In this document: piece after piece, positions 1 through 64,000 of the stretch
Layout: each line of letters begins with the position of its first letter
How positions within the stretch are numbered: the first letter of the stretch is position 1
NCBI GenBank assembly: GCA_000002435.2
Contig: CM018789.1
DNA: 64,000 nt
DNA from: Giardia intestinalis
Taxonomy: Eukaryota
Strand: one strand, 5' to 3'
The notes under the pieces: generated by a model
Told to the model about the DNA's origin: nothing
Database searches by the model: none
The model's input: only the letters and a program-made list of their open reading frames with translations
Made by a program: the position numbers and the translations under genes

Positions 1-1
1 A

Positions 2-1129
2 TTGGAAGACTCGACCTCTAATAACCCAATCAGCCACTCAGAGATGGACAGACCCAGGAGTCTGCACAGACCAGGAGAAATGGAGGTTCTTAATATCCTT
101 TCAGACCCCGTGCGCTTGAGCGACACGTTGATAATTCGCAATCTTGTGAAAAGGTACAAAGACTTTAAGGCACTGTCAGGAATAGATATGTACATTGGCC
201 CTGGTGAATGTATATGCATTAATGGAATCAATGGGTCCGGCAAATCCACGTTGCTCCACTGTATTGTCCACCTGGAGCAGTACAGTAGCGGAAGGATCTC
301 ATATCCCAAAACTATTGGGTTTGTTTCGCAGTATAATACGTTGTGGGATAATCTTACAGCATCCCAGCATATCAAGCTCATGTTGAGAGCGCGGGGATTA
401 CCTACAACGGCTGCAAACGTCAGTGCTGCACTGGAAGAGGTCGGCTTGGGAGGTGTAGAGAAACGTAAGGTAGGACAGTTCTCCTACGGAATGAAGAGGC
501 GCACTTGTCTCGCCATGGCCCTTGCTGGAAGGCCCTCTCTATTTCTGCTCGACGAGGTTACGTCTGGGGTCGATCCTGGCTCAAAGGAGAAAATTTGGGC
601 AGTCATTCAAAGACAACAGCAACAGAGGTCTGCGGTTGTACTAACGTCGCACTCCATCCGCGAGTGTGAGATCCTGGGCACTCGGATAGTCATAATGGGC
701 GCAGGAAAGGTGGCAGCTGTAGGGTCCTCAAGCGAGCTTAAAAACTCGCATGTATATGGCTATTCGTTAACTGTAGAAGCTGTGCATACGGATGGGATAA
801 CGTCTGAACAAGTCATGCACAATATTCATGCATCCGGGGTCCTTGATGGTGTATCGGACGCCGCTGCAGCCCTTGCGCTGGCAGAGGCCGACTCTGTCCA
901 CGGAAAGCCGAGGGTGGGGAAGATCAAGCTCCGCCAGGTCACGGGCAGGATCGTGATCGTGGAGCTTCCGAAGCTGCCCCTCCCGGCTGTGGCGGCTGTC
1001 TACCGGGGGATAAAGGCGCTGGAGGCAGTCAGATCTGTGGCCCTCCGCTCCCCCAACCTGGAGCCCATATTCACCGAGTACGCCCTCCTCAGCGAGAGGA
1101 AGGATGACGGGTCCCCGGTGTCCCTGTAG
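2..1129 (+). CDS. ABC transporter, C-terminal nucleotide-binding domain (ABCA-like), 5'-partial
   Basis: Walker A GINGSGKSTLL, ABC signature FSYGMKRRTCLAMALAG, Walker B LFLLDEVTSGVD. The ORF runs off the window start. The Ala-rich C-terminal tail lies in the GC-rich island. The gene converges on and overlaps the next gene by 41 nt. Confidence 0.85.
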   Translation: MEDSTSNNPISHSEMDRPRSLHRPGEMEVLNILSDPVRLSDTLIIRNLVKRYKDFKALSGIDMYIGPGECICINGINGSGKSTLLHCIVHLEQYSSGRISYPKTIGFVSQYNTLWDNLTASQHIKLMLRARGLPTTAANVSAALEEVGLGGVEKRKVGQFSYGMKRRTCLAMALAGRPSLFLLDEVTSGVDPGSKEKIWAVIQRQQQQRSAVVLTSHSIRECEILGTRIVIMGAGKVAAVGSSSELKNSHVYGYSLTVEAVHTDGITSEQVMHNIHASGVLDGVSDAAAALALAEADSVHGKPRVGKIKLRQVTGRIVIVELPKLPLPAVAAVYRGIKALEAVRSVALRSPNLEPIFTEYALLSERKDDGSPVSL

Positions 1130-2543
1130 AGGGGCTAGTGTGAACATGTTTTTCGAGGTAGTCGTCAATGCCCAGCGTCTCCCCGCTGGTGGTCAACACC
1201 CGTGTGTTCTCTCCGCAGACGGCCGGGTTGATGTGCGGGTTGTGGAGCTCCGAGATCTGGCTCGAGCATGCCTGGGCAGGGTCGCCGGAGGAGGAGAGGG
1301 CGCCGTCCCAGAACTCGTTCCCCGGGAGCGCGTTCCCGTCCCACGCGTACGAGACCACCAGGAGCTTGCCTCTGTGCTCCGCCGGCAGGCTGTCGTGGGG
1401 GTTTCGCCTGGAGAAGCGCACGCGGATGTGCTCGTAGGTCGCCCGGGGGAGGGCCTGGGCGGTGAACCACGCAAAGTCCAGGTCGCTTATGCCCGCGAGA
1501 CGCCCTGCCAGCCTTGCGAGGCAGCGGGCGAAGGTCTCGAGGAAGACGGGCTCCTGGGCCGGAGACAGCGCCCAGACGCCCAGCCCGATCCCGACAACGT
1601 GAACGTAGGCCCTCGTGCCGGCGCGGGTGGCGCGGGAGTGTGCCTCCAGCAAAAGGGTCTCGAAGGAGATCGCCAGCCTTGCAGAGTACGCCTGCCTATT
1701 CAGATACAGGTCCCCGATCGGAAGGTACTTGTCGGAATCTGCGCTGCTCCTAACCCGGTCGTACAGCGGAAGGCACGGGAGACCGTAGAGCTCGGCCCAC
1801 ATCTGCCTCCACGAAGCGGCCGCCGTGGGCTCTCCGGAGGGCTCTCCATACCCGCGCGCCCTAACGTTCTGGTCCTTGGAGACGACGACCTCCTCCCACT
1901 CCATGACGCCCTCCTTTTCCAGGCGAGGGCCGATGAGCCCGATCACAACCCCGTGGCTCTGGACGGCCTCGCGAGACGGCACCGGAACGCCCCTGTTCTC
2001 CCGGGACCCGTTGTTGATAAACACGCTGTACGAGCTGACCGACAGGAGCGCAGAGAGCTTGATCTCGTCGTAGGTCAAGCGCTCTGGCAGCGAGCCCCCG
2101 CCCCAGCCGCGCCCCCGCGTGCCGTCCAGTAGCGTGAAGGAGTCCTCGCAGCCGTAGAAGGATACCGCTCTTTTTGTGAGGAGGCGGTGGACAAGCGCGG
2201 TGACGGTCATGCCGCGATACAGCTCCCTCTCGGAAGGCGTTCCGTGGCGGGCCTTGTGGCGGAGGAAGCTGGCGTAGAGGCGCACCGCAGACTCGTGAAG
2301 CAGGGGGTACGCGGACTCGGCGAAGGCCGACAGCTGCTGCGGAGAGGCCACGCCGCGCTGGAGAAGGTACTGGCAGCGGACAGTCTGGACCGGAAAGGGC
2401 ACGGAAAACCGGGCGCTCCTGGACATGAGCGCCGCCAGCAGGGGGCATTGATCCGCCCGTGGCTGCTCTCCCAGCGGCTCTGCAGTGCTAATCATTTTAT
2501 CTTGGCGCTCACGGTCCCGAGGCGCCAAGCTGTGGGGTGCCAC
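1089..2543 (-). CDS. hypothetical protein of about 468 aa; very GC-rich, function unknown
   Basis: Long minus-strand ORF. The first ATG with an A-rich context (AAGATAAAATG) is at 2495; the track start at 2543 is probably a non-ATG codon. Local GC is about 67% versus about 45% in neighbouring genes. I recognise no motif confidently. Confidence 0.6.
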   Translation of the reverse strand: MAPHSLAPRDRERQDKMISTAEPLGEQPRADQCPLLAALMSRSARFSVPFPVQTVRCQYLLQRGVASPQQLSAFAESAYPLLHESAVRLYASFLRHKARHGTPSERELYRGMTVTALVHRLLTKRAVSFYGCEDSFTLLDGTRGRGWGGGSLPERLTYDEIKLSALLSVSSYSVFINNGSRENRGVPVPSREAVQSHGVVIGLIGPRLEKEGVMEWEEVVVSKDQNVRARGYGEPSGEPTAAASWRQMWAELYGLPCLPLYDRVRSSADSDKYLPIGDLYLNRQAYSARLAISFETLLLEAHSRATRAGTRAYVHVVGIGLGVWALSPAQEPVFLETFARCLARLAGRLAGISDLDFAWFTAQALPRATYEHIRVRFSRRNPHDSLPAEHRGKLLVVSYAWDGNALPGNEFWDGALSSSGDPAQACSSQISELHNPHINPAVCGENTRVLTTSGETLGIDDYLEKHVHTSPSTGTPGTRHPSSR

Positions 2544-2789
2544 GACGGCAGAGGAGGCGCACAGCTCTGACCGCCTCTAGGGCACAGGGTTGCAAATATT
2601 GTAGGTTTGTGTAGAAGGCGGAATTACCTAAGCCGCATTAGATAATCCGTGATCCATTTCTCATCTTGCCAGATAGTGCTACTTTGGATCAGGAGATGGA
2701 CAAAGTCCAGCATTAGTTCGTACCAGCAGCACAATATATGATGGCCATTGTATAGAGTACTGCCCTAAAACACAATCTATTCCAGTAGG

Positions 2790-5696
2790 TCACTTTACAC
2801 TGATACCCCTTTTGGAGTACTTTTCCAACTTCCAATCAGCGTGATCGCGTGTCGAAACCCTTGGAGCGCATACGGAGATAGTGTTATTCTTTTTGCTATA
2901 CATTGTAGAGTTCAGTACAGAAGCCGTGCCATATTTTACTAGATTTTCTCTTGTAACACCACAGTTAACAGAGGAATCGGATGCAGTGCGAAAGCGAGCC
3001 TTGATTTGCTCTCTTGTCTTTACAACATCCCGAATATCAACATACACAGCGGAGTGCTTGGTATTGCTTCCTCCGAATGGGATCAGGTTGGGGCCATAGA
3101 CGGAGGTGAGCTGCCATGAGTCTAGAATCTTACGCTCCCTTTTATTCGATGCAAACTTTTCGTACCTGAGCAAAGCGTTCTTTTCAAAGAAGTTTAGGGG
3201 CCCTTGATGAGTGCCCGCCGTACTACTATTAGTCTCTAGTTTATGTGCTCTCATATGCACCACTCCAGAAGGTACTTCCTTGCAGATATTACTAATCTGT
3301 GTCTTAGACTTCTTAAGCAGTGGTGCGCTATTCAATTCGCATATCTTTGTGTTTATCATTTCGTTAGTAAAGTCTTCTTGCACAGCGGTAGATTCGATTG
3401 GGAGATTACTTTTCATTAAAAGCGAGTGACGATGAATAGTCTTTCCTGTATCAACAGCTCGTATATTCGAGCTAACTATGCTGTGGGATAGAATCTTATC
3501 AGGCACCTGATCCTGAAGCGTCCTGGCAAGGCTGCGAACAGCGCCTCTGAAGGAAATAGTGGTGTTGTTCAAACTAGGCAAGGATGGCTGCACGGTCGTT
3601 AAGTCGTGTTGACGACGCTCAGAGGATACTGAATCTAACATGCTAAGTGTCAGTTTTGGTGCAGCTTTACCAGTTGTTTCATATAACTCGTGTGGCTGGT
3701 AGTCGTCAGTTGGGGCGTGTGCACAGCTTTCACGTTGAATACCTAAATTAGCGAGAGATTCGTCGTTCTCAACTTGTTTGCCTGCCTCTACGTTGTTGTC
3801 AATGGTATACGATCGTTCCATCCCAGCCCGTGAATTGGGCTTTGCAACTGTACCGCTGTGGTAACCCTTTGAGGCAGAGGATAGTTGGGAAAGACCTTCC
3901 AAGTGGAAAGTGCTGCCTTCTCCATCCTCAGTACCATGCCTTGCTTTTGAATACCTAACGAGTTCGTTGCTAGAAATGGGTTTATCTAATGAGAGCCGCT
4001 TAAATCCTAAGTCTTTGCATTCAAGAACATAATTTCTTTTCACAAACGCATCTTGGGAGTATACCTTATCAATAGCTTTCCTCGTATGGACAATGCAATG
4101 GTCATGAGCTGGCTGCATATAAAGCGTCGCAGATCCATCTACTGCGTTGGCTATGATTACCCCATCCACGTGCCTATCTAGTATAAAGGACTTATACGTG
4201 GTTGAGCCATTATATGAAGTACTAATCGGGAGCATGTTTGCCAGGGCAATCGGAATGGAGACGTCTATTTGCATGTGATTTGTAAATCGTGAGAGAACAG
4301 CCTCATAGTTACCATCAAAGGTTGCCTTTTCGTGAATTGCAGCATCTGGTCCTAGTGGGACCATACTCTGTCTCAGGGACTTAGATTCTACCGCGCACTT
4401 GTCAAGCACGCCAGGAGTCAACAATCTCTTTCGGAAGGTTGCCAAACATGATCTGTAAGTAGCGCTATTCTCATCTACTGGAACGTCAGTATTATAATAT
4501 AGTTGAGATTTTACAAGGTGCTTGGTATCGCCGCTGGATTCGTTGCTGGCCTCCAATCTGTACTCTGCTAAGACCTCATAGAGAAGCTCCTCATAATCAC
4601 TGTCCGAAAAGCTCATGTCACTTCTTGGCTCGGCAAACGTGACCATGTCGCTGTGCCATGAACAGTCTTCCTTGACCCTGTTATAAAGGCAATCTTCCGC
4701 TAGTATGGAATCACTAATAGCAAGGGTGTCATCCAGTCTGCACTCCTTAATGGAAACTTCAGGAGATGACCCCAGCATAGCTTTTTCTGCTGGACTAATA
4801 GCCTTCTCTGAACGTTCACAAATGACTGTGTCAATAGCCTCAGGATTAATACAACTAGCCAGCGTGTCAATATCTAACAAAATTTGATTCTCATTGTCTG
4901 CAGGCTCTCTTTGCTGGAATGCGTCAGAGCTCCGGCATGCTGAAGCGCAGTCGGAGGAGTGCTTTAGATAGGCATCAGGCGGTGTCAGTGTGCTGAAATC
5001 CATCTTCTTAGCATCAGAAGCACGGGGAGCCGTCGGCGTGTAAGAGATAGGAGTCATGATACTAGGTCTTCTACTGGTATTTGCACTGCTAGTAAGTAGG
5101 GTATCTATGGTTAAATTATTGAGCTGGTCAAGATCTTTTCGGCTTAAGGAGCCGCGGCTCCGTGCAAACCGTTTGAGCCTCTCTAAAGAGGTAGAGGTCG
5201 GTTTGGTTATCAAAGACCCCTTTCCGGCCATATCTATTTCCTCCTTCTCCAGTAAACACTGCTCTGGCTCCAATTCATCTGGATGAAGGCTGTTTTCTGA
5301 TTCAGATAGGATCCGGAGTATCGCCATTTGCTCTGCTAATGATGCAGAGTTGCGGACAGAGTCTTTTACTATAATACCAACTGAGTTGCGCCAGTGCATT
5401 AGTTCGGGGGGAAGGTCGATTCCATGCATGCTGACCACTTGTGGTTTAAGTTTCTCTATCACTTCCTCGTTGAAAAGCGTGGACATGTACTCTTCTGAAA
5501 CCATTTTTGATGAAAGCGTAAACAAAACCCGGGCCTTTTCAAACTTGTCTACCGTCGCTTTCTGATGTTTCAACGTCAGACCCTGATTGTAATAAAAAAG
5601 CTCGGGCCGGAGGAGAAGGGTTCCGTCTGCATACTTATTATCCATTCCCAGATCCGTCAGTTTGGGTAAGGGCCCGTGAGCCTCATCCATGCCCAC
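2790..5696 (-). CDS. hypothetical Ser-rich protein (968 aa)
   Basis: Uninterrupted 2.9 kb ORF with low-complexity Ser/Thr-rich segments and no recognised domain. Confidence 0.6.
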   Translation of the reverse strand: MGMDEAHGPLPKLTDLGMDNKYADGTLLLRPELFYYNQGLTLKHQKATVDKFEKARVLFTLSSKMVSEEYMSTLFNEEVIEKLKPQVVSMHGIDLPPELMHWRNSVGIIVKDSVRNSASLAEQMAILRILSESENSLHPDELEPEQCLLEKEEIDMAGKGSLITKPTSTSLERLKRFARSRGSLSRKDLDQLNNLTIDTLLTSSANTSRRPSIMTPISYTPTAPRASDAKKMDFSTLTPPDAYLKHSSDCASACRSSDAFQQREPADNENQILLDIDTLASCINPEAIDTVICERSEKAISPAEKAMLGSSPEVSIKECRLDDTLAISDSILAEDCLYNRVKEDCSWHSDMVTFAEPRSDMSFSDSDYEELLYEVLAEYRLEASNESSGDTKHLVKSQLYYNTDVPVDENSATYRSCLATFRKRLLTPGVLDKCAVESKSLRQSMVPLGPDAAIHEKATFDGNYEAVLSRFTNHMQIDVSIPIALANMLPISTSYNGSTTYKSFILDRHVDGVIIANAVDGSATLYMQPAHDHCIVHTRKAIDKVYSQDAFVKRNYVLECKDLGFKRLSLDKPISSNELVRYSKARHGTEDGEGSTFHLEGLSQLSSASKGYHSGTVAKPNSRAGMERSYTIDNNVEAGKQVENDESLANLGIQRESCAHAPTDDYQPHELYETTGKAAPKLTLSMLDSVSSERRQHDLTTVQPSLPSLNNTTISFRGAVRSLARTLQDQVPDKILSHSIVSSNIRAVDTGKTIHRHSLLMKSNLPIESTAVQEDFTNEMINTKICELNSAPLLKKSKTQISNICKEVPSGVVHMRAHKLETNSSTAGTHQGPLNFFEKNALLRYEKFASNKRERKILDSWQLTSVYGPNLIPFGGSNTKHSAVYVDIRDVVKTREQIKARFRTASDSSVNCGVTRENLVKYGTASVLNSTMYSKKNNTISVCAPRVSTRDHADWKLEKYSKRGISVK

Positions 5697-6918
5697 TATC
5701 CCTTTTGGATTTTATCTAACAAATTCGCTCATGGAATTATCGGAAAACCCTGCAACCCCGGCTGCCTTGCGGCAACGTGCGAGCCTTACCGGTCACTACC
5801 TGCCTAAGGTAAGGCATGAGGCGACTCACTCGAGACAAACCAAGCAGAAGACAATGGCAAATAGTGATGGGCCGAGAGGGTCTGTGCATGATTTTAATGG
5901 ATTTTTAGGACCGTCCACACATCAGAAGCATAAGTTCTGTCCTGAAGCCTCTGACGGTTCCCAACCCATGAGACGGCCACGGGATGTCAATATATTAAGT
6001 CATACCCTTCGTCAATGCCAACAGAGGATAGATCAGTTTCCACCGATCCAAGCAGGTCGTTGGCTTCAAACAGATCTTCGGCTGGCTATGGAGAAAGATG
6101 AAAAAAGCAAAGTTCCGGAAGAGATTAGTGATTTACGCCACAAGACCCAAAGTCCCAGCCATTCATTCGCTCAGTCCACAAATAAGAAGTCAAGCACAAC
6201 AGCCCATACTGCGATGAGCGTACAAAGAGTTCTCTCAGCGCATGATAGCCTACCGCCGAGTCCTCGCAGAGCCATATCACCTCCGTTTAAGACGCGGTTA
6301 ATCCGCGAAATGCTCCCAACAATGAACACTCACCAGGGACTGGTACCGAAGACAGACGCCTACAAACGTGGCTACCACACAGCGGGAGACTATTCTCCAT
6401 CTACGAAGAGAGTCATAGATGACTTAGACAAGGCGCGCTGTGACCTCATTCTTCTTCCCACTAATCAGAAGCTAAGCATACAAGAAGTTACTGCACAAAC
6501 GGATCGATATAAGCAAATAGCTGGCCACCGGACATTTTCGATTCGATTTGAGTCATCAGCAGATAATGCCTTGGAGGATGAGCCCTACCAGAGACGTCCC
6601 TACCTTTTACAAAAGTCTCCAGACAGGCGCAAACGGGCCCTGTCTCCGGCAGCATTTAATGCTACATTAGAAGAAATTCAATTCAAGCAGATGCACACCC
6701 TTCGGCACACAAGTAAAAACCTCTTTGCACGACCTGTTAATATAATAGATTTAGAACCTAGTAGCTCCGTGGAGAACACGGCTTCAGATATGCTCGAATG
6801 TGTTAAAGCATCACAATCAACGGGTAATTCTCAAGCCTCTAACTCAGAGCAATACAGCCCCAATATATGCCTTCCCTTGATGAATAACATGCCCTGTTCT
6901 TCATTTCCCATACTGTAA
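5689..6918 (+). CDS. hypothetical Ser/Pro-rich protein
   Basis: ORF of 409 codons. The likely true start is the ATG at 5731 (MELSENPA...). It lies head-to-head with the previous gene, with a spacer of about 34 bp. Confidence 0.5.
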   Translation: MPTIPFGFYLTNSLMELSENPATPAALRQRASLTGHYLPKVRHEATHSRQTKQKTMANSDGPRGSVHDFNGFLGPSTHQKHKFCPEASDGSQPMRRPRDVNILSHTLRQCQQRIDQFPPIQAGRWLQTDLRLAMEKDEKSKVPEEISDLRHKTQSPSHSFAQSTNKKSSTTAHTAMSVQRVLSAHDSLPPSPRRAISPPFKTRLIREMLPTMNTHQGLVPKTDAYKRGYHTAGDYSPSTKRVIDDLDKARCDLILLPTNQKLSIQEVTAQTDRYKQIAGHRTFSIRFESSADNALEDEPYQRRPYLLQKSPDRRKRALSPAAFNATLEEIQFKQMHTLRHTSKNLFARPVNIIDLEPSSSVENTASDMLECVKASQSTGNSQASNSEQYSPNICLPLMNNMPCSSFPIL

Positions 6919-6932
6919 GCTCGCCACCCGTG

Positions 6933-8096
6933 TCACGCGTCCATAAATCCACGACAGTTTGGCGCGTTGCAAAAGCACTGCAGTCGTATGTCTCCCTCCA
7001 TTTGCCGAAGGTGATAGTTATAGCAGAGCTCATCTCCGGGCGAAATGTTTTCGAGGGCACGTAGATACAGTCTATTTTCTATCACATGAACTTCACAGTT
7101 TGGTAAGCAGCTGTGATTGGCAAACCTGGCGGCGTTTCCAATGAAAGTTGCGTCTACGATGATCTCCTGGTTTGATGAAATGCTGAACATGTAAGTAGAA
7201 GTAAATCCCTTGCTGCTCAAGATGCGCTCCCTTTGGTTGGCCTGTTCCTTGTTGACAATCTCTCCCACATACTCGATGACGTTTTTTCCTCGCGGAATGT
7301 ACACTAGCGCAAAGAGCCCGTGCCCGTGAATCGAAGACTTCATGACACAGCAGCTCTGACCTAGCATGAGCCTGTGGCGCTCTTTCCAGGACATTGGTGG
7401 GCCAGGACCAATCTTGGCTGCATCGTGCTTAAGGTAACAATCGGTAAAGTTCTGGAGAGACCGTTCTAGATAGCAGCTAGGAAGAAGTCGGCCTTGCTGT
7501 CTCTGTATATGCCTTATCTTGCGATTGACAAAAGCTCTCGAGAAGTATGGAGGAGTGTGCTTTTGCTGAAAGTATACCTGATAATATAGCTCTACGGCTT
7601 GATCCATTCTCATGGCCAGTCGACTAAAGTGACACTCATCACCCTCTTCTGTGTCTGGCTCTCTGCTACCGTTATCGTGCTCAGTTTCCCGTTTGACGAT
7701 CTTCCACTGTGCATTCTGATATTCAAGGCAAAGCCGTCTAAAAGCTGTTGCTCGAAGAATGCGTGAGCAATGGTCAAATTTGGCAAGGCTTGCTTCTTTG
7801 AATGTGGCATAGCTTGCCTCTACCTCAGAAGGTGGTGATGTGTAAAAGACAACTATCTGGGTCCTGCCATGCCTTCTTCCTCGGATTGCTGCGTAGGTAA
7901 TGCTGGACATGTACGGAGTCGAGTGGAACTCCTTTAGTGCTTTTAATGTAACTAGATGGGGATTCTGCGTGGTGGTATCGAAAGTTAGAGCTTCCCTCGG
8001 CTCGTATGTAACGCTTTGCTCCCAAATCCCTAATGCACGCAAGGAAGATAGGTTCACAGAATACAAGGGAGGCATGCTCTTTCTTAAATCTTGCAA
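6933..8096 (-). CDS. SET-domain protein lysine methyltransferase
   Basis: Motifs GHGLFA...EYVGEIV, NHSCLPNCEV, ELCYNY, and a post-SET CFCNAPNCRG. The likely ATG is at 8075, with an A-rich context. Confidence 0.85.
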   Translation of the reverse strand: MQDLRKSMPPLYSVNLSSLRALGIWEQSVTYEPREALTFDTTTQNPHLVTLKALKEFHSTPYMSSITYAAIRGRRHGRTQIVVFYTSPPSEVEASYATFKEASLAKFDHCSRILRATAFRRLCLEYQNAQWKIVKRETEHDNGSREPDTEEGDECHFSRLAMRMDQAVELYYQVYFQQKHTPPYFSRAFVNRKIRHIQRQQGRLLPSCYLERSLQNFTDCYLKHDAAKIGPGPPMSWKERHRLMLGQSCCVMKSSIHGHGLFALVYIPRGKNVIEYVGEIVNKEQANQRERILSSKGFTSTYMFSISSNQEIIVDATFIGNAARFANHSCLPNCEVHVIENRLYLRALENISPGDELCYNYHLRQMEGDIRLQCFCNAPNCRGFMDA

Positions 8097-8097
8097 T

Positions 8098-9438
8098 TCA
8101 CTCTAACTGTTCAGCGCACAAAGCGCAAATATGTGCAATGCATGCTTGCAAGTCGCTATCGTACTCATAGCAGAACGGCTTAGGCTCCCCCAGCGAATAT
8201 CGTAACTCATATAAGCTTAGGCACGGAATGTAATGAGCCGCAATTCGGCGGAAATTTGAATTTAGCCACGGAGTAGCTAGGAGTGGACACCGAGCCACAA
8301 AAACAAATGCTGTGAACTGCTTGGCAAAGTTCCCTAGTTTGGCCTCATCAAGCTTGGGACCAAAGTAGCACAATTGTGCAGCAATGCCCTTTCTGCGGAG
8401 CACTTGCTTTAGTTCACGTGCGCCAGCCAGTGTCTCTGAGCGGGCATCCCCAATGATCAGCCCAACTGCTTCAAGTGAAAGTGGATTGATACAGTATTTC
8501 AGACGACTCTTGATGAGGTGCTTGTCATCTGCAAGCGCAGTGGAGATAAGCTTGCATATTTCAGGGGCCTCTACTGTGCTCAGCAGCGATGTCTGTGCGT
8601 CGATAAGTGTTAACTTCTCAATTGATACCTCAGAAGCAGTCGCCAGGATGGACAGGAAAAGGCGTAAGTAGCCTGGAAGTGCAAAGGACCGCACATTATC
8701 CAGAAAGTCTTCAACCATCTTAGTCCCTGCAGTGCACCCGGCATCTTCGTCGTCATCTTCTGACAGAAGAGAGTGCGACATAGCCACAGCGTGTTCTAAG
8801 GGTGTTTGCCCGTAAGACTCGACATAAATCGCGACATGCTTGATGCTTTGCTTTATATTGCCGCCTACTAATGGCAGCAGCCAGTTGTCCCCATTTACGC
8901 AGAGGCGGCGCCCCTTTGGGATTCCAGATATCCGTGCTTTCATCAAGAGGTGTTTTTCAAAGAGGAGAACGGCGTCCTCAGGGAGAGCCAGCCTGCTAGG
9001 GGCGTCTCCTTCTAAGACGTGGCCAGGATGAAGGGATGGTCGCCGTAAAAGGCCAATCAAGCTGCTCACACCGATCATCCCCTTCGATGACACATGGACC
9101 ACAGGGCACACTACGGAATCATAGGCTAATGGACAATAGATATCAATAGCAATGATGACGGGCTGCTTATGGTGAAGCGCACAATCAACGTTTAGGCAGC
9201 ACTCTGTGGGATGCATAATGGTAACGACTGCCCCTGGAAAGGTGGCTGTTATAAGGTTATATACAGTATCTACACAGCTGGATCCTAGAGTGTTACACTG
9301 GATGCAAGCAGTAGACCAGGTCTTGGTCGATAGCTCTGCGCGAAGTTGGACATGCCAAGGAACAATAGTCATTTTATTCGTGAAGCACTGAGGCATTTTT
9401 GAAGAGATCTGGTTTAACCTGTTCTCCACACCATTCAC
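8098..9438 (-). CDS. hypothetical protein
   Basis: ORF of 446 codons. The likely ATG is at 9396 (TCTTCAAAAATG). The product is Cys-containing; I cannot confirm a weak resemblance to the diphthamide-synthesis Dph1/2 family. Confidence 0.5.
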   Translation of the reverse strand: MNGVENRLNQISSKMPQCFTNKMTIVPWHVQLRAELSTKTWSTACIQCNTLGSSCVDTVYNLITATFPGAVVTIMHPTECCLNVDCALHHKQPVIIAIDIYCPLAYDSVVCPVVHVSSKGMIGVSSLIGLLRRPSLHPGHVLEGDAPSRLALPEDAVLLFEKHLLMKARISGIPKGRRLCVNGDNWLLPLVGGNIKQSIKHVAIYVESYGQTPLEHAVAMSHSLLSEDDDEDAGCTAGTKMVEDFLDNVRSFALPGYLRLFLSILATASEVSIEKLTLIDAQTSLLSTVEAPEICKLISTALADDKHLIKSRLKYCINPLSLEAVGLIIGDARSETLAGARELKQVLRRKGIAAQLCYFGPKLDEAKLGNFAKQFTAFVFVARCPLLATPWLNSNFRRIAAHYIPCLSLYELRYSLGEPKPFCYEYDSDLQACIAHICALCAEQLE

Positions 9439-9439
9439 T

Positions 9440-11176
9440 CTACTTCAGAATGCTAAGTTGGAACACCTCATGTCTGGTGGAAAGCTTATAGAAATGGAAG
9501 GTCAAACTGGTGTCAGAAACATCAACTATGACGCACTGATAAAACGATGCCCCATATACAAAGTCCTTTGCCACATAGGCACTTTCGCGGATAGCAGGGC
9601 TTAGAGATGTGGCTTCCAAAGTCGACCACCGAAATTTTCCCCGTAACAAATTAGCGATTCGCTTTGGTGTCCCCCCACTGGTTCCTAGAACAACGGCATA
9701 AAACGAATGGTCTAGATAACCTAACTCACTGCAGACAGAGGTCCTATTATACACTTCAGTTAGATGACTATGGCCGACGACAAAGGCATCAACGTGATAT
9801 TGACAGATGTACGGCTCGAGAAGGAGCGCAAGAGGAAGGGGCTCAGTCTGCGCCTTTGTAATGGTGTACATACTGATGTGACTCACAAGGACGCGAAACT
9901 TTATGTCTGGGCGGTTTGTGGGGGTGTATCTGACCAAGGTTGTGTTCAACCACTTAAGTTGCTCAGGACTGAAAACATGACCCAGAGGAACACCAGTAAG
10001 TTTGTGCCGTTGATAGTCCTCCATGCAATCGAGAATTAGAAACAGTGTGTTGCCATACTCAAGCGTGAGATACTGACCCTCATCGAACGGAGGAATATCA
10101 CCAACTATGTCTGGGTCATAATACTTTCTAGCTGCAGGGGGGATGTACTGGAGAAGATCGTCCCAGTCCCTATAGTTTTGATCACAACTAGTCAAGCCTA
10201 CACGACGCTGAACTACTTGGTGATGATTGAAGAGGTTTTTATAGTTGTTACGATCCGTCACAATGTCTAGAACGTTACGATATAGTTCGTGGTTGCCACT
10301 TGTCGCCAGGAGTGGCTTGTTCCTTAGATAGCTGAACATACCGTGGTCTGCCATCATTTGACGCCATTGAGCCATGACTGCGCCTATTGTCACAAAGTCA
10401 CCGCCATGCACCACAAAATCAGGTTGCTTATCTTCCAAAAAGGACTTTAGGAGGACGTTCACACCATAGCGAGCGTGGGTGTCTGAGATTAGTGCAAACC
10501 TAAAGCCCGTTTGTGGCTTGGGCGCAATAAGATGGTAAATGCTCTTGCTGACAGTCGTTTTATAGAAGTACTTGCGGCCTGGCTGCAACCCAGACAGCCT
10601 AGAGTGATGTGTATGGTCTATAGATTCAACAGGAATTGGTAGCCACATATCTGGTTTCTCCTGAAGTCGAAAATCATCCTCAGTTACCTCAGGGCCAAAG
10701 GTGCTGTTATAAAGCCAGAGCTTATGACCGCTTTTCTCCTGGGTCACCGTGACGGGCTTATGATACCAATTAATCTGTAACGATCCTGTAGGAAGTTCAT
10801 CGGCGAAGGTGAGGAACGGGGAGATGCGTGTCGGAGTTGTCGGATTAGTTATGGCGGAATAGTACAGGCCTGCAGAGACGTATACTAAGGACGACTGGAT
10901 AAAAAGAACATGCGTGATCCAAGAAAGCACGGCTAGGGCGCGCTTAGATGCCTTACACCTTTGTTTATAAAGGCAATGCACACAGGATGCCAATATTATT
11001 ATAACAGAAGAGTGGATGAAGATAGAAACTTGGGTGAAAAAGAGATTGGAAACTCGCCCGAAAATATCTAGCTCAAAGCTCGTAGACCCGATGAACACCA
11101 TGAATCCAACGCTCATTAATAGAACGATGACTGATATTGTGATCTCCACTAGGAGTATTTGTGTCCTCCATGACAT
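9440..11176 (-). CDS. transmembrane metallophosphoesterase (calcineurin-like / purple-acid-phosphatase-like)
   Basis: N-terminal hydrophobic helices, then metallophosphatase motifs ISDTHA, GGDFV, GNHE and VGHSH in canonical order. The ATG at 11176 has the context CCCAAAATAAATG. Confidence 0.8.
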   Translation of the reverse strand: MSWRTQILLVEITISVIVLLMSVGFMVFIGSTSFELDIFGRVSNLFFTQVSIFIHSSVIIILASCVHCLYKQRCKASKRALAVLSWITHVLFIQSSLVYVSAGLYYSAITNPTTPTRISPFLTFADELPTGSLQINWYHKPVTVTQEKSGHKLWLYNSTFGPEVTEDDFRLQEKPDMWLPIPVESIDHTHHSRLSGLQPGRKYFYKTTVSKSIYHLIAPKPQTGFRFALISDTHARYGVNVLLKSFLEDKQPDFVVHGGDFVTIGAVMAQWRQMMADHGMFSYLRNKPLLATSGNHELYRNVLDIVTDRNNYKNLFNHHQVVQRRVGLTSCDQNYRDWDDLLQYIPPAARKYYDPDIVGDIPPFDEGQYLTLEYGNTLFLILDCMEDYQRHKLTGVPLGHVFSPEQLKWLNTTLVRYTPTNRPDIKFRVLVSHISMYTITKAQTEPLPLALLLEPYICQYHVDAFVVGHSHLTEVYNRTSVCSELGYLDHSFYAVVLGTSGGTPKRIANLLRGKFRWSTLEATSLSPAIRESAYVAKDFVYGASFYQCVIVDVSDTSLTFHFYKLSTRHEVFQLSILK

Positions 11177-11190
11177 TTATTTTGGGTCTC

Positions 11191-12441
11191 CTAGAAAATT
11201 AGAAGGGCGCATACCATAAGAGCAGCAAGAAGGAGAACAGGTGAGAAGAGCAGTAGCGCGTTGACTATTCCTCGATGCCTAAAAGACATCTGTAAAGCTT
11301 TATAGACTGTCCTATCGCTAGATGTTTCCTTATAATAACCCAATACCAGTTCTGTCAAATGCGCCTGCCTTTCGTCAACCTCTTGGGGTGTACTATTCTG
11401 GCAGTGGAGGAGACGGACGATAGAGAAACTATTATCACAGCAAAGCATGAGAGGGGTAACCAGGTCGGTCATCTCGGGGAGAAACAGAGCAAATCCCAAG
11501 ACAACACCGAGTTGAGTTAGATATACCTCTGAGATCTGCTCAGGGTCTCCCCTTGTTTGGAGCCGCACGGTTATGCACATGCTGCGGTTCTTGCATAGGG
11601 TTTTTTGCTGTTGTCCGTAAAGCATGACTTTGCGCCCGGGGCTGTACTCTATGCTCATTCTGCTATGGAGATGTTTCTGCTGATACAGGTGGCAGGGAAA
11701 CACCTGTCTCCGAAATATCTCGTCAGCCTGTTGAATAGCAGGATACGATACCCTTAGCACATATACTCTAGGAACATTTGTTTGGAGAAATGTTTGATTC
11801 TTTCCACATGCGCCCTTGTAGATGGAAAGTGCTGCTCGTTTTTCGCCTTTGGTTACTGTTGATATCTTGGCCAGTGATATCGGGTCTATAGGTCTATAAA
11901 TTTGACAAGTTTCGAGGAGGTTGTCTGGATTATCGCCACGGTTGAAGTCATAAATATGGATTTTCAAGTTGGCACTAGCCCGTAAGTACTCAAGTACCGA
12001 TGGGCTGCACAGATTTAATAAGCTGTTGGGCTCTGTAATTATTTGTGCATTTCTTATTATCAATATCTCCATGCACTCGTCAGTGAAGAATCTCTCATGG
12101 CATTGGTCGTCATCTTTCCTCAAAGTGTGGATTGAATTTTCGAGCGATTCATGAAGATTACTGTTCTTTGCCTGTAGACCTACAGCTGGCTCGGGTGCTA
12201 TAATCAAGGATACAAAGCCCAGTTCTACCCTATATGCACCACCTTCTGCTTGTAAAATCCGTGACTTCACATCCAGACTAAGAGTAGCACATTCATAGAT
12301 TTCATGCATTGGCTGTTGATTACCAGTTGTTACAGATTCTGTGCTTGCGATAGCAGTACTCAAGCCCAACGAAAGGGCATGGTCTGCAACTGCAATTGCC
12401 TTTGAGCCACTGCCGATAACAAGCACATCAACTTTGCGCAT
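11191..12441 (-). CDS. hypothetical protein with N-terminal Rossmann-type dinucleotide-binding motif
   Basis: N-terminus MRKVDVLVIGSGSKAIAV (GxGxxA/G) and a C-terminal hydrophobic helix. The ATG context is GAAGAAAAAGATTCATG. Confidence 0.55.
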   Translation of the reverse strand: MRKVDVLVIGSGSKAIAVADHALSLGLSTAIASTESVTTGNQQPMHEIYECATLSLDVKSRILQAEGGAYRVELGFVSLIIAPEPAVGLQAKNSNLHESLENSIHTLRKDDDQCHERFFTDECMEILIIRNAQIITEPNSLLNLCSPSVLEYLRASANLKIHIYDFNRGDNPDNLLETCQIYRPIDPISLAKISTVTKGEKRAALSIYKGACGKNQTFLQTNVPRVYVLRVSYPAIQQADEIFRRQVFPCHLYQQKHLHSRMSIEYSPGRKVMLYGQQQKTLCKNRSMCITVRLQTRGDPEQISEVYLTQLGVVLGFALFLPEMTDLVTPLMLCCDNSFSIVRLLHCQNSTPQEVDERQAHLTELVLGYYKETSSDRTVYKALQMSFRHRGIVNALLLFSPVLLLAALMVCALLIF

Positions 12442-12469
12442 GAATCTTTTTCTTCCGCTAGTCTACAGT

Positions 12470-15046
12470 CTAGTCGTCACCGATAACCTTTGACCCACGG
12501 ACTAATGGGTGCAACCCCTTGAGGCGCTGCTGAACAGACACTGTCCGGTATTTATCTACATTAGTACTTGAAAGGCATAGTCGCATCATAGCCTGGCGAA
12601 TATCCTCTCTGTAGTCCTCACTGCCCCACTTATGCTTGCTACTTGTTTGAAGGCGTTCTTGGTGCGATATGACCCGAGCATTCGGCTCTGCGCTATCACC
12701 ATGCTTTACAGTAGGTGATACAAAGGATTCTTTTGGAGTTGTCGGTCTTGGTTGAAGGCGAGGTCTCGGAGTACTCATGGCTTTCCGTTGATGGAGTGTA
12801 GCTTTTGTGGTGTGATGGATTGAGTCTCTAGATCCCATAGCTCGGTTGCTCTGTCTAATAAAATTGCTCCCAACCCTCTCTGATGATCTAGATTGGCCAC
12901 GAGAGGAGGCGGTTATAGGTGTAAGTGTCGCAGGGCAAGCGCTGCTTATAGTTGGATGCATGTCATGCACTAGCGATGGATGGTTATAGTTAGTGGTCGC
13001 GTTAATTGTCCGCGTAGATCCAGATGAGCAGCACCGCTTACCCTCTTCATTCTTACTTACGGTTAGGGTTTCCTCGAAGAGCTGCTCCAACTGTATAAGG
13101 CTGACACGCAAGTTCTTTCTTGCAGGGGTTATGGATATTCGCCCAGAAGTAATCAAGTACTTCCTCGGCCGTTCTTGCACAGGTCTCATAGTGGAGTTCA
13201 ATGACCTGCTCATTCCACTGGGCCCGCATCCTGTTGAAGAGTCGTGGGTCAATAGCGACGTGTGCACTTTCTTAAGTGAGTGGCACTCTAATTTAGCCAA
13301 TTTGATAGAATCCTCTTCGGACTCAGATAGGAGTTTGAAGCTTGCTACGTCAAAAATTGGGTCGTGGCAGGGCATGGGGCGAATGCAGGATCTAGATGAA
13401 GGAGTCGATCTGCAGCGTCGTCTAGTAGTATTCTCCTCTACACCGTTTTTGCCGGGCCTAGCTTTTACTCCGGATTCTACAGTGATATCTGTGAGGTGAA
13501 GCAATGAAACTGTGCTAGTTTCATGAATACTATTACGCGTTGCTACGGCTATAAGAGGTTGGAGTGCACTAGACTCTAGTGCAGGTTCTTGGGTCTCAAT
13601 GCGCGAGTTGAGTATACAAAGCTGCTCTGGCTCAAAGTTCTGCACGGAGTATTCCAGTTGGCGCGTTGACGGATCGCATCGTGCAGAAGAACACTCTGGT
13701 AAGGCAAAATCCATGTGGATGTTATCCGTTGTGCTTCGGACGGAAGACTTTCCTGGCTCAATTGCGTTAGTTGGCAGTTTGAGATGAGTGATGTTGTACT
13801 GTGTCTCTAGAGACAGAGGACGTCTGGCGGATGTCCCGGTGGACCCATCACTGTCTCGCTTCAGTCTTGAAGATAGCCCAGGATCGTATTTTAAGTCTGA
13901 CTCGTTGCCATCTACGTAATTGATGGGAACTATTTGCATATTAGAAAGTGTGGTGGTGTCTATATTGTTCTTTGTATCGCTAAAGCCTCGGGGTAGCGCC
14001 AACAAAGGTACTGGTCTTGCTAATTGTGCCTGTCTTCTCTCAGTGCAAGCTTTTATATCACCGCTACTCAGGGCAGTGCTACGATTTGGTGGTATTTCCA
14101 GTTCACCAGCTTGTTGTTTGGTGGCATTTAATGTTGAGAGAGGTGGGAGGCGAGCAGAGAGTGGTGCAGTGGGTGTTACTGTAGTGTGTGAGGATGACGC
14201 ATCTAACGAATCAGCGGTGGAGATAACAGACGACTCTGCGTGCGTAAGGTAGTGGAGATGCGGTGAGCACATAGATGTGATTTGCTTAGTGGCTTGACTG
14301 TCCTCGCTCAAATGGGCTTGCGGAGCTACGATGGGTGAGTCTCTCAAGGGTATCACATGAAGAAAGCGCGGGGTGATGCAGCTGCTCTCCAGTTCAGAAT
14401 CGAAAATGCTGTCAGGGTGTTTCAGCACCACCTTAGCGCTTAAACACCGAGAAAGTTTAACTAGAGCGTTAGAAAAGTTACACTTCTCTCTTGTAAATAG
14501 CGTATCTGCATTGCATGGAGGATCTAAGGCCGTTGCTGGGCGTAGAATATGCTCTTTCCGTTCCGGAATTGGAGACATTTGCAGTGATGACAGATGAGGA
14601 AGAGACTCCAGCACTTGACAAGAATCCATAGATGATTGAATCAATGGAGGAGGCTTTTGTGCTGAGGTCTGAGGGGGAGACGAGGTTGCCATGTTGATAA
14701 TGCTAAGCAGGAGAGACTCTGGGTCTCTGAGGAGGCACTCGCTTGTGGCGGTCGTAGTGCAGTTACTGATAGTCCCTGTATCTAGGAAAGGTGTAAGAAC
14801 TGGCTGAGGATTGGACTGCAAGGGTTTGCTATGACACTGCTCTATGCTCCTCTCGGCTTGCTGTGTCAAAGAATGAAGTGTTCTGCAACACGGGGACCGC
14901 TTTGGGGAAGGATTTGTTTCTCCCACTGATAGGGGTGGCTCGTGGTCCGGAGTAGAGACATGTCTACGCTGCTCTTCTGTGTTATCTAAGGATATCTGAG
15001 CCTTTATATTTGTTTCTCTAATGTCTGTGCTCTCATCTAAGAGCAT
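12470..15046 (-). CDS. hypothetical Ser/Thr/Pro-rich low-complexity protein (858 aa)
   Basis: Long uninterrupted ORF. The ATG at 15046 has an A-rich context. No domain recognised. Confidence 0.55.
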   Translation of the reverse strand: MLLDESTDIRETNIKAQISLDNTEEQRRHVSTPDHEPPLSVGETNPSPKRSPCCRTLHSLTQQAERSIEQCHSKPLQSNPQPVLTPFLDTGTISNCTTTATSECLLRDPESLLLSIINMATSSPPQTSAQKPPPLIQSSMDSCQVLESLPHLSSLQMSPIPERKEHILRPATALDPPCNADTLFTREKCNFSNALVKLSRCLSAKVVLKHPDSIFDSELESSCITPRFLHVIPLRDSPIVAPQAHLSEDSQATKQITSMCSPHLHYLTHAESSVISTADSLDASSSHTTVTPTAPLSARLPPLSTLNATKQQAGELEIPPNRSTALSSGDIKACTERRQAQLARPVPLLALPRGFSDTKNNIDTTTLSNMQIVPINYVDGNESDLKYDPGLSSRLKRDSDGSTGTSARRPLSLETQYNITHLKLPTNAIEPGKSSVRSTTDNIHMDFALPECSSARCDPSTRQLEYSVQNFEPEQLCILNSRIETQEPALESSALQPLIAVATRNSIHETSTVSLLHLTDITVESGVKARPGKNGVEENTTRRRCRSTPSSRSCIRPMPCHDPIFDVASFKLLSESEEDSIKLAKLECHSLKKVHTSLLTHDSSTGCGPSGMSRSLNSTMRPVQERPRKYLITSGRISITPARKNLRVSLIQLEQLFEETLTVSKNEEGKRCCSSGSTRTINATTNYNHPSLVHDMHPTISSACPATLTPITASSRGQSRSSERVGSNFIRQSNRAMGSRDSIHHTTKATLHQRKAMSTPRPRLQPRPTTPKESFVSPTVKHGDSAEPNARVISHQERLQTSSKHKWGSEDYREDIRQAMMRLCLSSTNVDKYRTVSVQQRLKGLHPLVRGSKVIGDD

Positions 15047-15108
15047 AGAACCCTTTTCTTTTACCCCATGAAAAAATACTTATCCTCAAACTACCCTTTA
15101 CCTGACAG

Positions 15109-18100
15109 ATGCCGGGAGATGTCACCAAGACAGTGGTCCTTCATAGAAACCAGAGACTGCGTCAGGTATATCTCGATGTTCCATCTGTTTTAACGAACTC
15201 CCCTACCTCTAGACACCTAGATGAGCACCAGGAAATAAATGTTCGTTCCACCACCCTTGCTAATTTCAGAGAGGCGGCATCAAAGTGGAAGGACATGCCC
15301 TTTCTTTCCTTCCGCAGCGGACTTTCGTGTACAGCTAAGAACCAGATCCCGGCGTACCAGGCTGTTACATATGCAGAGGCAGATCAGATGGTGAACCACT
15401 TGGCAGCAGCGCTCAAGTACGTCGGCCTCTCATACCAGAAAAAGGTCGGCCTCTTGGGGGACACATCCCCTCTGATGCTCATGTCTGACCTTGCAATCAC
15501 CTCTCTGGGGGGTATATCTGTTTCCATACCATCCTTTCTTTCGTATGATAACATAGTGTATGCAATTAACCATTCCGGAGTGCGTGTGCTTTTAACGCAG
15601 GCTCAGTTCTTACCAATGATTCTAGGCACCTCGAATCACTGCCCTTTCTTGAAGCTTGTTCTTACATTCGATCAAGTTATTGATGACATTGATCTTCTTC
15701 CTAAGGCAGTGAAGGTCTATGCTCAGCTTAGTGAAAACCAGCATCTATTGCATGATGCAGACGAAGATGAAGAGAACTCTCTCTCTGAGAACGTCATCGA
15801 TAGATCATATCTAGAGAATATTGCAGACAAGAGTAACATCGCTGTCGAGGCCGTGTTAGAGTCTACAAAGGAGTATGAGGATGAACAGAAGCAGGCAAGG
15901 GAAGGCGCTCTTGTGGAGGTCGAAAGATGCCTTAATGAGGACGATACCCTAACTGAGGAAGAGCTGGACTCTCAAAGGAACTCTGTTATAGCAGCTCATT
16001 TCAATAACGTTAATCCTCTGAATCCGACGGCGTTGAAGATACCAGAGAGCAAGGTAACAGACGAGCTAACGAAGCAGATCATCATCCGTGCGCAGATGAC
16101 AGACATCCAGTCCAGATTTACCACTCCCCTAACAGCTTTGAAGCTCTCCCAAATCTATCAAAAGAAAACATGTGGCCAAATTCTTTCTAAGGAGCTATAC
16201 AATCTAGTATCAAACTTGCGAACAAAGGAGTGTTCGTTGGATGCTGCTAAGGATTGCATTAACAGTCCGCTTTATCTAAGCCATCTGGACAATCTCAACA
16301 TCATTCAGCTGGATCAGCTTTTGGAGCTGACTAAGAGAAATCCATACACAGCTTCTGATGACTATCAAGTGGACCCTACCGATGTCTGGTCAATCTCGTA
16401 TTCAGAGGTAGGATACACCTCCAAGTACTCCTCTATAGACTATTTCTTTGGGACTTGCAACAGAAAGCTATGGGACCCAAATCAGTCCTCTGCCAATGCT
16501 AAAGCTGATCCACGCCCTGCGAAGAAGTTTAGTCAATTCAACCTGTTACTGAGTGGACATCCTGTCAAGGCAAGCGTCTATTCACACAGTTGTTTCCTCG
16601 CTGCAATAAGGTCTCACTTTTACCATCACTTTCCATACAATACAGCAACCTTTTCCCAAGTACACTCTAGCTATTACTGTCATCTGCCATACAATTCCCT
16701 TTTCGAGAGAATTATGGAACATGGAGCTATAACACGAGGGTACCGCCTGGTCTTTCACACAGGTCAGTTTCGCTATCTATTTTCCGACATGCTGCTGGGA
16801 AGACCGACAATCTTCGCTGCGTCTCCTCGGTTTTTCAAAAAACTGCACCAGTACTTAGTCGAGTTCCTGACCAAGGTGAGCGCCAACAAAAAGAAGGCCT
16901 TTGAAAAGACATACAATGCGCGGCTTGCAAAGCTCAGCTCTATATACGCAGCCATGGAGAGAGCTCACTCACTTGTCTATATGCTGGATACTATAGAGTA
17001 TTTTGAGGAGAAGTTCATGGACATCCACACTCGCAATATTGAAGCGGTTATGCAAGCAACCAATAGCGAGCTATCCTACAATCTTCATCGCTCTGCGTTC
17101 ACTTTGGCGCCAAGCTATAAGACTGTCCTCGACATTACAAGCCCCTCATACAGAAACAAGGCCAAGCACAAGAGAGCTCAGAGTTACGTTGACGCGCACC
17201 ATTATGAGCAAAAGCAGGCCATGTCACTTCAACCAGAAAAGAAGCATACTCTAGACCAGTTGGGAGTTGAGCTAAGCCCGCAGCTAGACTTCAAGAATCA
17301 GCAGTTTACTGACATCATCGAGCCCTGGATCGTCTCTAGCAACCCGCGCACACGAGCCCTTCATACCTTCAGAATAGCTAGTGAGGATATTGGTGGAGGG
17401 GACGCCGGTTGCGATTTCTCTAGGCTCACACGTCTTCGTAAGATTGGAAGCAGAGACATCAACATTTCGAGCCTGCAAGGAGAGTCAATGGAGAGCAGCG
17501 AGCAGACGGACAAGGAGAAGAAATTCAACAAGTACATGCAGGCTATTGTCAATAAAGTGAGCGCTCCCCTTTCCACCACAGTTAAAGAGTTTGTTCCACC
17601 AGAGGACAGTATCAAAATAAGTCGGAGCAAGGCAAAACTAAATGCATCATCGATTCCGTTGCTTCCGCGGAACATACTGATGTGCAGTGACGAGAGTGAT
17701 GCAAGCAGTCACAGCGAGATTAGCGAAAGCAGCACAAAACCCATAGAGTCTGCAGCTCTGCCGCCGGAAGCACCTGTTGAAAAGCTCCAGCACAATACGC
17801 CTGGACTAATGGAAGGCTCTCCGTTTAAGATGCAGCGCTATGGATCCAGTTATGAATGGCAGTACTATGAACATCTCAAAAACAAGGAGCCATCCTCCGT
17901 CACTGGAGATACAGAGTCTAGTCGTAGCGAAATGGGAACCTCACATTCAGTCGGAATTTCGTCTAAGCATGAGTCGGAGGGAATCGCTACCACAGAGGTG
18001 TCATATACAATTACTAGCGCCTCCCATTCCAGACCAGATGCAGAGGCAAAACACACAGGGGCTCAGCTCACTGAAGTGCGAAAACGAACACGCTCCTCAC

Positions 18101-20820
18101 ACAATGAGGCCTTGTCAGTGATTCACCTGAACGCCTCCCCTTCTCTTGAAGAGACCTTTGCGCAGAAGGAAGGCAAGTCCAAGCAAACTTCTATTAAGCA
18201 AAGAAAGGAACTAAATAAGCTGCACAGGCAACAGCAGAAGAATATGAGCAAGGTCGTGAAGGATAAGACAACCGTCACTAAGGAGCTTAATCGACTGCAT
18301 TTTGAGAACAATTTAAAGGTAGCACTAAGATCTTCTCCAGCAGAATCTCCTGTCATCAAACGCGTTCAGGATCTCTTCGGCGGCAGCCTGGAGTTTATTA
18401 TTTCTAATAGCGTTATAGACAACGTTGATACTTGGGAGTTTCTTCGAACCATACTGGGTTGCCACGGATGTCAATTGGTTGGCTATAGTGAGCTAACAGG
18501 TGGCGGCCTTTACAACGAGGTGCACGATAGCTCATTGAACTGGAGCCTAGGAAGGTCGGGAGTCGGCGTCAAGTGCAAAATTGTTGATCTTTCTGAAGGA
18601 TGGTTCCCAGATATTCTCACGCGGCTAGTTCTTGATAGCGTGACACCATCTCTTCACACTGTGAGCCGCAAACTATACATACAGCGCTATAACAAACTGC
18701 AAGAGATGATTGCGAATGGTATGCCACGCTTCATAGACACACAGTTGGGTGAGTTGTGCCTTGCAGGCCGTATGCTCAGCTTGGGGTATTATGCTGGCGA
18801 CGCTCTTTATCAGTACGCTAAAAGCTTTAAGCCGTCTCCTCGGGATTGCGTCCAATCTACTACTATGGAAAGCTTTAGCACCACGACTAACGTTTCTATG
18901 TCCGAAGGAGGGGTTGCTGATTTTCCCTGCAAATCTAGCGAATTAAATATTACGACTCCCCGACGGCTTTCCTCGGGCGGTCTTTCTGAAAATAAAGTCT
19001 GCCAGAAGGAAGAGTCAGATCGCAGCAGTCAGTTTTCTACAATGGATTGCACGTCCATCAATTCTACCCCATCGTGGCTGGATGCAGAAGTTGACCATGG
19101 AATTGCCGTCAGAACAAAGGAGAAGCTTCTTAAACAGGCAGCCCGGCGCAAATCTATGATTATTGCCAGGAAGAATGCAAGTGCCTTGGGCTTAAGTACT
19201 TCTAATCTCAAGCAAACGACTGCATCAGAAAGCGATCCGTTTAGCGGGTCAGTATATACAATCGGCGGTATTGCAGGGCAAAGCGCCTCACAAACAATAT
19301 TGGGTGTTCCTCTCATAAATCTTTTATCGTCGTCATCCTCGGGACCGCCCAAGACCACATCTGCACGGCGTATGTCATCAACGAGTACAAATTCGACACT
19401 GGCAGCTGATATTGCATCTGTCAACCAGACGTTTGTTCCTACCATCATGACGCCTGCAACAACCAACCCGTTTTCTGCCCCGCTCAACTATAATCAGACG
19501 GCATACTCTAGTAACGCCTCGCTGAATATTAAGAGTTACAAAAGTACCACTAAAGGGAATGAGCACATAGATCAATCTCTAGCCCTGAAACCAGTCTTTC
19601 CGCCCGAAAGGCCTCCAGCCAACCTATCGTTGCCTATTTTGGAGTCGCAGTGCTCAAATATGCTATCGTTGGCATCCATGCATGGAGTTTCGGGGCGGTC
19701 TTCGCTACATGCCAGATCAGTGTCTCCCCAGATTCCTTTACTTGAGCCGTCTACATCGTGCTGCACAGGCGGCCAGACTACCAATGATGTCTCCATTGAC
19801 ATGCCATCGCAGCAGGGTCTTGTGGTGCTAAATCCACCGCAGCAATCCATTTACGAATGCATCATTGATCCCACAGATGAGGATGGCTACTACCACACGG
19901 GCGACATGGTCGAATTCGAGCAGCTTAGCGGGCGGATTATATACCGTGGGACTGTTCGTGACTATCTAGACAGACACGTGTATGCAATTATAGAGCGTTT
20001 TCTGATCGAAGAAGAGCTTATTTCGCCTGAGCAGCGGGACAGGGATCCAGACACTCTCTCGTCCACGCTTCTGTCTCCTGAAGAGCTGAGCTTGTGCTCC
20101 AGACCAAGCAAGGTGCCGGCAGACATGTGGACAAAAGGCAAGCTTGTCGCCATGCATATGCGCAAGCAGCTCTGTGCAAACCTCCACATGACATTTAAGC
20201 TGTCTTCTTCGCACTATCTAAATATAGGGTTAATAGAAGAGCTGATTGTATCGGAGATACCTTATGTTATTGACGTTTTACTTTACACATTCGATGGTGC
20301 CTCTAGGCCGATGGCGTTCCTTTACGTCAAGGGATTTGCACTACTAGAAGCTCTTGAGCAGGGGGGAATTCGTTTAAATGCAGTTGAGAGCGGTGAGGCA
20401 GACTTCTCTGTTGATAAATTTACTAATTCGAAGACAATAATATATGCAACTCTTGGCAAAATGCACGGAGAAAACAAGGACAAGCTGACAAGCTTTCTAA
20501 AGGGGACATCAAAAGGGCCTCAGATACCCAGGTATGTGATGCGAGTGTCGCACTGTGCATTTCTCTCTATCGTAGACAATGCCCGCATTTTAACGTACAT
20601 CCGCTCCGATATAAGGATGGTTCTTCGGGACAGGAATCTTTCCAGATACTTCGCACCCATGTACATCGTGTATGTGACCAACTCAGACATGCTATTGACA
20701 GAGCCAAAGCTACGCACCATAACCGGAAAGCGAAACAGGGAGTCGTTTCTTAAGAAGTTCAGTGGTGACATTGCGAGGTACAAGCAAGATGAGGGTGTGC
20801 CAGAGCTTATCTTCCATTGA
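15109..20820 (+). CDS. giant long-chain acyl-CoA synthetase-like (AMP-binding family) protein with large low-complexity insertions
   Basis: The N-terminal region is homologous to the gene at 35983-40560 (…AEADQMVNHLAAALKYVGL… versus …AKAERMVNHVTAAFQYLGI…). AMP-binding motif II YYHTGDMVEF and GY..E-like motif III are present. The phosphate-binding motif I is degenerate. Confidence 0.7.
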   Translation: MPGDVTKTVVLHRNQRLRQVYLDVPSVLTNSPTSRHLDEHQEINVRSTTLANFREAASKWKDMPFLSFRSGLSCTAKNQIPAYQAVTYAEADQMVNHLAAALKYVGLSYQKKVGLLGDTSPLMLMSDLAITSLGGISVSIPSFLSYDNIVYAINHSGVRVLLTQAQFLPMILGTSNHCPFLKLVLTFDQVIDDIDLLPKAVKVYAQLSENQHLLHDADEDEENSLSENVIDRSYLENIADKSNIAVEAVLESTKEYEDEQKQAREGALVEVERCLNEDDTLTEEELDSQRNSVIAAHFNNVNPLNPTALKIPESKVTDELTKQIIIRAQMTDIQSRFTTPLTALKLSQIYQKKTCGQILSKELYNLVSNLRTKECSLDAAKDCINSPLYLSHLDNLNIIQLDQLLELTKRNPYTASDDYQVDPTDVWSISYSEVGYTSKYSSIDYFFGTCNRKLWDPNQSSANAKADPRPAKKFSQFNLLLSGHPVKASVYSHSCFLAAIRSHFYHHFPYNTATFSQVHSSYYCHLPYNSLFERIMEHGAITRGYRLVFHTGQFRYLFSDMLLGRPTIFAASPRFFKKLHQYLVEFLTKVSANKKKAFEKTYNARLAKLSSIYAAMERAHSLVYMLDTIEYFEEKFMDIHTRNIEAVMQATNSELSYNLHRSAFTLAPSYKTVLDITSPSYRNKAKHKRAQSYVDAHHYEQKQAMSLQPEKKHTLDQLGVELSPQLDFKNQQFTDIIEPWIVSSNPRTRALHTFRIASEDIGGGDAGCDFSRLTRLRKIGSRDINISSLQGESMESSEQTDKEKKFNKYMQAIVNKVSAPLSTTVKEFVPPEDSIKISRSKAKLNASSIPLLPRNILMCSDESDASSHSEISESSTKPIESAALPPEAPVEKLQHNTPGLMEGSPFKMQRYGSSYEWQYYEHLKNKEPSSVTGDTESSRSEMGTSHSVGISSKHESEGIATTEVSYTITSASHSRPDAEAKHTGAQLTEVRKRTRSSHNEALSVIHLNASPSLEETFAQKEGKSKQTSIKQRKELNKLHRQQQKNMSKVVKDKTTVTKELNRLHFENNLKVALRSSPAESPVIKRVQDLFGGSLEFIISNSVIDNVDTWEFLRTILGCHGCQLVGYSELTGGGLYNEVHDSSLNWSLGRSGVGVKCKIVDLSEGWFPDILTRLVLDSVTPSLHTVSRKLYIQRYNKLQEMIANGMPRFIDTQLGELCLAGRMLSLGYYAGDALYQYAKSFKPSPRDCVQSTTMESFSTTTNVSMSEGGVADFPCKSSELNITTPRRLSSGGLSENKVCQKEESDRSSQFSTMDCTSINSTPSWLDAEVDHGIAVRTKEKLLKQAARRKSMIIARKNASALGLSTSNLKQTTASESDPFSGSVYTIGGIAGQSASQTILGVPLINLLSSSSSGPPKTTSARRMSSTSTNSTLAADIASVNQTFVPTIMTPATTNPFSAPLNYNQTAYSSNASLNIKSYKSTTKGNEHIDQSLALKPVFPPERPPANLSLPILESQCSNMLSLASMHGVSGRSSLHARSVSPQIPLLEPSTSCCTGGQTTNDVSIDMPSQQGLVVLNPPQQSIYECIIDPTDEDGYYHTGDMVEFEQLSGRIIYRGTVRDYLDRHVYAIIERFLIEEELISPEQRDRDPDTLSSTLLSPEELSLCSRPSKVPADMWTKGKLVAMHMRKQLCANLHMTFKLSSSHYLNIGLIEELIVSEIPYVIDVLLYTFDGASRPMAFLYVKGFALLEALEQGGIRLNAVESGEADFSVDKFTNSKTIIYATLGKMHGENKDKLTSFLKGTSKGPQIPRYVMRVSHCAFLSIVDNARILTYIRSDIRMVLRDRNLSRYFAPMYIVYVTNSDMLLTEPKLRTITGKRNRESFLKKFSGDIARYKQDEGVPELIFH

Positions 20821-23800
20821 TCAGGTTGGCCCTCAAGAAGTCCAGGGTCTCTTTGGCGGAGAGCCCAAACAGCTGCGCAGCGGACTCTATCTTCTCATTA
20901 TTTTTTTCAGTCCATGCCCAGTGACTGGCATCAAGCGAAAATAGCACCACACTATTTGAAGAATAATATGAAGACGACCATCTATTGGTTAAGCTGGGCT
21001 CAGAAGACATCGCCATCATTATAACCTTTTGTGGAATCACCTTCAGAAAGGTAAAATCGGAATGCTTTCTGGCAGATGTATTAAGCTTATCCATGCAGAG
21101 CTGCATTCTTCTACGAACAGACGACATGGTCGTCTCAGGCTTAACTCCAAAGTAGTGCGAGGTGTCAGCTACTGCAATCCAAAATCTTGTTATCAGAAAG
21201 TGTATAGTGGTGGCGTCACGGAACTTTTCGTTGTCCATGACGCACTCCATGAAGTTCGCCACCGGGGTACTGATGATGTCTCCAGCTTCCTTTAAAATCC
21301 CTTTAACCTTGTTGCGGAGAGAGACATAGCTTTCTTCCGACCACTCGGTAGGGAGCTCGAGGCCTGTGTATACAGAAGTACCCATGACGCTTCTCTGCAG
21401 TTCATTGCAGTCCAGAGACTGGAACTGAAGGGACTGCTGAGAGTAAGAGTCCTGACTAGACACATACGTAGACGCCTTAACACATGCAAATGCTGTTCGT
21501 GCCGCGTCCCCCGTGGAGAGCACAAGGCGGAGAATTAGCATTAGAATGAGTTGTACGCGCAAGGGATTAGCTGAAAGCTCTTCCGGATTCTTCGCTATAT
21601 ACATGCTAGCTATAGTATTTGCAAACTCTGCCATAGAGCTTATGACCTCACTAACTGCGCTAGTCACCATATCTGTGCTCATCATTACATGGGCTTGCAC
21701 AGACATGCACATGCTGATTGAATAGTAAGATGCTATAAGCTCTAGAATGTATGCAGAAAGAGCTACCAATTCGCTGTCATTCGCAAATAGTAGATCCACA
21801 AAATAGGCCTTAAGTCTGTATATCTTCTCTGTCAAGGGCTTAAATTTGGTTGGGTCCGTGTAGGGGAATGTTATCAGGTGGTTAGATATGCATATGATCT
21901 TCCCAATAGGTCTCCTATCGTTGGTGGTGAGGATGTCCTGAATGAATCCAAGAAGAGTATTAAACGCTAGCTTAATAAGGGAAGAATCGAACAGTCTCAT
22001 GCAGATGCTAGACCTTATGCATGGAGACGCAAACTGAAGCTGCATTAGCGCATTCATAATCTCATTGTATCTCCCACAAAGTGCTGTGCGTACAAAGTGT
22101 ATGGCATCGGCCCGTGAAAAGATCTCTTGGAGAAACCTTTCCAGGGCTTCCTTTCTCACTTTGTTTATTAGTGCGTCCTTTAGCGACAAACCCTCTTTTC
22201 CTTTTACTGTCGTAAACTTTAACCAGTAATCGGCGCTTAGTATCATTTCAAACAAGGTCTTCTTGAAGAATTGATGCTTTAGTATAGCCTCTAGAAGATC
22301 AGCATTATTAGAAATATGTGTAAACACTTTTGAAAAGAGAAGGTATATGTCTCTGCGCTGCCTATGGGTGAATGGTGGAGACTCGTCGGCAATTTCACCG
22401 AGAAAGTAGCAATTAACCAACTTAGTTATTATTGCGTCGCGCTTGAGGAAGGAGATAACGCGCGGCTCAACCTCAGTCAGCTGATTAAGTGCATCGAGGG
22501 AAAGGAGCAACGTGAACACCTTGTCGGTATTGATGCACTTATCTATGTCGTCGTAATTATTGGCATTAGTGATCGCATCCAGGTAAGGCGTGGATGGACA
22601 AACCTCCTCCTTAGTAACTCCAGGAACTTGTAGATCATTGCCTCCATAGTATAAGTTGATCTCTTCCATACACTTGTAACTCAATAGAGTCCGAAGCCGT
22701 TTCTTTCTAGATATCATGTTTGATATGGCAGATCTTGTCTTCGGCAATGTATGCCCATGCGAGACAATAGGTGACTCCTCGGTAGCCTTGTGAGCAAAAT
22801 CGTTAAAGAACACCAGCTCACAGTCTGCAAGCAGGTGCTTGGAGTCTCCGTCTTTGAAAGCATCATTCTTGCTCTTCTTATTTGCGCCAGAAGTCTTAGA
22901 CAGCTCACTTGCAGCTGCTTTCACTGCTGATAAACCTCGACAAATGCCCTCATAAAGGAGACGGGTAGGCATCGGGACGTCGACCACTGTGTCTAGGGTA
23001 TTCGATGCTTCCATTCCATATGGAACGGGCGTCAATGCTGAAGTAGAGTGTTGCTCTTTGAACAGAGAAAAAGTCCTGGCTGAAAGGACATCCCTAGCTG
23101 TCGTATCCTCATTGAATGTCTGGTTATCCACAGGGGATTCGCTCATTTTAGATATTGACTGGAGCGACGGGTCCGGCGAGTCCTGGGAGAATGTAAGAAG
23201 CTCATCGGACGGAGCGCTTGGCAATGGCACCTCGCATGAGCCGTAACTGTGAGTGTGCTTATCAGTGACAGAGCTGTGGCAGCTTGTGCTCGTCTTAAGA
23301 GGAAACGGATAGGTGGGTTGGCGGCCCTGTTGACGCAAAGCCGCAGCCTCTGAGAGATGCCTGCACTTGAGGCTATGAATATTTATACATGGCTTTGCCC
23401 TATAGGCTGCAAGCTTTCTGACAAAACTCTTTAGACACTTGATTTCGTTCTTTTTAACCTGAACTATGTTCTTATCTATACCGGACACATGTGTAATGAC
23501 ATCAGCAAATTTAGTGATCAGCGAGACGACTGTCTCTGATGTGGTCTCGTTCAAACGCTTTACAGAGTCGATCTTTATACTAGAGTCCTGCAATGGATAG
23601 TATTGAGGCAACTTGATGCATCCATCACTATTAAAATAAATCGACTCGGCAGTTAGTCTCGGAGAACACCACATGCAAGAGGAAAATGTGCCATCTTTGT
23701 ACTTATTAAGAACATCTACCGCAAGAATGAGCTGCGCCGAGCAATCCCAGAAAACTTCTGTTGAAAAGCGCTCCGGATATATAGTGTAATAGAGTTGCAG

Positions 23801-24313
23801 CTGGCTGAGAGAGGGGCCTGTAGGTTGCTCTATCAAAAGATGCAGCTTTTCCTCCTGGCCTTTGCTAGAAAAATATGCCATATCTCTGTGCCGAACAAGG
23901 TTTGGATGGATGACAGCACAAGATTGAAAAAGGTAAAAGAGAAGCAAATTATAATCTGGATCATTGACCTGGAGATTGATTTCCTTCCATTGAAAAATAA
24001 GCTCAGAAGCATCTAGTTTGCGACTATTGTCAACCTCGGTAAACAAGTCTTCAAGTCCCTGATAGTCCTGAGCTGTAAGTTCTGAGAAGCAGGGTAAGTG
24101 CCCTAGGCTACCAGAAGCCTTACTTATATCTGAATTCCTTGAGGTGGGTACAGATGAAAGAATGTTTTGGGGTCGTGGAGTTTTTATAGACTTTGTAAAA
24201 GAGGATGAGGTCTGAGTAGAATTAGTTGGAAGCGATAGCTGGACCACTGGAAGATTCGTCTCGCCTTTGTAAGGAGACAAGTCGGAAGCCTTGGCTACGG
24301 AGGCATGATTCAT
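20807..24313 (-). CDS. hypothetical protein (1168 aa)
   Basis: Uninterrupted 3.5 kb ORF. The ATG at 24313 has an A-rich context. It overlaps the 3' end of the previous gene by 14 nt. No domain recognised. Confidence 0.55.
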   Translation of the reverse strand: MNHASVAKASDLSPYKGETNLPVVQLSLPTNSTQTSSSFTKSIKTPRPQNILSSVPTSRNSDISKASGSLGHLPCFSELTAQDYQGLEDLFTEVDNSRKLDASELIFQWKEINLQVNDPDYNLLLFYLFQSCAVIHPNLVRHRDMAYFSSKGQEEKLHLLIEQPTGPSLSQLQLYYTIYPERFSTEVFWDCSAQLILAVDVLNKYKDGTFSSCMWCSPRLTAESIYFNSDGCIKLPQYYPLQDSSIKIDSVKRLNETTSETVVSLITKFADVITHVSGIDKNIVQVKKNEIKCLKSFVRKLAAYRAKPCINIHSLKCRHLSEAAALRQQGRQPTYPFPLKTSTSCHSSVTDKHTHSYGSCEVPLPSAPSDELLTFSQDSPDPSLQSISKMSESPVDNQTFNEDTTARDVLSARTFSLFKEQHSTSALTPVPYGMEASNTLDTVVDVPMPTRLLYEGICRGLSAVKAAASELSKTSGANKKSKNDAFKDGDSKHLLADCELVFFNDFAHKATEESPIVSHGHTLPKTRSAISNMISRKKRLRTLLSYKCMEEINLYYGGNDLQVPGVTKEEVCPSTPYLDAITNANNYDDIDKCINTDKVFTLLLSLDALNQLTEVEPRVISFLKRDAIITKLVNCYFLGEIADESPPFTHRQRRDIYLLFSKVFTHISNNADLLEAILKHQFFKKTLFEMILSADYWLKFTTVKGKEGLSLKDALINKVRKEALERFLQEIFSRADAIHFVRTALCGRYNEIMNALMQLQFASPCIRSSICMRLFDSSLIKLAFNTLLGFIQDILTTNDRRPIGKIICISNHLITFPYTDPTKFKPLTEKIYRLKAYFVDLLFANDSELVALSAYILELIASYYSISMCMSVQAHVMMSTDMVTSAVSEVISSMAEFANTIASMYIAKNPEELSANPLRVQLILMLILRLVLSTGDAARTAFACVKASTYVSSQDSYSQQSLQFQSLDCNELQRSVMGTSVYTGLELPTEWSEESYVSLRNKVKGILKEAGDIISTPVANFMECVMDNEKFRDATTIHFLITRFWIAVADTSHYFGVKPETTMSSVRRRMQLCMDKLNTSARKHSDFTFLKVIPQKVIMMAMSSEPSLTNRWSSSYYSSNSVVLFSLDASHWAWTEKNNEKIESAAQLFGLSAKETLDFLRANLINGR

Positions 24314-24467
24314 AGTTTTGAACAGGACAATTTTTGTTTTTGAGACCTACACGTCTTAGAGATAGGGTGCCTGTTCAGTGATCTCTGTCTCTACTGACTT
24401 CTGACCCAATGAAGCACTGCAGTGGCCTGCGTGGTCCTCGATTGAGCCCGTAATAAAAAACTGACAC

Positions 24468-27400
24468 ATGTTCTCCTCCGTTATTGGCGGCCTGCGCCAT
24501 CCACATGGGTCTTCTATCTTGAGCGCGGCAATTGAAAGCATTAAGGTCCTCAGAGATAAGCGAAGATGCGAGCTTTTGCATCGCGCGATCTCCCTCATAG
24601 ATGAGGGCCTTTCAGACAGTTCGACAACCACAGCGATTTGCCGTTTGTCTTACCTTCTATTCTCGCCAGAAAACCCAGAACCCAAGGAGCTTGCAGAAGC
24701 TACAGAGGCTGGTCACTTGTTCTGGAAGGTCATAAGATGTATCTCGACCTCATCTAACAGTTCAGATAAGACGTCTTCTTTAGCATCCTACATTGCATGT
24801 TCTTCTAGCCAAGTCACTGCCACAGAAAAGAAGTTTTTCTCGATCGCCTTACTTACAGACGACGCCCTCACAAATGAAATGCTCATCGCTGCGGCGGCCA
24901 ACTTGTATCCGGCGCTCTTTTGCGAATACGTACTTGTCCAGCTACCAGATGCATACAAGGACGAGTCTATAGAAATGCTAGAGCTTCTTAGGACACGAGC
25001 GGGGGTCACGCACGGCCACTTGGAGGATATCCTGTCCATTCTTCCGCAAGGCACACTAACTGAAGATGAAATACTACAATTAAAAGAGGCAGTCACTAGT
25101 TCCTTAGCGTCAGCGTCTAATGTGACGTTCAGTGCTTATCCTACCCCTTTACTTCCAGTTATTTCTAGGCTACTTTCCAAGGCCCGTCCATACTCAAGGG
25201 AGCACCCTGCTATGTATTCTTCCAAAGGGAATCCTCTTTTGCGTATCCTATACCGCTCACTTCTTCAACTGGATTCACAAAAACAGACATCGACGATTCC
25301 AGGCCCCTGGCTTATGATTCAGCTTGTTTTAGCGGCCGCCTATGCGGTAAAGCTCCAGAACAAGGTCTGGGCTGACACACTTCTCCAGCGCCTCCTTTGT
25401 ATTGTTCCAGCTCTCGAAGGTAAGTATTCTCGCATTCTAGGGCTTTGTGCACTCATTCACCTTGCAACCTCCTATGACACTGACAATAGTTTACATGCTG
25501 TGCTCACTCCCCTTACTCTCGATGAGATCAAGTTGTTTCTTACCAAGGTGGAAGAGTGGATGAAGATGGACAAGTCTTCCATCGTTCTTCGAACGTTAGC
25601 GTTTCAAGGGGCAATATCAATTATAAACTCCGTGAAATCTCAGGATCAGATCTTACTCGCGCAGCTAGCCCCATCACTCCTTTCCGTAGCAGCTGGAATA
25701 CATCACAATATAGGAACCTTCATAAACATACTAAACGCATTTGCGGCCGAACTACTGGAGTTTCAAGGGTCCGCTATTCTGTCAACTCTTTTTGATCTCC
25801 AGACAGCTGGCCTTAGCGGCGTCTCAGGGCTCCTACGTGTTGCAGACGATGTTAGGTCCTTGGTGCCCCAGGCATCTATCCCTCTAACAACAGACTTGCA
25901 CGCACAACTGCAACCAGATCTCAGTTGGCGTCAGGCTACACTGGAGTTAATTAGAAAAGAAAAGTATGGCTCTAAATATGGACCACGCTTGCTTTCATCC
26001 CCACTGTTTCAGGACCTACTTCAGCTTCATGCGTTCATAGCCATAAACGTCATCTCTTTCTACCGGTTCACAAGTGCTTTGGAGACCTTTCTTTTGACTT
26101 GTTGCGTTGCTACTCCAAACAATGACTCTGCTTCTATACTCCTACGTGCTTTAGAGTCAGACCAGGTTAGTGAAGATTATAACGGTCCTACATCTTCCGA
26201 AGCGTCCTTTTCTTCCAATTTCTCGACAATCCTTGATGCGTACCTAAGCGCCGGCGAACACCTTTTCGAAGTTATTTCCACCATCTACGATCTGTCGTCT
26301 GGCCTCAGCTCTAACATCAAAGCTCCTGCTCCCCCAAGGCTTCTGCCCTCTACTCTAAGGAGGCTGAGTGAGCTCTCCATTCTTCCTGACACGTTTGGGT
26401 ATGCAGAGTTTTTCATTGTCGCAGCAACAGCACGCGTTCTAGTATCCTTATACCTGCAAGACACAAAGATGGTGAGCAACAGAATAAGGTTCTTCCCCAA
26501 GAAGGCAAAGATTAGTTCCATTGTCTTACTCATGGGACTCTACCTTCTATCAGATATTCCAGAGTTTTACCGATTTTCGCCTGATTGTGCTTCGTTTCTC
26601 AATATGATCCTTCCTTTGTGTATTAATCTTCCGCTGGGAAAGCGTAAATATCGGGAAAGCGTACTTGGTAAGCATGGTGGAAGCCCATGCCACAGCTCCA
26701 CTAATGTCCTTGAAGATGCAGAATGCTTTTCGCAGCAATCCTTACTGTCTTATTCAGACCTCAGCTACTCGGTTAGGAGTGATGGGGACCCCCTTAGGTT
26801 CCATCGCATAAGCCTTGTTCTAGCGCATATTTTATACACGGCATTAAGCAAGCAGCTATGTGATCTGGCATTGGTTGATGACTACCTCCTTATTATGGTG
26901 TATATCTCTACTGGAGTATTTTCGTCAACCGACTCGTCCATTGAGTCCATGGACACAGGCTCTTCCGATTTAGATGAATCCCAGTGTCTATTGCTAAGCT
27001 TAACATCTTCCTGGCTCAGCCCAGCACCTATTTGTAAGGCTCTCCTCGTCTTCTTGTTTTCTAATAATATGCCACTGAGCCTATGCTCAGATTATCCTGG
27101 AATGTTCAACTTTTTAACGTGGAACGCAAAGCTGATAGCAATCAGACTTCTGGATAGCACTCTAGATCTGCTTCCAGACTCTGCACGTCGAGAGGTTATC
27201 CTGTCCTCCAGGCTCTACTTCCATAAACTCTTTGTGATCCTGACTGAGCTACTACTGATTCCTCTTCAGCCTTATATCTCCACATTGCTTTCATTCCTGC
27301 ATAAGATCTCCAACTGTCTTCTAAGCCAAGATGATGTGTCTCTTGCCAGTTCCCTCGGAGTCGCAGTGACATTTCCAGATGAGCCTCTAGAGCTTGTCGA

Positions 27401-30400
27401 GTGCACTAAGAAGTGTATGACTGTATCAGATAGAATGTCTGAGCCACCATCGTACGTACACTGTCGTTATAAGTCTGCGTCCGGGGTGGAGCTGTTTTCC
27501 TATTGTGCCGTGTTAGACGATAGGAGCGCAATCACATCTCTCTATGCATATCTTAGAGCACTTATTGCTGCGCACATAAGGCGGTTGCAGGAGAAGATAG
27601 GCTCGGGGAAAATGGCACTTGTACCTCTGGAAAAGCATGCAATCCAGCAGTTCTTCACAGAAAAACGGGCAAGCTCATTGTCTTTTTCTCAGATGTTTCC
27701 TGGGATGCGCTTTCTTGGCCACTCGTCCCATCTGGTTGTTGGAGAGAACTTATATGCATACTTCTGTGGCGAGAATTCACAGCTATACCAAGAAGCGTAT
27801 ACATACTGGTATGACTGTTTCATGCTAGACCTCCTCTTCAACATTCCTGACACGTTCTCTTTAAAGTTGTTCAATGAATATGAAAAGATTAAGCAGACAA
27901 TAGGCCAGCAAATAAAGGACCGCAAAAAGACAGCTACACCGTTTAGTGATTGCTATAAGGTATTGACGCACTTTATATACATGCACAGTCTTCTCTCTGC
28001 CAGACGTCTTTTGCAGGCGTCCTCTGTATTCTCGCTAGAGCGCGCTTCGTCTCTTCAGAGCATATTATCAGCTCCTACAAGCCTGTCAACTACAGAACCT
28101 AGTTCGCGCGTCAATTCCATGGCTCAATTTCCTTCGTCTCCGTGTGCTGGTATTATTACACAAGGAACAAGAGACTCCCTGCTAACCGACCAAGACAGAC
28201 GCTATCAGGTAGAGCTTAACATTGTTCTCACGACCTTCTGGGACATTTATGACTGGGCAAGGGACAAAGGGGCCTTCTCCGTGCGCACTATCATGCACTT
28301 TGGTCAGTGCATCTCTGCTGTTTCTAGCTCTCTTGTACTGGCGATGATCACTCTATGTGAGCAACGAAGCCAGAGCACTGCGGCCTCTGTTCTTCTCAAG
28401 TGTTATGCAGACTTTTGCAATGCAGAACAATACTATCGTCCGGTCACAAAACTAGACGAGGCAGTTGCTGCAGCTGAGCGCATTGGCATGGTTGTTCCCA
28501 GAATGACTTCCAGCACATACCAGCTGGAGCAATGCTGTAAGGAGCTCATATACTTTGCAACAAACAAGAGCTATCTCTTATTTATGGACACAACTGCCTA
28601 TGTCCTGGACGCGCTGCTACGTCTCCCGACTAGACCTGCTGAATTCACTACTGCTCAAGTTCTTATGCACTTGCTGGGATACATCGTCCTGTACTCAGGT
28701 ATTCCTCGCTTGTGCAGAGCAATAATTGAGTCTCCAATCTTTCATCGCTCGACAGGCAACATTTCTAAACTAGCTGACTCTCCATCGTATTCTGCTTTGT
28801 ACAAAGCCAACGTGGACACTATCGCAGAATTCTTGACCAACAAGAACGCTAACGTACACTCTAGCCTATTTGTTTCCTACCCCGTATGCTCACGATATCG
28901 ACGCTTAGCTGCTTACTCCACGACCCTAGTTGATGAAATCCTTGAACATTGCTGGAGCAGCCCTCACTCTTGGTCCATCAACACAGACGACTCTTCTGAC
29001 AGCGAGACCTCCCCTGCTGACGTGGATGTGGATAAAGTAACCGTCAGTACCAGACTAGCTCGGCACTGCGCTGAGATCCCTGAAACACCATATGTATCTG
29101 AGAGCATATTAGATGACGATAAGAGGTACAACGAACACTTGCACAGACCATGTGAAGATCTGAATGGGTCCATGGAGAACTTGCTTAGTCCTGAGCTGAA
29201 CACTAATGTCTATTCAGACCAGAATGAGGCGCACGGAAGCTCGTCGATCTTTGATGCTGAGTACGATGCGGCGCATACTCTTTCAAGAAGAAATAGTGTG
29301 TTCCGCAGTGCTAGAAGCTTAAGAAATCGCAGCCTTAGTACCACGCATGAGCTTTTGCCAGGAGATCTCTCGGTCTACCGGGCCTTGACTGCGTCCATTG
29401 CAGAAAGCAAAAGTGCCGGGCCTTCAGAGTTAGGTAGTACAGCTGCCTCCTTCACTAACTTCTTGAAGGATGAGAGTCGACGCTCTCCCCCTGCAACTTC
29501 ACGTTCAGATGCCCGCACCACCGTGCAGCTTGCAGAGCTGAAACGACTGGGGTACTTCCACATGTCTGCCATCTCAAGTATGGTTAGCATAATGCAGCTC
29601 ATAGACTTGCCGTCCGAAGCCCGCGCCCTCATTTTGGGGAAGGCGTGTCTTTGCATTACTTTCTATGAGTCTTCTCTAGATCACAAGGAGTTCTTCCGCA
29701 CCCACCTGGCAAACAGAATTATTCGCCTACTTCTCTTGGCTGTCGAGCAGAGGCCCCAGGCATCCACCATAACAAGCATTGTGCTTATGTTCTTCGTTTG
29801 CGCTAATTCGAAGCTAGACATATCTACGCTGGGAAAGAACTATTACACCAATGTGGATAAAGGTCCCATTCTTCCCTTTTTGCAGCCGCTTGCCTCTGCC
29901 ATACTCTCCTACTTCCTTTCCCTTGCACCACATATTCTGCTGCAAAGTATTTATGGGCGCTACGCTCTGCAAAGGGTGGGCGTTCTGAATAGTTATGTCG
30001 ACCTCATTGGGTTTCAGCAGCTCTATCCTCAGTGTATTGGCCATGCGACCAATCTCGACAAAGTTTTTGAATTTGCTGTGCTCTGGTGCGACGCGTCAGT
30101 CTGGTTTCACATACTTAAAGTTTTGTTAGTTGAAGGTTTCATAAATACCTCCGTTGACAATCACACCCTAATATACAGGCGCACGTTATTAAGAACGGAC
30201 GGAGATTTGGTTATCCGCATGAGGAACTTGACATTCATACGAACCATTGACAGCTTGGCAAATGGGACAATTTACCGGGCTACTGCCCAGTTTTTATTAA
30301 CATTGGGAGAGCACACGTGCATCCAGACCGTGCTTTACTTAATATCGAAGTGTGTAATGCCCCTACACGGATACCGAGTGGGCAGACTTCTTTACAGCTT

Positions 30401-32705
30401 CCTCCGAGCACTGCTATTGCAAAAGAATCAGCGCTCAGACGACAGCAGATCTGTCCTGTCCCTTCTATGCCGGCTTTGCAAAGCAATCTCCATGGTATCC
30501 TCCTTAGATGTTATGGGCATACTTAGTGCTGGTCTAGTTCCCCTTTTCCGGCGGCATCCTGAGCTTCTCTTGGGGATCTTATCAGATAGATACACAGGTT
30601 ACCAGGATCCTTCTGGCTGTATATTTCCACGTAGATATGGTCTGCTAGAGCCTCGGGATTTTATCATTCGTCTGCTGGAGCAACAGTCGCCGGAGTTCAA
30701 CCTTGAGAAACACCTCTCTGATCTCCGTGTGCTGGCGTCTAAGAAGGAGATGGACGTGTACGTCATTCCGGGGTTCCGTCGCAATCTTTCAGAAATGAAG
30801 CTTGCGCTCTTCGAGCTTCTTCTGACCAAGTGTCGCGATTTCATTTCTATGGGGCCATATCTCTCTGGGGATTATGAGAAGGATGAGGTTGTATCTGACT
30901 TGGTTTACATTTATCATATCATCCGTCCACCACTAGACTCTTCTGACGTCTTGTCCCGTGCACAGTACAGTGCTTTCGCTAAGCTGCTGTTTGAGAGGAA
31001 GGAGCTCTACGGCGCCCTTCTCCAGCTGGCCGTCTACGTGGGCCACATGTCATGGGATCACCTCTCCCAAGACGGGCACAAGGTGAGGAAGCACTTTGTT
31101 TACTCTGTTTTGGGCCTCTCTGTTTTGAATGCAGAAGTGGACATGAATAACTATAGTAGCTTCATCACGTCCCTGGAGGCTATAAAGTTCGAGGATAGAC
31201 TAAACTCTCCTCTACTAGTTCCGTTCGGGTGTGACATGCCCGGATTCTTTGTGCTGAGTTCGTGGGTGTATCAAGTACTGGCTGTTTTCTGGGAGTATAG
31301 TACATATCCGTGCGAATTCAGCACAATCCTCCAGAGCACCTTTCACAACCTAAAAGCTATCAAGAGCATCCCCGTATGGGAACGCGAGGATGAGGGTGCC
31401 GAGTATGTAGACAGCGCAGATAGTGACATGCCGATCGAAAAGCTTGCAACGTCTCTTTCTCTACCTGTTTCGCCTGCAAATACCCAAGCAAGCACATTAA
31501 AGGTCAAGCGGCCAATCAAGCTGAACGGCTTCGGACTGCTCGACTGCTCCATGCTCTGCCTGCTTCTCATCGTAGGCTCTAATAAGAAGCGCTTGGCGGA
31601 CTATACTAGCACCATTATAGACTGCTATGACTGGGCATGCTCCATCGTTGATTCAAAGAAGGCTAAGAAGGGGTTGGCTCTGTCACTTACGTTGTATGCG
31701 AGCTTATTTCTTTTGTCCTCTAACCGGCAAATCGTCAATGTTAACAGCAAGCAGATCTTCGGGCCTACTTGTCAACTAGTTAACACACTCTACACCGTTA
31801 GCCTAAAAGGCAGTGATCAATCTGCACACCATAAGGAAGCCTCAGCTTCTCAGCTAACAAAGAGCGTACCTGCAGCGACGGATCTGACCGTTTCGGTAGT
31901 GTCAGATAAGCTCGTTCTGAGTCACCTATGTCCTGATTCGAGAGTGCTGAACCAAAGCCTAGGATCCACAACGACGTCATCCATAGAGCAGGCCATCAAA
32001 AGTAAGGCAGAGGCAGAGCAGAGCAGTACCCTAGATCATATGAGCTCGCTTGAGAGGAGCACAGTTTACGGGTACGACGTTCCTGTCATCACTACACCCT
32101 ATCTCCTGCACATCATCCATTGCCTGATGGCATTTACAGATGTTTCATCGTCTGAGCCCCTTCTTGACACAATCAAATCCTTATTAATACTAATTTTGCG
32201 CCACTCACAAGTCCGTCGTCTCTTACCAGAGCTAGCCTCTCTTTTGGAGTTTACCAAATGTGTTATTAAGAAGGACACTCAGTTCATACTATCGAGTCTC
32301 ATACCCTCTGCTTCTGTCCTCGTCTGCTATCAAACAGCAGCCGATACCAACGTAACATATAAAGTTTTAGGAACCCTTGCATTTCTAGTGGACATAGAGT
32401 GGAGCTATAGCGCAGCATCCACTTCAATTTCTGATGCATTAGCTCACTTGTACTCTCACGTCTATACTCGGCCAAATACGGAAGTTCAAGGGCTTTTAGC
32501 ATTTTTCGCAAGGCTAATGGTTTCGGGAGGGATAAGTAGTTACACCCAATGCAACCTGCTCAGATTGCTGACCAATCTTGTAGAAAAGGCTCTGTTCTCC
32601 GCGCAAGAAGTCCTTAGTATCATAGAGAGTATCCTTCAGGACGCGTGCTCAGAGAGCGTTGCGGCACAATGCCTTATTTCGGCCAGTGTACTGTTAAGTA
32701 TGTGA
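24468..32705 (+). CDS. giant hypothetical Leu-rich alpha-helical protein (2745 aa)
   Basis: Uninterrupted 8.2 kb ORF. The ATG at 24468 has the context AATAAAAAACTGACACATG. No catalytic motif recognised. Confidence 0.6.
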   Translation: MFSSVIGGLRHPHGSSILSAAIESIKVLRDKRRCELLHRAISLIDEGLSDSSTTTAICRLSYLLFSPENPEPKELAEATEAGHLFWKVIRCISTSSNSSDKTSSLASYIACSSSQVTATEKKFFSIALLTDDALTNEMLIAAAANLYPALFCEYVLVQLPDAYKDESIEMLELLRTRAGVTHGHLEDILSILPQGTLTEDEILQLKEAVTSSLASASNVTFSAYPTPLLPVISRLLSKARPYSREHPAMYSSKGNPLLRILYRSLLQLDSQKQTSTIPGPWLMIQLVLAAAYAVKLQNKVWADTLLQRLLCIVPALEGKYSRILGLCALIHLATSYDTDNSLHAVLTPLTLDEIKLFLTKVEEWMKMDKSSIVLRTLAFQGAISIINSVKSQDQILLAQLAPSLLSVAAGIHHNIGTFINILNAFAAELLEFQGSAILSTLFDLQTAGLSGVSGLLRVADDVRSLVPQASIPLTTDLHAQLQPDLSWRQATLELIRKEKYGSKYGPRLLSSPLFQDLLQLHAFIAINVISFYRFTSALETFLLTCCVATPNNDSASILLRALESDQVSEDYNGPTSSEASFSSNFSTILDAYLSAGEHLFEVISTIYDLSSGLSSNIKAPAPPRLLPSTLRRLSELSILPDTFGYAEFFIVAATARVLVSLYLQDTKMVSNRIRFFPKKAKISSIVLLMGLYLLSDIPEFYRFSPDCASFLNMILPLCINLPLGKRKYRESVLGKHGGSPCHSSTNVLEDAECFSQQSLLSYSDLSYSVRSDGDPLRFHRISLVLAHILYTALSKQLCDLALVDDYLLIMVYISTGVFSSTDSSIESMDTGSSDLDESQCLLLSLTSSWLSPAPICKALLVFLFSNNMPLSLCSDYPGMFNFLTWNAKLIAIRLLDSTLDLLPDSARREVILSSRLYFHKLFVILTELLLIPLQPYISTLLSFLHKISNCLLSQDDVSLASSLGVAVTFPDEPLELVECTKKCMTVSDRMSEPPSYVHCRYKSASGVELFSYCAVLDDRSAITSLYAYLRALIAAHIRRLQEKIGSGKMALVPLEKHAIQQFFTEKRASSLSFSQMFPGMRFLGHSSHLVVGENLYAYFCGENSQLYQEAYTYWYDCFMLDLLFNIPDTFSLKLFNEYEKIKQTIGQQIKDRKKTATPFSDCYKVLTHFIYMHSLLSARRLLQASSVFSLERASSLQSILSAPTSLSTTEPSSRVNSMAQFPSSPCAGIITQGTRDSLLTDQDRRYQVELNIVLTTFWDIYDWARDKGAFSVRTIMHFGQCISAVSSSLVLAMITLCEQRSQSTAASVLLKCYADFCNAEQYYRPVTKLDEAVAAAERIGMVVPRMTSSTYQLEQCCKELIYFATNKSYLLFMDTTAYVLDALLRLPTRPAEFTTAQVLMHLLGYIVLYSGIPRLCRAIIESPIFHRSTGNISKLADSPSYSALYKANVDTIAEFLTNKNANVHSSLFVSYPVCSRYRRLAAYSTTLVDEILEHCWSSPHSWSINTDDSSDSETSPADVDVDKVTVSTRLARHCAEIPETPYVSESILDDDKRYNEHLHRPCEDLNGSMENLLSPELNTNVYSDQNEAHGSSSIFDAEYDAAHTLSRRNSVFRSARSLRNRSLSTTHELLPGDLSVYRALTASIAESKSAGPSELGSTAASFTNFLKDESRRSPPATSRSDARTTVQLAELKRLGYFHMSAISSMVSIMQLIDLPSEARALILGKACLCITFYESSLDHKEFFRTHLANRIIRLLLLAVEQRPQASTITSIVLMFFVCANSKLDISTLGKNYYTNVDKGPILPFLQPLASAILSYFLSLAPHILLQSIYGRYALQRVGVLNSYVDLIGFQQLYPQCIGHATNLDKVFEFAVLWCDASVWFHILKVLLVEGFINTSVDNHTLIYRRTLLRTDGDLVIRMRNLTFIRTIDSLANGTIYRATAQFLLTLGEHTCIQTVLYLISKCVMPLHGYRVGRLLYSFLRALLLQKNQRSDDSRSVLSLLCRLCKAISMVSSLDVMGILSAGLVPLFRRHPELLLGILSDRYTGYQDPSGCIFPRRYGLLEPRDFIIRLLEQQSPEFNLEKHLSDLRVLASKKEMDVYVIPGFRRNLSEMKLALFELLLTKCRDFISMGPYLSGDYEKDEVVSDLVYIYHIIRPPLDSSDVLSRAQYSAFAKLLFERKELYGALLQLAVYVGHMSWDHLSQDGHKVRKHFVYSVLGLSVLNAEVDMNNYSSFITSLEAIKFEDRLNSPLLVPFGCDMPGFFVLSSWVYQVLAVFWEYSTYPCEFSTILQSTFHNLKAIKSIPVWEREDEGAEYVDSADSDMPIEKLATSLSLPVSPANTQASTLKVKRPIKLNGFGLLDCSMLCLLLIVGSNKKRLADYTSTIIDCYDWACSIVDSKKAKKGLALSLTLYASLFLLSSNRQIVNVNSKQIFGPTCQLVNTLYTVSLKGSDQSAHHKEASASQLTKSVPAATDLTVSVVSDKLVLSHLCPDSRVLNQSLGSTTTSSIEQAIKSKAEAEQSSTLDHMSSLERSTVYGYDVPVITTPYLLHIIHCLMAFTDVSSSEPLLDTIKSLLILILRHSQVRRLLPELASLLEFTKCVIKKDTQFILSSLIPSASVLVCYQTAADTNVTYKVLGTLAFLVDIEWSYSAASTSISDALAHLYSHVYTRPNTEVQGLLAFFARLMVSGGISSYTQCNLLRLLTNLVEKALFSAQEVLSIIESILQDACSESVAAQCLISASVLLSM

Positions 32706-35591
32706 TTGTGTGTCACTTAATGGATTTAGGTCGGAGAAATTTATCAAAAACTCCCCCATGAAGGAGAAATACTCATTGCTGTCGACTTGGATGGAGTCCT
32801 GCGATCCCTCCAACGGGGATGTTGACGCCCCGTTGACTATAGCTTCTAGGAGCGCTGAATCGGCGTTTGATGCAGTGAATTCAAAGACAGTGGACGAGTC
32901 CGTAAAGTCATCCGTGCTGCTTTCTGTCGCTTGGTTGGCCACTTTGGAAAGTAGTAAGTCATAGCTGTGATCAAGTAGGCGTGTGCTGAGATCCATTATG
33001 GCCCCTGTTTGCAGCAGGTACTTGACTGTCGGGTTAGGCTCATGGGTGGCAGCCGCTGCCAATCTCTTTATGGAAAAAGGGATGAGGTTAGAGATTCGTT
33101 CAAAAAGCCTGGGCCTCAGCTGCTTCCAGTCAATCGTGAATATAATCTTATCAGAGATGCCACCGGCAAGTCGTACGATGCTTCTGAAAAGATTGATGTA
33201 GTGGGTAAGACCACTGCTCCACAAATTCCCCTCGCAGTCAACAATCTTTACGAACTCCTGACCGACGTCAATGAAGGAGCTCTGCAAGCAGATGGTGTCG
33301 AGTACATTCGGATCTGAAATAAACAGCTCAACACAGGGGATGAGGATGCGGCCAACCGCAAAATGGAGTGCTGTGGCATCTGGATAGCTGTAGAAAAGCT
33401 TGCACATCCCCTTAGTCAGCCCAGCATCTAAAAGATCTAACATCAAATTGCGAAGAGAGATAGGCAATGCACATCCATCCTTCAAGAGATATGTAGCTGA
33501 GATGGCTATTTCAGACGGGCCTCCAGATCCTGCTCGAGCGGAGTATGGTATCGGTGCCTCCAGCAACGGTTCCGTTACTCGCTGAAGAGAGTCTCGCTGC
33601 TGTATCTTTCCATTAAACTCATTCGAAGGCTTAGCTCCAGTCTCCTTGAAGTATAAGTATGCTTTGATGTCAGCAGTAACAGAAAGGATCCGTGCATACA
33701 ACATTAAGTAGTGGTACAGATAAGCAATAAACCGTGATGTATGTGAGTGCTTGACAATACTAGGATAAGAGCTGGTTGTCTCATCGACAAATTGTACAAG
33801 CGTTCTGGTTAGAGTGCCTAGTCTATACACAATGCGAGGATACACCATTCCAATTTCTTGCCATAAGAGAAAATCGTTTTGAGCAAAATTAGATGACTCT
33901 ATCGACATCCTCAAAGCTGTTTTGAATATGAGGGAGAGGCCTATGGCTAAAACTTTACCACATGCATTGAAGCATGTACACACGAATAGACTCAAATCTT
34001 CTGTGACTTCAACCAGTGCATGGAGCTCACTTACATACGAATTCAGTGTGGTCAGAAGCGATGGGAGCTCGGACACGGCTAATATAACAAGCCCAGAAAT
34101 ACGACAATTGAAGAGTTTTTCATATAAATGCATGATAGATAGCAGAGTTGACAAGCAAGTTCGACTACCAACGGCAGTGACCAACTGAGCGCACAGATTG
34201 ACCTGTGAAGCGCAACGCACCAGCGCCGAATTGATTTCTTCGTCATGAAATTGCGATCCCACATCTATAAGAGTGAGAAGAGTCCCAGCAACCTCCTCGT
34301 ATTGTATGTTGGAAAGCAATTGCTCAAACAAGCTAGGTTGCTCTGCATACGCAAATAGGAGAAGGGCAGTGGATTGTTGAGTGATCAAAAGGCTGGTCAC
34401 GATGCGCTTAAACGTCTTGAGATAAAGTTGTGACGGGTTTGTTGGAAGAAACAGAAGCTTGCGAGCCAGCTCAGTGTCTCGCAGAATAAGATTCTGTAAT
34501 GTAAATTCTTCAAAGCTATAACGCAAAAGGACAACGAAGATGTCGAGACAGTCTTCGTGGTCTAAAGTACAATTAGGATGATTAGTAGAAAAGATATCAT
34601 CAATGCGGTCATTGGCCGCTCTAGGGGACGTATAGATATATTCAATTATCCAGGCGACGTTGGCCTTGTCAATAAGAAAGGGTAGAAGCTCTTCTGCATT
34701 ATAGCTGGAGGCACGGAACGTATTGTTGCAGAGAGACTGCGCAGCCAAGAAAAAAGAGTTAAGTTCAGTGCTGAACGACGTAGTATTGTCTAGTTCAAGA
34801 TCCTCGCTAATGTTGGACTCAGTTGGGTCGTAGAGTGTCAATGGAGAGCAATTGAGCGGTGACAAAAACGTAAAGCTGGCATAGCTAGATGACAATAGCC
34901 TAGGCCAAAAGCGCTCCTGGCTGTGCTGCAAAGAGAGGAGGGTCGAGAGTAGTCGCCCTAACTCCTGCGAGTAGCCACGATGCTTGACAGTATGTACTAT
35001 GGATTCATCAGTGAACAGAGGAGAGGCAGAGCAAGGGAGATCTGCTACATATTTATATAAAACTCTTCCCAGAACAAGGAGTTCTGCCTCCACAGCGCTC
35101 AAGTTTGATGGCACATGCTCACCTTCAAAGCAGCACCCATTGGCCTCTGCACACACTTCTTCACTACAGAAAAAGAGGGGGGACACTAGCTTAAGGGAGT
35201 GACTGCTATCAAGATATGCCAAGTTTGCACTGATCAAATTGAGGTAATTTAAAGTAGGAGTTCGGTCAATGGAGTCTTGATAGAAGCTGCTGTACTTGTA
35301 GCGGACCGTTTCCATTGTAGATAGAATGAACCGCTGCAATTCTCTTTCAGATAAACGAGTGCTTTTTTCTGGTTGGACTGCAGGTTCACTTTGGACAATA
35401 AGTCGCCTACATCCGTCTGTGTTGAATGTCATTCTGCATCCTTGCCCTTCTTGGTCTATGATGAGACACTCGGGACGCATCAAGCAACTGAATCGAGAAG
35501 ACTCAACGTGCTCAAGAAACTCTGCAGGACGTTTAGAGCATAAGATATGCACCACAACACTACCTGAAGTGTACTCAATATGTAGTTTCAT
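32694..35591 (-). CDS. hypothetical protein (965 aa)
   Basis: Uninterrupted ORF. The ATG at 35591 is preceded by an AT-rich stretch (TTTTAAAAATTT). Its 3' end overlaps the previous gene by 12 nt. Confidence 0.55.
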   Translation of the reverse strand: MKLHIEYTSGSVVVHILCSKRPAEFLEHVESSRFSCLMRPECLIIDQEGQGCRMTFNTDGCRRLIVQSEPAVQPEKSTRLSERELQRFILSTMETVRYKYSSFYQDSIDRTPTLNYLNLISANLAYLDSSHSLKLVSPLFFCSEEVCAEANGCCFEGEHVPSNLSAVEAELLVLGRVLYKYVADLPCSASPLFTDESIVHTVKHRGYSQELGRLLSTLLSLQHSQERFWPRLLSSSYASFTFLSPLNCSPLTLYDPTESNISEDLELDNTTSFSTELNSFFLAAQSLCNNTFRASSYNAEELLPFLIDKANVAWIIEYIYTSPRAANDRIDDIFSTNHPNCTLDHEDCLDIFVVLLRYSFEEFTLQNLILRDTELARKLLFLPTNPSQLYLKTFKRIVTSLLITQQSTALLLFAYAEQPSLFEQLLSNIQYEEVAGTLLTLIDVGSQFHDEEINSALVRCASQVNLCAQLVTAVGSRTCLSTLLSIMHLYEKLFNCRISGLVILAVSELPSLLTTLNSYVSELHALVEVTEDLSLFVCTCFNACGKVLAIGLSLIFKTALRMSIESSNFAQNDFLLWQEIGMVYPRIVYRLGTLTRTLVQFVDETTSSYPSIVKHSHTSRFIAYLYHYLMLYARILSVTADIKAYLYFKETGAKPSNEFNGKIQQRDSLQRVTEPLLEAPIPYSARAGSGGPSEIAISATYLLKDGCALPISLRNLMLDLLDAGLTKGMCKLFYSYPDATALHFAVGRILIPCVELFISDPNVLDTICLQSSFIDVGQEFVKIVDCEGNLWSSGLTHYINLFRSIVRLAGGISDKIIFTIDWKQLRPRLFERISNLIPFSIKRLAAAATHEPNPTVKYLLQTGAIMDLSTRLLDHSYDLLLSKVANQATESSTDDFTDSSTVFEFTASNADSALLEAIVNGASTSPLEGSQDSIQVDSNEYFSFMGEFLINFSDLNPLSDTQSHT

Positions 35592-35750
35592 TTCAAATGT
35601 AATAATGTTGCCACTTATGAATGACTTGAGGAAATTTTTAAAATCTCAAATCCTCTTCATTGAGGTATTTGGGGAAAGTTGTGCAACAGCTTTTCTTGTT
35701 CAACATGCCAATTGTTGTCTTGTAACGCAACGCCCAGAGGTTATACTTTA

Positions 35751-35774
35751 AGTCTCTTGAGTCTCTTGAGACTT
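35751..35774. repeat. tandem 9-mer (GTCTCTTGA x2) with flanking 6-7 nt inverted repeat (AGTCTC…GAGACT)
   Basis: Read directly as TTTAAGTCTCTTGAGTCTCTTGAGACTTATT. It sits inside the unusually long 390 bp spacer at 35592-35982. Confidence 0.6.
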
Positions 35775-35982
35775 ATTGGTGTTCTGTTTTGCCTTTGTGT
35801 GAGAGTATTTCTAGAGTACTTCTGCACCTTCACTGGCGTCGTGGCCTATGCGGCACTTAGGGTCTGCGTGGACACTCGACCACATGCGCTTATGTTATGG
35901 CAGTTTAAAAAATTCTTGTAAAAATCGACTTCGAGCTGTAAACGAAAATGCTCAATTTCAATCAGGTATCTTTAAGTAAGGT

Positions 35983-38900
35983 TTACACGGAATACAGGTA
36001 TCGTACATCTGCCTTAAATACGTAGTCGAACTGTTGATAGTTCTTCTGTCCATTGTGAGTATACAGGACCCGATTGAAGTCCATCTCGCGGTCAATATAG
36101 ATTTTGATTTTTTTAGGTATGTAGGTCTCTGACAACCCTGCAGCTCTTATGGCGGCGGCTATATCTTCTAGTACAAAGCGTTCAACCGCTTGCGCCAGCG
36201 CTCTGGTGAAATTGGTCGGAGACACGACTGGCAGAAAGACTCTCATTAGATCATCTTCGTCCTTACCGTAGCGTTCGCACAGAAGCCCATCACGCGATGA
36301 GATCTTGCTACTGATGACGGAGGACATCGATTGGACAGACGGAGTAAGGCCCCGCTCAACGACGGCCACTTCTCCCTCTGAATCCAAGGTATCTTCGCAA
36401 CCTTTGATTCCAGAGGTCTCTAACACAACGTCATGGGAGGTGGCTCCCTTGAGCTTAATCTTCTGTTCTCTGTACCGGGCTTCTAGCAAATACTTCTTGC
36501 AGTTGATAATACATACTGTGTAGTTAGTATTGGGATTGGCAAACAGGCAACACGTTATTATGTATGGAATGCTCTCAATGATTCTGTTTGCTAGATCTCT
36601 GTCGAGAATCTGCTTGCCGAGCACAAGGTGTTTGTGGAGCGATCGCAAGTAGACCAGGCGTCCGTCCGGAAGAAGCTTGATTAAGTCCCCAGTATGGAAG
36701 TACCCGTCTGCATCAAAGATGTCATTAGCTTTAAAGAGATCACACTGCTTTTTCTGCGGACAGGAAAATGACCCTTGAAAGAGGGACAGTGAGGTATACC
36801 GCTTTGAGTATGCGTCTAAGAATGTATCAGTGGTGCAAGGTTCGGCATGCACAGGAAGGATATCTGCTGCGCTGGTGGACTCCTTGCCGAGAGGTGCAGG
36901 TACGCTCTTAAGCTCAGGCATTTCATCACTGATTATTGTATCTGGAGAACAAATGCCTTTCAGTACCACATTGAGAGGAACGTCTTGGTCGCAAAGTTCG
37001 TGGGACGTATCTCTAGAGGGCGATGTCGCAAGGGTATTGCTTTTTGGTTTTTCTGATGGCTGACTGGATCGTACAAAGCTCTGGTCCTTGACGCTCAGGG
37101 GAATTCCGCAGGCAGAGCCAGACAGTTTGTTGAGCTTCAGCTCGCTAATGGTTATGCTTTGGCGAACAGACGAGGCAGTTTGCGACATGAGTGGAGGGTT
37201 TAGTCGTAAATCTTCTACACTCATGCTAGAGAACTTAGAGAAGCCCGCAAGCCCTTGTTTATTGACTATGCTTGCAATTCCTAATTGTGCACCAGAAGAC
37301 GTGGGAGTGTCGTCGACAGAGCCAGGTTCTGGCCCAAACAGTGACGGTCTCTTGATAATGTCCTTAGAAATAGCCTGTGTATCTGCTGCGGCCAGAGCTG
37401 AGTTGGGTTCTGGAGACTCTTGGGCATCATTGTTATGGCTCGGCGATTGGGTCGAAGAAGCTACTGTTCTAATGGGCTTCAGCTGGCCGCTGTCATTAGA
37501 ATCTAACCGTGAATTTTCGGCATTAATAGCGTACAGCAAAGCAACGGCTATACTGTGCTGTCTCTCAGCCAGATTGGGGGCCTTGAAGAGACCCATATGC
37601 TCAACCTTTTTCTTTAGAATCTTGACAACACCCAGAGTTGACATCCTGAAGGGACTAGAGCAGAACTTGAACATGTGAGCGATCTTCCGGAAGAGGAGGG
37701 ATCCAGAGTAATTGCCCGCAACAGCCATTTTCCCCTTGAAACAAAGCTCACCAACCCCGTCTCTTTCCAATGAAAACTCACACCTCTCCTTGCAGTCCAT
37801 CACCACGCTGGAAATACCTGGCATGGATCTGCCCAGCAAACCTTCGTAGGACGGCAGGTCATGATAGTATGTGTAGCATCCCAGCCCCAGAAACTCTGAG
37901 ACCCCATAGACAGTTGAAAAGATACCCCCAGTGCCCACCCGAAAGAACTCAATGACCTTGTGCTGTAGCGGGCCGCCGATTGAAATGAAGTGAGTCGTAT
38001 TGCCTCCAAAGGCTTGAGCATTGATAAACCTTAGAGTTGAGGGGAGCTTTAACGTGCTCACCTGTGACTGGTAAAAAAGCGTCTTCAGGGATACCATTAG
38101 GGATTGCGATAGGCGACCATTTGCTTTCAATATTGGAGATAAAAACGCGTTGGCAAGGCGATGATGCTTGGCGATAATCCTTTCCGTGGTCTTGTAATAT
38201 GGTGTTAACCGATGATTTCTAAACGAAGAGAATGTGTCCAGTATCCTTTTGCAATCATCATTAGAGACTCGTTCGGGGACCACGCGGGAGGCCTTTATGA
38301 GCGCCTTTTGCGAGTGAGCAAACACCTTCTGGATCGCAAGCGCATGGGGGTCGTCGCTACTGGTTTGCGGCTTAGTATAATCCGCAGCAGCCAAGTCAAC
38401 GTTTAGATTGACAGTGAGAGGCCCGAAAGGACCAGAGGTCAGCTGATCAACTCCAACCTGATCCAGGAACATCGACTCCTGACAGATGCTGTCCATCTTA
38501 TCTGCACGTCGCTCGAGATCCTTCTCTATGCGGTCGACTTCCTTATTTCCCAGTTCAGTCAGATATGTCAGCCCCGCCTTGTAGATTCGTTGATATATCT
38601 GGCATGTTCCCACAAATAGCGTGCATTGACTGTCTCTCAGATCAAGCATAAATTGTCTGTCGATTCCGGATGAATAGTATATTTGGTAGCCTCTAATGTA
38701 TGCGAGATGCTCAAGAACCCTCTCAAAGGGCATGGAGAGAGGAAGATGGGAGAGAAAGGAGGGCTGGTGGTGGACAAACCCGGATGATTTGATTGACGGA
38801 CTTCCTGGCAGGATAACATCGGCTGTAAAGGCTCTCGTCCCGGATCCTCTGCCAACAAAGATATTGGTCAAATGCTTTGCTGAGTTTCCTGGGCTTTGCT

Positions 38901-40560
38901 TACTTGCTAGGTTTTGTGAGCCAGTCCTAGACTGCCCCTTTTTGTCCCGTTCGTGAGATGAAGAAGGTTGGTGCTTGTTTGCTTGAATAATGTCTGATGT
39001 TTCGGAAGCATCTGCAAAGGGGTTAATGTATGGATCACATGGGGAGCGCATATGCCCAGGAAGGTAGCCCAGTGCAAGTGATGTCATGGCCGAAATAAAC
39101 GCACCATAGGTGACCCCTAGTCCGACAATAGGCGGGGAAGGAGAACTAGACTTCTTATTAGATTTATACAGTATGCTGCAGATATCAGTGGCGCCGGCGC
39201 GCACGTCGTTCTGAGCAGTGTATTTAATGTGCTTCGTCTTCTGCATCAGGACATCTAGCGATATGATGTTCAGAGGCGTCTCGTCTTCTAGAAGATGCTT
39301 AAGTCCTGCCTGAGCTCCATTTAAGTTAGGGGTGTGCGCGGGGTCGTCGCTCTCGGGCTTATCGGAACAAGTTACCGCTGAGCTCTGCACTACAGCTGGT
39401 TCAGAATCTAGCAAACAATTTTCAATAGAGTTTGCATCCGATATGTGTGCACGCAGATACGATGAGATATCTATAAGATTCTTGTCGACAGTGTGTTCTA
39501 GGGTTCGTCGGTCGTGTTTGGTCGACGTTTGATTTAAGATGGCTGGAAAGGGTGCCATGCAAGCACTGAGCTTTCCGTTAGCAAAGCACGTAAAGACCCG
39601 TCCGTCACGTAAGTAGTAGGACCCAAGCCTATCCTCAAGGTGTGCCTGTGTCGAGACCTTACTGTTGCGAATTTCGTTTAGATATGATATACCGTCAATA
39701 GATAAGATATTAGAACTGGGGCTGGCAGGCGGATCCTCCAACTTGTCAACAACAGCAGAGGCCTCTTGGCAAGGGAGGGGAGAATTCCCTGTCCGCATCC
39801 CTTGTAACGGAGATGCTAGTGCGTGCGCGGAGGGAGATCCATCCGCAGAATTGAAAAACTCATCGTAGATCATCTGGTCTATGACGGACGTTGTGAGGAG
39901 TTCTTGTTCCAAGGTACCAAACACCATGGACGCAGCGTTGATCAAATTAGGGCTATCGGGAAGCGTATCCAACGATAATACAAGGCGGAGGTTGTCGCAG
40001 CGATGGGCAACGCCAAGAACCCGACTCACATACTGCTTCTGAGTTATGATGAGCTTCATTCCCGAGTGGAGGATGATGTATGCAAGCTTCTCATGGTTGC
40101 TCGTGGTTGGAACGGGAACAGTGACGGCGCCACGCGCCATAATGGCAAGATCTGAGATGAGCCAAAGGGGAGAGTTGGCTGCCATGAGCCCAACCATGTC
40201 TCCGCTCCTAATCCCCAGATACTGAAAGGCGGCAGTGACATGGTTGACCATGCGCTCTGCCTTAGCATAGGAAAGGTTGGTAAAGGGGGAAGGCGCGCTG
40301 ACAGCCTGTGTGCTCTCTTGACAAGTGTTGTCCCTGGGCCTTTCAGGAAGTGTTGTTGCTAGTCCATTACGAAAAAACATAAATGGGAGGTCAGAAAAGC
40401 GCGAGCACGCATCCCTGAACATCTCTATGAGGGATTGCTGCATTTTGGGTAAATAGCCTGCAGAGACGTGTGCATGCGATGCAGAGAGTAGATTGGCTGA
40501 TTGTGTGGCAAGATACTTTCTATTGCTGTTTGGAGTATATGATACAGTTAACATAAACAA
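35983..40560 (-). CDS. giant long-chain acyl-CoA synthetase-like (AMP-binding family) protein, paralog of the gene at 15109-20820
   Basis: The N-terminal region is homologous to the gene at 15109-20820. Motif II YFHTGDLIKLLPDGRLVYLRS and a VYGVSE-like motif III are present. The first ATG is at 40554. The stop is embedded in TGTAAAC. Confidence 0.7.
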   Translation of the reverse strand: MFMLTVSYTPNSNRKYLATQSANLLSASHAHVSAGYLPKMQQSLIEMFRDACSRFSDLPFMFFRNGLATTLPERPRDNTCQESTQAVSAPSPFTNLSYAKAERMVNHVTAAFQYLGIRSGDMVGLMAANSPLWLISDLAIMARGAVTVPVPTTSNHEKLAYIILHSGMKLIITQKQYVSRVLGVAHRCDNLRLVLSLDTLPDSPNLINAASMVFGTLEQELLTTSVIDQMIYDEFFNSADGSPSAHALASPLQGMRTGNSPLPCQEASAVVDKLEDPPASPSSNILSIDGISYLNEIRNSKVSTQAHLEDRLGSYYLRDGRVFTCFANGKLSACMAPFPAILNQTSTKHDRRTLEHTVDKNLIDISSYLRAHISDANSIENCLLDSEPAVVQSSAVTCSDKPESDDPAHTPNLNGAQAGLKHLLEDETPLNIISLDVLMQKTKHIKYTAQNDVRAGATDICSILYKSNKKSSSPSPPIVGLGVTYGAFISAMTSLALGYLPGHMRSPCDPYINPFADASETSDIIQANKHQPSSSHERDKKGQSRTGSQNLASKQSPGNSAKHLTNIFVGRGSGTRAFTADVILPGSPSIKSSGFVHHQPSFLSHLPLSMPFERVLEHLAYIRGYQIYYSSGIDRQFMLDLRDSQCTLFVGTCQIYQRIYKAGLTYLTELGNKEVDRIEKDLERRADKMDSICQESMFLDQVGVDQLTSGPFGPLTVNLNVDLAAADYTKPQTSSDDPHALAIQKVFAHSQKALIKASRVVPERVSNDDCKRILDTFSSFRNHRLTPYYKTTERIIAKHHRLANAFLSPILKANGRLSQSLMVSLKTLFYQSQVSTLKLPSTLRFINAQAFGGNTTHFISIGGPLQHKVIEFFRVGTGGIFSTVYGVSEFLGLGCYTYYHDLPSYEGLLGRSMPGISSVVMDCKERCEFSLERDGVGELCFKGKMAVAGNYSGSLLFRKIAHMFKFCSSPFRMSTLGVVKILKKKVEHMGLFKAPNLAERQHSIAVALLYAINAENSRLDSNDSGQLKPIRTVASSTQSPSHNNDAQESPEPNSALAAADTQAISKDIIKRPSLFGPEPGSVDDTPTSSGAQLGIASIVNKQGLAGFSKFSSMSVEDLRLNPPLMSQTASSVRQSITISELKLNKLSGSACGIPLSVKDQSFVRSSQPSEKPKSNTLATSPSRDTSHELCDQDVPLNVVLKGICSPDTIISDEMPELKSVPAPLGKESTSAADILPVHAEPCTTDTFLDAYSKRYTSLSLFQGSFSCPQKKQCDLFKANDIFDADGYFHTGDLIKLLPDGRLVYLRSLHKHLVLGKQILDRDLANRIIESIPYIITCCLFANPNTNYTVCIINCKKYLLEARYREQKIKLKGATSHDVVLETSGIKGCEDTLDSEGEVAVVERGLTPSVQSMSSVISSKISSRDGLLCERYGKDEDDLMRVFLPVVSPTNFTRALAQAVERFVLEDIAAAIRAAGLSETYIPKKIKIYIDREMDFNRVLYTHNGQKNYQQFDYVFKADVRYLYSV

Positions 40561-40580
40561 TTGCTCTATTTTTGATTTAC

Positions 40581-40587
40581 TGATGTG
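40581..40587 (-). promoter_or_regulatory. AGTAAAT polyadenylation signal (minus strand) of the ankyrin gene at 40597-42981
   Basis: The plus strand reads ATTTACT. It lies 9 nt after the TAG stop and about 27 nt before the first ATG of the next minus-strand gene. Confidence 0.55.
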
Positions 40588-40596
40588 ACTGTTTAT

Positions 40597-42981
40597 CTAC
40601 TTGCTGGCACTATCAAGGATGGACGCCGCAGCCTCTTGTTCTGCAACCTGTGCCACTTGAAGTGCAGTCTTGCCGGCGTTGTTCCGTAGGTCTTGCTCAG
40701 AGAGCAGGAGGCGGACGCAGGAGATGTTGTTCTTTGATGCAGCCCACATAAGAGCACACCATCCATTCCAGTCTCGAAGCGTGGTCTCATGCTCCGACAG
40801 TAACTTCACCCCCATAATATAGTCCATTTCGGCTGCACGCATAAGGGCTGTCAGTCCCTCCTTTGTCTGGATCCCGGCCTCTCGCTCTACAAGGAGAGAA
40901 GCGCAGTCGATATTCCTATTGTTGATGGCCATCATTAAGGCCGTGCCACAACTTTGGGAAACGAACCCTGGCAGCAAGCATCCTGCTTGGTCTAGATATT
41001 GGGCCACCAGATCAGGCCTATTTTGCTCGGCAGCCTCCATAAGCTGTGTTTTGTGCTCTACAACGCAGCTTGGTCTGCGAGGTGAGAGAGTTAAAGAGGC
41101 GCCGTGGGTCTTAGCATACGTTAAGACTGCCTTACGGTAAACGGTGTTCCCTGTCCGCGAGAGGTAGTCCAGGATATTGGTCCCATCCGATGCCAAAACC
41201 ATCCAAGTCTCATCTATGAGCAGATCGAAGACCCTACGGTTAGCAGTTTTAGCAGCAACCATCAGAGGGGTTAGTCCGTCCGCTGTGTGCCCTTTCCCTT
41301 CATGCGGAAGCAGAATCTTGACCATATTAACATCTTCCGCTCTCATAGCCTTGATTATAGCCATCTCTCCTCGCTCGTCATGTTGCTTGCATTCATGTGG
41401 AGCTAGTAGTTCAACTGCGTCTGCGTTGCTTTCCAGAACAGCGTACATAAGCGCAGTACGTCCGTGAATATCAGACCTTCGTGCCTGAAAAAGAAGGGTA
41501 TTGATTGCGGTCGTAAATCCAGTGATTGCTGCTAACATAAGCGCAGTCTTCCCGGACTCGGAAGAAGAAGGCTCACAGCTAGCAGCTGCGTCAGCGAGCT
41601 CAGCTAGGAAAGTTTCCTCCCTTTTGTGGACAGCCCACATGAGGACTGTTTCGCCTCCTGTCTCGGGGATCTTAGCATTCGTTTCCTCGAGCGCCAGTAT
41701 GCGTACACATTCGGCGCGATTATGACTGATGGCATACATAAGTGCACAATGGTTATCAGAACTGAAAACCCCTGTTTCTTGTGCTCCTGATTGGGAACCT
41801 GCTACTATCAAATAAGAAACAACGTTAGCACGGCCCGCCATGGCTGCATACATGAGTGCGGTCATTCCCTTCTCGTCCCGCAACTGGAGCTCGTGTGAAG
41901 CTAGAAGCTTGACGGCCTCCAGATGACCTCGCTCAGCAGCGAGCATAAGAGCAGTTCTACCATGCTTATTCTGAGATCTAGCGAAGCCAATGTGCAAGGA
42001 GACGGCACTTGTATCATTGAGCGCGGCGGCCTGCATCAGATCAGTGTCTCCATCAGTATACTCGTAAGGCTGGACTGGTGCAGCCAAGTGCGCTGTTGTT
42101 TTAAGATGGACCAGGCTTGATATCTTCTCTAGATGCTCACGCTTTTTGGTATCGTGCTCCAGACAACCTGACACTATTCTTATTAGCTGGCCGGAGAATC
42201 CTCTTTCAGATAGTAGCTTTGGTAGGTTGATAGCACCATCTGTTGTATACATCGAGCTCATAGCGGGCTTCATTGTCATGATCTTCAAGACCAAGGTTCC
42301 GATGTTCCACACAAGTCTTTCATCAAGGGAAGAACACGATATATGATTTGCTACCGGGGAGGGTACGTGGAACGGAAGTGAAAAATTATATTGCTCATGG
42401 TTGAGTAGAAGGTCCGACAAAGAATGGATTTGATAATCCATGTACTCACAAACAAGAACAGAAAGGGGTTTCCCCGGGTTCTCCCGTTCTAGGAGAAGGA
42501 CGTTATCAGGTGTGAAGAAAAGGGGCTCGTTCAAAGCACCCAATTTGCGGAGAGAATCAATGGCCGTCACAATTCCAGCTAAGATCTCCCAGACCTCAGA
42601 TTCGGAGAAGCTTGATCCCGTTGATCTGCGGCGAGATATTTCATCCGCTAGACTTCGGCCATGCTGCACCTCCTGGTAAATGAAGCCCTCCCGACCGTAC
42701 GATACTACGCTTCCGTGCAGAGCGAGACAACTGCCCGGCAGTTTAGGCAAACGAGCGCCTATGTCTGCAAGCCTTTCAAGGTTCATGACCAAACGTCCGC
42801 GGGCCTCTAATGAAAGCTCAGCTACATCGTACTCCAGTATGTTAACGGGGCTTCCTGTCTTCAGTGAGACCGCAGAGTAGAGTCTACGGGTAATGACCTC
42901 TGGACCGTGGATCTGTACTCCCTGTAATTCACTACTAAGCTGAACGTTAGTATACTTTTCCGCGATGACACCCAGGTGCAT
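40597..42981 (-). CDS. ankyrin-repeat protein with N-terminal degenerate NEK-like kinase domain (Giardia 'protein 21.1'-like)
   Basis: The N-terminal roughly 200 aa is kinase-like but lacks a Gly-loop and HRD, followed by at least 10 ankyrin repeats (G.TALM.AA..GH...V..L). The ATG context is TTTCAATTTTAAAATG. AGTAAAT lies 9 nt after the stop. Confidence 0.75.
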   Translation of the reverse strand: MHLGVIAEKYTNVQLSSELQGVQIHGPEVITRRLYSAVSLKTGSPVNILEYDVAELSLEARGRLVMNLERLADIGARLPKLPGSCLALHGSVVSYGREGFIYQEVQHGRSLADEISRRRSTGSSFSESEVWEILAGIVTAIDSLRKLGALNEPLFFTPDNVLLLERENPGKPLSVLVCEYMDYQIHSLSDLLLNHEQYNFSLPFHVPSPVANHISCSSLDERLVWNIGTLVLKIMTMKPAMSSMYTTDGAINLPKLLSERGFSGQLIRIVSGCLEHDTKKREHLEKISSLVHLKTTAHLAAPVQPYEYTDGDTDLMQAAALNDTSAVSLHIGFARSQNKHGRTALMLAAERGHLEAVKLLASHELQLRDEKGMTALMYAAMAGRANVVSYLIVAGSQSGAQETGVFSSDNHCALMYAISHNRAECVRILALEETNAKIPETGGETVLMWAVHKREETFLAELADAAASCEPSSSESGKTALMLAAITGFTTAINTLLFQARRSDIHGRTALMYAVLESNADAVELLAPHECKQHDERGEMAIIKAMRAEDVNMVKILLPHEGKGHTADGLTPLMVAAKTANRRVFDLLIDETWMVLASDGTNILDYLSRTGNTVYRKAVLTYAKTHGASLTLSPRRPSCVVEHKTQLMEAAEQNRPDLVAQYLDQAGCLLPGFVSQSCGTALMMAINNRNIDCASLLVEREAGIQTKEGLTALMRAAEMDYIMGVKLLSEHETTLRDWNGWCALMWAASKNNISCVRLLLSEQDLRNNAGKTALQVAQVAEQEAAASILDSASK

Positions 42982-43043
42982 TTTAAAATTGAAACGATAA
43001 CGGTGTGCAGTGTTGACATACCACCGGTAGCTTTGCCGTACCG

Positions 43044-43436
43044 TTAGACCGGCGGGGCTTGCTGAGGCTCGATTGTCCTCCTTGGCTCGGAGCGGCCACC
43101 GTCATCGGGACTGTCTTTGGCATGAATCACCAACAGTGCTCCAAAAACAATGCTCCAGATCCACGGAACAAATAGCCACATGAGAAAGAACTGGATTGCA
43201 GCAATGATAAGTAGGTTACAGCGGTTTCTGTGGGCAGAACTCAGACATGCTGAAAGTGCTGTCCCTAGCCCCGAGACTATTATGTTGCAGATGAGAAGCA
43301 GCACGGCGACGCAGATGGTGGTCCTTGGGGTGTGTCCTTGGAAGATGTATGTCCAGAGGGGAATCTGCTCATCGTCGAGGGACTTGGCGGGGGCTCCCTC
43401 GGCAGGCGGGTGTTGCGTAGGTTGCGCGTCAGGCAT
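43044..43436 (-). CDS. small multi-pass membrane protein (130 aa)
   Basis: Two to three hydrophobic helices (ICVAVLLLICNIIVSGLGTALSA, LLIIAAIQFFLMWLFVPWIWSIVFGALLVI). Clear paralog of the ORF at 48206-48733. The ATG context is GGAGAATAAAAATG. Confidence 0.65.
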   Translation of the reverse strand: MPDAQPTQHPPAEGAPAKSLDDEQIPLWTYIFQGHTPRTTICVAVLLLICNIIVSGLGTALSACLSSAHRNRCNLLIIAAIQFFLMWLFVPWIWSIVFGALLVIHAKDSPDDGGRSEPRRTIEPQQAPPV

Positions 43437-43509
43437 TTTTATTCTCCATGGTACAAAGCTTCGAGGGATGCGAATTGTCTGAAGGCGGGTTTATCTACCT
43501 TAGTAATCT

Positions 43510-46500
43510 TTAGTTCTTTGTAAAAATAAATGACGGGGTCAAGGGACGAAGCGAAGAAGGCCTCTGGGCCTCCCTGATTACCAGAGAGGCAGATACACCG
43601 GGGAGAGAGGGAGAAGGAGTGTGTATAGACATCCTGTTTGTGTGGATCAATGACGTGGATGCACTTCGTCTATTTGAAAGTTTTATTCCAACGCTACCAG
43701 TGGCCAGCTCTTCTCTGATATTGCTTCTCCCAATGGATATATCTATATGTTGTGATAATACCGCCATAATCTTTGCGTCCTGTATGGCTGAGACGAACTC
43801 CTTTGTCAGCAGCCGACTTTCCCTTGCAGCCAGAAGCGATATTGATTTAATATCACGACGATCCAGTGCAAATGCCAATGCACAATCGCCATCTAAGTTT
43901 AGACGCCCGGCTTCATCACATAAAAGCGCTGCGCTTGTGGACTGAGAGTGCTTTGTTGCCCACATGAGAGCAGTATTTCCACTGCGATCAGACATTCCTT
44001 TCTGCGTCGAATAGTAGAGGCTTGCAAGGGGCAGGTTTCCCATTCCCGCGGCAACCATGAGGGGCGTCAGTCCGTTCTTATCGCAAATAGTCGTACTGAC
44101 GCCTGCTGTTTGCTGCACCAGTATTCTGCATATGTCCTCACGCTGTGTGCAAGTGGCGATGAGCAACGGGCTTGGAAAGTCAAATGCCCAGATCCCGCTG
44201 CTCCATTTTCCGACAAACGATATGGAGTGCTCAAGAGGAGCCAGCATAGCAACCATGTTAACAATTCCCTTTTCGATGGCAATGATCAGTGCTGTCCTGC
44301 CCGTGGGATCTGTGGCTCCGGCCTCGTGAAGAAGCTCCTCTGCCAATGCTTGGTCGTTATTCATCACAGCCTTGTGCAATTCTGTTACTCCACTTTCGGA
44401 CCTTATCGCCGGTTTTATCAGTGACGCGATTTCGGAAAGTCCCAGCTCTGTTGCCAGTTTCCAAGGCAGAGTCTCTCCAACAGTTATGCTAGCCTCTATC
44501 CGGAGCAACTTAATTACGTCTATATCTCCCAGCTTTATGGCGAGTGTTAGAGCGGAATACATTCCACGGTAGACAGCTTGGCAGAAACAGATGTTTTCCT
44601 TGACCAGCTCCAAGTCTTTGTTCACAACAGCAGCCATCAAGGGCGTGAAGCCTCTACGTGATATTCTTTCCAACTCTTCCTTGCAGCATAGTAAAGCTGC
44701 TGCAGCTCTATATTCGTCTTTATCCAGAGCATAGTCTGTTGCTACCAGGCCTGCTAAATCCTGCAATCCGCCCTCTGTGTCCATTAGCAAGTTAATCGCA
44801 TCTATGTTTCCTGCTGCTGCAGCCAGCATTAGGGCCGTTTGGCCTTGAGCATTTCTTCTGCGCGCAAGGTGCATGCACATTCGCATACCTTCCAGGTTGC
44901 CATTGATGGCCTCGACGTGCAGCTGTGTGTGTCCGTCTTCGTCTTCGAACGCTGGGTGAAGGACGTATTGCTTGAGTAGGATAGTGGCCTCTTCTAATTG
45001 CTCAGCTGCCTTTATAAATCTTGACGGGTTAGGGTGTCTATGAATGAGCTGTCTGATAAGCTCGGTGTTTTTGTCCGCACTTACTTTGGAGGGACGAAGG
45101 AGTGCTTTGAAAAGCGCTAAGTCACCGTCCCAGTCGCTAGCCATAGATGGCTCTAGAAGTGCTAAGCTCAGGAGTCCATTTGAATAACAGGGAAACTCAT
45201 GCCGCAAAGTTAGGGTAGCCCCCTCGAGAAAATCGTTGTCCAAAGCAATGTCGGTTGCTAGTTCTCCTGCAGAACTGACAAGGCAAGACTCGAGCGGAGC
45301 AAGGACTGCAACAATGTGCTTGTATTTATATTTCATAGCATACATCAGTGCGGTCCAGCCTGTATAATCCTGTTGACGGGCCTCTAAAAGGAATTTAATC
45401 GCTCCACTTATATCGCCTGAGATGGTGGCAATCATTAGATTAGTATATCCACAGGAAAGAAGAGCCTTTGTCTCAAATGGAGAGATAAGCCGGAACGTCT
45501 CAAGGTGGCCTTCTTTCAAAGCAAGCATCGAGGCGCAACATCCATACTTTTCAGTATTCTCAGTGCTTACAATCCCCCCTTCTAGTGTCAGCAAATCTTG
45601 GTCAATATCATTGAGTCCAAAGCTTGCCGCCAGCATCAGTGCAGTGTGACCATCATTGTTCTTCACTCCGTGGCAATGTAAAACCGCGAGAAGGTCGGCT
45701 CTTTTCCGAGTCATGCTACCATTTTGTGCACAGAATCGTATATATGTATGCAGTGGAGTCTCTCCCTTGGAGTCAACGTCGTACGTCGGTCGCAAGATCA
45801 TGCAAAGATCGGGGCTCTGCACCTTGTACGCCAAATACCATGCAGTCACCCCATCTTCTGTGATGAGATCCCGCTCCATCAGCAGAAGCTTGACACAGTC
45901 TTCGTCCCCAGTATTGACCGCATACATTAGGGCAGTCCACCCCTTGCTGTCGCGAGCGTTAGCTTGGTTGATATAAAGCCATACCAACCCGGGGCGTTTT
46001 TCGGCGGCAGCAATCATCAACTGCGTCATATCAGGGGGATACTTCTCTGCATTGGGAACAGCCAACTCATATTCAGCAATAGCCTCTGCAATATTGAGGG
46101 ACCCACTTAGGACAGCAAAATCAATTGCACTGAGACAACGGTTTCCTGTGGTGACTGCGAGTCCAGCCTCTAGTGATGCTAGTAGCACCGCACACTCCAG
46201 ACTTCCGTGCATCGATGCGTGCATCAAGGCCGTGAATCCATCATTATCCACCAGGCCTACTTGTCCTAGGTGGCAGAACACCATAAAAGGATCGCCGTTC
46301 AATGCCCCGATCATCAGGTTAGTCCTTCCACACTTGTCCGGCGGTGATGTAACTACGTGCTCAGGGAGCAGAAGGTGCTTTGCCAGCTCAAGATTTCCCA
46401 TGTGGAACGCTATCTCAGCAGCAGAAATGCCTGGAGCAAGGAGTCGGGACGGGATATCCTTGGAACTGCTTGGCGTTAACTTCTCTGCAGGAGCCCCAGA

Positions 46501-48195
46501 GAGAACGCTTTTTTCATACTCTAACAGCAGCAGAGCCATCTCCTCTCGTCCATGAAGGCAGCTCTGATGAAGCGCCGTGTGTCCATTATGGTCTCTTTCT
46601 CCGGCCTCGTAGTTTCTGAGGAGGCAAACAATTTCTTTGTGTTTGAGTGCAGCTGCAAGCATAAGGGCGGTATAATCGTCATTATTTTTCTTTCTGGCCA
46701 GGGAGAGGAACAACCTAGTGCCCACTGTGTCGCCTCCCATGACAGCGCGGTGCAGCTGAGTGTTTCCATCAGAATCCACGACGGGGCTCTGCTCTAGGAC
46801 GGTGAGAGCATCCATAAAGCCACTGTCTCGAGCCAGCTGCCACGGGGTGATACCAGAAGAAATGCAAATATCTTTTTCTGTCGAGAGAAGCTTAACACAG
46901 GTAAGGCTTTTGGAGGCTATTGCATACGCCAAGGCAGTGTTGCCAAGTGTGTCTACCCGTCCAGCTTGCCCTAAGTTTAGGTAGACACCAATAATGTCGT
47001 TATTACGCACGCTCTCAACTAGCGTGTCAGGAGCCTTGGGGATATCTCCGCTGTACGATAACAGTAGACGAATGATAGAGTTCGGATAGGTGCGTGATAT
47101 TCCAATAGATACTGGCAGTTCTCCGGCTGCATTTTTGACAGCTCCCTCTTGTGGAGCGAGTATCCTTATAATTTGTGCTAGTACGAACTCCTCAAAGGCA
47201 GCATATGAGCAAGAGGAGTCAGTCCCAGGCTTCGGGGTTTGAAACGTCGATCTCATCATTGCATAATGGAGCGCAGTATTTCCTGTAATCGAATGTACCT
47301 CTCCACACTCAAACGGGGCCAGAATTCTTACTACAGCAAGAGAAAGCCTCTTAGCCGCCATCATCAAGGCCGTGTTGCCGGTCTCATTGGTGCTTTTAGC
47401 AAACACTGCACCCAGTTCCTGTACCACAGCGAGATTATCCGTTTCAACAGCTCTGAAGAAGTCAGCCTGGGTAGATGATATGGAACATATGCTCTGCGTG
47501 TGTGGGTTCTCGTCCATGGAAGAAAACTCAGCCACAAGCCTATCTTGAAATGTGCTAAGGGACTGGTTATTAGTATACATTAGTAAGCACTGAATTAAGC
47601 TTGCTATACGCGAGCTGCATGACAGTCTACTACTGAGGTCAGAGGCTGCCAATTCAGCGCTCAGACATGGATATTCTCCAGCGTACGATCTATAAATCGC
47701 TGCACCAAGTCCACGGACAGCAGGCACGACGGAGGATAAATTGTGGTCCTCCTCTGGCACCAAGAGGAGTTCAATGTCTCCAAGAAATGGGATTTCCCCT
47801 GCCCTGTAGAAGACATTACTGCATTGAATCGTGGATAAATAAAGCCCAGCCGATGACAAACGCTCAATGGCTAGCAGAATAGAAAACGCCACGTTGGCTA
47901 CATCCAAGTCTGAGATCAAATTCTTTAGGACACCGCCCGAATGACATATGTTTTCGAGCGTGAGATGGTCACTTTCCAGTGCATAGAGTCTGATCACGTC
48001 TCCTTGAAACACGATCTTTCGTAACTTTAAAACATCACATTCCAGCGTGTTTCGTGCTGCGTTGAGTCGATCGAGGGCGCGTCTCAGGATGGGACTGACT
48101 TGAGCTTCTTGGTGAGCTGCTGCCGCGTTTTCTTTTGGGGGCGCCAACTCTTCTGATTTGCTCATTAAATCCTGATTTTCAGTTTGTGTTCGCAT
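43510..48195 (-). CDS. ankyrin-repeat protein (1561 aa) with N-terminal degenerate kinase-like domain (protein 21.1/NEK-like)
   Basis: More than 25 ankyrin repeats (GNTALMMAAKRLSLAVVRILAP, GHTALHQSCLHGREEMALLLLE, and others). The N-terminal roughly 250 aa lacks catalytic kinase motifs. The start ATG lies inside the AGTAAATG signal of the upstream gene. Confidence 0.8.
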   Translation of the reverse strand: MRTQTENQDLMSKSEELAPPKENAAAAHQEAQVSPILRRALDRLNAARNTLECDVLKLRKIVFQGDVIRLYALESDHLTLENICHSGGVLKNLISDLDVANVAFSILLAIERLSSAGLYLSTIQCSNVFYRAGEIPFLGDIELLLVPEEDHNLSSVVPAVRGLGAAIYRSYAGEYPCLSAELAASDLSSRLSCSSRIASLIQCLLMYTNNQSLSTFQDRLVAEFSSMDENPHTQSICSISSTQADFFRAVETDNLAVVQELGAVFAKSTNETGNTALMMAAKRLSLAVVRILAPFECGEVHSITGNTALHYAMMRSTFQTPKPGTDSSCSYAAFEEFVLAQIIRILAPQEGAVKNAAGELPVSIGISRTYPNSIIRLLLSYSGDIPKAPDTLVESVRNNDIIGVYLNLGQAGRVDTLGNTALAYAIASKSLTCVKLLSTEKDICISSGITPWQLARDSGFMDALTVLEQSPVVDSDGNTQLHRAVMGGDTVGTRLFLSLARKKNNDDYTALMLAAALKHKEIVCLLRNYEAGERDHNGHTALHQSCLHGREEMALLLLEYEKSVLSGAPAEKLTPSSSKDIPSRLLAPGISAAEIAFHMGNLELAKHLLLPEHVVTSPPDKCGRTNLMIGALNGDPFMVFCHLGQVGLVDNDGFTALMHASMHGSLECAVLLASLEAGLAVTTGNRCLSAIDFAVLSGSLNIAEAIAEYELAVPNAEKYPPDMTQLMIAAAEKRPGLVWLYINQANARDSKGWTALMYAVNTGDEDCVKLLLMERDLITEDGVTAWYLAYKVQSPDLCMILRPTYDVDSKGETPLHTYIRFCAQNGSMTRKRADLLAVLHCHGVKNNDGHTALMLAASFGLNDIDQDLLTLEGGIVSTENTEKYGCCASMLALKEGHLETFRLISPFETKALLSCGYTNLMIATISGDISGAIKFLLEARQQDYTGWTALMYAMKYKYKHIVAVLAPLESCLVSSAGELATDIALDNDFLEGATLTLRHEFPCYSNGLLSLALLEPSMASDWDGDLALFKALLRPSKVSADKNTELIRQLIHRHPNPSRFIKAAEQLEEATILLKQYVLHPAFEDEDGHTQLHVEAINGNLEGMRMCMHLARRRNAQGQTALMLAAAAGNIDAINLLMDTEGGLQDLAGLVATDYALDKDEYRAAAALLCCKEELERISRRGFTPLMAAVVNKDLELVKENICFCQAVYRGMYSALTLAIKLGDIDVIKLLRIEASITVGETLPWKLATELGLSEIASLIKPAIRSESGVTELHKAVMNNDQALAEELLHEAGATDPTGRTALIIAIEKGIVNMVAMLAPLEHSISFVGKWSSGIWAFDFPSPLLIATCTQREDICRILVQQTAGVSTTICDKNGLTPLMVAAGMGNLPLASLYYSTQKGMSDRSGNTALMWATKHSQSTSAALLCDEAGRLNLDGDCALAFALDRRDIKSISLLAARESRLLTKEFVSAIQDAKIMAVLSQHIDISIGRSNIREELATGSVGIKLSNRRSASTSLIHTNRMSIHTPSPSLPGVSASLVIREAQRPSSLRPLTPSFIFTKN

Positions 48196-48200
48196 TTACT
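48194..48200 (-). promoter_or_regulatory. AGTAAAT polyadenylation signal overlapping the ATG of the downstream gene
   Basis: The minus strand reads TAG TCTAG AGTAAATG CGA. TAG is the stop of the membrane-protein gene at 48206-48733. The ATG at 48195-48193 starts the 1561-aa ankyrin gene. Confidence 0.5.
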
Positions 48201-48205
48201 CTAGA

Positions 48206-48733
48206 CTAGTACATTGGAACTGGGAATTGGTGGATCGAGCGAACGTGGTGGCCGTCTGAATCGGGGGAATTTGTTGTGCTCTGCGTGGAGGGAGTGTCCG
48301 GTGTGGGTAGATCGCCCGATGCCCTCATAGCCGCAAGCCGTCGAAGCTGGTCTTCTACCTGGTGCATCTTGGAGTGTGATATTAGCTGTGCACCATAAAA
48401 TAGGGCCCAGCAATAGGGGAAGATAAGGGGTGCGCCAAAGAACTGTAGAAGGCCTATGGAGAGTATTGTCCGTCGGTTGGCCTTGGCCGACGGGGCTATC
48501 GCCGAAAACATCGTCCCAATCCCTGGGAGCACTATGTTGCAGAATAGGATCGTCACAGCTGCGCCAATGGGAAGAACCGGGGTTGCTCCCGCTTTGACAT
48601 ATGAGACAAAGGACATGGGCTCGCACTCCTTGCACAGGGGCCCTTTTGTTACTGGCTTATCATGTGCAAGAGATATCGTTTCGTCGCTCAGACACACAGG
48701 AGAGCTCATTTTTGTTCTAGAGGTACTAACCAA
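48206..48733 (-). CDS. small multi-pass membrane protein, paralog of 43044-43436
   Basis: CNIVLPGIGTMFSAI and IGLLQFFGAPLIFPYCWALFYGAQLI align with the paralog. The likely ATG is at 48709 (CTAGAACAAAAAATG). Its stop lies 10 nt from the start of the next gene. Confidence 0.65.
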   Translation of the reverse strand: MVSTSRTKMSSPVCLSDETISLAHDKPVTKGPLCKECEPMSFVSYVKAGATPVLPIGAAVTILFCNIVLPGIGTMFSAIAPSAKANRRTILSIGLLQFFGAPLIFPYCWALFYGAQLISHSKMHQVEDQLRRLAAMRASGDLPTPDTPSTQSTTNSPDSDGHHVRSIHQFPVPMY

Positions 48734-48847
48734 CTAATGATTTGTGAATGGCTTGTTAGTAGAGCTAGTATCTTCACAGCTCACACCCAGAAAGCATGCC
48801 AGCTTTTGCCATACTTGTCAAGTTCCTTTCAGCCCATTTAGCGCACG

Positions 48848-49870
48848 GTGCACGCGCTGAAAAAAATGTTCTTCGATATTCTCTTTGTAAATACAAGCAC
48901 AGGGATACTTCAGTATCACCACCGAGTCAACACGTTCTTTACTGATTCCCCAATGAAGCCCCATAGTCTGTGCATGATTCTCAGGTCTATAACCCAAGCA
49001 TCCATGGAAGTCTTTAAGCAAGCTCTTCTGTACATGGAGCTCAGCTCTGCCGCCATATCGATTTATGATGCCCAGCCAATTACCTGCATTGTTATTCATG
49101 AAATCTTCGACAGAGATTGCTACGGCTCCATACTCTCTGAGGCGTTTGTCAGTCTCTATAAGAACGTAATACAGAATTCGTTTACGCGGACGCAGCATAT
49201 GAACCCCCCGATAGCCCAATCGCATGTCACTTCAAAATTATTAGAATATATGCAGTTAGCCCTCTCGATTGTCCTGGACAGAATTTGCTGCATGAAGTAT
49301 ACTGCGTCGTGCTATGTTATGATTCTTGACCACCCTTATTCTCCCGTCTTTCCGCCTGGAATGATCATGGGGAGGACTAAGCACCTTCCTCCCAGGCCAA
49401 ACTTCGCTGAACTGAACTCGAAAGCAATAGAAACCAATATCAGCAACCTCATTGATCAAATTAACGAAGCGCTAGAGGTCATCTTTGCCTCGTCGGACGG
49501 TGGATCCGTAGCAGATAACCCTAACAATAAGCTCAGCTCCCGTCTTTCTACCTTCGAATTATGCTACGACATGTCCTTCCGGATTCGCGTCACTAACGTT
49601 TTCCCCGGTGCATACGTTGTGCTCATGCAGAATAAGCGAACGCGGCAATACAGTTCTCTGCACCAGGACAATGCAACAATGTCTATCATGACTCAGGAAT
49701 CTGCGCTAGAGCTATCTGCGCAGGCATCAACCCTCACTGCAACCCCCTTTCACGGGAAGTCCGGCACCGCTAAGTTCGAGAAAAACAAGTTCATGGTGAG
49801 CCAGTTGACGCATGCTATCGCCCGCATCTTTGACAGCGCACATCAGATACGGCAACGGAATAGCACCTAG
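48848..49870 (+). CDS. hypothetical protein
   Basis: ORF whose likely ATG at 48866 has the context CTGAAAAAAATG (about 335 aa). No domain recognised. Its first 360 nt are antisense to an alternative 135-aa ORF (see findings). Confidence 0.5.
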   Translation: MHALKKMFFDILFVNTSTGILQYHHRVNTFFTDSPMKPHSLCMILRSITQASMEVFKQALLYMELSSAAISIYDAQPITCIVIHEIFDRDCYGSILSEAFVSLYKNVIQNSFTRTQHMNPPIAQSHVTSKLLEYMQLALSIVLDRICCMKYTASCYVMILDHPYSPVFPPGMIMGRTKHLPPRPNFAELNSKAIETNISNLIDQINEALEVIFASSDGGSVADNPNNKLSSRLSTFELCYDMSFRIRVTNVFPGAYVVLMQNKRTRQYSSLHQDNATMSIMTQESALELSAQASTLTATPFHGKSGTAKFEKNKFMVSQLTHAIARIFDSAHQIRQRNST

Positions 49871-49895
49871 CAACACCCACCCGATCACACACGTC

Positions 49896-52800
49896 TTACT
49901 TACGGATCTTCATAGCGGGTATATTAGCATCGTAGTCCAGAGCATGGGTCAAGTTCCTGTGTCTGTTGTACATTTGTTTAAAGTTGTAGCGCCTATTTCT
50001 CGGAGATCCACGTGGGGTATGATCCGTATTTCTGCTCATCAATGCATTCCCAATTAGTGCCAACAGCAGGAATGCCCGTATCTTACGCAACGTCTTTCGT
50101 GTTTTGGTGTCAAGCTTCAAGGTGCGAAGAATTTGATCTCGCTGGACAAAGGCGTCCTGTACTTCTACGTCCTCAGTTTCATCCACAAACTCGTCAAGGC
50201 TTCGTCTTTCTTCTCTGGCGCCTATAGCTGCGCTCAATCGCTCAGTGACATGTCTTGATCTGCTTATGGACCCACGTCTCGAACGTGGAAATAGGGGGTC
50301 CTGGTCTGAGAGAACTGATGTTTCTCTCCGCGTATCGGTGTAGTCAGAGTATTGGGCATCAATGCTTCCTCTTATCTGCATATCCAATGATAGCCTGTTC
50401 ATGGAGTCTATCGAGGCCCTGGTAGCAGAGCTCCGGCGCTCAAGTATCGAATTAAGGCGATGTTTGCGTTGATCCGGCGTCAAGGCCCGCATTCTATCTG
50501 CGACACTTGACGATTGAGACACCGAAGTGCTTTCTGTCATCCTATTTGCGAGGTTTTTTTGTGCAATGAGCATTCCGTTGATATTCTTTGTTTTGGAGTC
50601 CAGCGACGAGATTCTCACGGGGTAAAGACTACTCTCACCAGCTTGTCCCAGTGGTGATGAGCTCTGCTCAATGATGGATAGACGCATACTCTCAGGGGGT
50701 TCATGTGGTACACCCTTGGTTCCGGGAGACGGCAGTGGAGGCGTCAGGGCCGCCTTAGCTACTCGAGAGGCTGCAGGAGACGAACCAGGGGTACTGCTGA
50801 GACTGAAGGTCGAGGGAAGAAGTAGTTCCTGTGCTGCTGTGTGTGCCACTCGCATTTCTAGTGAGTGTCGTGGCTGAGAGATAACATTATTGTTCACCAT
50901 TTCCTCGAGTAGCGATGTATTTTTCTTTCGTGATATTTTTGTGTTAGTATTCGTGCCTGAAGTACTGAAAATATTCAAGGTGGGGATTCGCACACCCTTC
51001 TTTTGTTGTTGAGATAAGGACGCCGTGGTTCCTATAGGGGTCTTTGGATTGGCTTTGGCTAGTACAGTGATTGGTTGCTGACTCACGATGCTGGCAGTAG
51101 ACTCTTCAGAATCTATGTTCTTATTAGGCACTGGAGACATGGGTATTTGCTGATGGGGCCGCGTAAGTGAGGCTTTCCGTTGATGCGCCCCCGCTTCTTT
51201 TGGGACTTTTTGTTGTTTGGTGGTAGGCCGCTTTTTAGATGTCTTTGCAGTCCGCTTTGTCCTTTCTCCCTCTCGATGAACCTGAGTATTTTTCCCTTGC
51301 TGTTGCTTGACCGAGGGTCGCTTTTGAATGGAGCTGATGGTACGCTTAACAAGACTATCTGCGCTTTTTGATTGTTGTGTCAGCTGCCTACCTTGGGTTA
51401 ACGACTCCATGCTTGATGGAGTAGGAGTCAAGAGAAGGGTATCCATGGACTTTGATGAAACTATTTGGAAGCCTTCTGTGCTGCTATCGCTATTGTCTTC
51501 AGGCTTTTCGCAAACAGGTGTATCATCATCGACGATTTTATCACTCTGGAGAGGCTCAGGTTGTACATCGTGAGATTGCTGAGACGAAATATTAGATTGA
51601 CTCTGGTATTCTGTAACATGTGATGGAGGACCAGGCTGGACTGAATAGTATTTTTCTGCTGCTGTCTTAATATGTTGGGCAGCATAGTTAAATGCCAAGA
51701 GCTCGGGATCTAAGTTATCTGCTGCACTGGATCTTAATTGGAAGGCATCATCTAGAGGGTTTCCACTGCACCCGGCAATAGTGGAAAGGAGCATCTGAGA
51801 CGCGCCCATTTGAGAGTCAGGCTCATCCGTGGCATACTTGGCTGGACTAGACTTTCTCTTGGGCGATTCAAAGGCTCTTGCTAGTGAATCTGCAAACGCC
51901 TCTGTCCTTCCCCTTTTAGTAACGTAAGTCATGGATGCAGGGGATCTAATCCTGTTGGCATTAACGTCAAAGCATTGGGGTGTCATTTGCGAGGTAGCGC
52001 CTGCTTTAACACCTCTCTCGGCTTTGGAGGTGAAAGTATTGCTCGACGAACGGTGATACGGCTTGCTGCGTATAGGAGACAACGCCTTAGCACTCTCTGC
52101 AACTACCGCGTTCTGAAATATAGCATTCGCGTTCCCATCGTTGATGAACGAGACAACATCGTGGTTAGTTATATTATTAACAATGTGGTCCAGCTGGTCG
52201 AGCCGACGCACCGGATTGCACACCAGTGCACGATCCTCGCTGGCCATTTCTTGTGCAGCGTAATAATCGCAGTATTCTCCGTGCTGAGACAGGTCGCGCC
52301 GAACCTCCTCTTTAGCCTCGACCAGGTGCCCAATGAGGGACCTGTTTATTTCTACGTGGTCAAGCACGGCCTTCTGTGCCATATTTTGGTGTAGATTGAT
52401 CAGCTGCTTGTTTGAAGACGCAGCTGAACGTAGCGGAACACGAGAGGCGTATGTATTATAAAGCTGAACGGAAGTGCGGGAAGGAGAACCCTCGGAGCTT
52501 TGCTTTGTGTTGTAATCATAGAGTCTGGACTGGTGCCTGATTTTGTAAGGCAATGCTGTCTGGATGTTTCGTGCTGCCGCATTAGGAGACCAGACAATCG
52601 CTCCACCGATTTCTTCAGGCGGAAAGATCCGCTGGAACGCATCGATACACGGCTCGGAACGCCCGACCCGCTGGACTATACTGGCAGATGCACGCTGCAA
52701 CGCCTTAGGAGTGAGGGCCCCGTTGTCGAGGCATTGCTTTGTGCGCTCTAGCTGCTTGTGAGCAACAGTTAATGCTGCAAGGGTTTTCTCGGCCGTGCTC

Positions 52801-52967
52801 TTGGAGTTCACCGTGATGTTGTGGGACGTGTGGATCAGTTGGTTGGAGCGGTTCAACAGGCCTTTTGTGGCGATAACCACCTCATTGATGGCCTGATTCC
52901 TCTCACCGATAGCTGACTGGTGCCTGTTCCCCCACGCCTTGGCGGAAGAATAGGACCCCAGTTTCAT
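49896..52967 (-). CDS. hypothetical Ser/Thr/Gln-rich low-complexity protein (1023 aa)
   Basis: Uninterrupted 3 kb ORF. The ATG at 52967 lies 11 bp from the divergent Ncs6 start. Confidence 0.55.
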   Translation of the reverse strand: MKLGSYSSAKAWGNRHQSAIGERNQAINEVVIATKGLLNRSNQLIHTSHNITVNSKSTAEKTLAALTVAHKQLERTKQCLDNGALTPKALQRASASIVQRVGRSEPCIDAFQRIFPPEEIGGAIVWSPNAAARNIQTALPYKIRHQSRLYDYNTKQSSEGSPSRTSVQLYNTYASRVPLRSAASSNKQLINLHQNMAQKAVLDHVEINRSLIGHLVEAKEEVRRDLSQHGEYCDYYAAQEMASEDRALVCNPVRRLDQLDHIVNNITNHDVVSFINDGNANAIFQNAVVAESAKALSPIRSKPYHRSSSNTFTSKAERGVKAGATSQMTPQCFDVNANRIRSPASMTYVTKRGRTEAFADSLARAFESPKRKSSPAKYATDEPDSQMGASQMLLSTIAGCSGNPLDDAFQLRSSAADNLDPELLAFNYAAQHIKTAAEKYYSVQPGPPSHVTEYQSQSNISSQQSHDVQPEPLQSDKIVDDDTPVCEKPEDNSDSSTEGFQIVSSKSMDTLLLTPTPSSMESLTQGRQLTQQSKSADSLVKRTISSIQKRPSVKQQQGKNTQVHREGERTKRTAKTSKKRPTTKQQKVPKEAGAHQRKASLTRPHQQIPMSPVPNKNIDSEESTASIVSQQPITVLAKANPKTPIGTTASLSQQQKKGVRIPTLNIFSTSGTNTNTKISRKKNTSLLEEMVNNNVISQPRHSLEMRVAHTAAQELLLPSTFSLSSTPGSSPAASRVAKAALTPPLPSPGTKGVPHEPPESMRLSIIEQSSSPLGQAGESSLYPVRISSLDSKTKNINGMLIAQKNLANRMTESTSVSQSSSVADRMRALTPDQRKHRLNSILERRSSATRASIDSMNRLSLDMQIRGSIDAQYSDYTDTRRETSVLSDQDPLFPRSRRGSISRSRHVTERLSAAIGAREERRSLDEFVDETEDVEVQDAFVQRDQILRTLKLDTKTRKTLRKIRAFLLLALIGNALMSRNTDHTPRGSPRNRRYNFKQMYNRHRNLTHALDYDANIPAMKIRK

Positions 52968-52978
52968 TAGAAAAATAA
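52968..52978. promoter_or_regulatory. 11-bp AT-rich shared spacer between divergent start codons
   Basis: TAGAAAAATAA lies between the minus ATG at 52965-52967 and the plus ATG at 52979-52981. Confidence 0.5.
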
Positions 52979-53884
52979 ATGGAACCCACCGTTAAGAAAT
53001 GCACCTCTTGCACTTGCGAACCCGTCTCTGCGCCTGCGCATGAGCAACAGAAGCTTTTGGAAAACACATCTGCACCCTCAGCCTCTGCTACATTTAAGGC
53101 AGTTTCCAAGCGCCTTGTTAGAAACGTAGGCAGAGCCATCTCCACCTACAAACTTATTGAACAGGGCGATCGTGTTGCACTGGCCCTCTCGGGAGGAAAG
53201 GACAGCTGGACACTTCTCCACGTCCTCCTTGATATAGCAAAACGCTCCCCAGTTAAGTTCACTGTTATCCCTGTGACGGTGGAGACAGGATATCCAGGGT
53301 TTGAAGCCAATGTCGCAAAGCTCACGAAGTACATTGAGGAGAACCTCGGCATAAAGCACGTGGTCATAAAGGAGACCTTCCCGGAGATAATCGACGGGAA
53401 CTTACGCCAAGGAACAAGCAACTGCTCGTTCTGCGCCCGCTTACGAAGAGGAACCCTCTACACGCATTGCCAAAAACTGGGGATTAATAAGCTCGCCCTA
53501 GGTCACCATAGGGAGGACGTTAACGAGTCACTTTTGATGTCTCTTTTCTTCAACGGAAAACTCTGGACGCAAGGCCCGATAATTCATAACTCAGAGAAGA
53601 ACGTTACGCTAATTCGCCCCATGGTATTCTGCGCAGAAGAGGACACTATTGCATATGCGCGCCATAGTACGTTTCCAATAGTTACATGCAACTGTCCCCA
53701 CGAGGGAAACAAAGAACATCGGCGGTACAAGATCAAGCAGACGATTCTTACCATGCGCCAGTGGATTCCAGATATCCAGCGCAGCATCTTGACGGGGGCC
53801 ACAGAGCTATTCCAATTCATGCAATATACAGACAAGGGCAAGGAGCGAAATAACAGAGCAGAGGACGATGGTGAGCTAATGTAA
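52979..53884 (+). CDS. cytoplasmic tRNA 2-thiolation protein 1 (Ncs6/Ctu1/TtcA-family PP-loop ATPase)
   Basis: PP-loop SGGKDS, Cys motifs CSFCARLRRG and CNCPHEG, and conserved LALGHHREDV. The ATG context is GAAAAATAAATG. The stop is embedded in TGTAAAC. Confidence 0.85.
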   Translation: MEPTVKKCTSCTCEPVSAPAHEQQKLLENTSAPSASATFKAVSKRLVRNVGRAISTYKLIEQGDRVALALSGGKDSWTLLHVLLDIAKRSPVKFTVIPVTVETGYPGFEANVAKLTKYIEENLGIKHVVIKETFPEIIDGNLRQGTSNCSFCARLRRGTLYTHCQKLGINKLALGHHREDVNESLLMSLFFNGKLWTQGPIIHNSEKNVTLIRPMVFCAEEDTIAYARHSTFPIVTCNCPHEGNKEHRRYKIKQTILTMRQWIPDIQRSILTGATELFQFMQYTDKGKERNNRAEDDGELM

Positions 53885-56800
53885 ACTGCAAGCATGCGCT
53901 CTGTCGGTGAGTAAAGGAGTAACAGGGGCTATCTCCTTTGTATCAATCTGATAAAGGGTCAGTTTCTTAGTTATGGTTTCCTTAGTTGCAGTCAGAGGAC
54001 GCGATAGAAGCTTCTCGTAGTTTAGTTGTGCAGGAGTGAAGGGGTGCAGACGAGGTGCAGTGCACTGGGCGTATCCTCGGTAGACGCGGCCCACATCTCT
54101 GTCTATGATGGCTTCTTTGTAGAATCTGCGGCAGGCTTTCCGATTAGAGACCGTCTTATCCCCAGCAACCGCTCGTTGTCGAGGGCCCCTATCATGTTTA
54201 TCTGGTGGAGGATTTGGTGGAAGCTTTTCTAAGGTATTAGTGATACGTTTATCAGAATCGTGCATGAGACCTCGTACTAGAGCCCCATTGGCATCACCGT
54301 CGTGCTCAGCAAAAACGTTTGTTGGTGCCTCTTGCAAAGATACTGGGTCTAGATTCTGACACCCGTGTGGATCTTCAAATAATTGTTTGCAACCATCACT
54401 GACAGGAATATTCAGCGTGGCCTCGTCATCCTTTGCTTCCCTTGTGACTTCGTCGCCAGTCTGTAGCACCGTTACGGGCTCAACAAGATGATTGTGAACT
54501 GTCGGTCTATCAGTACTAGTAAGACATCCATGGTCATCTAGAATTACTTGGGAACTACCAGTATCTATCCTCGAAGCAGTTCTAGCAGAAACGGGGGGTC
54601 TGGCTGGTTCCTTGGAACGGGTACAGGATGGAGCGCAAGAAAGTGGACGGGATATGCCAAAGCTCGCGCAGCGCTGCCTGTTAAGCCCCTCCTTGAGAAG
54701 TTTGGTCAGGTGCGAATCGTAGGCTGTGGTATTTAATGCCGCACTTTTAGCAGCATGATTGCGTTGCGGAGGAGCCCGAAGTTTCGGGGTGTAGGCCTGG
54801 AGGTACGCGATGTAGTCCAGCATCATGTTAGAGTGCGGACAAGAAGGCAGTGCAGTCTCGCTCCTGCGAAGATTAGGTAACGGGGTTGTTAATAGTCTAT
54901 TTGGAGTGACATCCAGAGCTTGCTTCGATATGCCGATCATTGGATTATGCGTTGGTGTGCTTATCACAACCTCTGTAAGATTCTGCGCTAGTGACAAATG
55001 CGGCCCTTCATGTTGAGCTTCTTCAAAACGGTCAGTCGGGAGCGATTCTTCCAAAGGAGAAGAAGATGGGGTGTAGAAAAACGCTTTGACAGCCTTAAGG
55101 TTTCTGTCGGCTTCAATTGTGGCATCCTGTGGGCTGGTAATCTCATTAGTTAGCTCTCTGAAATCAGGGGGTTCAAATCCGTCAGGGGCGCTGGAATCTG
55201 TGTCGGGGTGAAGTCCTCGTACCTTATGTATTACAGTATCCCCATCCGAGTACTTAATTCGTTTGTACAGCTCCATGTTCAGGCCTCGCTTCACCCTATC
55301 GATTCCATATATTCGTCTGATCTCGGCATCCTTTCGGAGATCGTTAAACAACTTTGTAACGCAATTTTTCTGATCAGGAGTCACTAGACGCTGCGCATAT
55401 GGAGATAATGCAGAGTCATGAGAGGTGTTGTGAAAGATCTGCTTTATGTCTTTCACGTCCTCTTCTGTGAGCGCATTAGTGCGCGCAGAAACGGCGTTGC
55501 ACATTGTAGAAATTTGGTTCTCCTTGGTGGGGATCTTCATCGGCGCGTATACACTCCGCACGATTCGTGATGAAGCATGTGGCGTTTGGCACTCAATGCG
55601 AGTATCAACCGGTGAAGTACCACTCAGATCCTCAGGAAAAATTCGAATATCACTCGGGACGTATGGAGAAGGGATATCCTTCACACTTCGAATGATGTTC
55701 TCTCTCTCAATGGTCATTGGAGTGTTGTATAGTAGCCTTAGATGTGCAGGAGAATGCAGTGGCAGCATTCCAAAAGCAGGCGCAGTACGTGGCCTAAAAG
55801 AAAGTAGATCAGGGCGCAGAGGCTCAGTGCGAGACACATAAGCAGAGGCAGACCTCAGCTTGTAACAGCGTAGCTTAGGAAGATCCGAGCTTCGCCTTGA
55901 TACAGTGGACGAAGCGGCCTTATTACGTAACCGTTGCAACTCTGTCTTTGTACCAGATGCCGATGCTTTTATGAATGCTCGCAGCTGTGGCGGATAGCGG
56001 GATATACCCAAATTGATTGGAGGTGGCGGTTTTGAAGGCACAACGGCCCCACAAGCATCTGTTTGAGAAGCTACATGTTGGAACTCACTAGGCATAGGGA
56101 CACGGAGAACTGAAGGTGCTGGTAAATCTGTAGGCATCGGCTGCGCAGCATTGTGAAAGGGAATCGGTTCAATGGCCACTAGTGAATGAACAATAAGACC
56201 AGCAAGTTTAGTTAGGTCAGGCATCCAATAGTAATTTTGTGCTCCTCGCTCCTGAAGCCTGGACGCCTTTGAACCTACCTGCAGCTGTGTCTGGGAACAA
56301 AGGGCAGGAGGGCTAGATAGAGTAAACCGCTTTGGAATGCGGCCTCGGAATGAGGGGTTGGGCCGTATGTGAGTAAAGCTAGACTGTAGAAAAGCTCTAG
56401 GCTGGTGCATCTTTTCCTCCTGAGAAGGGCTGGAAAGGCCATGCTGCGAGGTAAGCAACTTAGATGGCGGAATACTGGGTTTTATGGCAAGAGGCGGAGA
56501 CACGCACACGTATGACGTCCTCGAGCTTTTCTGGTCAATGTGCATAGGTGGTGGGGTAGCAGTTGGCACTCGGGAAACTACAGGCGAGATGGGAGCATCG
56601 TAGGAGGGCCGTGCATCGATAGGTCGATCTGTGAAATGGTAAGATGTGTCTGACGATGTATCTGTTGGTAGATCCGTTGTCAATAGCGGGAGTGAGATCG
56701 ATGACAGATGAACAGATTCAGAGTTCTCGCGAGACTGTGAAGCCGTATCCTCAGAAGTATAGTACTGCAGTGGGTGGATAACAAAAGAATCATTTCCAGA

Positions 56801-58081
56801 CTCTGGAAGTAGCCTCCTTTCGAAGGAAAGGATATTTCCACAAATAGTCTCACTCTGCGTTGGATTAGATTGAGAAAACGCATCTTCAAGGTCCTTCACC
56901 TGGGGAGACAAGTGAGACCCGCACTTATCTGACGAAGTATATTGTGGCATATTGGCACAGGGGCTTCCCGCTTGCGAATTATTCTCCTCGCAACAACTGG
57001 GAGAGGCAGTGCCAGGAAGCATAGATGCATGTTCCACTTTAGTTGGCTGCTTAAAGGATTGAGACTTCTTGCCCTCAGCAGTCACGAAAGGTTCATGAGA
57101 AAACTCTGCTTCCGTGCCCTGGCCAGGGTCTGGCCAAGAATTAGCTGTGTCAGTATGCATTTCTTCTTGTGACTCGAGTACGTCATGCATATTCTGCGAG
57201 CCCAAGCTGCCAGCTATGACCAACGGCTGCTTAAGTTGTAACGCAAAAGCGCCTTCTTGTTCCACGCCAGTAGTTGCATGGAGCATGCTCCTCATAGATC
57301 TCTCTGTTCTTTTGACAAGGTTAACATTCTTCAGGGTGTAAAGAGCATTCTTGTGGGCCTCTCGATTACGAGCCTCCTTGTGATGAAAACGGGAACTCTT
57401 TGGTTGCGGAGTTATGGTTGAGACTTCTTGCTTCGAGCCATCTGTCGACTTTTCGCAAATCTCGGGAGGCTTATTGGCATGTGTCAAAATGGGTGGGGGA
57501 TGTCCCAAAGTCGCCTGACGAACCGGCTCAGCCACAGAAAGCATGCCCCCTCTCCGCTTTTCCCTCCACTGACTAACGGAGTGTAAAACATTGTACTTGG
57601 TTGTGCTGTAGCCCTCATTACAGTACATCACGCGAGGTAACGTGACTGTCCGCCGAGAGTGGTTAGAGATCAAAACGCGGGGCTTCCTTGTGTCCATGTT
57701 CTTGTCATCCGAATAGATGTGTTCATTGAGGACTATTTGGGAGGGCATGACATAGCGTTTCTGGCCACTGGTTCGGAGCCCAAGAAGATCTATGGAGTCA
57801 TCGCCCTTAACAGGCCGCAACCTTAGAAGCTGCTCTCTTTCTGGCTCAGTATGGACGACGATGCCTGTGTCTCTAGCGGAAAAGCTTCTATTGGGTCGCT
57901 CTGAAAGTGGCCTCTTGCGTTCTGCCCTTCTGATAATCATGGACGCCGTGTATGGGCATAGCAATGGCTCAGACGGCCTCCCTGAAAAGCTAGATGATTC
58001 ACAAAGGGCCGCTTTAGACAGAGAAGAGACAGGGCGGTCTGGATTTGTTTTTGTTCTGGGCAGACTTACTGTCCGATGCAC
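53876..58081 (-). CDS. hypothetical Pro/Ser-rich low-complexity protein (1401 aa)
   Basis: Uninterrupted 4.2 kb ORF. An ATG lies immediately upstream of the listed GTG start. It overlaps the 3' end of Ncs6 by 9 nt. Confidence 0.55.
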   Translation of the reverse strand: MHRTVSLPRTKTNPDRPVSSLSKAALCESSSFSGRPSEPLLCPYTASMIIRRAERKRPLSERPNRSFSARDTGIVVHTEPEREQLLRLRPVKGDDSIDLLGLRTSGQKRYVMPSQIVLNEHIYSDDKNMDTRKPRVLISNHSRRTVTLPRVMYCNEGYSTTKYNVLHSVSQWREKRRGGMLSVAEPVRQATLGHPPPILTHANKPPEICEKSTDGSKQEVSTITPQPKSSRFHHKEARNREAHKNALYTLKNVNLVKRTERSMRSMLHATTGVEQEGAFALQLKQPLVIAGSLGSQNMHDVLESQEEMHTDTANSWPDPGQGTEAEFSHEPFVTAEGKKSQSFKQPTKVEHASMLPGTASPSCCEENNSQAGSPCANMPQYTSSDKCGSHLSPQVKDLEDAFSQSNPTQSETICGNILSFERRLLPESGNDSFVIHPLQYYTSEDTASQSRENSESVHLSSISLPLLTTDLPTDTSSDTSYHFTDRPIDARPSYDAPISPVVSRVPTATPPPMHIDQKSSRTSYVCVSPPLAIKPSIPPSKLLTSQHGLSSPSQEEKMHQPRAFLQSSFTHIRPNPSFRGRIPKRFTLSSPPALCSQTQLQVGSKASRLQERGAQNYYWMPDLTKLAGLIVHSLVAIEPIPFHNAAQPMPTDLPAPSVLRVPMPSEFQHVASQTDACGAVVPSKPPPPINLGISRYPPQLRAFIKASASGTKTELQRLRNKAASSTVSRRSSDLPKLRCYKLRSASAYVSRTEPLRPDLLSFRPRTAPAFGMLPLHSPAHLRLLYNTPMTIERENIIRSVKDIPSPYVPSDIRIFPEDLSGTSPVDTRIECQTPHASSRIVRSVYAPMKIPTKENQISTMCNAVSARTNALTEEDVKDIKQIFHNTSHDSALSPYAQRLVTPDQKNCVTKLFNDLRKDAEIRRIYGIDRVKRGLNMELYKRIKYSDGDTVIHKVRGLHPDTDSSAPDGFEPPDFRELTNEITSPQDATIEADRNLKAVKAFFYTPSSSPLEESLPTDRFEEAQHEGPHLSLAQNLTEVVISTPTHNPMIGISKQALDVTPNRLLTTPLPNLRRSETALPSCPHSNMMLDYIAYLQAYTPKLRAPPQRNHAAKSAALNTTAYDSHLTKLLKEGLNRQRCASFGISRPLSCAPSCTRSKEPARPPVSARTASRIDTGSSQVILDDHGCLTSTDRPTVHNHLVEPVTVLQTGDEVTREAKDDEATLNIPVSDGCKQLFEDPHGCQNLDPVSLQEAPTNVFAEHDGDANGALVRGLMHDSDKRITNTLEKLPPNPPPDKHDRGPRQRAVAGDKTVSNRKACRRFYKEAIIDRDVGRVYRGYAQCTAPRLHPFTPAQLNYEKLLSRPLTATKETITKKLTLYQIDTKEIAPVTPLLTDRAHACSLH

Positions 58082-58332
58082 ATGCTATCGGCCTCTACAT
58101 GTCTCAATGACAGAGTTTAGAGACCTACAAAAGAGTCTTCTAGACGGTGGTGAGGGGAAGAAACTCTTGCAAATGCAACCCACAAGTGGCCGTGAAAGCA
58201 GAGAGGCACCCTCATTATAATCCCATCACAAGCGCGGAGTTAGCGCATCACCCCTGTGCCCAGCTGACAGCAGATAGCGCGCACAAACCCTGCCTAAAAA
58301 CAGTAACAGTTTATTCACGATACAGCCCAACA

Positions 58333-58590
58333 TCATTGGGCATCCTCCGGAATGTTTCCGTCATGAGGGCGCCTGAACATCAGAATATTTGGTTCTGGCT
58401 TATGGTAATCATAGTGCACCCAGCCTTGCGACATCTGAATGCCTAGGCCTCGCCACTCCTGCTCCGACAACAAGTGGTCAAAGTTATATTTTTTCACCAT
58501 CTCTTCTGGCATGATAACGTGTCGGTACTCGTATACGTCGTCGTAGTACTTGCGCGAGTAATAAAAACCGTTGTGAGCCGTACCTGACAT
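58333..58590 (-). CDS. CKS1: cyclin-dependent kinase regulatory subunit Cks1/Suc1
   Basis: The 85-aa product carries the Cks signature regions YYSRKYYDDVYEYRHV..P, LLSEQEWRGLGIQMSQGWVHYDYH and EPNILMFRRP. Confidence 0.9.
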   Translation of the reverse strand: MSGTAHNGFYYSRKYYDDVYEYRHVIMPEEMVKKYNFDHLLSEQEWRGLGIQMSQGWVHYDYHKPEPNILMFRRPHDGNIPEDAQ

Positions 58591-58624
58591 TTGATTTTTG
58601 ACCTTCAGAATTTCTGTGGAGAAA

Positions 58625-60163
58625 CTAGTGGAACAAGGCTGTATATGCGCTCAAGGAAGGCGATTTCTTGTCATAGAGGCATGCTATGGCTCGTTTCCAC
58701 TGAGAAGTCTCCTCGATAAAGGCTGCATTCTGACCCTCATCTAACCCACTATTTTCACTAGCCTCTTCGCTTTCTTCGCTTTCCTGATTAGACTTTTTGA
58801 CTGCTAGTAGCTCATCTATTTTACTGATGAGTCTGTCTGCGCGTTCCTTGTACTCTGCAAGATATTGTCCTGTGGGGAGGTTCTTAGATCCGTGATCAGA
58901 GTATCTCATGTGGGCCAGAATTAGGATTGCTTTTCTGATGCTTGCTACCAGCTCCCGTGAAGGTCTAACTGCTGATTGCGGTAGATCCACGATTGCGTCC
59001 ACGATAAGCATTATCTTCTTATTAACTCCTGCCCTACTCAGCTCTGTTGTAAAGGAGTCGCTGAGTCTATCATTGCTCTTAAAAAGGGAACATATGTATG
59101 TGAAGACGGTGGCGTACGGTTGGAGAACAAACGGCTCCTCTTCCGGAATTGAAAGTAAGATAGACAAGGCATCACAGAAGAGGTTCATCTTAATTATGTT
59201 TTTGTAATTCTCATACAGGACAGCAAGGTAGGCGATGATGTCTCCTGCTCTTCTCATCCGCTCGGTGTCACTCATGATTCTGGTCAGCGAGATAACGAAC
59301 GGCTTAAGAAACAAGTCTGATGCCAGCAGGGCGATGCAGCATCTTTGAGGATCGGATGGAGACAGGGAAGAGAAAAGTATGCTGGGCTGCAGGATGGCTG
59401 TGTACGAAAAGAGGCTCCGCAGCTGCTCGATTGTTTGAAGTGTGAAAGGTGTCTGAATCGCGAATGTCAAAATCACATAGATGTCATGGTAGCTTGTGAA
59501 CTCTCTCTGCTTGCGGACGTTTAGGATTTTTGTGAGCAAGTCGACGGGGTTCTTGGATATTTCGGCGCAGGTAGGAGCCTTTGTCTGATTGGTCAGTTCG
59601 AAGAAATTCCCGTTATAGAAATCGCTCAGCTGTGCAGTGTCCTTTGGAAGCGCTACCCTGGGCAGAGAAAAGAGGTACTGCTCCAAAGCCGTTTTGATCT
59701 CAGGGGATATGTTGCTGAGCCAGGAAATAGGGAAGCGGGGGGCATAGCCTGCCATTACCGACTGCTTCGTCAGTTTGCGCTTCTTCTTTGGCGCAGATTC
59801 CTCGTTGGTAGGGTCTGCGGTGTTCTGCTCAAGGAAGGACTGTTTGCCGCGTGGCTCTAAAAATAAGGTGCCGTTCACGTCGTAGCCACTCACCAATATG
59901 GTTTTCTGCCAGAGGGGCGCGCCATCATGAACGTAGCCGGCGGGAAGCTCAGCGGGTGGAAAGTAAAGGGCCTGCATGCTGTAAAATACTAATGCCCAGT
60001 ATAATTTTATGCAATCTGAAAAGAAGGCAGGGACAGATGAGTTGGCACGCAGGAGAGGCTTTGGAGCGGCGCGAGTCGCACAAGCTACGCGAGCCCAGGA
60101 CCGCCGAAGAGGGAGAAGACATCGAAGAAACCATTGTGGAGGCGACGCGGGTAGCGCAGGCAC
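58625..60163 (-). CDS. hypothetical protein
   Basis: ORF whose likely start is the internal ATG at 59977 (MQALYF…, about 450 aa). The 62 codons upstream read like non-coding translation. It carries a KKKRKL basic patch and an acidic Ser/Glu C-terminal region. Confidence 0.5.
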   Translation of the reverse strand: MPALPASPPQWFLRCLLPLRRSWARVACATRAAPKPLLRANSSVPAFFSDCIKLYWALVFYSMQALYFPPAELPAGYVHDGAPLWQKTILVSGYDVNGTLFLEPRGKQSFLEQNTADPTNEESAPKKKRKLTKQSVMAGYAPRFPISWLSNISPEIKTALEQYLFSLPRVALPKDTAQLSDFYNGNFFELTNQTKAPTCAEISKNPVDLLTKILNVRKQREFTSYHDIYVILTFAIQTPFTLQTIEQLRSLFSYTAILQPSILFSSLSPSDPQRCCIALLASDLFLKPFVISLTRIMSDTERMRRAGDIIAYLAVLYENYKNIIKMNLFCDALSILLSIPEEEPFVLQPYATVFTYICSLFKSNDRLSDSFTTELSRAGVNKKIMLIVDAIVDLPQSAVRPSRELVASIRKAILILAHMRYSDHGSKNLPTGQYLAEYKERADRLISKIDELLAVKKSNQESEESEEASENSGLDEGQNAAFIEETSQWKRAIACLYDKKSPSLSAYTALFH

Positions 60164-62187
60164 TCGAGGCCTTGTCTCAGCGGACGGACTATATCGTGTC
60201 CCTCGTGAGCCCGGACAAGGCTTCGGAAGAATTCAGACTAAAGATATTCACATTCATCTCTAAAGTAATAGAGGCTGTACTGCCGAATACATTGATTGTG
60301 CCTTACGGCAGCTTCATCTCCAAGATCTATCTTCCAAGCTCTGACTTGGATATCTGCTGCTTCAACCATGGTCTTGACGAGATACCCCTTCTGCAGAAGA
60401 TTCTGGAAGCGCTTACGGTTTTCAGTGATCCGAGCCTTCGACCGACCGGAGTCCGGGTCCCTCCCGCAGTGTCCCAACTCATCAATTCACGTATACCGAC
60501 GGAGGAGCGGTTGGAACTAGAGAATATTGAGTTCATCATGGCAAAGGTGTCCTTGATTAAGTGCACCGTTTGTGGATTGGGAGTGGACATCTCGGCGGCC
60601 CAGCCCGGCTCACTGGTTACGTCTCTACTAATAGAGAAGCTTTCTCAGTCCATCGGGCGCAATAACCTTCTTAAGCGCTCTTTTCTCCTCATCCAGTCCT
60701 GGTGTTTATATGAGGCGAGAATCGTCGGTGGACACTCACAGATGCTTAGCTCTTACGCACTCCGCGTTATGGTGATCAACATCTTACTAAATTGCAGAGA
60801 TATCTATACGCCTTTCCAGGCGCTATATGTCTTTCTTGCATATTATTCTAGTTTTGACTACGATAGGGACATTGTCCATCCTTCTGGGCCTCTTCCAAAG
60901 CCTCCAGCCCATGAGTCTCTTACGGCGGCTCAGCTCAGTGGAAGTATGGAGGTGTTAGAGAGCCACATCTCGCCGTCGTATCTAAATCATCTGCGGTTTC
61001 TCAGAGACCTGTGCAGTGGGACAATATACAAGCCCGAGGTTCAGAATGTTTACGAAATAGTTAAGACGTACTTTGAGAAGCTCAGAGAAGCTCAGGAAAA
61101 GCCACTAGAGAGACTTGGAGACCCGCATGAGACGGATGAAACCCGCTCTACGCCGATTGATGATAGAAACACCGTGTCTGCTCAAGCAGATGTGCCGTCT
61201 TCTGTAGATGGTACAAAGGATCACGCAGTGGGTAGTGATTTTGTCAGTGTGGACTTGGATGATCGGAGACATCAAGGCACAGGTGAGAGGGCTTTTCCTA
61301 AGCGGCAGTGTAAGCATACAACCGGGCTAGTATTCTCTAGTGTGCCGACCAGCACCGAGAGCGCCACATCCATGGCCAGTTCAAATGCTGATGCGCTGCC
61401 TCACCAAGAAAAGGTATTCACAGATGATGCAGATGGTGTTGAGGCCGCATCACTGTCCCAGCGTCTGGGCCTTAAGCACCATGCAGTGGGCGGTGATCAG
61501 AATGCAGTAAGTCCCTCTGTCTCTCCTTCCCTTTCTGGTCGCCAGCCTGCACTAGAGAGCAAGCCATTTTCTAATGCACCTAGACCAAACACCAAAACAG
61601 AGACGGTCTCCTACGATCCGGTCTCACTAAAAGGGCTGACCAACATGTCTCGCTCTATCCTTTCTTACTTTAAGGACCAGGGAGCATTTAATGAACCGAA
61701 TCTCAACGATCATGACATCCTGCTCCTTTTTAAGCGGTATTTTTCTATGGGCACACTCCCTAACGTGCTATCGGACTCTCGAGCGTTTCTCCCTTCCTAC
61801 ATCTCAATAGTGGATCCCCTTCAGGTGATTAATAACTTGGGGCGCTCTGTCTCTGAGCCTAACTTCATGAGAATCACTCGGTCCTTTCAGACTGCACACA
61901 TAGTTCTTTCCGATATAGTTCAAATGTGTACCACAGGAAACATGACCATAACGGAAGCATTAGCGGAATACGACTGCTTTTTCATCTCTACTCTTTCTAT
62001 CTTTGGAGACATGAGTATAGAGAAGCTGACTGGTGGCGTATCTGACCTGTCTATCAACGTAGACGTGCTGGAGGCAGGGTGCCACCTTGTCGGGGCAACA
62101 GTATTGGGGTTCCCGATCGATGCACGGTCCTCACTGGTCGGATGCCTCCAGATTGGCTCTTGCCAGCCCACACCCGGTACTAAGTAG
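59851..62187 (+). CDS. non-canonical poly(A)/poly(U) polymerase (Cid1/Trf4/GLD-2 family nucleotidyltransferase)
   Basis: Nucleotidyltransferase motif GSFISKIYLPSSDLDICCF and a PAP-associated domain (RSFLLIQSWCLYEARIVGG…ALRVMVINIL). The likely ATG is at 59992 (GTAAAATACTAATG). AGTAAAT lies 10 nt after the stop. Confidence 0.8.
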   Translation: MALKIRCRSRRSHSPIWFSARGARHHERSRREAQRVESKGPACCKILMPSIILCNLKRRQGQMSWHAGEALERRESHKLREPRTAEEGEDIEETIVEATRVAQALEALSQRTDYIVSLVSPDKASEEFRLKIFTFISKVIEAVLPNTLIVPYGSFISKIYLPSSDLDICCFNHGLDEIPLLQKILEALTVFSDPSLRPTGVRVPPAVSQLINSRIPTEERLELENIEFIMAKVSLIKCTVCGLGVDISAAQPGSLVTSLLIEKLSQSIGRNNLLKRSFLLIQSWCLYEARIVGGHSQMLSSYALRVMVINILLNCRDIYTPFQALYVFLAYYSSFDYDRDIVHPSGPLPKPPAHESLTAAQLSGSMEVLESHISPSYLNHLRFLRDLCSGTIYKPEVQNVYEIVKTYFEKLREAQEKPLERLGDPHETDETRSTPIDDRNTVSAQADVPSSVDGTKDHAVGSDFVSVDLDDRRHQGTGERAFPKRQCKHTTGLVFSSVPTSTESATSMASSNADALPHQEKVFTDDADGVEAASLSQRLGLKHHAVGGDQNAVSPSVSPSLSGRQPALESKPFSNAPRPNTKTETVSYDPVSLKGLTNMSRSILSYFKDQGAFNEPNLNDHDILLLFKRYFSMGTLPNVLSDSRAFLPSYISIVDPLQVINNLGRSVSEPNFMRITRSFQTAHIVLSDIVQMCTTGNMTITEALAEYDCFFISTLSIFGDMSIEKLTGGVSDLSINVDVLEAGCHLVGATVLGFPIDARSSLVGCLQIGSCQPTPGTK
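59978..59991. promoter_or_regulatory. 14-bp AT-rich spacer between likely divergent start codons
   Basis: GCTGTAAAATACTA lies between the minus ATG ending at 59977 and the plus ATG at 59992. Confidence 0.4.
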
Positions 62188-62196
62188 TAAACTAGG

Positions 62197-62203
62197 TAGT
62201 AAA
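62197..62203 (+). promoter_or_regulatory. AGTAAAT polyadenylation signal of the poly(A) polymerase gene
   Basis: TAG stop at 62185-62187 followed by TAAACTAGGTAGTAAATC. This matches the Giardia AGTRAAY consensus. Confidence 0.6.
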
Positions 62204-62215
62204 TCAAAAAAGGAC

Positions 62216-64000
62216 ATGGCAAAGGGAACCAGGATTCGATCCATTCCCATCTCCAATCAGCTGTCTGCGTTCATAGTCTTCTTTCTGAAGCTTCAGCTAA
62301 TGAATTGGATGTCGACCCTGTTTGTCGTAATCTTTCCCTTTATCTTTTACATTATGCTGTATGCTCTAAAAGAACTTCTCTATTGGCTCACAGAGGGGGC
62401 CCCCTTGCGCATAGGGTTGATAGAAATAGCAATGACCCTTTTTGCCACCCCAGTGTCCCAGCCGCTGAAGACAAATGCGAGTCTTCCGTACCTCATCGAC
62501 CAACAGAAGTACCACTTAACTAACGGACTTAGTATCGGCCACTCATTTAGCGCAACGTCCACGCCAGTCACCGGGCTCACGTTTGGCTCTATAGGAAACT
62601 GCCACGGCACAACCACTGTCCTCAACGTTCTTCCCATTATCCAACTCATTCCTATTCCAGGCATTAAGATCTCTGCAGATTCCTTGGGGCTCAAAACATG
62701 TAAGGATGGAACGCAGACAAACTACACGGGGAGTATTCACAATCTATCCATTAACAGCCAGCCCATCATCGATTCTGCCATTTTCACAGTTATGACAGAG
62801 ACCTTCTATCTCCAGCCAGAGGAGCAGTTTTCTCTAAATCCTGAGTTCTATACCGTCAGAAACAATCAGCTCAATTTCTCAATAATGGGTCCACTAGAGA
62901 TCCACAATCTCGACAGATGCAACTTCAGCATATATACACGCGATTGCCCGCTATTAGAGACCAACCAGGCTATTGTGGGAGGTTCTACAAATGTTACCGA
63001 GGACACGTATCTCAAGTCAACCACTGACATGGTGTATAGAGCATGGTACCAGCTCCGCTATGCCTCTGGGACTCCAGAGCAAGGAGCTCCCGGCCTCCCC
63101 GAGGGTCTTCCGGTGGGGAAGCCCATCCCACAGTTTAAGGTCATCGACTATGTTCTCATCCCAGACGTCAGGTGGATCACAGACGTTCTCATGGAGCAAG
63201 GGAGCTATCTGGTCTTGCTCTTCATAGGGCACATCGTCATCCCATTAATCACTGTTCTTCTTGTTACGCAGGCATGCACAGGTTTCACGAGTTTAATCTA
63301 TTCATCTGGCCTCCATCCTGTCGTGTATTATTTAACGTTCTTTATCTATTACTACTTAGTGTCTCTTGCAATGTCAGTTATAAATGTCTTCGCTAGCATG
63401 GCATTCTCGATGGATAGTGTTAACAAGTTGGGGGGCCTTCTCGTCATAATAACATTTACCTATCCAATCTTTTCCATCCCACTAGCATTTGCATTTGCAA
63501 TGGCCTTTAAATCCGTGTTCTCTGCTGCAATCATATCCTGGTTCAGTGTAATTTTCGTTCCCCAGATGATTTTGCTTTTATCTAAGGTATTGCCGTTCAG
63601 AATCAATATATTGGCCTGGTTCCTGCCATTTTCCTCCCTATCTTACATAACATCAAGCATCACCATTGAGTCCGGGGCGATAAACGGCATCCTTGTCTTT
63701 TGTGCAATCCAGTGCGCGATCTATGGACCGGTAATGCTATTCTTGGAGATCTACCTCACTGCACGTGGTATAGCGAAAAGAAAGGGGCTTCTGAAGTCTC
63801 AGCAGCTTGAGCAAGCCGAGCTGACGATAGCAGAAGATGACCAGGAGAACGTTGCCGTGAGTGTCTCCAACCTGAGCAAGACATTCAAGGCTAGGTCAGG
63901 GTATGTTCATGCTGTGAAGAACCTTTCCTTCCAGGTGCGGACGGGGGAGATTTTCTCCCTACTGGGACACAATGGCTGTGGGAAGTCGACTACTGTGAAC
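62216..64000 (+). CDS. ABCA-type ABC transporter, N-terminal half (TM1, extracellular domain, TM bundle, NBD1); 3'-partial; one in-frame TGA as read
   Basis: This gene is absent from the supplied ORF track. My reading gives an ATG at 62216 (context AAATCAAAAAAGGACATG), then TM1. An in-frame TGA sits at 62843-62845. The same frame then continues without a stop to the window end, through hydrophobic helices and LSFQVRTGEIFSLLGHNGCGKSTTVN (Walker A of NBD1). Confidence 0.75.
   Translation, partial: MAKGTRIRSIPISNQLSAFIVFFLKLQLMNWMSTLFVVIFPFIFYIMLYALKELLYWLTEGAPLRIGLIEIAMTLFATPVSQPLKTNASLPYLIDQQKYHLTNGLSIGHSFSATSTPVTGLTFGSIGNCHGTTTVLNVLPIIQLIPIPGIKISADSLGLKTCKDGTQTNYTGSIHNLSINSQPIIDSAIFTVMTETFYLQPEEQFSLNPEFYTVRNNQLNFSIMGPLEIHNLDRCNFSIYTRDCPLLETNQAIVGGSTNVTEDTYLKSTTDMVYRAWYQLRYASGTPEQGAPGLPEGLPVGKPIPQFKVIDYVLIPDVRWITDVLMEQGSYLVLLFIGHIVIPLITVLLVTQACTGFTSLIYSSGLHPVVYYLTFFIYYYLVSLAMSVINVFASMAFSMDSVNKLGGLLVIITFTYPIFSIPLAFAFAMAFKSVFSAAIISWFSVIFVPQMILLLSKVLPFRINILAWFLPFSSLSYITSSITIESGAINGILVFCAIQCAIYGPVMLFLEIYLTARGIAKRKGLLKSQQLEQAELTIAEDDQENVAVSVSNLSKTFKARSGYVHAVKNLSFQVRTGEIFSLLGHNGCGKSTTVN

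What the first reader, a model, noticed from the sequence alone, without database searches (positions are those of the whole stretch)
840..2560. A 1.7 kb GC-rich island (about 67% GC) spanning the 3' ends of two convergent genes
Sampled 60-mers give about 68% GC inside 1100-2500 and about 42% at 3000. The shift begins inside the ABC transporter's C-terminal tail at about 840. It covers the whole convergent gene 1089-2543 and stops at that gene's start. The GC richness produces long spurious ORFs in all six frames (1104-2132+, 1165-1470-, 1861-2448-, and others).

The enclosed 468-aa protein has no motif I can place. Candidate explanations are:
- lateral acquisition of a high-GC (for example actinobacterial) gene
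- a highly expressed Giardia gene with extreme GC3
- GC-biased gene conversion at a recombination hotspot

The island ignores the gene boundary on one side and respects it on the other. That pattern is unusual for a pure codon-usage effect.
Basis: partly seen in the sequence, partly recalled or inferred. Interest (0 to 1): 0.55.

Follow-up and report, generated by a model that had tools for sequence, protein, structure and literature searches.

The report
GC-rich duplicated segment in Giardia
The GC-rich island is real, but it is not foreign DNA: it is exactly one 1,745-bp segment that exists in two copies in the Giardia genome, and the copies keep overwriting each other, which most likely drove its GC content up.

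Summary
The island is real: window 849-2593 has 66.2% GC against 47.8% elsewhere (z = 10.7), and the gene's GC3 is 0.84.

The window is Giardia intestinalis WB. The enclosed gene is GL50803_0061593. It belongs to Pfam PF16062 (MavL-like arginine-specific ADP-ribosylhydrolase, E = 4e-138), and its catalytic loop is intact.

The island coincides, within 4-6 nt at both ends, with a 1,745-bp segment that has a second copy elsewhere. That copy lies at a VSP/CMS1 locus in assemblages A2 and E, and WB carries a second gene, GL50803_0017273. The segment holds the gene, 98 nt upstream of it, and 240 nt of the neighbouring ABC gene's 3' end.

- **Native origin:** two more distant lineages, probably assemblages C and D, carry the same gene at the same position with ordinary GC.
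- **Step inside one gene:** the ABC reading frame jumps from GC3 about 0.5 to 0.8 at the repeat boundary, while protein conservation is unchanged.
- **Concerted evolution:** the paralogs differ by 3.4% within A, but orthologous copies in A and E differ by 10%.
- **Fixation bias:** young variants are AT-biased, whereas older substitutions are balanced.

Best explanation: gene conversion between the two loci with a GC bias. Transfer from a high-GC donor and codon selection are not supported as causes.

In passing, the protein's nearest relatives are arthropod proteins.

The parts
849..2593 (.). The GC island, which is also one copy (at the ABC locus) of a 1,745-bp two-copy dispersed repeat. It is 66.2% GC.
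   Evidence: The copy at the VSP/CMS1 locus of assemblage A2 (L010 9951-11695) aligns ungapped to exactly window 2593-849 at 96.6% identity. A stand-alone Logan contig, L005, spans exactly 849-2593. The CMS1-locus contig L014 starts matching the window at 849. The GC change-points are 855 and 2589.
1089..2495 (-). Gene GL50803_0061593, 468 aa counted from the ATG (an alternative GTG start lies at 2543). It is a MavL-like (PF16062, formerly DUF4804) macrodomain ADP-ribosylhydrolase.
   Evidence: Pfam E = 4.3e-138. The sequence is identical to KAE8301407.1. Against solved structures, Drosophila CG3568 (8dmu) scores E = 2e-89 and CG2909 (8dmt) 1.9e-88. GC3 is 0.838.
1308..1343 (-). Catalytic-loop motif WDGNALPGNEFW, aa 385-396.
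   Evidence: It matches the DUF4804 catalytic-loop pattern WDxx[S/A]xPGN[D/E][F/Y][F/W/Y] given in PMC10951314.
1404..1406 (-). Codon 364 (CGA, Arg). In the other WB copy, GL50803_0017273, this codon is TGA, which truncates that protein at 363 aa, before the catalytic loop.
   Evidence: The variant 1406G>A is present in L006-L009. The protein sequences are and the codon.
2496..2593 (-). Non-coding 5' flank of the gene that lies inside the repeat. It is GC-rich (0.663).
   Evidence: The adjacent intergenic DNA outside the repeat (2594-2789) is 0.413 GC.
849..1129 (+). The last roughly 94 codons of the ABC transporter gene (ORF 2-1129, cut by the window edge), which lie inside the repeat. GC3 is 0.82 here and 0.49-0.52 in the rest of the same ORF.
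   Evidence: Amino-acid identity to the other lineages is the same inside (0.87-0.90) and outside (0.88-0.92) the repeat. Directional AT-to-GC differences are 16:1 inside and 4:7 just outside.
1089..1129 (.). The 41-nt overlap of the two convergent coding regions.
   Evidence: ORF coordinates are. The same 41-nt overlap occurs in assemblage B (L011). The overlap is 6 and 18 nt in L002 and L003.

Best explanation
The island is one copy of a 1,745-bp segment that is present twice in the genome of Giardia assemblages A and E. Assemblage B has a slightly longer version. The segment contains the MavL-like gene, 98 nt upstream of it, and the last 240 nt of the convergent ABC gene.

The original copy is the one in this window, at the ABC locus. 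This is shown: the more distant lineages have the gene there, contiguous with an intact ABC gene. A second copy was placed between a VSP gene and CMS1, and it carries a useless fragment of the ABC tail.

The two copies have kept exchanging sequence by non-reciprocal recombination (gene conversion between loci). This too is shown: copies within assemblage A are three times more alike than the orthologous copies of A and E.

The inferred step is that repair of the mismatched heteroduplex favours G/C over A/T (GC-biased gene conversion). Conversion can only act where the two loci are homologous. The bias therefore pushed GC from about 45% to 66% (GC3 from about 0.45 to 0.84) over exactly the shared tract and nowhere else. 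It acted on coding, non-coding and antisense sequence alike, and it dragged the MavL-like protein towards Gly/Ala/Arg/Pro at its variable positions. New mutations are still AT-biased, so the high GC is held up by a fixation bias and not by mutation.
For: 1. Boundary coincidence. The repeat ends are 849 and 2593 and the GC change-points are 855 and 2589. The same holds at the other locus: L010 has its change-point at 11688 and its repeat end at 11695, and L001 has 1412 against 1406. In assemblage B, L011 has 1908 against 1931-1937.

2. Two copies in one genome. GL50803_0061593 and GL50803_0017273 are both in the WB assembly. A 2013 transcriptome paper lists a 1,407-nt 'gene repeat'. The second locus is seen in A2, E and another A sample, and a second locus is seen in B.

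3. Native origin and derived GC. Two more distant lineages have the syntenic gene at background GC (0.41 in a 0.40 genome, 0.484 in a 0.474 genome). The fraction of Gly, Ala, Arg and Pro is 0.32-0.33 in the A and B proteins, 0.19-0.23 in those lineages and 0.21-0.27 in arthropod outgroups.

4. Concerted evolution. The A ABC-locus copy differs from the A CMS1-locus copy by 0.034. The A and E CMS1-locus copies differ by 0.100 although they share the same junction.

5. Directionality, with an internal control. There are 174 against 6 fixed AT-to-GC-type differences in the repeat. Within the single ABC ORF the counts are 16:1 inside and 15:17 outside the repeat (Fisher p = 0.0014).

6. Fixation bias rather than mutation bias. 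Young variants among the A copies are 14 AT-to-GC against 63 GC-to-AT (implied equilibrium GC 0.30). The older A-stem and E-branch substitutions are 35 against 50 (implied 0.55-0.61), p = 0.0019.

7. Codon choice is compositional. C-ending and G-ending codons are used about equally: CTC 20 and CTG 22, GCC 19 and GCG 19, GGC 17 and GGG 15.

8. Independent literature. Genes inside putative gene-conversion tracts of assemblage A are GC-enriched (median 0.541 against 0.488; PMC12669663). Giardia rDNA, including its spacers, is about 75% GC (PMC10123126).
Against: - GC bias of mismatch repair in Giardia has not been measured. The link from conversion to GC is inferred from pattern.
- Copy number in the low-GC lineages is not proven to be one. 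The evidence is only that contigs cross the downstream boundary unbroken and that differences between samples are spread evenly.
- I could not show that assemblage B's second locus is the same insertion as in A and E, because the flanks show no detectable homology. Saturation makes shared and parallel enrichment indistinguishable. The order of duplication and enrichment therefore rests on the boundary coincidence.
- Polarisation by parsimony at 10-20% divergence in GC-rich DNA can inflate AT-to-GC counts.
- About 280 nt of GC-rich non-coding DNA lies just outside the repeat at the VSP/CMS1 locus (L010 9670-9950) and is not explained.
- Non-coding GC inside the repeat (0.66) is lower than GC3 (0.84), so some codon-level effect or promoter constraint may also act.
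Confidence: 0.65

Rival explanations
1. Recent lateral transfer of a gene from a high-GC donor such as an actinobacterium. On this view the island is un-ameliorated foreign DNA.
For: The composition is strongly atypical (z = 10.7). The protein family has a patchy distribution (PMC10951314).
Against: Orthologues at the same position, convergent with the same ABC gene, have ordinary GC in two more distant Giardia lineages. The island contains 240 nt of the native, conserved ABC coding sequence. None of the named proteins among the top 120 homologues is bacterial; all named ones are arthropod proteins at 40-51% identity. GC has been maintained across about 20% A-B divergence.
Confidence: 0.02
2. 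Translational selection. On this view the gene is highly expressed and uses Giardia's C/G-ending optimal codons (the codon-usage trend described by Lafay and Sharp in 1999, cited from memory).
For: GC3 (0.84) exceeds the non-coding GC inside the repeat (0.66). The locus is transcribed (PMC3792122).
Against: GC1 and GC2 are raised as well. The non-coding 98 nt and the opposite-strand ABC codons are enriched, with a step inside a single ORF. The ABC-tail fragment keeps its GC at the second locus, where it is non-coding (L010 11500-11695 at 0.63-0.66). C-ending and G-ending synonyms are used equally. A ribosomal protein gene nearby (L7Ae) has GC3 of only 0.60. The orthologues in the low-GC lineages show no bias.
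Confidence: 0.05
3. A single piece of GC-rich DNA from an unknown GC-rich relative entered the ancestor. It replaced the native segment by homologous recombination and also inserted ectopically, so the fragment ends became both the island ends and the repeat ends.
For: It would also explain why the island and repeat boundaries coincide. The order of duplication and enrichment cannot be resolved.
Against: The ABC tail inside the segment is no more diverged in protein sequence than the part outside. No Giardia relative with about 67% GC is known (from memory, G. muris is about 55%). GC has been held near 0.55-0.61 equilibrium since the A/E split despite AT-biased new mutations, so a GC-favouring fixation bias is needed in any case. 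Repeat and island extents differ between A and B in the same direction on both sides.
Confidence: 0.1
4. A locally GC-biased mutation process, for example error-prone repair synthesis tied to recombination in the repeat, rather than a fixation bias.
For: The process is bounded by the repeat, as any recombination-associated process would be.
Against: The youngest variants between copies are strongly GC-to-AT (63 against 14; 78 transitions and 8 transversions). That is the opposite of what a GC-biased mutator would leave.
Confidence: 0.08
5. Assembly artefact or contamination.
For: Short-read contigs break at the island edges.
Against: The same GC-rich sequence, with Giardia flanks, is present in independent assemblies of WB, DH, P15 and assemblage B and in many public short-read (Logan) assemblies. 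The contig breaks are what a two-copy repeat produces.
Confidence: 0.01

Closest known systems
GC-biased gene conversion in multi-copy sequences (mammalian histone and Hsp70 paralogues; rDNA across eukaryotes, Escobar et al. 2011, cited in PMC10123126)
   Same: Paralogues evolve in concert. GC is raised at all codon positions and in adjacent non-coding DNA. The enrichment is confined to the converting tract.
   Different: Only two dispersed copies are involved. The organism has no observed meiosis. The boundaries are sharp to within a few nucleotides, and single-copy-like orthologues at normal GC serve as a natural control. The GC3 shift (about 0.45 to 0.84) is large for a two-copy family.
Giardia rDNA (about 75% GC including spacers) and the GC-enriched gene-conversion tracts reported in assemblage A (PMC10123126; PMC12669663)
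   Same: Same organism. Repeated or converting sequences are GC-rich. Gene conversion has been proposed in assemblage A, with tracts of about 3 kb.
   Different: Those reports give a correlation or a suggestion. They do not show a boundary-exact island, a within-ORF step, or a comparison with a low-GC orthologue. I could not check whether this locus is among their 89 genes, because the supplements are not held.
Drosophila CG2909 and CG3568 and Legionella MavL (DUF4804/PF16062 arginine-specific macrodomain ADP-ribosylhydrolases; PDB 8dmt and 8dmu)
   Same: The Pfam match is full-length. The catalytic loop WDGNALPGNEFW fits the family motif. Identity to insect and crustacean members is 40-51%.
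   Different: [quoted passage not shown] Activity and substrate in Giardia are untested. One of the two WB copies is truncated before the catalytic loop.
Laterally acquired genomic islands with atypical GC
   Same: A sharp compositional discontinuity around a gene of patchy phylogenetic distribution.
   Different: The segment is native at this position. It includes part of a native neighbouring gene, and the GC is derived in situ.

Membership tests
PF16062 / DUF4804 MavL-like Arg-specific macrodomain ADP-ribosylhydrolases | Full-length match to the family profile above Pfam's gathering score | tested here: met
   461.4 bits against a cut-off of 27, E = 4.3e-138, profile positions 3-447 of 448.
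PF16062 / DUF4804 MavL-like Arg-specific macrodomain ADP-ribosylhydrolases | Catalytic-loop motif WDxx[S/A]xPGN[D/E][F/Y][F/W/Y] (PMC10951314) | tested here: met
   WDGNALPGNEFW at aa 385-396, window 1308-1343.
PF16062 / DUF4804 MavL-like Arg-specific macrodomain ADP-ribosylhydrolases | Di-phosphate-binding loop motif | tested here: inconclusive
   The exact pattern was cut off in the passage I read. The segment HVVGIGLGVW (aa 299-308) is identical in CG3568, but I did not verify that this is the loop in question.
PF16062 / DUF4804 MavL-like Arg-specific macrodomain ADP-ribosylhydrolases | Macrodomain fold like CG2909, CG3568 and MavL | not tested
   No structure was predicted. Sequence similarity to 8dmu and 8dmt (E = 2e-89 and 1.9e-88 over aa 23-448) makes the fold very likely.
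PF16062 / DUF4804 MavL-like Arg-specific macrodomain ADP-ribosylhydrolases | Hydrolysis of mono-ADP-ribosyl-arginine | not testable with these tools
   This needs an enzyme assay.
Paralogues enriched in GC by biased gene conversion | Two or more homologous copies in the same genome | tested here: met
   There are two WB genes. The 2013 paper calls the locus a gene repeat. The VSP/CMS1-locus copy is seen in A2, E and another A sample. A second locus is seen in B.
Paralogues enriched in GC by biased gene conversion | Concerted evolution: paralogues within a lineage more alike than orthologues between lineages | tested here: met
   A ABC-locus against A CMS1-locus is 0.034. A CMS1-locus against E CMS1-locus is 0.100, and the two share the same junction. 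The copies also cluster by sub-assemblage: 22 sites show the pattern 0011.
Paralogues enriched in GC by biased gene conversion | GC excess confined to the homologous tract, whatever its coding status | tested here: met
   Change-points fall within 4-7 nt of the repeat ends at both A/E loci and about 25 nt away in B. Non-coding DNA, antisense codons and all three codon positions are affected.
Paralogues enriched in GC by biased gene conversion | AT-to-GC excess among fixed changes compared with young variants (a fixation bias) | tested here: met
   Fixed differences are 174 against 6. Young variants are 14 against 63 and older branches 35 against 50, p = 0.0019. Polarisation was by parsimony.
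Paralogues enriched in GC by biased gene conversion | Single-copy orthologues lack the GC excess | tested here: inconclusive
   The low-GC orthologues are shown. Their single-copy status is only inferred from unbroken contigs and evenly spread variants.
Paralogues enriched in GC by biased gene conversion | GC-biased repair of heteroduplex mismatches in this organism | not testable with these tools
   This needs tetrad-like or reporter experiments, or allele-frequency spectra.
Laterally transferred high-GC island | Absent from the syntenic position in related lineages | tested here: not met
   The gene is present at the same position in L002, L013, L003 and L011.
Laterally transferred high-GC island | Nearest homologues in a high-GC donor group | tested here: not met
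   All named close homologues are arthropod proteins.
Giardia highly expressed genes with optimal (C/G-ending) codons | Bias restricted to synonymous sites of the expressed gene | tested here: not met
   GC1 and GC2, the non-coding flank and the neighbour's codons on the other strand are all enriched.
Giardia highly expressed genes with optimal (C/G-ending) codons | High expression level | not tested
   The only evidence is 'transcribed region' in PMC3792122. No quantitative data were available.

The most novel reading that the evidence does not exclude
GC-biased gene conversion in Giardia may be strong enough to raise the GC3 of any sequence that becomes duplicated from about 0.45 to about 0.85. 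If so, a substantial part of the well-known GC3 heterogeneity of Giardia genes could reflect recombination history rather than translational selection, which is the classical explanation. The same would apply to the extreme GC of its rDNA and the GC excess of VSP and other repeated genes. GC islands would then mark where homologous recombination acts in an organism whose sexuality is disputed.
Probability: 0.3. Interest if true: 0.65.

Novelty: new member of a known kind. Interest (0 to 1): 0.45.

Why it matters
The finding turns an apparent foreign island into a clean natural experiment with three contrasts:
- the same gene at the same locus, with a duplicate (assemblages A, E and B: 66% GC) and without detectable duplication (C/D-like lineages: background GC);
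- a GC step inside a single reading frame, exactly at the limit of homology;
- AT-biased young variants against balanced older substitutions.

That is about as direct as comparative sequence evidence can be for GC-biased gene conversion in Giardia, where recombination and sex are still debated. It warns against reading atypical GC as lateral transfer, or as expression-driven codon bias, in this genome.

It also explains why this locus breaks short-read assemblies. Paralogous variants here can be mistaken for heterozygosity or for recombination between sub-assemblages.

Separately, it puts a name (Arg-specific ADP-ribosylhydrolase family) on two 'hypothetical' Giardia genes.

Tried and rejected
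- **NCBIfam scan of the protein:** nothing meaningful.
- **Lateral transfer from a high-GC donor:** rejected as the cause, on synteny, native ABC content and arthropod-like homologues.
- **Pure codon selection:** rejected, on non-coding and antisense enrichment and on equal use of C- and G-ending codons.
- **GC-biased mutation:** rejected, on the AT-biased young variants.
- **Hypermutation hotspot:** at first the 21-29 differences confined to 1155-2558 looked like one. They are better read as differences between the two paralogues, GL50803_0061593 and GL50803_0017273.
- **Retrieving WB's own second locus:** this failed. Going through a homology search for CMS1 produced an assemblage-A contig that ends 79 nt into the repeat.
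- **Which variant sits at which WB locus:** not settled. Short-read contigs link the GL50803_0017273 variant to the ABC flanks, while this window has the GL50803_0061593 variant there. The short-read paths through a 97-98% identical repeat may be chimeric.
- **Single versus parallel enrichment in A/E and B:** the test was uninformative because third positions are saturated.
- **Homology between B's second-locus flanks and the A/E VSP/CMS1 flanks:** none found.
- **Supplementary gene lists of PMC12669663:** not held.
- **Other long repeats in the window, as an internal control:** none exist.
- **RIP-like repeat-induced C-to-T mutation:** considered because the young variants are almost all C>T and G>A. 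An ordinary AT-biased spectrum acting on 66% GC DNA predicts the observed ratio of about 4.5:1, and RIP would lower GC, not raise it.
Full report
**1. The observation**

The GC-rich island is real. In 200-nt windows GC is 0.61-0.695 from about 800 to 2600. It falls to 0.42-0.45 by 2700 and to 0.46-0.55 before 800. Every other 1-kb bin of the 64-kb window lies between 0.43 and 0.52.

Maximum-likelihood change-points are at 855 and 2589. The stretch 849-2593 is 66.2% GC. All other windows of the same length have mean 0.478, SD 0.017 and maximum 0.517, so z = 10.7.

The enclosed ORF (1089-2495, minus strand, 468 aa from the ATG) has GC1/GC2/GC3 of 0.638/0.512/0.838. All other ORFs of at least 150 aa in the window have GC3 of 0.44-0.59. 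The spurious long ORFs in other frames are present.

**2. Organism and gene**

The 468-aa product is identical to GL50803_0061593 (KAE8301407.1) of Giardia intestinalis WB.

It is not motif-less. It matches Pfam PF16062 (MavL-like ADP-ribosylhydrolase, formerly DUF4804) over the whole profile, E = 4.3e-138. It aligns to the solved Drosophila enzymes CG3568 (8dmu, E = 2e-89) and CG2909 (8dmt, E = 1.9e-88).

The family was characterised in 2024 as arginine-specific macrodomain ADP-ribosylhydrolases, with a catalytic-loop motif WDxx[S/A]xPGN[D/E][F/Y][F/W/Y] (PMC10951314). The Giardia protein has WDGNALPGNEFW at aa 385-396.

The left neighbour (ORF 2-1129, plus strand) is the C-terminal part of an ABC transporter. 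The two coding regions overlap by 41 nt.

**3. The key anatomical fact: the island is a two-copy repeat unit**

The 90%-identity cluster of the protein also contains a second WB gene, GL50803_0017273. It is 363 aa and has a premature stop at codon 364. A 2013 transcriptome paper lists a transcribed 1,407-nt 'gene repeat' similar to GL50803_17273 (PMC3792122).

In assemblage A2 (strain DH, locus L010) an intact copy lies at a different locus: VSP, then the MavL-like gene, then a 100-aa ORF, then CMS1, Kri1 and FKBP. Assemblage E (P15, L001) has the same CMS1 flank, and L001 aligns continuously with L010 across the junction.

- blastn of L010 against the window gives one ungapped alignment, L010 9951-11695 to window 2593-849. 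It is 1,745 nt at 96.6% identity and nothing beyond it matches.
- P15 homology ends at window 860.
- A stand-alone Logan contig (L005) spans exactly 849-2593.
- A 59-kb assemblage-A contig coming from CMS1 (L014) begins to match the window exactly at 849 and ends 79 nt later.

The repeat unit therefore comprises the gene, 98 nt upstream of it, and the last 240 nt of the ABC gene. Its ends (849 and 2593) are within 4-6 nt of the GC change-points (855 and 2589).

At the second locus the same coincidence holds. In L010 the change-point is 11688 and the repeat end 11695. In L001 they are 1412 and 1406.

Assemblage B has a GC-rich copy at the ABC locus (L011) and a second locus (L012). Homology between L012 and the ABC locus stops at L011:1937, where GC falls from 0.65 to 0.42. 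The L011 change-point is 1908.

**4. The segment is native and its GC is derived**

Two more distant lineages carry the gene at the same position, convergent with and slightly overlapping the same 956-aa ABC gene. They are L002/L013 and L003, taken from Logan assemblies of public sequencing runs.

Their mutual distance of 0.214 matches the published C-D average nucleotide identity of 78.8, and C+D form a clade apart from B+(A,E) (PMC6939161). They are therefore probably assemblages D and C. This is an inference.

In these lineages the gene has background composition:

| Locus | Gene GC | Gene GC3 | Overall GC of the locus |
|---|---|---|---|
| L002 | 0.41 | 0.376 | 0.40 |
| L003 | 0.484 | 0.50 | 0.474 |

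Differences between two samples of the L002 lineage are spread evenly over 9 kb. Their contigs cross the ABC-tail boundary unbroken. This is consistent with a single copy but does not prove it.

The A and B proteins are shifted towards Gly/Ala/Arg/Pro (0.32-0.33). The two low-GC lineages have 0.19-0.23 and arthropod outgroups 0.21-0.27. Identity to the outgroups is unchanged (0.457 against 0.447 and 0.428). The GC-rich state is thus the derived one, and the change has fallen on variable positions.

**5. Tests that separate the explanations**

(a) *Step within one ORF.* In the ABC reading frame, the 92-94 codons inside the repeat have GC3 of 0.82-0.83 in A and 0.78 in B. Outside the repeat the values are 0.52 and 0.38. 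In L003 and L002 the inside and outside values are 0.60/0.56 and 0.42/0.33. Amino-acid identity is the same inside (0.87-0.90) and outside (0.88-0.92). Directional AT-to-GC differences are 16:1 inside, 4:7 in the adjacent 91 codons and 15:17 over all outside codons, with Fisher p = 0.0014. Expression-linked codon selection and transfer of a foreign gene cannot produce this pattern.

(b) *Non-coding DNA.* GC is 0.663 in 2496-2593, inside the repeat, and 0.413 in 2594-2789, outside it.

(c) *Codon choice.* C-ending and G-ending synonyms are used about equally.

(d) *Concerted evolution.* The A ABC-locus copy differs from the A CMS1-locus copy by 0.034, and the two WB variants differ by 0.017. 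The orthologous CMS1-locus copies of A and E differ by 0.100. Copies group by sub-assemblage rather than by locus.

(e) *Fixation bias against mutation bias.* Across the repeat, sites where L002 and L003 agree and all A and B copies differ are 174 AT-to-GC-type against 6 of the opposite type. Variants among the four A copies, polarised by E and B, run the other way: 14 AT-to-GC against 63 GC-to-AT. Of these young variants 78 are transitions and 8 transversions, and the implied equilibrium GC is 0.30. The older A-stem and E-branch substitutions are 35 against 50 (implied 0.55-0.61), p = 0.0019. Mutation is therefore AT-biased, and something favours fixation of G/C within the tract.

**6. Mechanism**

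The best-supported account is non-reciprocal recombination between the two dispersed copies, with GC-biased repair of the heteroduplex.

Shown:
- there are two copies;
- the repeat and island boundaries coincide exactly;
- the segment is native at this locus;
- the copies evolve in concert;
- the enrichment is blind to position and strand;
- young variants are AT-biased.

Inferred:
- the repair bias itself is the cause;
- duplication preceded enrichment.

Independent observations in the literature fit this account. Genes inside putative gene-conversion tracts of assemblage A are GC-enriched (median 0.541 against 0.488; PMC12669663). Giardia rDNA, spacers included, is about 75% GC, and gBGC has been suggested as one possible cause (PMC10123126). 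My literature searches found no description of this locus or of a boundary-exact case in Giardia.

**7. Caveats**

- I could not show that B's second locus is the same insertion as in A and E.
- I could not show whether enrichment happened once or in parallel, because third positions are saturated.
- Copy number in the low-GC lineages is inferred, not proven.
- Polarisation was by parsimony.
- Short-read contigs link the GL50803_0017273 variant to the ABC flanks, while this window has the GL50803_0061593 variant there. Chimeric paths through a 97-98% identical repeat are a likely reason, but this is unresolved.
- A GC-rich non-coding stretch of about 280 nt just outside the repeat at the VSP/CMS1 locus (L010 9670-9950) is unexplained.

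**8. Origin of the gene (side issue)**

The first 120 homologues after the Giardia sequences are, wherever a source names them, insect and crustacean proteins at 40-51% identity. A search of 1.84 billion cluster representatives found 1,686 related clusters. The named ones nearest to Giardia are again arthropod proteins, and one more distant cluster is from the stramenopile Mucochytrium.

In a rough neighbour-joining tree, without support values, the Giardia clade sits among pancrustacean sequences. This hints at an old exchange with arthropods or a shared donor. It is unrelated to the GC island, because the C/D-like orthologues have normal GC.

**9. Verdict**

This is a new, unusually clean example of a known kind of process (GC enrichment of converting paralogues) in an organism where that process had only been suggested. 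Interest is moderate (0.45).

Noticed in passing
window 1089-2495 (protein); The nearest non-Giardia relatives of this MavL-like protein are insect and crustacean proteins at 40-51% identity. In a rough NJ tree the Giardia clade sits among pancrustacean sequences. [quoted passage not shown] An old animal-Giardia transfer is possible.
   Followed up: partly
window 1404-1406 (codon 364); L006-L009: The second WB copy, GL50803_0017273, carries CGA>TGA at codon 364. This truncates the protein at 363 aa, before the catalytic loop (aa 385-396), so it is probably a non-functional copy. The DH copy at the VSP/CMS1 locus is intact. Variants among the A copies fall 21/15/34 on codon positions 1/2/3, which suggests relaxed constraint.
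   Followed up: partly
window 849-2593 compared with L006-L009: Short-read assemblies of WB-like isolates attach the GL50803_0017273 variant to the ABC-locus flanks, whereas this window (WB reference) has the GL50803_0061593 variant there. L006 also switches variant type near 2500-2560. Either the short-read paths through the repeat are chimeric, or the variants are placed differently in different isolates or assemblies. Paralogous variants here could be misread as heterozygosity or as recombination.
   Followed up: partly
L010 9670-9950 (assemblage A2, between the VSP gene and the repeat): About 280 nt of non-coding DNA at roughly 0.70 GC lies just outside the 1,745-bp repeat. It has no match in the window. 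It may be a relic of a formerly longer repeat (assemblage B's unit extends further upstream) or a separate GC-rich element.
   Followed up: no
L012 1-760 (assemblage-B-like metagenome scaffold, second locus): The region upstream of B's second copy is very GC-rich (0.51-0.79). It includes a 154-aa ORF with no Pfam match. The scaffold contains 10 Ns, so mis-joining is possible.
   Followed up: no
window 1030-1129; L002, L003, L011: The last 33 residues of the ABC protein (RSVALRSPNLEPIFTEYALLSERKDDGSPVSL) are identical in all lineages examined, although they overlap the 3' end of the convergent gene. The overlap is 41 nt in A and B but only 6-18 nt in the low-GC lineages, so the MavL-like protein has a longer C-terminal tail in A and B.
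   Followed up: partly
L002, L003, L013 (starts of the loci): All three contigs from the low-GC lineages begin 290-380 nt upstream of the MavL-like gene. Something just upstream, perhaps a repeat or a coverage drop, breaks assembly there as well.
   Followed up: no
L014 against L010 flank; window island against L010: Divergence between assemblage-A samples is 0.79% over 7.3 kb of CMS1-locus flank but 2.9-3.4% inside the repeat. The island thus carries about four times more differences, nearly all C>T and G>A transitions, with only a moderate CpG excess (0.43 against 0.30 expected).
   Followed up: partly
window 2790-5690, 5689-6918, 8098-9396, 11191-12441, 12470-15046, 20807-24313: Six sizeable ORFs near the island have no Pfam domain. 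Their neighbours include a SET-domain protein (6933-8075), a metallophosphoesterase (9440-11176) and a 1,903-aa protein with an AMP-binding domain (15109-20820). Gene order matches other assemblage-A contigs.
   Followed up: no

What the first reader, a model, noticed from the sequence alone, without database searches (positions are those of the whole stretch)
40597..48733. Tandem duplication of a two-gene cassette: small membrane protein plus ankyrin/pseudokinase protein
On the minus strand the order is:
- membrane protein 48733←48206
- 1561-aa ankyrin protein 48195←43510
- membrane protein 43436←43044
- 794-aa ankyrin protein 42981←40597

The two small proteins are clear paralogs (CNIIVSGLGTALSA versus CNIVLPGIGTMFSAI; AAIQFFLMWLFVPWIWSIVFGALLV versus IGLLQFFGAPLIFPYCWALFYGAQLI). 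Both large proteins have a degenerate kinase-like N-terminal domain followed by ankyrin arrays. The pairs sit 10-74 bp apart.

A conserved adjacency of a small polytopic membrane protein with a 21.1/NEK-like ankyrin protein suggests a functional pairing, for example membrane anchoring of the ankyrin scaffold. Given the spacing, it also suggests co-regulation.
Basis: seen in the sequence. Interest (0 to 1): 0.55.

Follow-up and report, generated by a model that had tools for sequence, protein, structure and literature searches.

The report
Duplicated Spec3 genes beside ankyrin genes
Two related small membrane-protein genes in Giardia each sit just upstream of a large ankyrin-repeat gene, but all four genes are already annotated and the layout looks like an old local duplication in a genome crowded with ankyrin genes, not a functional unit.

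Summary
The four minus-strand ORFs are real genes under purifying selection in Giardia intestinalis WB. [quoted passage not shown]

The small proteins are true paralogs (40% identity, E 4e-20). Both pass the Pfam Spec3/Stum threshold and have two hydrophobic segments.

The large proteins share only generic TALM-ankyrin similarity. Their N-terminal domains resemble neither each other nor kinases by sequence. Weak fold-level hits and the literature fit cryptic Nek-type pseudokinase remnants.

The order Spec3–ARP–Spec3–ARP is conserved across the G. duodenalis complex. A more distant Giardia-like relative has a single Spec3 gene at the syntenic site and no ankyrin neighbour. None of 15 other Spec3-like loci has one either.

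About 10% of Giardia genes carry ankyrin repeats. Gaps of 40–73 bp lie below the genome median of 81 bp. Each gene has its own AT-rich start context, and three of the four have a poly(A)-like signal after the stop.

Verdict: an old, lineage-specific local duplication. I found no evidence for a functional module or co-regulation. Ordinary, low interest.

The parts
48206..48709 (-). Spec3B: 167-aa Spec3/Stum-family membrane protein (XP_001707849, annotated 'Spec3 membrane protein').
   Evidence: Exact match to the annotated protein. Pfam PF15795 32.6 bits against a cut-off of 27. Two hydrophobic segments. dN/dS 0.13 against L003.
43510..48165 (-). Large TALM-ankyrin protein (XP_001707850; 'Protein 21.1', now 'Ankyrin repeat protein 1'). 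1551 aa by the current model; the old 1561-aa model starts at 48195.
   Evidence: Ortholog starts support M11. Ank_2 E 5e-95 with 16 stretches. Eight exact TALM motifs. dN/dS 0.08.
47416..48165 (-). N-terminal non-ankyrin domain of the 1551-aa protein. Fast-evolving orphan domain, possibly a kinase C-lobe-like remnant.
43747..47415 (-). Ankyrin-repeat array of the 1551-aa protein.
43044..43436 (-). Spec3A: 130-aa Spec3/Stum-family membrane protein (XP_001707851; its DHA2 ortholog is DHA2_7374).
   Evidence: Exact match. Pfam PF15795 30.1 bits against 27. Two hydrophobic segments. dN/dS 0.045. 51% identical to the single Spec3 of the distant relative L004.
40597..42981 (-). 794-aa TALM-ankyrin protein (XP_001707852, UniProt A8BC91, 'Ankyrin repeat protein 1').
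   Evidence: Ank_2 E 1e-67. Six exact TALM motifs. dN/dS 0.09.
42043..42807 (-). Residues 59-313 of the 794-aa protein: putative degenerate kinase-like region.
   Evidence: PMC12538575 reports an InterPro kinase-superfamily hit at 59-313 and excluded it for lack of an N-lobe. The ortholog profile gives only E~1 hits, all to the MKK7 C-lobe. The AF2 model was unusable at pLDDT 37.
40600..42066 (-). Ankyrin-repeat array of the 794-aa protein.
48866..49870 (+). Context, not part of the cassette: a conserved gene of about 335 aa lying head-to-head with Spec3B. It serves as the synteny anchor.
   Evidence: Homologous over its full length to the L004 gene that lies head-to-head with that organism's only Spec3 gene (E 3e-30).

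Best explanation
This is an old local duplication specific to the Giardia duodenalis lineage. It is not a functional two-gene module. The locus holds two paralogous genes for small two-segment membrane proteins of the Spec3/Stum family. Each is followed on the same strand by a member of Giardia's very large Protein 21.1 / ARP-1 family (TALM-type ankyrin arrays behind a fast-evolving N-terminal domain).

Shown: the Spec3 genes are paralogs; all four genes are conserved and under purifying selection; the gene order is fixed across G. duodenalis assemblages.

Inferred:
- The unit Spec3+ARP was probably duplicated as a block. This may have occurred by unequal recombination involving ankyrin-repeat genes, which flank duplications and rearrangements in Giardia genomes.
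- The ARP N-domains have since diverged beyond recognition.
- The N-domains are probably cryptic Nek-derived pseudokinase remnants, as proposed for many 21.1 proteins.
- The genes are transcribed separately, from their own short AT-rich initiators.
- The Spec3 proteins probably act as small integral membrane proteins of the trophozoite, independently of their neighbours.
For: - Identity and annotation: exact matches to G. intestinalis WB proteins named 'Spec3 membrane protein' and 'Protein 21.1 / Ankyrin repeat protein 1'.
- Spec3 paralogy: E 4e-20, and both pass the Pfam gathering score.
- Same gene order in a second assemblage-A isolate (consecutive accessions ESU38759-62), in divergent lineages L001-L003 at 69-84% amino-acid identity, and in L020/L021.
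- dN/dS is 0.05-0.13 for all four genes.
- The syntenic locus in the distant relative L004 has one Spec3 gene and no ankyrin gene.
- G. muris has a Spec3 gene (GMRT_12189) three gene numbers from a tRNA(Ile)-lysidine synthase gene, matching the PP-loop gene at window 52979-53884. It is strongly expressed in trophozoites: FPKM 2211, against 52 in cysts.
- No ankyrin repeats lie near 15 other Spec3-like loci.
- Background figures: 489 of 4,963 genes carry ankyrin repeats (PMC7000408; gene total from PMC7641422). The median intergenic distance is 81 bp, and duplications are 'frequently associated' with ARP/NEK genes (PMC7641422).
- Rate argument, from identities. Spec3 cores are 76-88% identical between orthologs and 42% between paralogs. 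The ARP N-domains are already only 53-61% identical between the same orthologs. Scaled the same way, co-duplicated N-domains would now be about 7% identical, which is undetectable. That matches what is seen.
- The pseudokinase reading is supported. [quoted passage not shown]
Against: - No sequence evidence ties the two ARPs to each other more closely than to any other Giardia ARP. I could not obtain other Giardia ARPs as comparators.
- A neighbour-joining tree groups the L004 Spec3 with the A copy in 488 of 500 bootstraps. Taken at face value, the duplication predates that split, and the L004 lineage then lost a copy and any ARPs. The ancestral state of the adjacency is therefore unresolved. 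The B copy evolves about twice as fast and the outgroup is bacterial, so long-branch attraction is possible.
- Conservation of the order within G. duodenalis is simply inherited synteny. It says nothing for or against function.
- The kinase-fold evidence rests on a low-confidence model (pLDDT 52).
Confidence: 0.7

Rival explanations
1. Functional module. Each Spec3 membrane protein recruits or anchors the ankyrin/pseudokinase protein encoded next to it, and the pair was retained and duplicated because the two products work together. An example would be a membrane-cytoskeleton link at the flagellar or plasma membrane.
For: - Two pairs in the same order and orientation, both retained under purifying selection across G. 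duodenalis lineages.
- They are the only ankyrin genes in the 64-kb window.
- Ankyrin arrays are protein-interaction scaffolds. Deleting an ankyrin repeat in one Giardia Nek shifted it towards the plasma membrane (PMC3218828).
Against: - The adjacency is absent at the syntenic locus of the distant relative L004 and from 15 other Spec3-like loci.
- A single founding adjacency has a chance probability of about 0.1.
- The ARP N-domains evolve fast (53-61% identity between lineages in which the Spec3 cores are 76-88% identical).
- The 794-aa ortholog has a premature stop in one lineage while Spec3A stays intact.
- Spacing is ordinary and each gene has its own start context.
- No paper links Spec3 and Giardia.
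Confidence: 0.08
2. Only the Spec3 gene was duplicated, or the two copies are much older than the present arrangement. The two ankyrin genes then arrived next to them independently, through the high turnover of the ARP/Nek family. On this view the look of a two-gene cassette is coincidental.
For: - The N-domains of the two ARPs share nothing detectable. The ARPs also differ two-fold in length, and there is no DNA similarity between the two halves.
- The ARP/Nek families are the most dynamic in Giardia genomes, and synteny breaks at them.
- The Spec3 tree suggests the A/B split is older than the L004 divergence, yet L004 has no ARP at the locus.
Against: - Two independent arrivals at the same relative position and strand have a probability of about 0.01 or less at 10% ankyrin-gene density.
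- The lack of N-domain similarity is expected even after co-duplication, given the measured rates.
Confidence: 0.2
3. The small ORFs are not genes but chance ORFs between large genes.
For: They are short (130 and 167 aa). No G. intestinalis expression data could be retrieved here.
Against: - Pfam Spec3 hits above the gathering score.
- dN/dS of 0.045 and 0.13 with saturated synonymous sites.
- Orthologs in all lineages examined and in a distant relative.
- The G. muris ortholog is highly expressed.
Confidence: 0.01

Closest known systems
Spec3/Stum family (Pfam PF15795; sea-urchin SPEC3, Drosophila Stum, human STUM)
   Same: - An ~85-residue domain with two hydrophobic segments.
- Both proteins score above the Pfam gathering threshold.
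- Conserved N-[ILV]3-[PS]-G-x-G-T and Q-F...W motifs, shared with a bacterial homolog and the L004 homolog.
   Different: - The Giardia proteins are minimal (130-167 aa), consisting of the domain plus short tails.
- Two tandem paralogs are present.
- From my own knowledge: SPEC3 is linked to ectodermal ciliogenesis and Stum to proprioceptive mechanosensing. Neither function has been tested in Giardia, and no paper links Spec3 to Giardia.
Giardia Protein 21.1 / ARP-1 and Nek (pseudo)kinase-ankyrin family (Manning et al. 2011, PMC3218828; Xu et al. 2020, PMC7000408)
   Same: - An N-terminal non-repeat domain followed by long TALM-type ankyrin arrays (6 and 8 exact TALM motifs).
- No other Pfam domain.
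- Annotated exactly so in the reference genome.
- Fast evolution and lineage-specific disruption.
   Different: - Neither protein is classed as a Nek. No kinase domain is detectable by sequence.
- A8BC91 was explicitly excluded from the 2025 kinome for lack of an N-lobe.
Segmental duplications and rearrangements flanked by ARP/NEK genes in Giardia genomes (Xu et al. 2020, PMC7641422)
   Same: A duplicated segment whose boundaries are ankyrin-repeat genes. That paper states that duplications occurred between ARPs and NEKs and that rearrangements are frequently associated with these families.
   Different: Here the duplication is old. No DNA similarity remains, and it is fixed across G. duodenalis assemblages rather than being recent or strain-specific.

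Membership tests
Spec3/Stum (PF15795) | Match to the family HMM above the curated gathering score | tested here: met
   30.1 bits (130-aa protein) and 32.6 bits (167-aa protein) against a cut-off of 27. The match covers nearly the whole 85-position model.
Spec3/Stum (PF15795) | Two hydrophobic membrane segments within the domain | tested here: met
   A Kyte-Doolittle scan finds two segments in each protein (A: about 36-66 and 72-107; B: about 41-72 and 82-100). No dedicated topology predictor was available, so orientation is unresolved.
Spec3/Stum (PF15795) | Conserved motifs shared with distant members | tested here: met
   N, G-x-G-T, Q-F and W columns are invariant across the A copy, the B copy, the L004 homolog and a bacterial homolog.
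Spec3/Stum (PF15795) | Ciliary or mechanosensory role | not testable with these tools
   The only available data are that the G. muris ortholog is trophozoite-enriched.
Giardia Protein 21.1 / ARP-1 | Ankyrin repeats and no other Pfam-detectable domain (definition in PMC7000408) | tested here: met
   Only Ank-clan families hit at E<=1 in both large proteins. Definition quoted. Reference annotation as 'Ankyrin repeat protein 1'.
Giardia Protein 21.1 / ARP-1 | TALM-type ankyrin repeats | tested here: met
   6 and 8 exact TALM motifs, and 11 TALM-like motifs in each protein. Motif described in PMC3218828.
Giardia Nek kinase / non-core pseudokinase | Protein-kinase domain detectable by a sequence profile | tested here: not met
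   No Pkinase family at E<=1. No PDB sequence hit. The only hits are E~1 matches to the MKK7 C-lobe for the 794-aa protein's profile. Exhaustive phmmer with the 1561-aa N-domain finds only its ortholog. The literature reports an InterPro superfamily hit for A8BC91.
Giardia Nek kinase / non-core pseudokinase | Bilobal kinase fold | tested here: inconclusive
Giardia Nek kinase / non-core pseudokinase | Catalytic Lys/Asp/Asp triad | tested here: inconclusive
   By eye, the catalytic-loop-like stretches (LFFTPDNVLL and LSTIQCSNVFY) keep the Asn but lack the HRD Asp. No significant alignment to a kinase underpins this assignment.
Co-transcribed or co-regulated gene pair | Spacing or signals that differ from ordinary Giardia neighbours | tested here: not met
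   Gaps are 40, 73 and 62 bp, against a genome median of 81 bp and 1-62 bp for other neighbours in the window. Each ATG is preceded by its own AT-rich stretch. Three of the four stops (Spec3B and both ARPs) are followed by AGTAAA/AGATAAAC-like signals; none was seen after Spec3A. Expression data were not available.
Conserved gene neighbourhood (module) | Adjacency recurs at independent loci or in distant lineages | tested here: not met
   Found only at this locus in the G. duodenalis complex. Absent at the syntenic L004 locus and at 15 other Spec3-like loci. The G. muris neighbour GMRT_12188 could not be read.

The most novel reading that the evidence does not exclude
The Spec3 proteins and their neighbouring ankyrin/pseudokinase proteins form a membrane-to-cytoskeleton coupling pair specific to G. 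duodenalis. An example would be a flagellar or ventral-disc membrane complex in which a Stum-like membrane protein is tethered by an ankyrin array, loosely analogous to ankyrin-tethered mechanosensory complexes. The pair would have been duplicated and sub-functionalised as a unit.
Probability: 0.06. Interest if true: 0.5.

Novelty: already known. Interest (0 to 1): 0.14.

Why it matters
It matters little as it stands. All four genes are already in the reference annotation under the family names recovered here. The arrangement is what a compact genome with about 10% ankyrin-repeat genes and frequent ARP/Nek-flanked duplications is expected to produce.

Three points have modest value:
- Giardia carries two tandem copies of a Spec3/Stum-family membrane protein. 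The G. muris ortholog is strongly trophozoite-enriched, and no paper found here discusses the family in Giardia. Given the family's ciliary and mechanosensory associations in animals, it is a reasonable candidate for localisation in a flagellate.
- The locus is a clean example of how fast ARP N-terminal domains erode relative to their neighbours.
- One ARP is interrupted by a stop codon in one lineage.

Tried and rejected
Two-sequence alignments gave an unusable model for the 794-aa N-domain (pLDDT 37) and a weak one for the 1561-aa N-domain (pLDDT 52).
- The afdb50 fold library was unavailable. It would have shown which Giardia Nek/ARP models are closest.
- A homolog search with the 794-aa N-domain returned only one orthologous fragment, so no deep alignment could be built.
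- hhalign between the two N-domain profiles was non-significant.
- blastn between the two halves of the locus found nothing.
- A tblastn HSP that seemed to run past the 794-aa gene's stop codon was not reproduced and was dropped.
- Literature searches returned nothing for Spec3 plus Giardia, for GL50803_7374, or for the read-run accessions. A search on protein accessions returned one paper, the kinome reannotation.
- G. intestinalis expression and localisation data could not be reached because the gene IDs of three of the four genes are unknown to me and supplements are not globally searchable.
- The G. muris supplementary tables are truncated, so GMRT_12188 and a possible second Spec3 gene could not be read.
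- Rfam found nothing in 40-50 kb.
- I considered fetching other Giardia ARPs from beyond the window ends as comparators. I dropped this because the start codons of the end genes are ambiguous and the look-up needs exact proteins.


Full report
**What is there.**
- a 167-aa ORF (ATG at 48709; a TTG extension reaches 48733);
- a 1561-aa ORF;
- a 130-aa ORF;
- a 794-aa ORF.

All four are exact matches to proteins of Giardia intestinalis WB (ATCC 50803). The small ones are XP_001707849 and XP_001707851, both named 'Spec3 membrane protein'. The large ones are XP_001707850 ('Protein 21.1', now 'Ankyrin repeat protein 1', current model 1551 aa) and XP_001707852 / A8BC91 ('Ankyrin repeat protein 1'). 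The window is therefore Giardia and the genes are already annotated. Orthologs of the largest protein begin at the position of its eleventh codon. This supports the 1551-aa model and makes the gap after the upstream small gene 40 bp rather than 10. The other gaps are 73 and 62 bp.

**The small proteins.**
- They align over 85 residues at 40% identity (E 4e-20).
- Both exceed the Pfam gathering score for PF15795, the Spec3/Stum family (30.1 and 32.6 bits against 27).
- Each has two hydrophobic segments, so 'polytopic' overstates it.
- Against divergent Giardia lineages they show dN/dS of 0.045 and 0.13 with saturated synonymous sites. They are real genes.
- The G. muris paper lists a 'Spec3 membrane protein' (GMRT_12189) at FPKM 2211 in trophozoites, 52 in cysts and 87 in excyzoites (PMC7641422 supplement).
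- No paper in the library mentions Spec3 together with Giardia.

**The large proteins.**
- Both have long ankyrin arrays of the Giardia-specific TALM type, with 6 and 8 exact TALM motifs (motif described in PMC3218828).
- They resemble each other only through these repeats, at 25-28% identity in several alternative registers of similar score.
- Their N-terminal domains are not similar to each other (BLASTP E 1.8; profile-profile probability 0.4%).
- Neither N-domain is a recognisable kinase by sequence. There was no Pkinase hit at E<=1 and no PDB sequence hit. An exhaustive phmmer search of 1.84 billion representatives with the 1561-aa protein's first 260 residues found only its own ortholog, at 53% identity.

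**Is there a kinase-like domain?** Weak evidence points consistently towards a degenerate kinase fold:
- The ortholog profile of the 794-aa N-domain gives twelve E~1 hits, all to the C-lobe of MKK7 at the expected position.
- With Foldseek, nearly all of the top 50 are kinases, including NEK7 and the RNase L pseudokinase, but none is below E 0.02.
- A 2025 kinome re-annotation found an InterPro kinase-superfamily match at residues 59-313 of A8BC91, then excluded it because the model lacks an N-lobe (PMC12538575).

It is not demonstrable here, and neither protein qualifies as a Nek.

**Conservation of the arrangement.** The order Spec3B-ARP-Spec3A-ARP is present in:
- a second assemblage-A isolate (consecutive accessions ESU38759-62);
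- three contigs from clearly divergent G. duodenalis-complex lineages, L001-L003, at 69-84% protein identity;
- two metagenome contigs, L020 and L021, probably assemblage B.

Locus tags in P15 (GLP15_5153 and GLP15_5155) are compatible with the same order. This is inherited synteny within one species complex.

**The informative comparison is L004.** This is a 54.7-kb contig from an unidentified organism (GC 54%).
- Its single Spec3 gene (P0040) lies head-to-head with a 325-aa gene that is homologous over its full length to the window gene lying head-to-head with Spec3B (E 3e-30).
- A further neighbour matches the window's 1023-aa gene (E 7e-10).
- At this syntenic site there is one Spec3 gene. 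Its downstream neighbour is a convergent 1910-aa gene with no ankyrin repeats and no Pfam hit.

G. muris also looks syntenic. GMRT_12189 (Spec3) lies three gene numbers from a tRNA(Ile)-lysidine synthase gene, which matches the PP-loop gene at window 52979-53884. Its other neighbour could not be read from the truncated supplement.

A scan of JGI metagenome contigs found 13 more Spec3-like loci, and two bacterial loci came from the protein search. None has ankyrin repeats nearby.

**When did the duplication happen?** The L004 protein sits in the B-copy position but is closer to the A copy: 51% identity (E 2e-38) against 38% (E 2e-19). A neighbour-joining analysis of 76 ungapped columns with a bacterial outgroup groups it with the A copy in 488 of 500 bootstraps.

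Taken at face value, the A/B split predates the divergence from the L004 lineage, which later lost a copy. Unequal crossing-over between tandem copies would do that. However, the B copy evolves about twice as fast as A within G. duodenalis (76-80% against 88% core identity), and the outgroup is very remote. Long-branch attraction is therefore a live alternative, and I leave the date open.

**Were the ankyrin genes duplicated with the Spec3 genes?** Sequence cannot answer this.
- Between the same pair of lineages, the Spec3 cores are 76-88% identical while the ARP N-domains are only 53-61% identical.
- Scaling the paralog distance of the Spec3 cores (42% identity) by that rate ratio predicts about 7% identity for co-duplicated N-domains. 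That is background level.
- The observed absence of similarity is therefore expected either way.
- Position favours block duplication. With 489 of 4,963 genes carrying ankyrin repeats (PMC7000408; PMC7641422), two independent arrivals immediately downstream have a probability near 0.01, whereas a single founding adjacency has about 0.1.
- The G. muris paper reports that duplications occurred between ARPs and NEKs and that rearrangements are frequently associated with these families. This offers a mechanism, namely unequal recombination involving ankyrin-repeat genes. That step is inference.

**Functional pairing and co-regulation.** Nothing found here supports either.
- The founding adjacency is not improbable.
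- It does not recur outside this locus.
- Gaps of 40-73 bp are at or below the genome median of 81 bp. Other neighbours in this window are 1-62 bp apart or overlap.
- Every gene has its own AT-rich stretch at the ATG. Spec3B and both ARPs have an AGTAAA/AGATAAAC-like element just after the stop, as expected for separately transcribed Giardia genes. The assignment of these elements rests on my own knowledge of Giardia signals.
- In L020/L021 the ortholog of the 794-aa protein has an in-frame TAG at codon 204, inside the putative kinase-like domain. The rest of the 794-codon frame is open, and the adjacent Spec3A gene is intact. The same 203-aa product occurs in an NCBI record. The two contigs differ at only 3 of 2,382 positions in this gene, so they are not independent and selection on the two pieces could not be tested.

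**Verdict.** The duplication is real for the Spec3 genes and plausible for the pair. The components are known families and already annotated, so novelty is nil and interest is low. The most useful lead is that Giardia's Spec3/Stum homologs appear uncharacterised despite high trophozoite expression of the G. muris ortholog.

Noticed in passing
L020:10001-12382 and L021:10001-12382 (orthologs of window 40597-42981): The ortholog of the 794-aa ankyrin protein carries an in-frame TAG at codon 204, inside the putative kinase-like domain. The remaining ~590 codons stay open, and gene callers split it into 203-aa and 558-aa products. The same 203-aa product is in an NCBI record (P0047). This could be a recent pseudogene, a split gene or read-through.
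   Followed up: partly
window 1089-2543 (-), within the GC-rich stretch 1-2000: A 484-aa ORF matches Pfam PF16062 (MavL-like ADP-ribosylhydrolase) at E 4e-138. It sits in a stretch with GC 0.59, against 0.45-0.51 in the rest of the window. This could be a gene of bacterial origin. The C-terminal part of an ABC transporter lies at 2-1129 (+).
   Followed up: no
L004:8647-10456 versus window 48206-49870: Positional and sequence orthology disagree. The single Spec3 gene of the distant relative sits next to the conserved ~335-aa gene, as Spec3B does in the window. Yet it is 51% identical to Spec3A and only 38% identical to Spec3B, and it groups with the A copy in 488 of 500 NJ bootstraps.
   Followed up: partly
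window 48165-48195: The 1561-aa ORF's first ATG (48195) is probably not the start. Orthologs in three divergent lineages begin at the equivalent of M11 (48165), matching the current 1551-aa RefSeq model.
   Followed up: yes
window 35983-40560 (-) and 15109-20820 (+): Two very large proteins (1525 and 1903 aa) each contain an AMP-binding (acyl-CoA-synthetase-type) domain that Pfam matches only in pieces. This suggests long lineage-specific insertions.
   Followed up: no
L007-L010 (JGI metagenome contigs, GC 24-30%): Spec3-like ORFs 38-39% identical to Giardia Spec3A over residues 32-126 occur on very AT-rich contigs of unknown origin. They could be other protists. No ankyrin repeats lie nearby.
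   Followed up: no

What the first reader, a model, noticed from the sequence alone, without database searches (positions are those of the whole stretch)
62216..64000. ABCA transporter gene missing from the ORF track, with an in-frame TGA in its extracellular domain
One frame (positions congruent to 2 mod 3) is open from 62063 to 62842 and again from 62846 to the window end. It encodes an ATG with a Giardia-type context at 62216, a first TM helix, and an extracellular stretch of about 260 aa. A TM bundle and the Walker A of NBD1 (LLGHNGCGKSTTVN) follow. The only interruption I read is a TGA at 62843-62845 (…CAG CCA GAA GGA GCA GTT TTC TCT AAA TCC TGA GTT CTA TAC…).

The track lists small out-of-frame ORFs here but not this one. 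An ATG-initiated ORF of at least 75 codons demonstrably exists; I verified it letter by letter against the listed frame-1 ORF at 62305-62523. So the track is not exhaustive here.

I see four possibilities:
- a recent pseudogene or allelic nonsense variant (Giardia is polyploid)
- a base-call error
- programmed stop-codon readthrough
- a two-gene arrangement, where a roughly 209-aa single-TM protein is followed by a transporter starting at the ATG at 62885 (context TTTCTAATAATGG)

The last model would leave the ABCA protein without its TM1 and extracellular domain, which I find unlikely.
Basis: seen in the sequence. Interest (0 to 1): 0.6.

Follow-up and report, generated by a model that had tools for sequence, protein, structure and literature searches.

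The report
Intact Giardia ABC transporter; stop misread
The supposed in-frame stop codon is a reading error (one extra base was read), and what is really there is the intact, already annotated start of an ordinary Giardia ABCA-like half-size ABC transporter gene that simply runs off the end of the window.

Summary
The ORF is real; the anomaly is not. The frame 2 mod 3 is open without any stop from 62063 to 64000. Codon 62843-62845 is GAG (Glu210). A TGA does exist at 62842-62844, but it lies in another frame (ccTGAg). The true sequence is CCA GAG GAG CAG, so one extra A was read.

The ORF is missing from the track because the ORF lister omits ORFs that run off the window end.

The 595 encoded residues are 100% identical to residues 1-595 of XP_001707842.2, "ABC transporter, ATP-binding protein", 846 aa, from Giardia intestinalis WB, with the same ATG at 62216. 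The DNA is identical in three independent assemblies. Codon 210 is a sense codon in five Giardia lineages, and dN/dS is 0.03-0.17 on both sides of it.

The protein is a half-size transporter: TM1, an extracellular domain of about 275 aa, five more TM helices, one NBD and a C-terminal tail. Its NBD and its modelled TMD+NBD fold match ABCA1/3/4/7 best. No pseudogene, readthrough, sequencing error or two-gene model is needed. This is ordinary and already known.

The parts
62216..64000 (+). Codons 1-595 of the 846-codon CDS of a Giardia intestinalis ABC half-transporter (XP_001707842.2 / KAE8301431.1). The gene is cut by the window end; its remaining 251 codons and stop lie beyond 64000.
   Evidence: No stop in this frame. 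100% aa identity to P0004 residues 1-595. DNA identical to L001:3001-4785, L002 and L003. The full gene is L001:3001-5541.
62216..62218 (+). Start codon ATG, 28 nt after the stop of the upstream gene.
   Evidence: Same start as the current RefSeq model. The N-terminus MA.GT.IRSIP is conserved in assemblages A, B and E, lineage X and G. muris. The older 878-aa model started at the in-frame ATG 62120, inside the upstream gene.
62312..62368 (+). TM helix 1 (aa 33-51, STLFVVIFPFIFYIMLYAL).
   Evidence: Kyte-Doolittle mean 2.24. Helical with pLDDT 81-87 in the AF2 model.
62369..63208 (+). Hydrophilic, presumably extracellular or lumenal domain between TM1 and TM2 (aa 52-331, about 275 aa). It has six N-x-S/T sites. 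Cys129, Cys162 and Cys244 are invariant.
   Evidence: dN/dS is 0.04-0.15. No detectable relatives outside Giardia. The structural model here is low-confidence.
62843..62845 (+). Codon 210 = GAG (Glu), the position reported as an in-frame TGA. The real TGA is at 62842-62844, out of frame.
   Evidence: The orthologous codons are GAA (P15), GAA (assemblage B), GGG (lineage X) and TCC (G. muris).
62885..62887 (+). Internal in-frame Met224 (invariant). It is not a separate gene start.
63209..63745 (+). Membrane domain TM2-TM6 (aa 332-510), including the post-TM2 motif LVTQACTGFTSLIYSSGLHPVVYY.
   Evidence: Hydropathy. 35% identity to metagenomic relative P0024 and 29% to P0025, which carries Pfam ABC2_membrane_3 above threshold. 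The AF2 model with fold search aligns TMD+NBD to ABCA structures.
63848..64000 (+). Start of the single nucleotide-binding domain (aa 545-595), with Walker A GHNGCGKS at 63965-63988.
   Evidence: Pfam ABC_tran at aa 567-594 in the window fragment and 567-700 in the full protein. Coordinates.
60037..62187 (+). Upstream neighbour gene (716 aa), a non-canonical poly(A) polymerase/TUTase-like protein (MTPAP-like_central, PAP-OAS1). It ends with TAG at 62185-62187.

Best explanation
Window 62216-64000 holds the first 595 codons of an intact, expressed-type, already annotated Giardia intestinalis (assemblage A, WB-like) gene. It encodes an 846-aa half-size ABC transporter of ABCA-like architecture: a short cytosolic N-terminus, TM1, an exoplasmic domain of about 275 aa, TM2-TM6, one NBD, and a C-terminal tail of about 65-90 aa.

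There is no in-frame stop. The ORF is missing from the track only because ORFs that run off the window end are not listed.

Inferred mechanism: two copies dimerise so that two NBDs sandwich two ATP molecules, as in all ABC half-transporters. ATP binding and hydrolysis then drive an ABCA/ABCG-type (type V) membrane domain. By analogy with ABCA proteins, it most likely moves lipid or another hydrophobic substrate to or across the exoplasmic leaflet, with the lineage-specific exoplasmic domain acting as receiver or gate.

What is shown and what is inferred:
- The intact gene, its identity and its conservation are shown.
- Catalytic competence is inferred from intact motifs.
- Dimerisation, substrate and direction of transport are inferred by analogy only.
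For: No stop:
- Translation of 62063-64000 contains no '*'.
- Codon 62843-62845 is GAG, and the TGA at 62842 is in frame 1 mod 3.

Known gene:
- 100% identity over 595 aa, with the same start, to XP_001707842.2 / KAE8301431.1, 'ABC transporter, ATP-binding protein [Giardia intestinalis]', 846 aa.

Not a sequencing artefact:
- The 1785 nt are identical in assemblies of SRR3177747, SRR10919154 and SRR10662869.
- The exact 846-aa protein was indexed in 30 blocks of the collection, and 23 contigs carrying it were read.

Functional constraint:
- The full-length ORF is intact in assemblages A, E and B, an unnamed lineage and G. muris.
- Whole-gene dN/dS is 0.03-0.06.
- dN/dS in the extracellular domain is 0.05-0.17 upstream of codon 210 and 0.03-0.12 downstream.
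- The short cluster members are C-terminal fragments, not 209-aa truncations.

ABC machinery:
- Walker A (GHNGCGKS), the Q-loop Q619, the signature (CSGG), Walker B (VVLCDE) and H730 are all present and invariant, including in distant relatives.

ABCA affinity:
- The 13 best PDB sequence matches are all ABCA1/3/4/7 (E 1e-47 to 3e-44). The next family is at 1e-26.
- In the Foldseek search with the AF2 model, the top 17 hits are all ABCA1/3/4/7, with 484-693 aligned columns. Other ABC proteins align over only about 230-350 columns.
- TMD-NBD order with a TM1-TM2 gap of more than 100 aa is the ABCA hallmark described in PMC4649718.
Against: Nothing argues against the intact-gene reading. For the ABCA assignment and the mechanism there are several weaknesses:
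- The WB protein's membrane domain has no Pfam hit.
- The G. muris ortholog hits ABC2_membrane_3 below the gathering score, 27.2 against 31.6 bits.
- A profile of the N-terminal 540 aa finds nothing in the PDB at E<=10.
- hhalign against plant half-size ABCA membrane domains gives only 5% probability.
- The AF2 model is mediocre (mean pLDDT 61; extracellular domain and TM5-6 below 50). Its alignment also included three plant ABCA proteins, so the fold match is partly circular.
- No experimental data on expression, localisation or substrate were found. The accession is in no searchable paper.
Confidence: 0.95

Rival explanations
1. Recent pseudogene or allelic nonsense variant: a TGA at codon 210 truncates the protein in this isolate or allele.
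For: None in the sequence.
Against: Codon 210 is GAG. The DNA is identical in three independent assemblies. The ORF is intact in five lineages, with dN/dS 0.03-0.17 on both sides of the site. No N-terminal truncated cluster member exists.
Confidence: 0.01
2. Base-call or assembly error created a spurious stop.
For: None. The window sequence has no stop to explain.
Against.
Confidence: 0.01
3. Programmed stop-codon readthrough of a TGA within the extracellular domain.
For: None.
Against: There is no in-frame stop. The orthologous codons are ordinary sense codons: GAA, GAA, GGG and TCC.
Confidence: 0.005
4. Two genes: a single-TM protein of about 209 aa, followed by a transporter starting at ATG 62885.
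For: ATG 62885 exists and is in frame.
Against: The reading frame is continuous, with no stop between the two ATGs. Orthologs in all lineages, and two distant metagenomic relatives, encode TM1, the loop, the TMD and the NBD as one polypeptide. The region upstream of Met224 is under purifying selection in the same frame.
Confidence: 0.01
5. The gene is intact but is not a true ABCA subfamily member. It would be a diplomonad-specific ABC-2/DrrA-type half-transporter lineage whose NBD merely resembles ABCA NBDs, and whose membrane and exoplasmic domains arose independently.
For: The best NCBIfam NBD matches are the bacterial DrrA, NodI and RbbA families, with the ABCA4 'rim_protein' model lower. 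The WB protein has no significant membrane-domain similarity to ABCA by sequence. The extracellular domain has no relatives outside Giardia among 1.84 billion representatives.
Against: PDB matches to ABCA exceed every other family by about 20 orders of magnitude. Relative P0025 carries ABC2_membrane_3, the Pfam family of ABCA membrane domains, above threshold. The model's TMD+NBD superposes on ABCA structures over 484-693 columns. Published surveys place several Giardia ABC genes in subfamily A (PMC7985675).
Confidence: 0.15

Closest known systems
XP_001707842.2 / KAE8301431.1, 'ABC transporter, ATP-binding protein', Giardia intestinalis ATCC 50803 (WB)
   Same: Identical over all 595 residues encoded in the window, with the same start codon. 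The flanking genes are also the same: a PAP/TUTase-like gene upstream and a Sec23/24-family gene downstream.
   Different: Nothing differs. The window simply ends at codon 595 of 846.
Half-size ABCA transporters of plants (e.g. 'ABC transporter A family member 2', Rosa chinensis, 961 aa; the ATH group)
   Same: Single TMD-NBD polypeptide with TM1, a long exoplasmic loop and five more TM helices. ABCA-type NBD. A post-TM2 motif in the same register: LVTQACTGF..SSGLHP..YY against LVTEKELKL..IMGLYE..YW.
   Different: Only about 18-21% overall identity. Membrane-domain homology is not statistically supported (hhalign 5%). The exoplasmic domain is unrelated in sequence, and longer in Giardia (about 275 against about 170 aa).
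Human full-length ABCA1, ABCA3, ABCA4 and ABCA7 (cryo-EM structures 7tby, 7w01, 7lkp, 8ee6 and others)
   Same: Best NBD sequence matches, to both NBD1 and NBD2, at E about 1e-47. Best structural matches across TMD+NBD. An exoplasmic domain sits between the first two TM helices.
   Different: The human proteins are 1700-2300 aa with two halves and exoplasmic domains of about 600 aa. The Giardia protein is one half (846 aa), lacks about 12 residues before the Q-loop, and has CSGG instead of LSGG as its signature.
Metagenomic relatives P0024 (741 aa) and P0025 (684 aa), probably other diplomonads or metamonads
   Same: Same domain order and the same conserved N-terminus, TMD, NBD and C-terminal motif (GLEDVF). 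35% and 29% identity over the TMD.
   Different: The exoplasmic domain is about 100-130 aa shorter. Their organisms are unknown.

Membership tests
ABC transporter superfamily (ABC_tran NBD, PF00005) | NBD with Walker A, Q-loop, LSGGQ-type signature, Walker B with catalytic Glu, and H-loop | tested here: met
   PF00005 at 75.6 bits (cut-off 25) in the full protein and 28.9 bits in the window fragment. Motifs present: GHNGCGKS at 584, Q619, CSGG at 671, VVLCDE at 693, H730. Only Walker A lies inside the window.
ABCA subfamily | NBD sequence closest to ABCA NBDs | tested here: met
   The top 13 distinct PDB sequences are all ABCA1/3/4/7 (E 1.4e-47 to 3.1e-44). The next family is at 1.8e-26.
ABCA subfamily | Forward TMD-NBD order, with a long (>100 aa) exoplasmic segment between TM1 and TM2 | tested here: met
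   TM1 at aa 33-51 and TM2 at 332-350, a gap of about 275 aa, with the NBD after TM6. The criterion is taken from PMC4649718.
ABCA subfamily | Membrane domain homologous to ABCA / ABC2_membrane_3 (type V fold) | tested here: inconclusive
   - WB protein: no Pfam TMD hit.
- G. muris ortholog: 27.2 bits, below the 31.6 gathering score.
- Relative P0025: 46.9 bits, above it.
- Profile against the PDB: 0 hits.
- hhalign against plant ABCA TMDs: 5% probability.
- AF2 model with Foldseek: top 17 hits are ABCA over 484-693 columns, but mean pLDDT is 61 and the MSA contained plant ABCAs.
ABCA subfamily | Exoplasmic domain homologous to the ABCA ECD | tested here: inconclusive
   No sequence relatives of aa 56-308 outside Giardia. 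The model has pLDDT below 50 there, so the fold cannot be compared.
ABCA subfamily | Regulatory (R) domain following the NBD | tested here: inconclusive
   A conserved tail after the NBD (aa about 765-846) has predicted beta-alpha-beta-beta-alpha elements. The ABCA4 NBD1 alignment continues to query residue 814. No dedicated test was made.
Full-length (mammalian-type) ABCA | Two TMD-ECD-NBD halves in one polypeptide (hence an 'NBD1' and an 'NBD2') | tested here: not met
   The full protein is 846 aa, with one ABC_tran domain and one Walker A motif.
Interrupted gene (pseudogene or programmed readthrough) | An in-frame stop codon inside the coding region | tested here: not met
   No stops in frame from 62063 to 64000. 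The full gene L001:3001-5541 translates to 846 aa with a single terminal stop.

The most novel reading that the evidence does not exclude
The exoplasmic domain of about 275 aa (aa 52-331) has no detectable relative outside Giardia among 1.84 billion protein representatives, yet it is under purifying selection and has three invariant cysteines. It could be a lineage-specific fold that adapts a half-size ABCA-type lipid transporter to the lipid-scavenging lifestyle of this parasite, for example by handing lipids to or from host bile or micelles. This concerns the protein, not the reported stop codon, which does not exist.
Probability: 0.25. Interest if true: 0.3.

Novelty: already known. Interest (0 to 1): 0.05.

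Why it matters
It matters mainly as a negative result. A flagged candidate for stop-codon readthrough or a polyploid nonsense allele in Giardia is removed, with the cause identified: a one-base transcription error, plus an ORF lister that omits end-truncated ORFs.

The gene itself is an ordinary, annotated member of Giardia's ABC repertoire. Its only mildly interesting aspects are its half-size ABCA-like architecture and an exoplasmic domain found only in Giardia. No function has been tested for either.

Tried and rejected
- AF2 with 13 Giardia-only sequences gave mean pLDDT 36 and was unusable. A second run with two metagenomic relatives and three plant ABCAs reached pLDDT 61.
- A profile HMM of the N-terminal 540 aa against PDB sequences gave no hit at E<=10.
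- hhalign of the Giardia TMD profile against plant half-size ABCA TMDs gave probability 5% and E 0.008. The register was sensible but the result is not significant.
- The word-indexed homolog search with a 6-sequence profile returned mostly unrelated NBD-only matches and did not deepen the TMD alignment.
- A literature search for the accession XP_001707842 found 0 papers. I could not map the gene to a GL50803_ identifier, so the published proteomic and mitosome lists of Giardia ABCA genes could not be tied to this locus.
- The literature on stop-codon readthrough in Giardia was listed but not pursued, because there is no stop.
- I checked whether short members of the protein cluster (196, 185 and 138 aa) could be truncated alleles. 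They are C-terminal fragments.

Full report
**1. Observation**

The translation has no stop over all 646 codons. A base-by-base check gave the following:
- ATG is at 62216-62218.
- The upstream in-frame stop is TAG at 62060.
- The in-frame codons around the disputed site read CAG CCA GAG GAG CAG TTT TCT CTA AAT CCT GAG TTC TAT ACC.
- Positions 62843-62845 are therefore GAG (Glu210).
- A TGA exists at 62842-62844, but in frame 1 mod 3 (cc-TGA-g).

Removing one A from 'GAAGGAG' restores the true sequence.

The open frame itself is far beyond chance. About 30 stops are expected, 0 are found (P about 4e-14), and the other five frames have 23-56 stops.

The ORF is absent from the mechanical list because that tool states that ORFs running off either end of the source are not listed. 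This ORF runs off the window end at 64000.

**2. What the gene is**

The 595 encoded residues are 100% identical to residues 1-595 of P0004. P0004 is XP_001707842.2 / KAE8301431.1 / UniRef100_A0A644EYL3, 'ABC transporter, ATP-binding protein', Giardia intestinalis ATCC 50803 (WB), 846 aa, with the same initiator Met.

The older RefSeq version (878 aa) began 32 codons upstream, at the in-frame ATG 62120. That position lies inside the 3' end of the preceding gene.

The full gene was recovered as L001:3001-5541. It is flanked upstream by a 716-aa MTPAP-like/PAP-OAS1 protein (window 60037-62187) and downstream by a Sec23/24-family gene.

Window 62216-64000 is identical at the DNA level in assemblies of three independent sequencing runs. 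L001 differs from the window at 10 positions, all upstream of the ABC gene.

**3. Is it functional?**

I fetched the orthologous loci from:
- assemblage B (L004);
- assemblage E, isolate P15 (L007), whose annotated start is an internal Met; the equivalent upstream ATG is present;
- an unnamed Giardia lineage at 84-86% aa identity (L005);
- G. muris (L006).

All have a single uninterrupted ORF of 846-865 codons. Codon 210 is GAG, GAA, GAA, GGG and TCC respectively.

Nei-Gojobori dN/dS is 0.03-0.06 for the whole gene. Within the exoplasmic domain it is 0.05-0.17 upstream of codon 210 and 0.03-0.12 downstream. This shows purifying selection in one continuous frame.

The short members of the protein cluster are C-terminal fragments (aa 651-846 or 709-846). 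They are not N-terminal truncations.

Pseudogene, base-call error, readthrough and two-gene models are therefore all unnecessary and are contradicted by the data.

**4. Anatomy**

Hydropathy and motif scans of the full protein give:
- TM1 at aa 33-51;
- a hydrophilic segment at aa 52-~331, with six N-x-S/T sites and Cys129, Cys162 and Cys244 invariant;
- TM2 at 332-350, TM3 at about 375-399, TM4 at 408-426, TM5 at 437-455 and TM6 at 492-510;
- Walker A GHNGCGKS at 584, signature CSGG at 671 and Walker B VVLCDE at 693;
- Q619 and H730, which are invariant even in the distant relatives.

There is one NBD (Pfam ABC_tran, aa 567-700, 75.6 bits), so this is a half-transporter and the label 'NBD1' is wrong. 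ATG 62885 is the invariant internal Met224.

**5. Family assignment**

By sequence, the 13 best distinct PDB sequences are all ABCA1/3/4/7 (E 1.4e-47 to 3.1e-44), matching both of their NBDs. The next family scores 1.8e-26.

NCBIfam, a prokaryote-centred library, places the NBD nearest the DrrA, NodI and RbbA (ABC-2 type) families and the ABCA4 'rim_protein' model. All are far below their cut-offs.

The N-terminal 540 aa are very lineage-restricted. An exhaustive phmmer search of 1.84 billion representatives found only three matches:
- the Giardia cluster itself;
- P0024, a metagenomic protein (741 aa, 35% identity over the TMD, E 1e-36);
- P0025, a metagenomic protein (684 aa, E 1.2e-7).

Both relatives have the same architecture but a shorter loop. 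P0025 hits Pfam ABC2_membrane_3, the family that holds ABCA membrane domains, above threshold (46.9 against 31.6 bits). The G. muris ortholog hits it below threshold (27.2 bits). The WB protein does not hit it at all.

Two further tests of the membrane domain were weak:
- A TMD profile finds nothing in the PDB.
- hhalign against plant half-size ABCA TMDs is not significant at 5% probability, although the register (post-TM2 motif, TM2-TM5) is sensible.

The second AF2 model has mean pLDDT 61: the NBD is at 80-92, TM1-TM4 at 62-87, and the exoplasmic domain and TM5-6 below 50. Its top 17 Foldseek hits are all ABCA1/3/4/7, aligned over 484-693 columns (TMq 0.40-0.48). Other ABC proteins align only over the NBD. 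The alignment given to AF2 contained three plant ABCAs, so this support is partly circular.

The architecture criterion from PMC4649718 is met. That paper describes TMD-NBD half structures in the ABCA family and a TM1-TM2 distance above 100 aa as typical of ABCA. PMC7985675 lists several Giardia genes as ABCA, but I could not map this locus to a GL50803 identifier.

Overall the protein is an ABCA-like half-transporter. The NBD and the architecture are shown. Membrane-domain homology is probable but not proven. Homology of the exoplasmic domain is untestable here.

**6. Mechanism (inferred)**

As a half-transporter it must pair, most simply as a homodimer, to form the two composite ATP sites. 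All catalytic motifs are intact. By analogy with ABCA proteins it would move lipid or another hydrophobic substrate at the exoplasmic leaflet. No experimental evidence was found.

**7. Verdict**

The gene is real, intact and already annotated. The in-frame TGA is a transcription error. The 'missing ORF' follows from the ORF-listing rule. Interest is low.

Noticed in passing
window 62120-62218; proteins P0004-P0014: Public gene models for this one gene disagree on the start. Lengths are 846 (current RefSeq, ATG 62216), 878 (old RefSeq, ATG 62120, overlapping the upstream gene), 867 and 889 (other callers or isolates), and 818 and 819 for P15 and GS, which start at internal Mets (aligned to window residues 29 and 32). 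N-terminal conservation out to G. muris supports 62216.
   Followed up: partly
window 62185-62218: Only 28 nt, A-rich (GTAAACTAGGTAGTAAATCAAAAAAGGAC), separate the stop of the upstream PAP/TUTase-like gene from the ABC start codon. Promoter and 5' UTR must fit in or overlap the upstream gene's 3' end, which is typical Giardia compactness.
   Followed up: no
L005:1501-4053 (Logan ERR3333378) and cluster P0002, P0018-P0023: A Giardia lineage whose ortholog is 84-86% identical to assemblages A and B, with the same synteny. No member of its protein cluster carries a name from any source. It is possibly a less-sequenced assemblage.
   Followed up: no
L006 (G. muris CM016927.1) against L001, L004, L005 and L007: The gene order of PAP-like gene, ABC gene and Sec23/24 gene is conserved among G. 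intestinalis lineages. In G. muris the ortholog has different neighbours.
   Followed up: no
window 62369-63208 (aa 52-331): The exoplasmic domain has no detectable sequence relative outside Giardia among 1.84 billion representatives. The two distant metagenomic relatives (P0024, P0025) have a loop about 100-130 aa shorter. Three cysteines are invariant.
   Followed up: partly
P0004 aa 612-613 and 671 (beyond the window end): Relative to ABCA1 and ABCA4, the NBD lacks about 12 residues just before the Q-loop. It also uses CSGG rather than LSGG as the signature. Both features are conserved across Giardia.
   Followed up: no
window 15109-20820 (+) and 35983-40560 (-): Two very long ORFs (1903 and 1525 aa) carry an N-terminal AMP-binding (acyl-CoA-synthetase-like) domain and have long unannotated remainders.
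   Followed up: no
window 24468-32705 (+) and 53876-58081 (-): ORFs of 2745 and 1401 aa have no Pfam hit at E<=1e-5. A 1561-aa ankyrin-repeat ORF lies at 43510-48195 (-). No tRNA genes are found in the window.
   Followed up: no
window 58625-60163 (-) and 59851-62187 (+): The mechanical ORF list shows these two ORFs overlapping by about 300 nt. This is an artefact of extending the + ORF to a GTG. The called gene starts at ATG 60037.
   Followed up: partly
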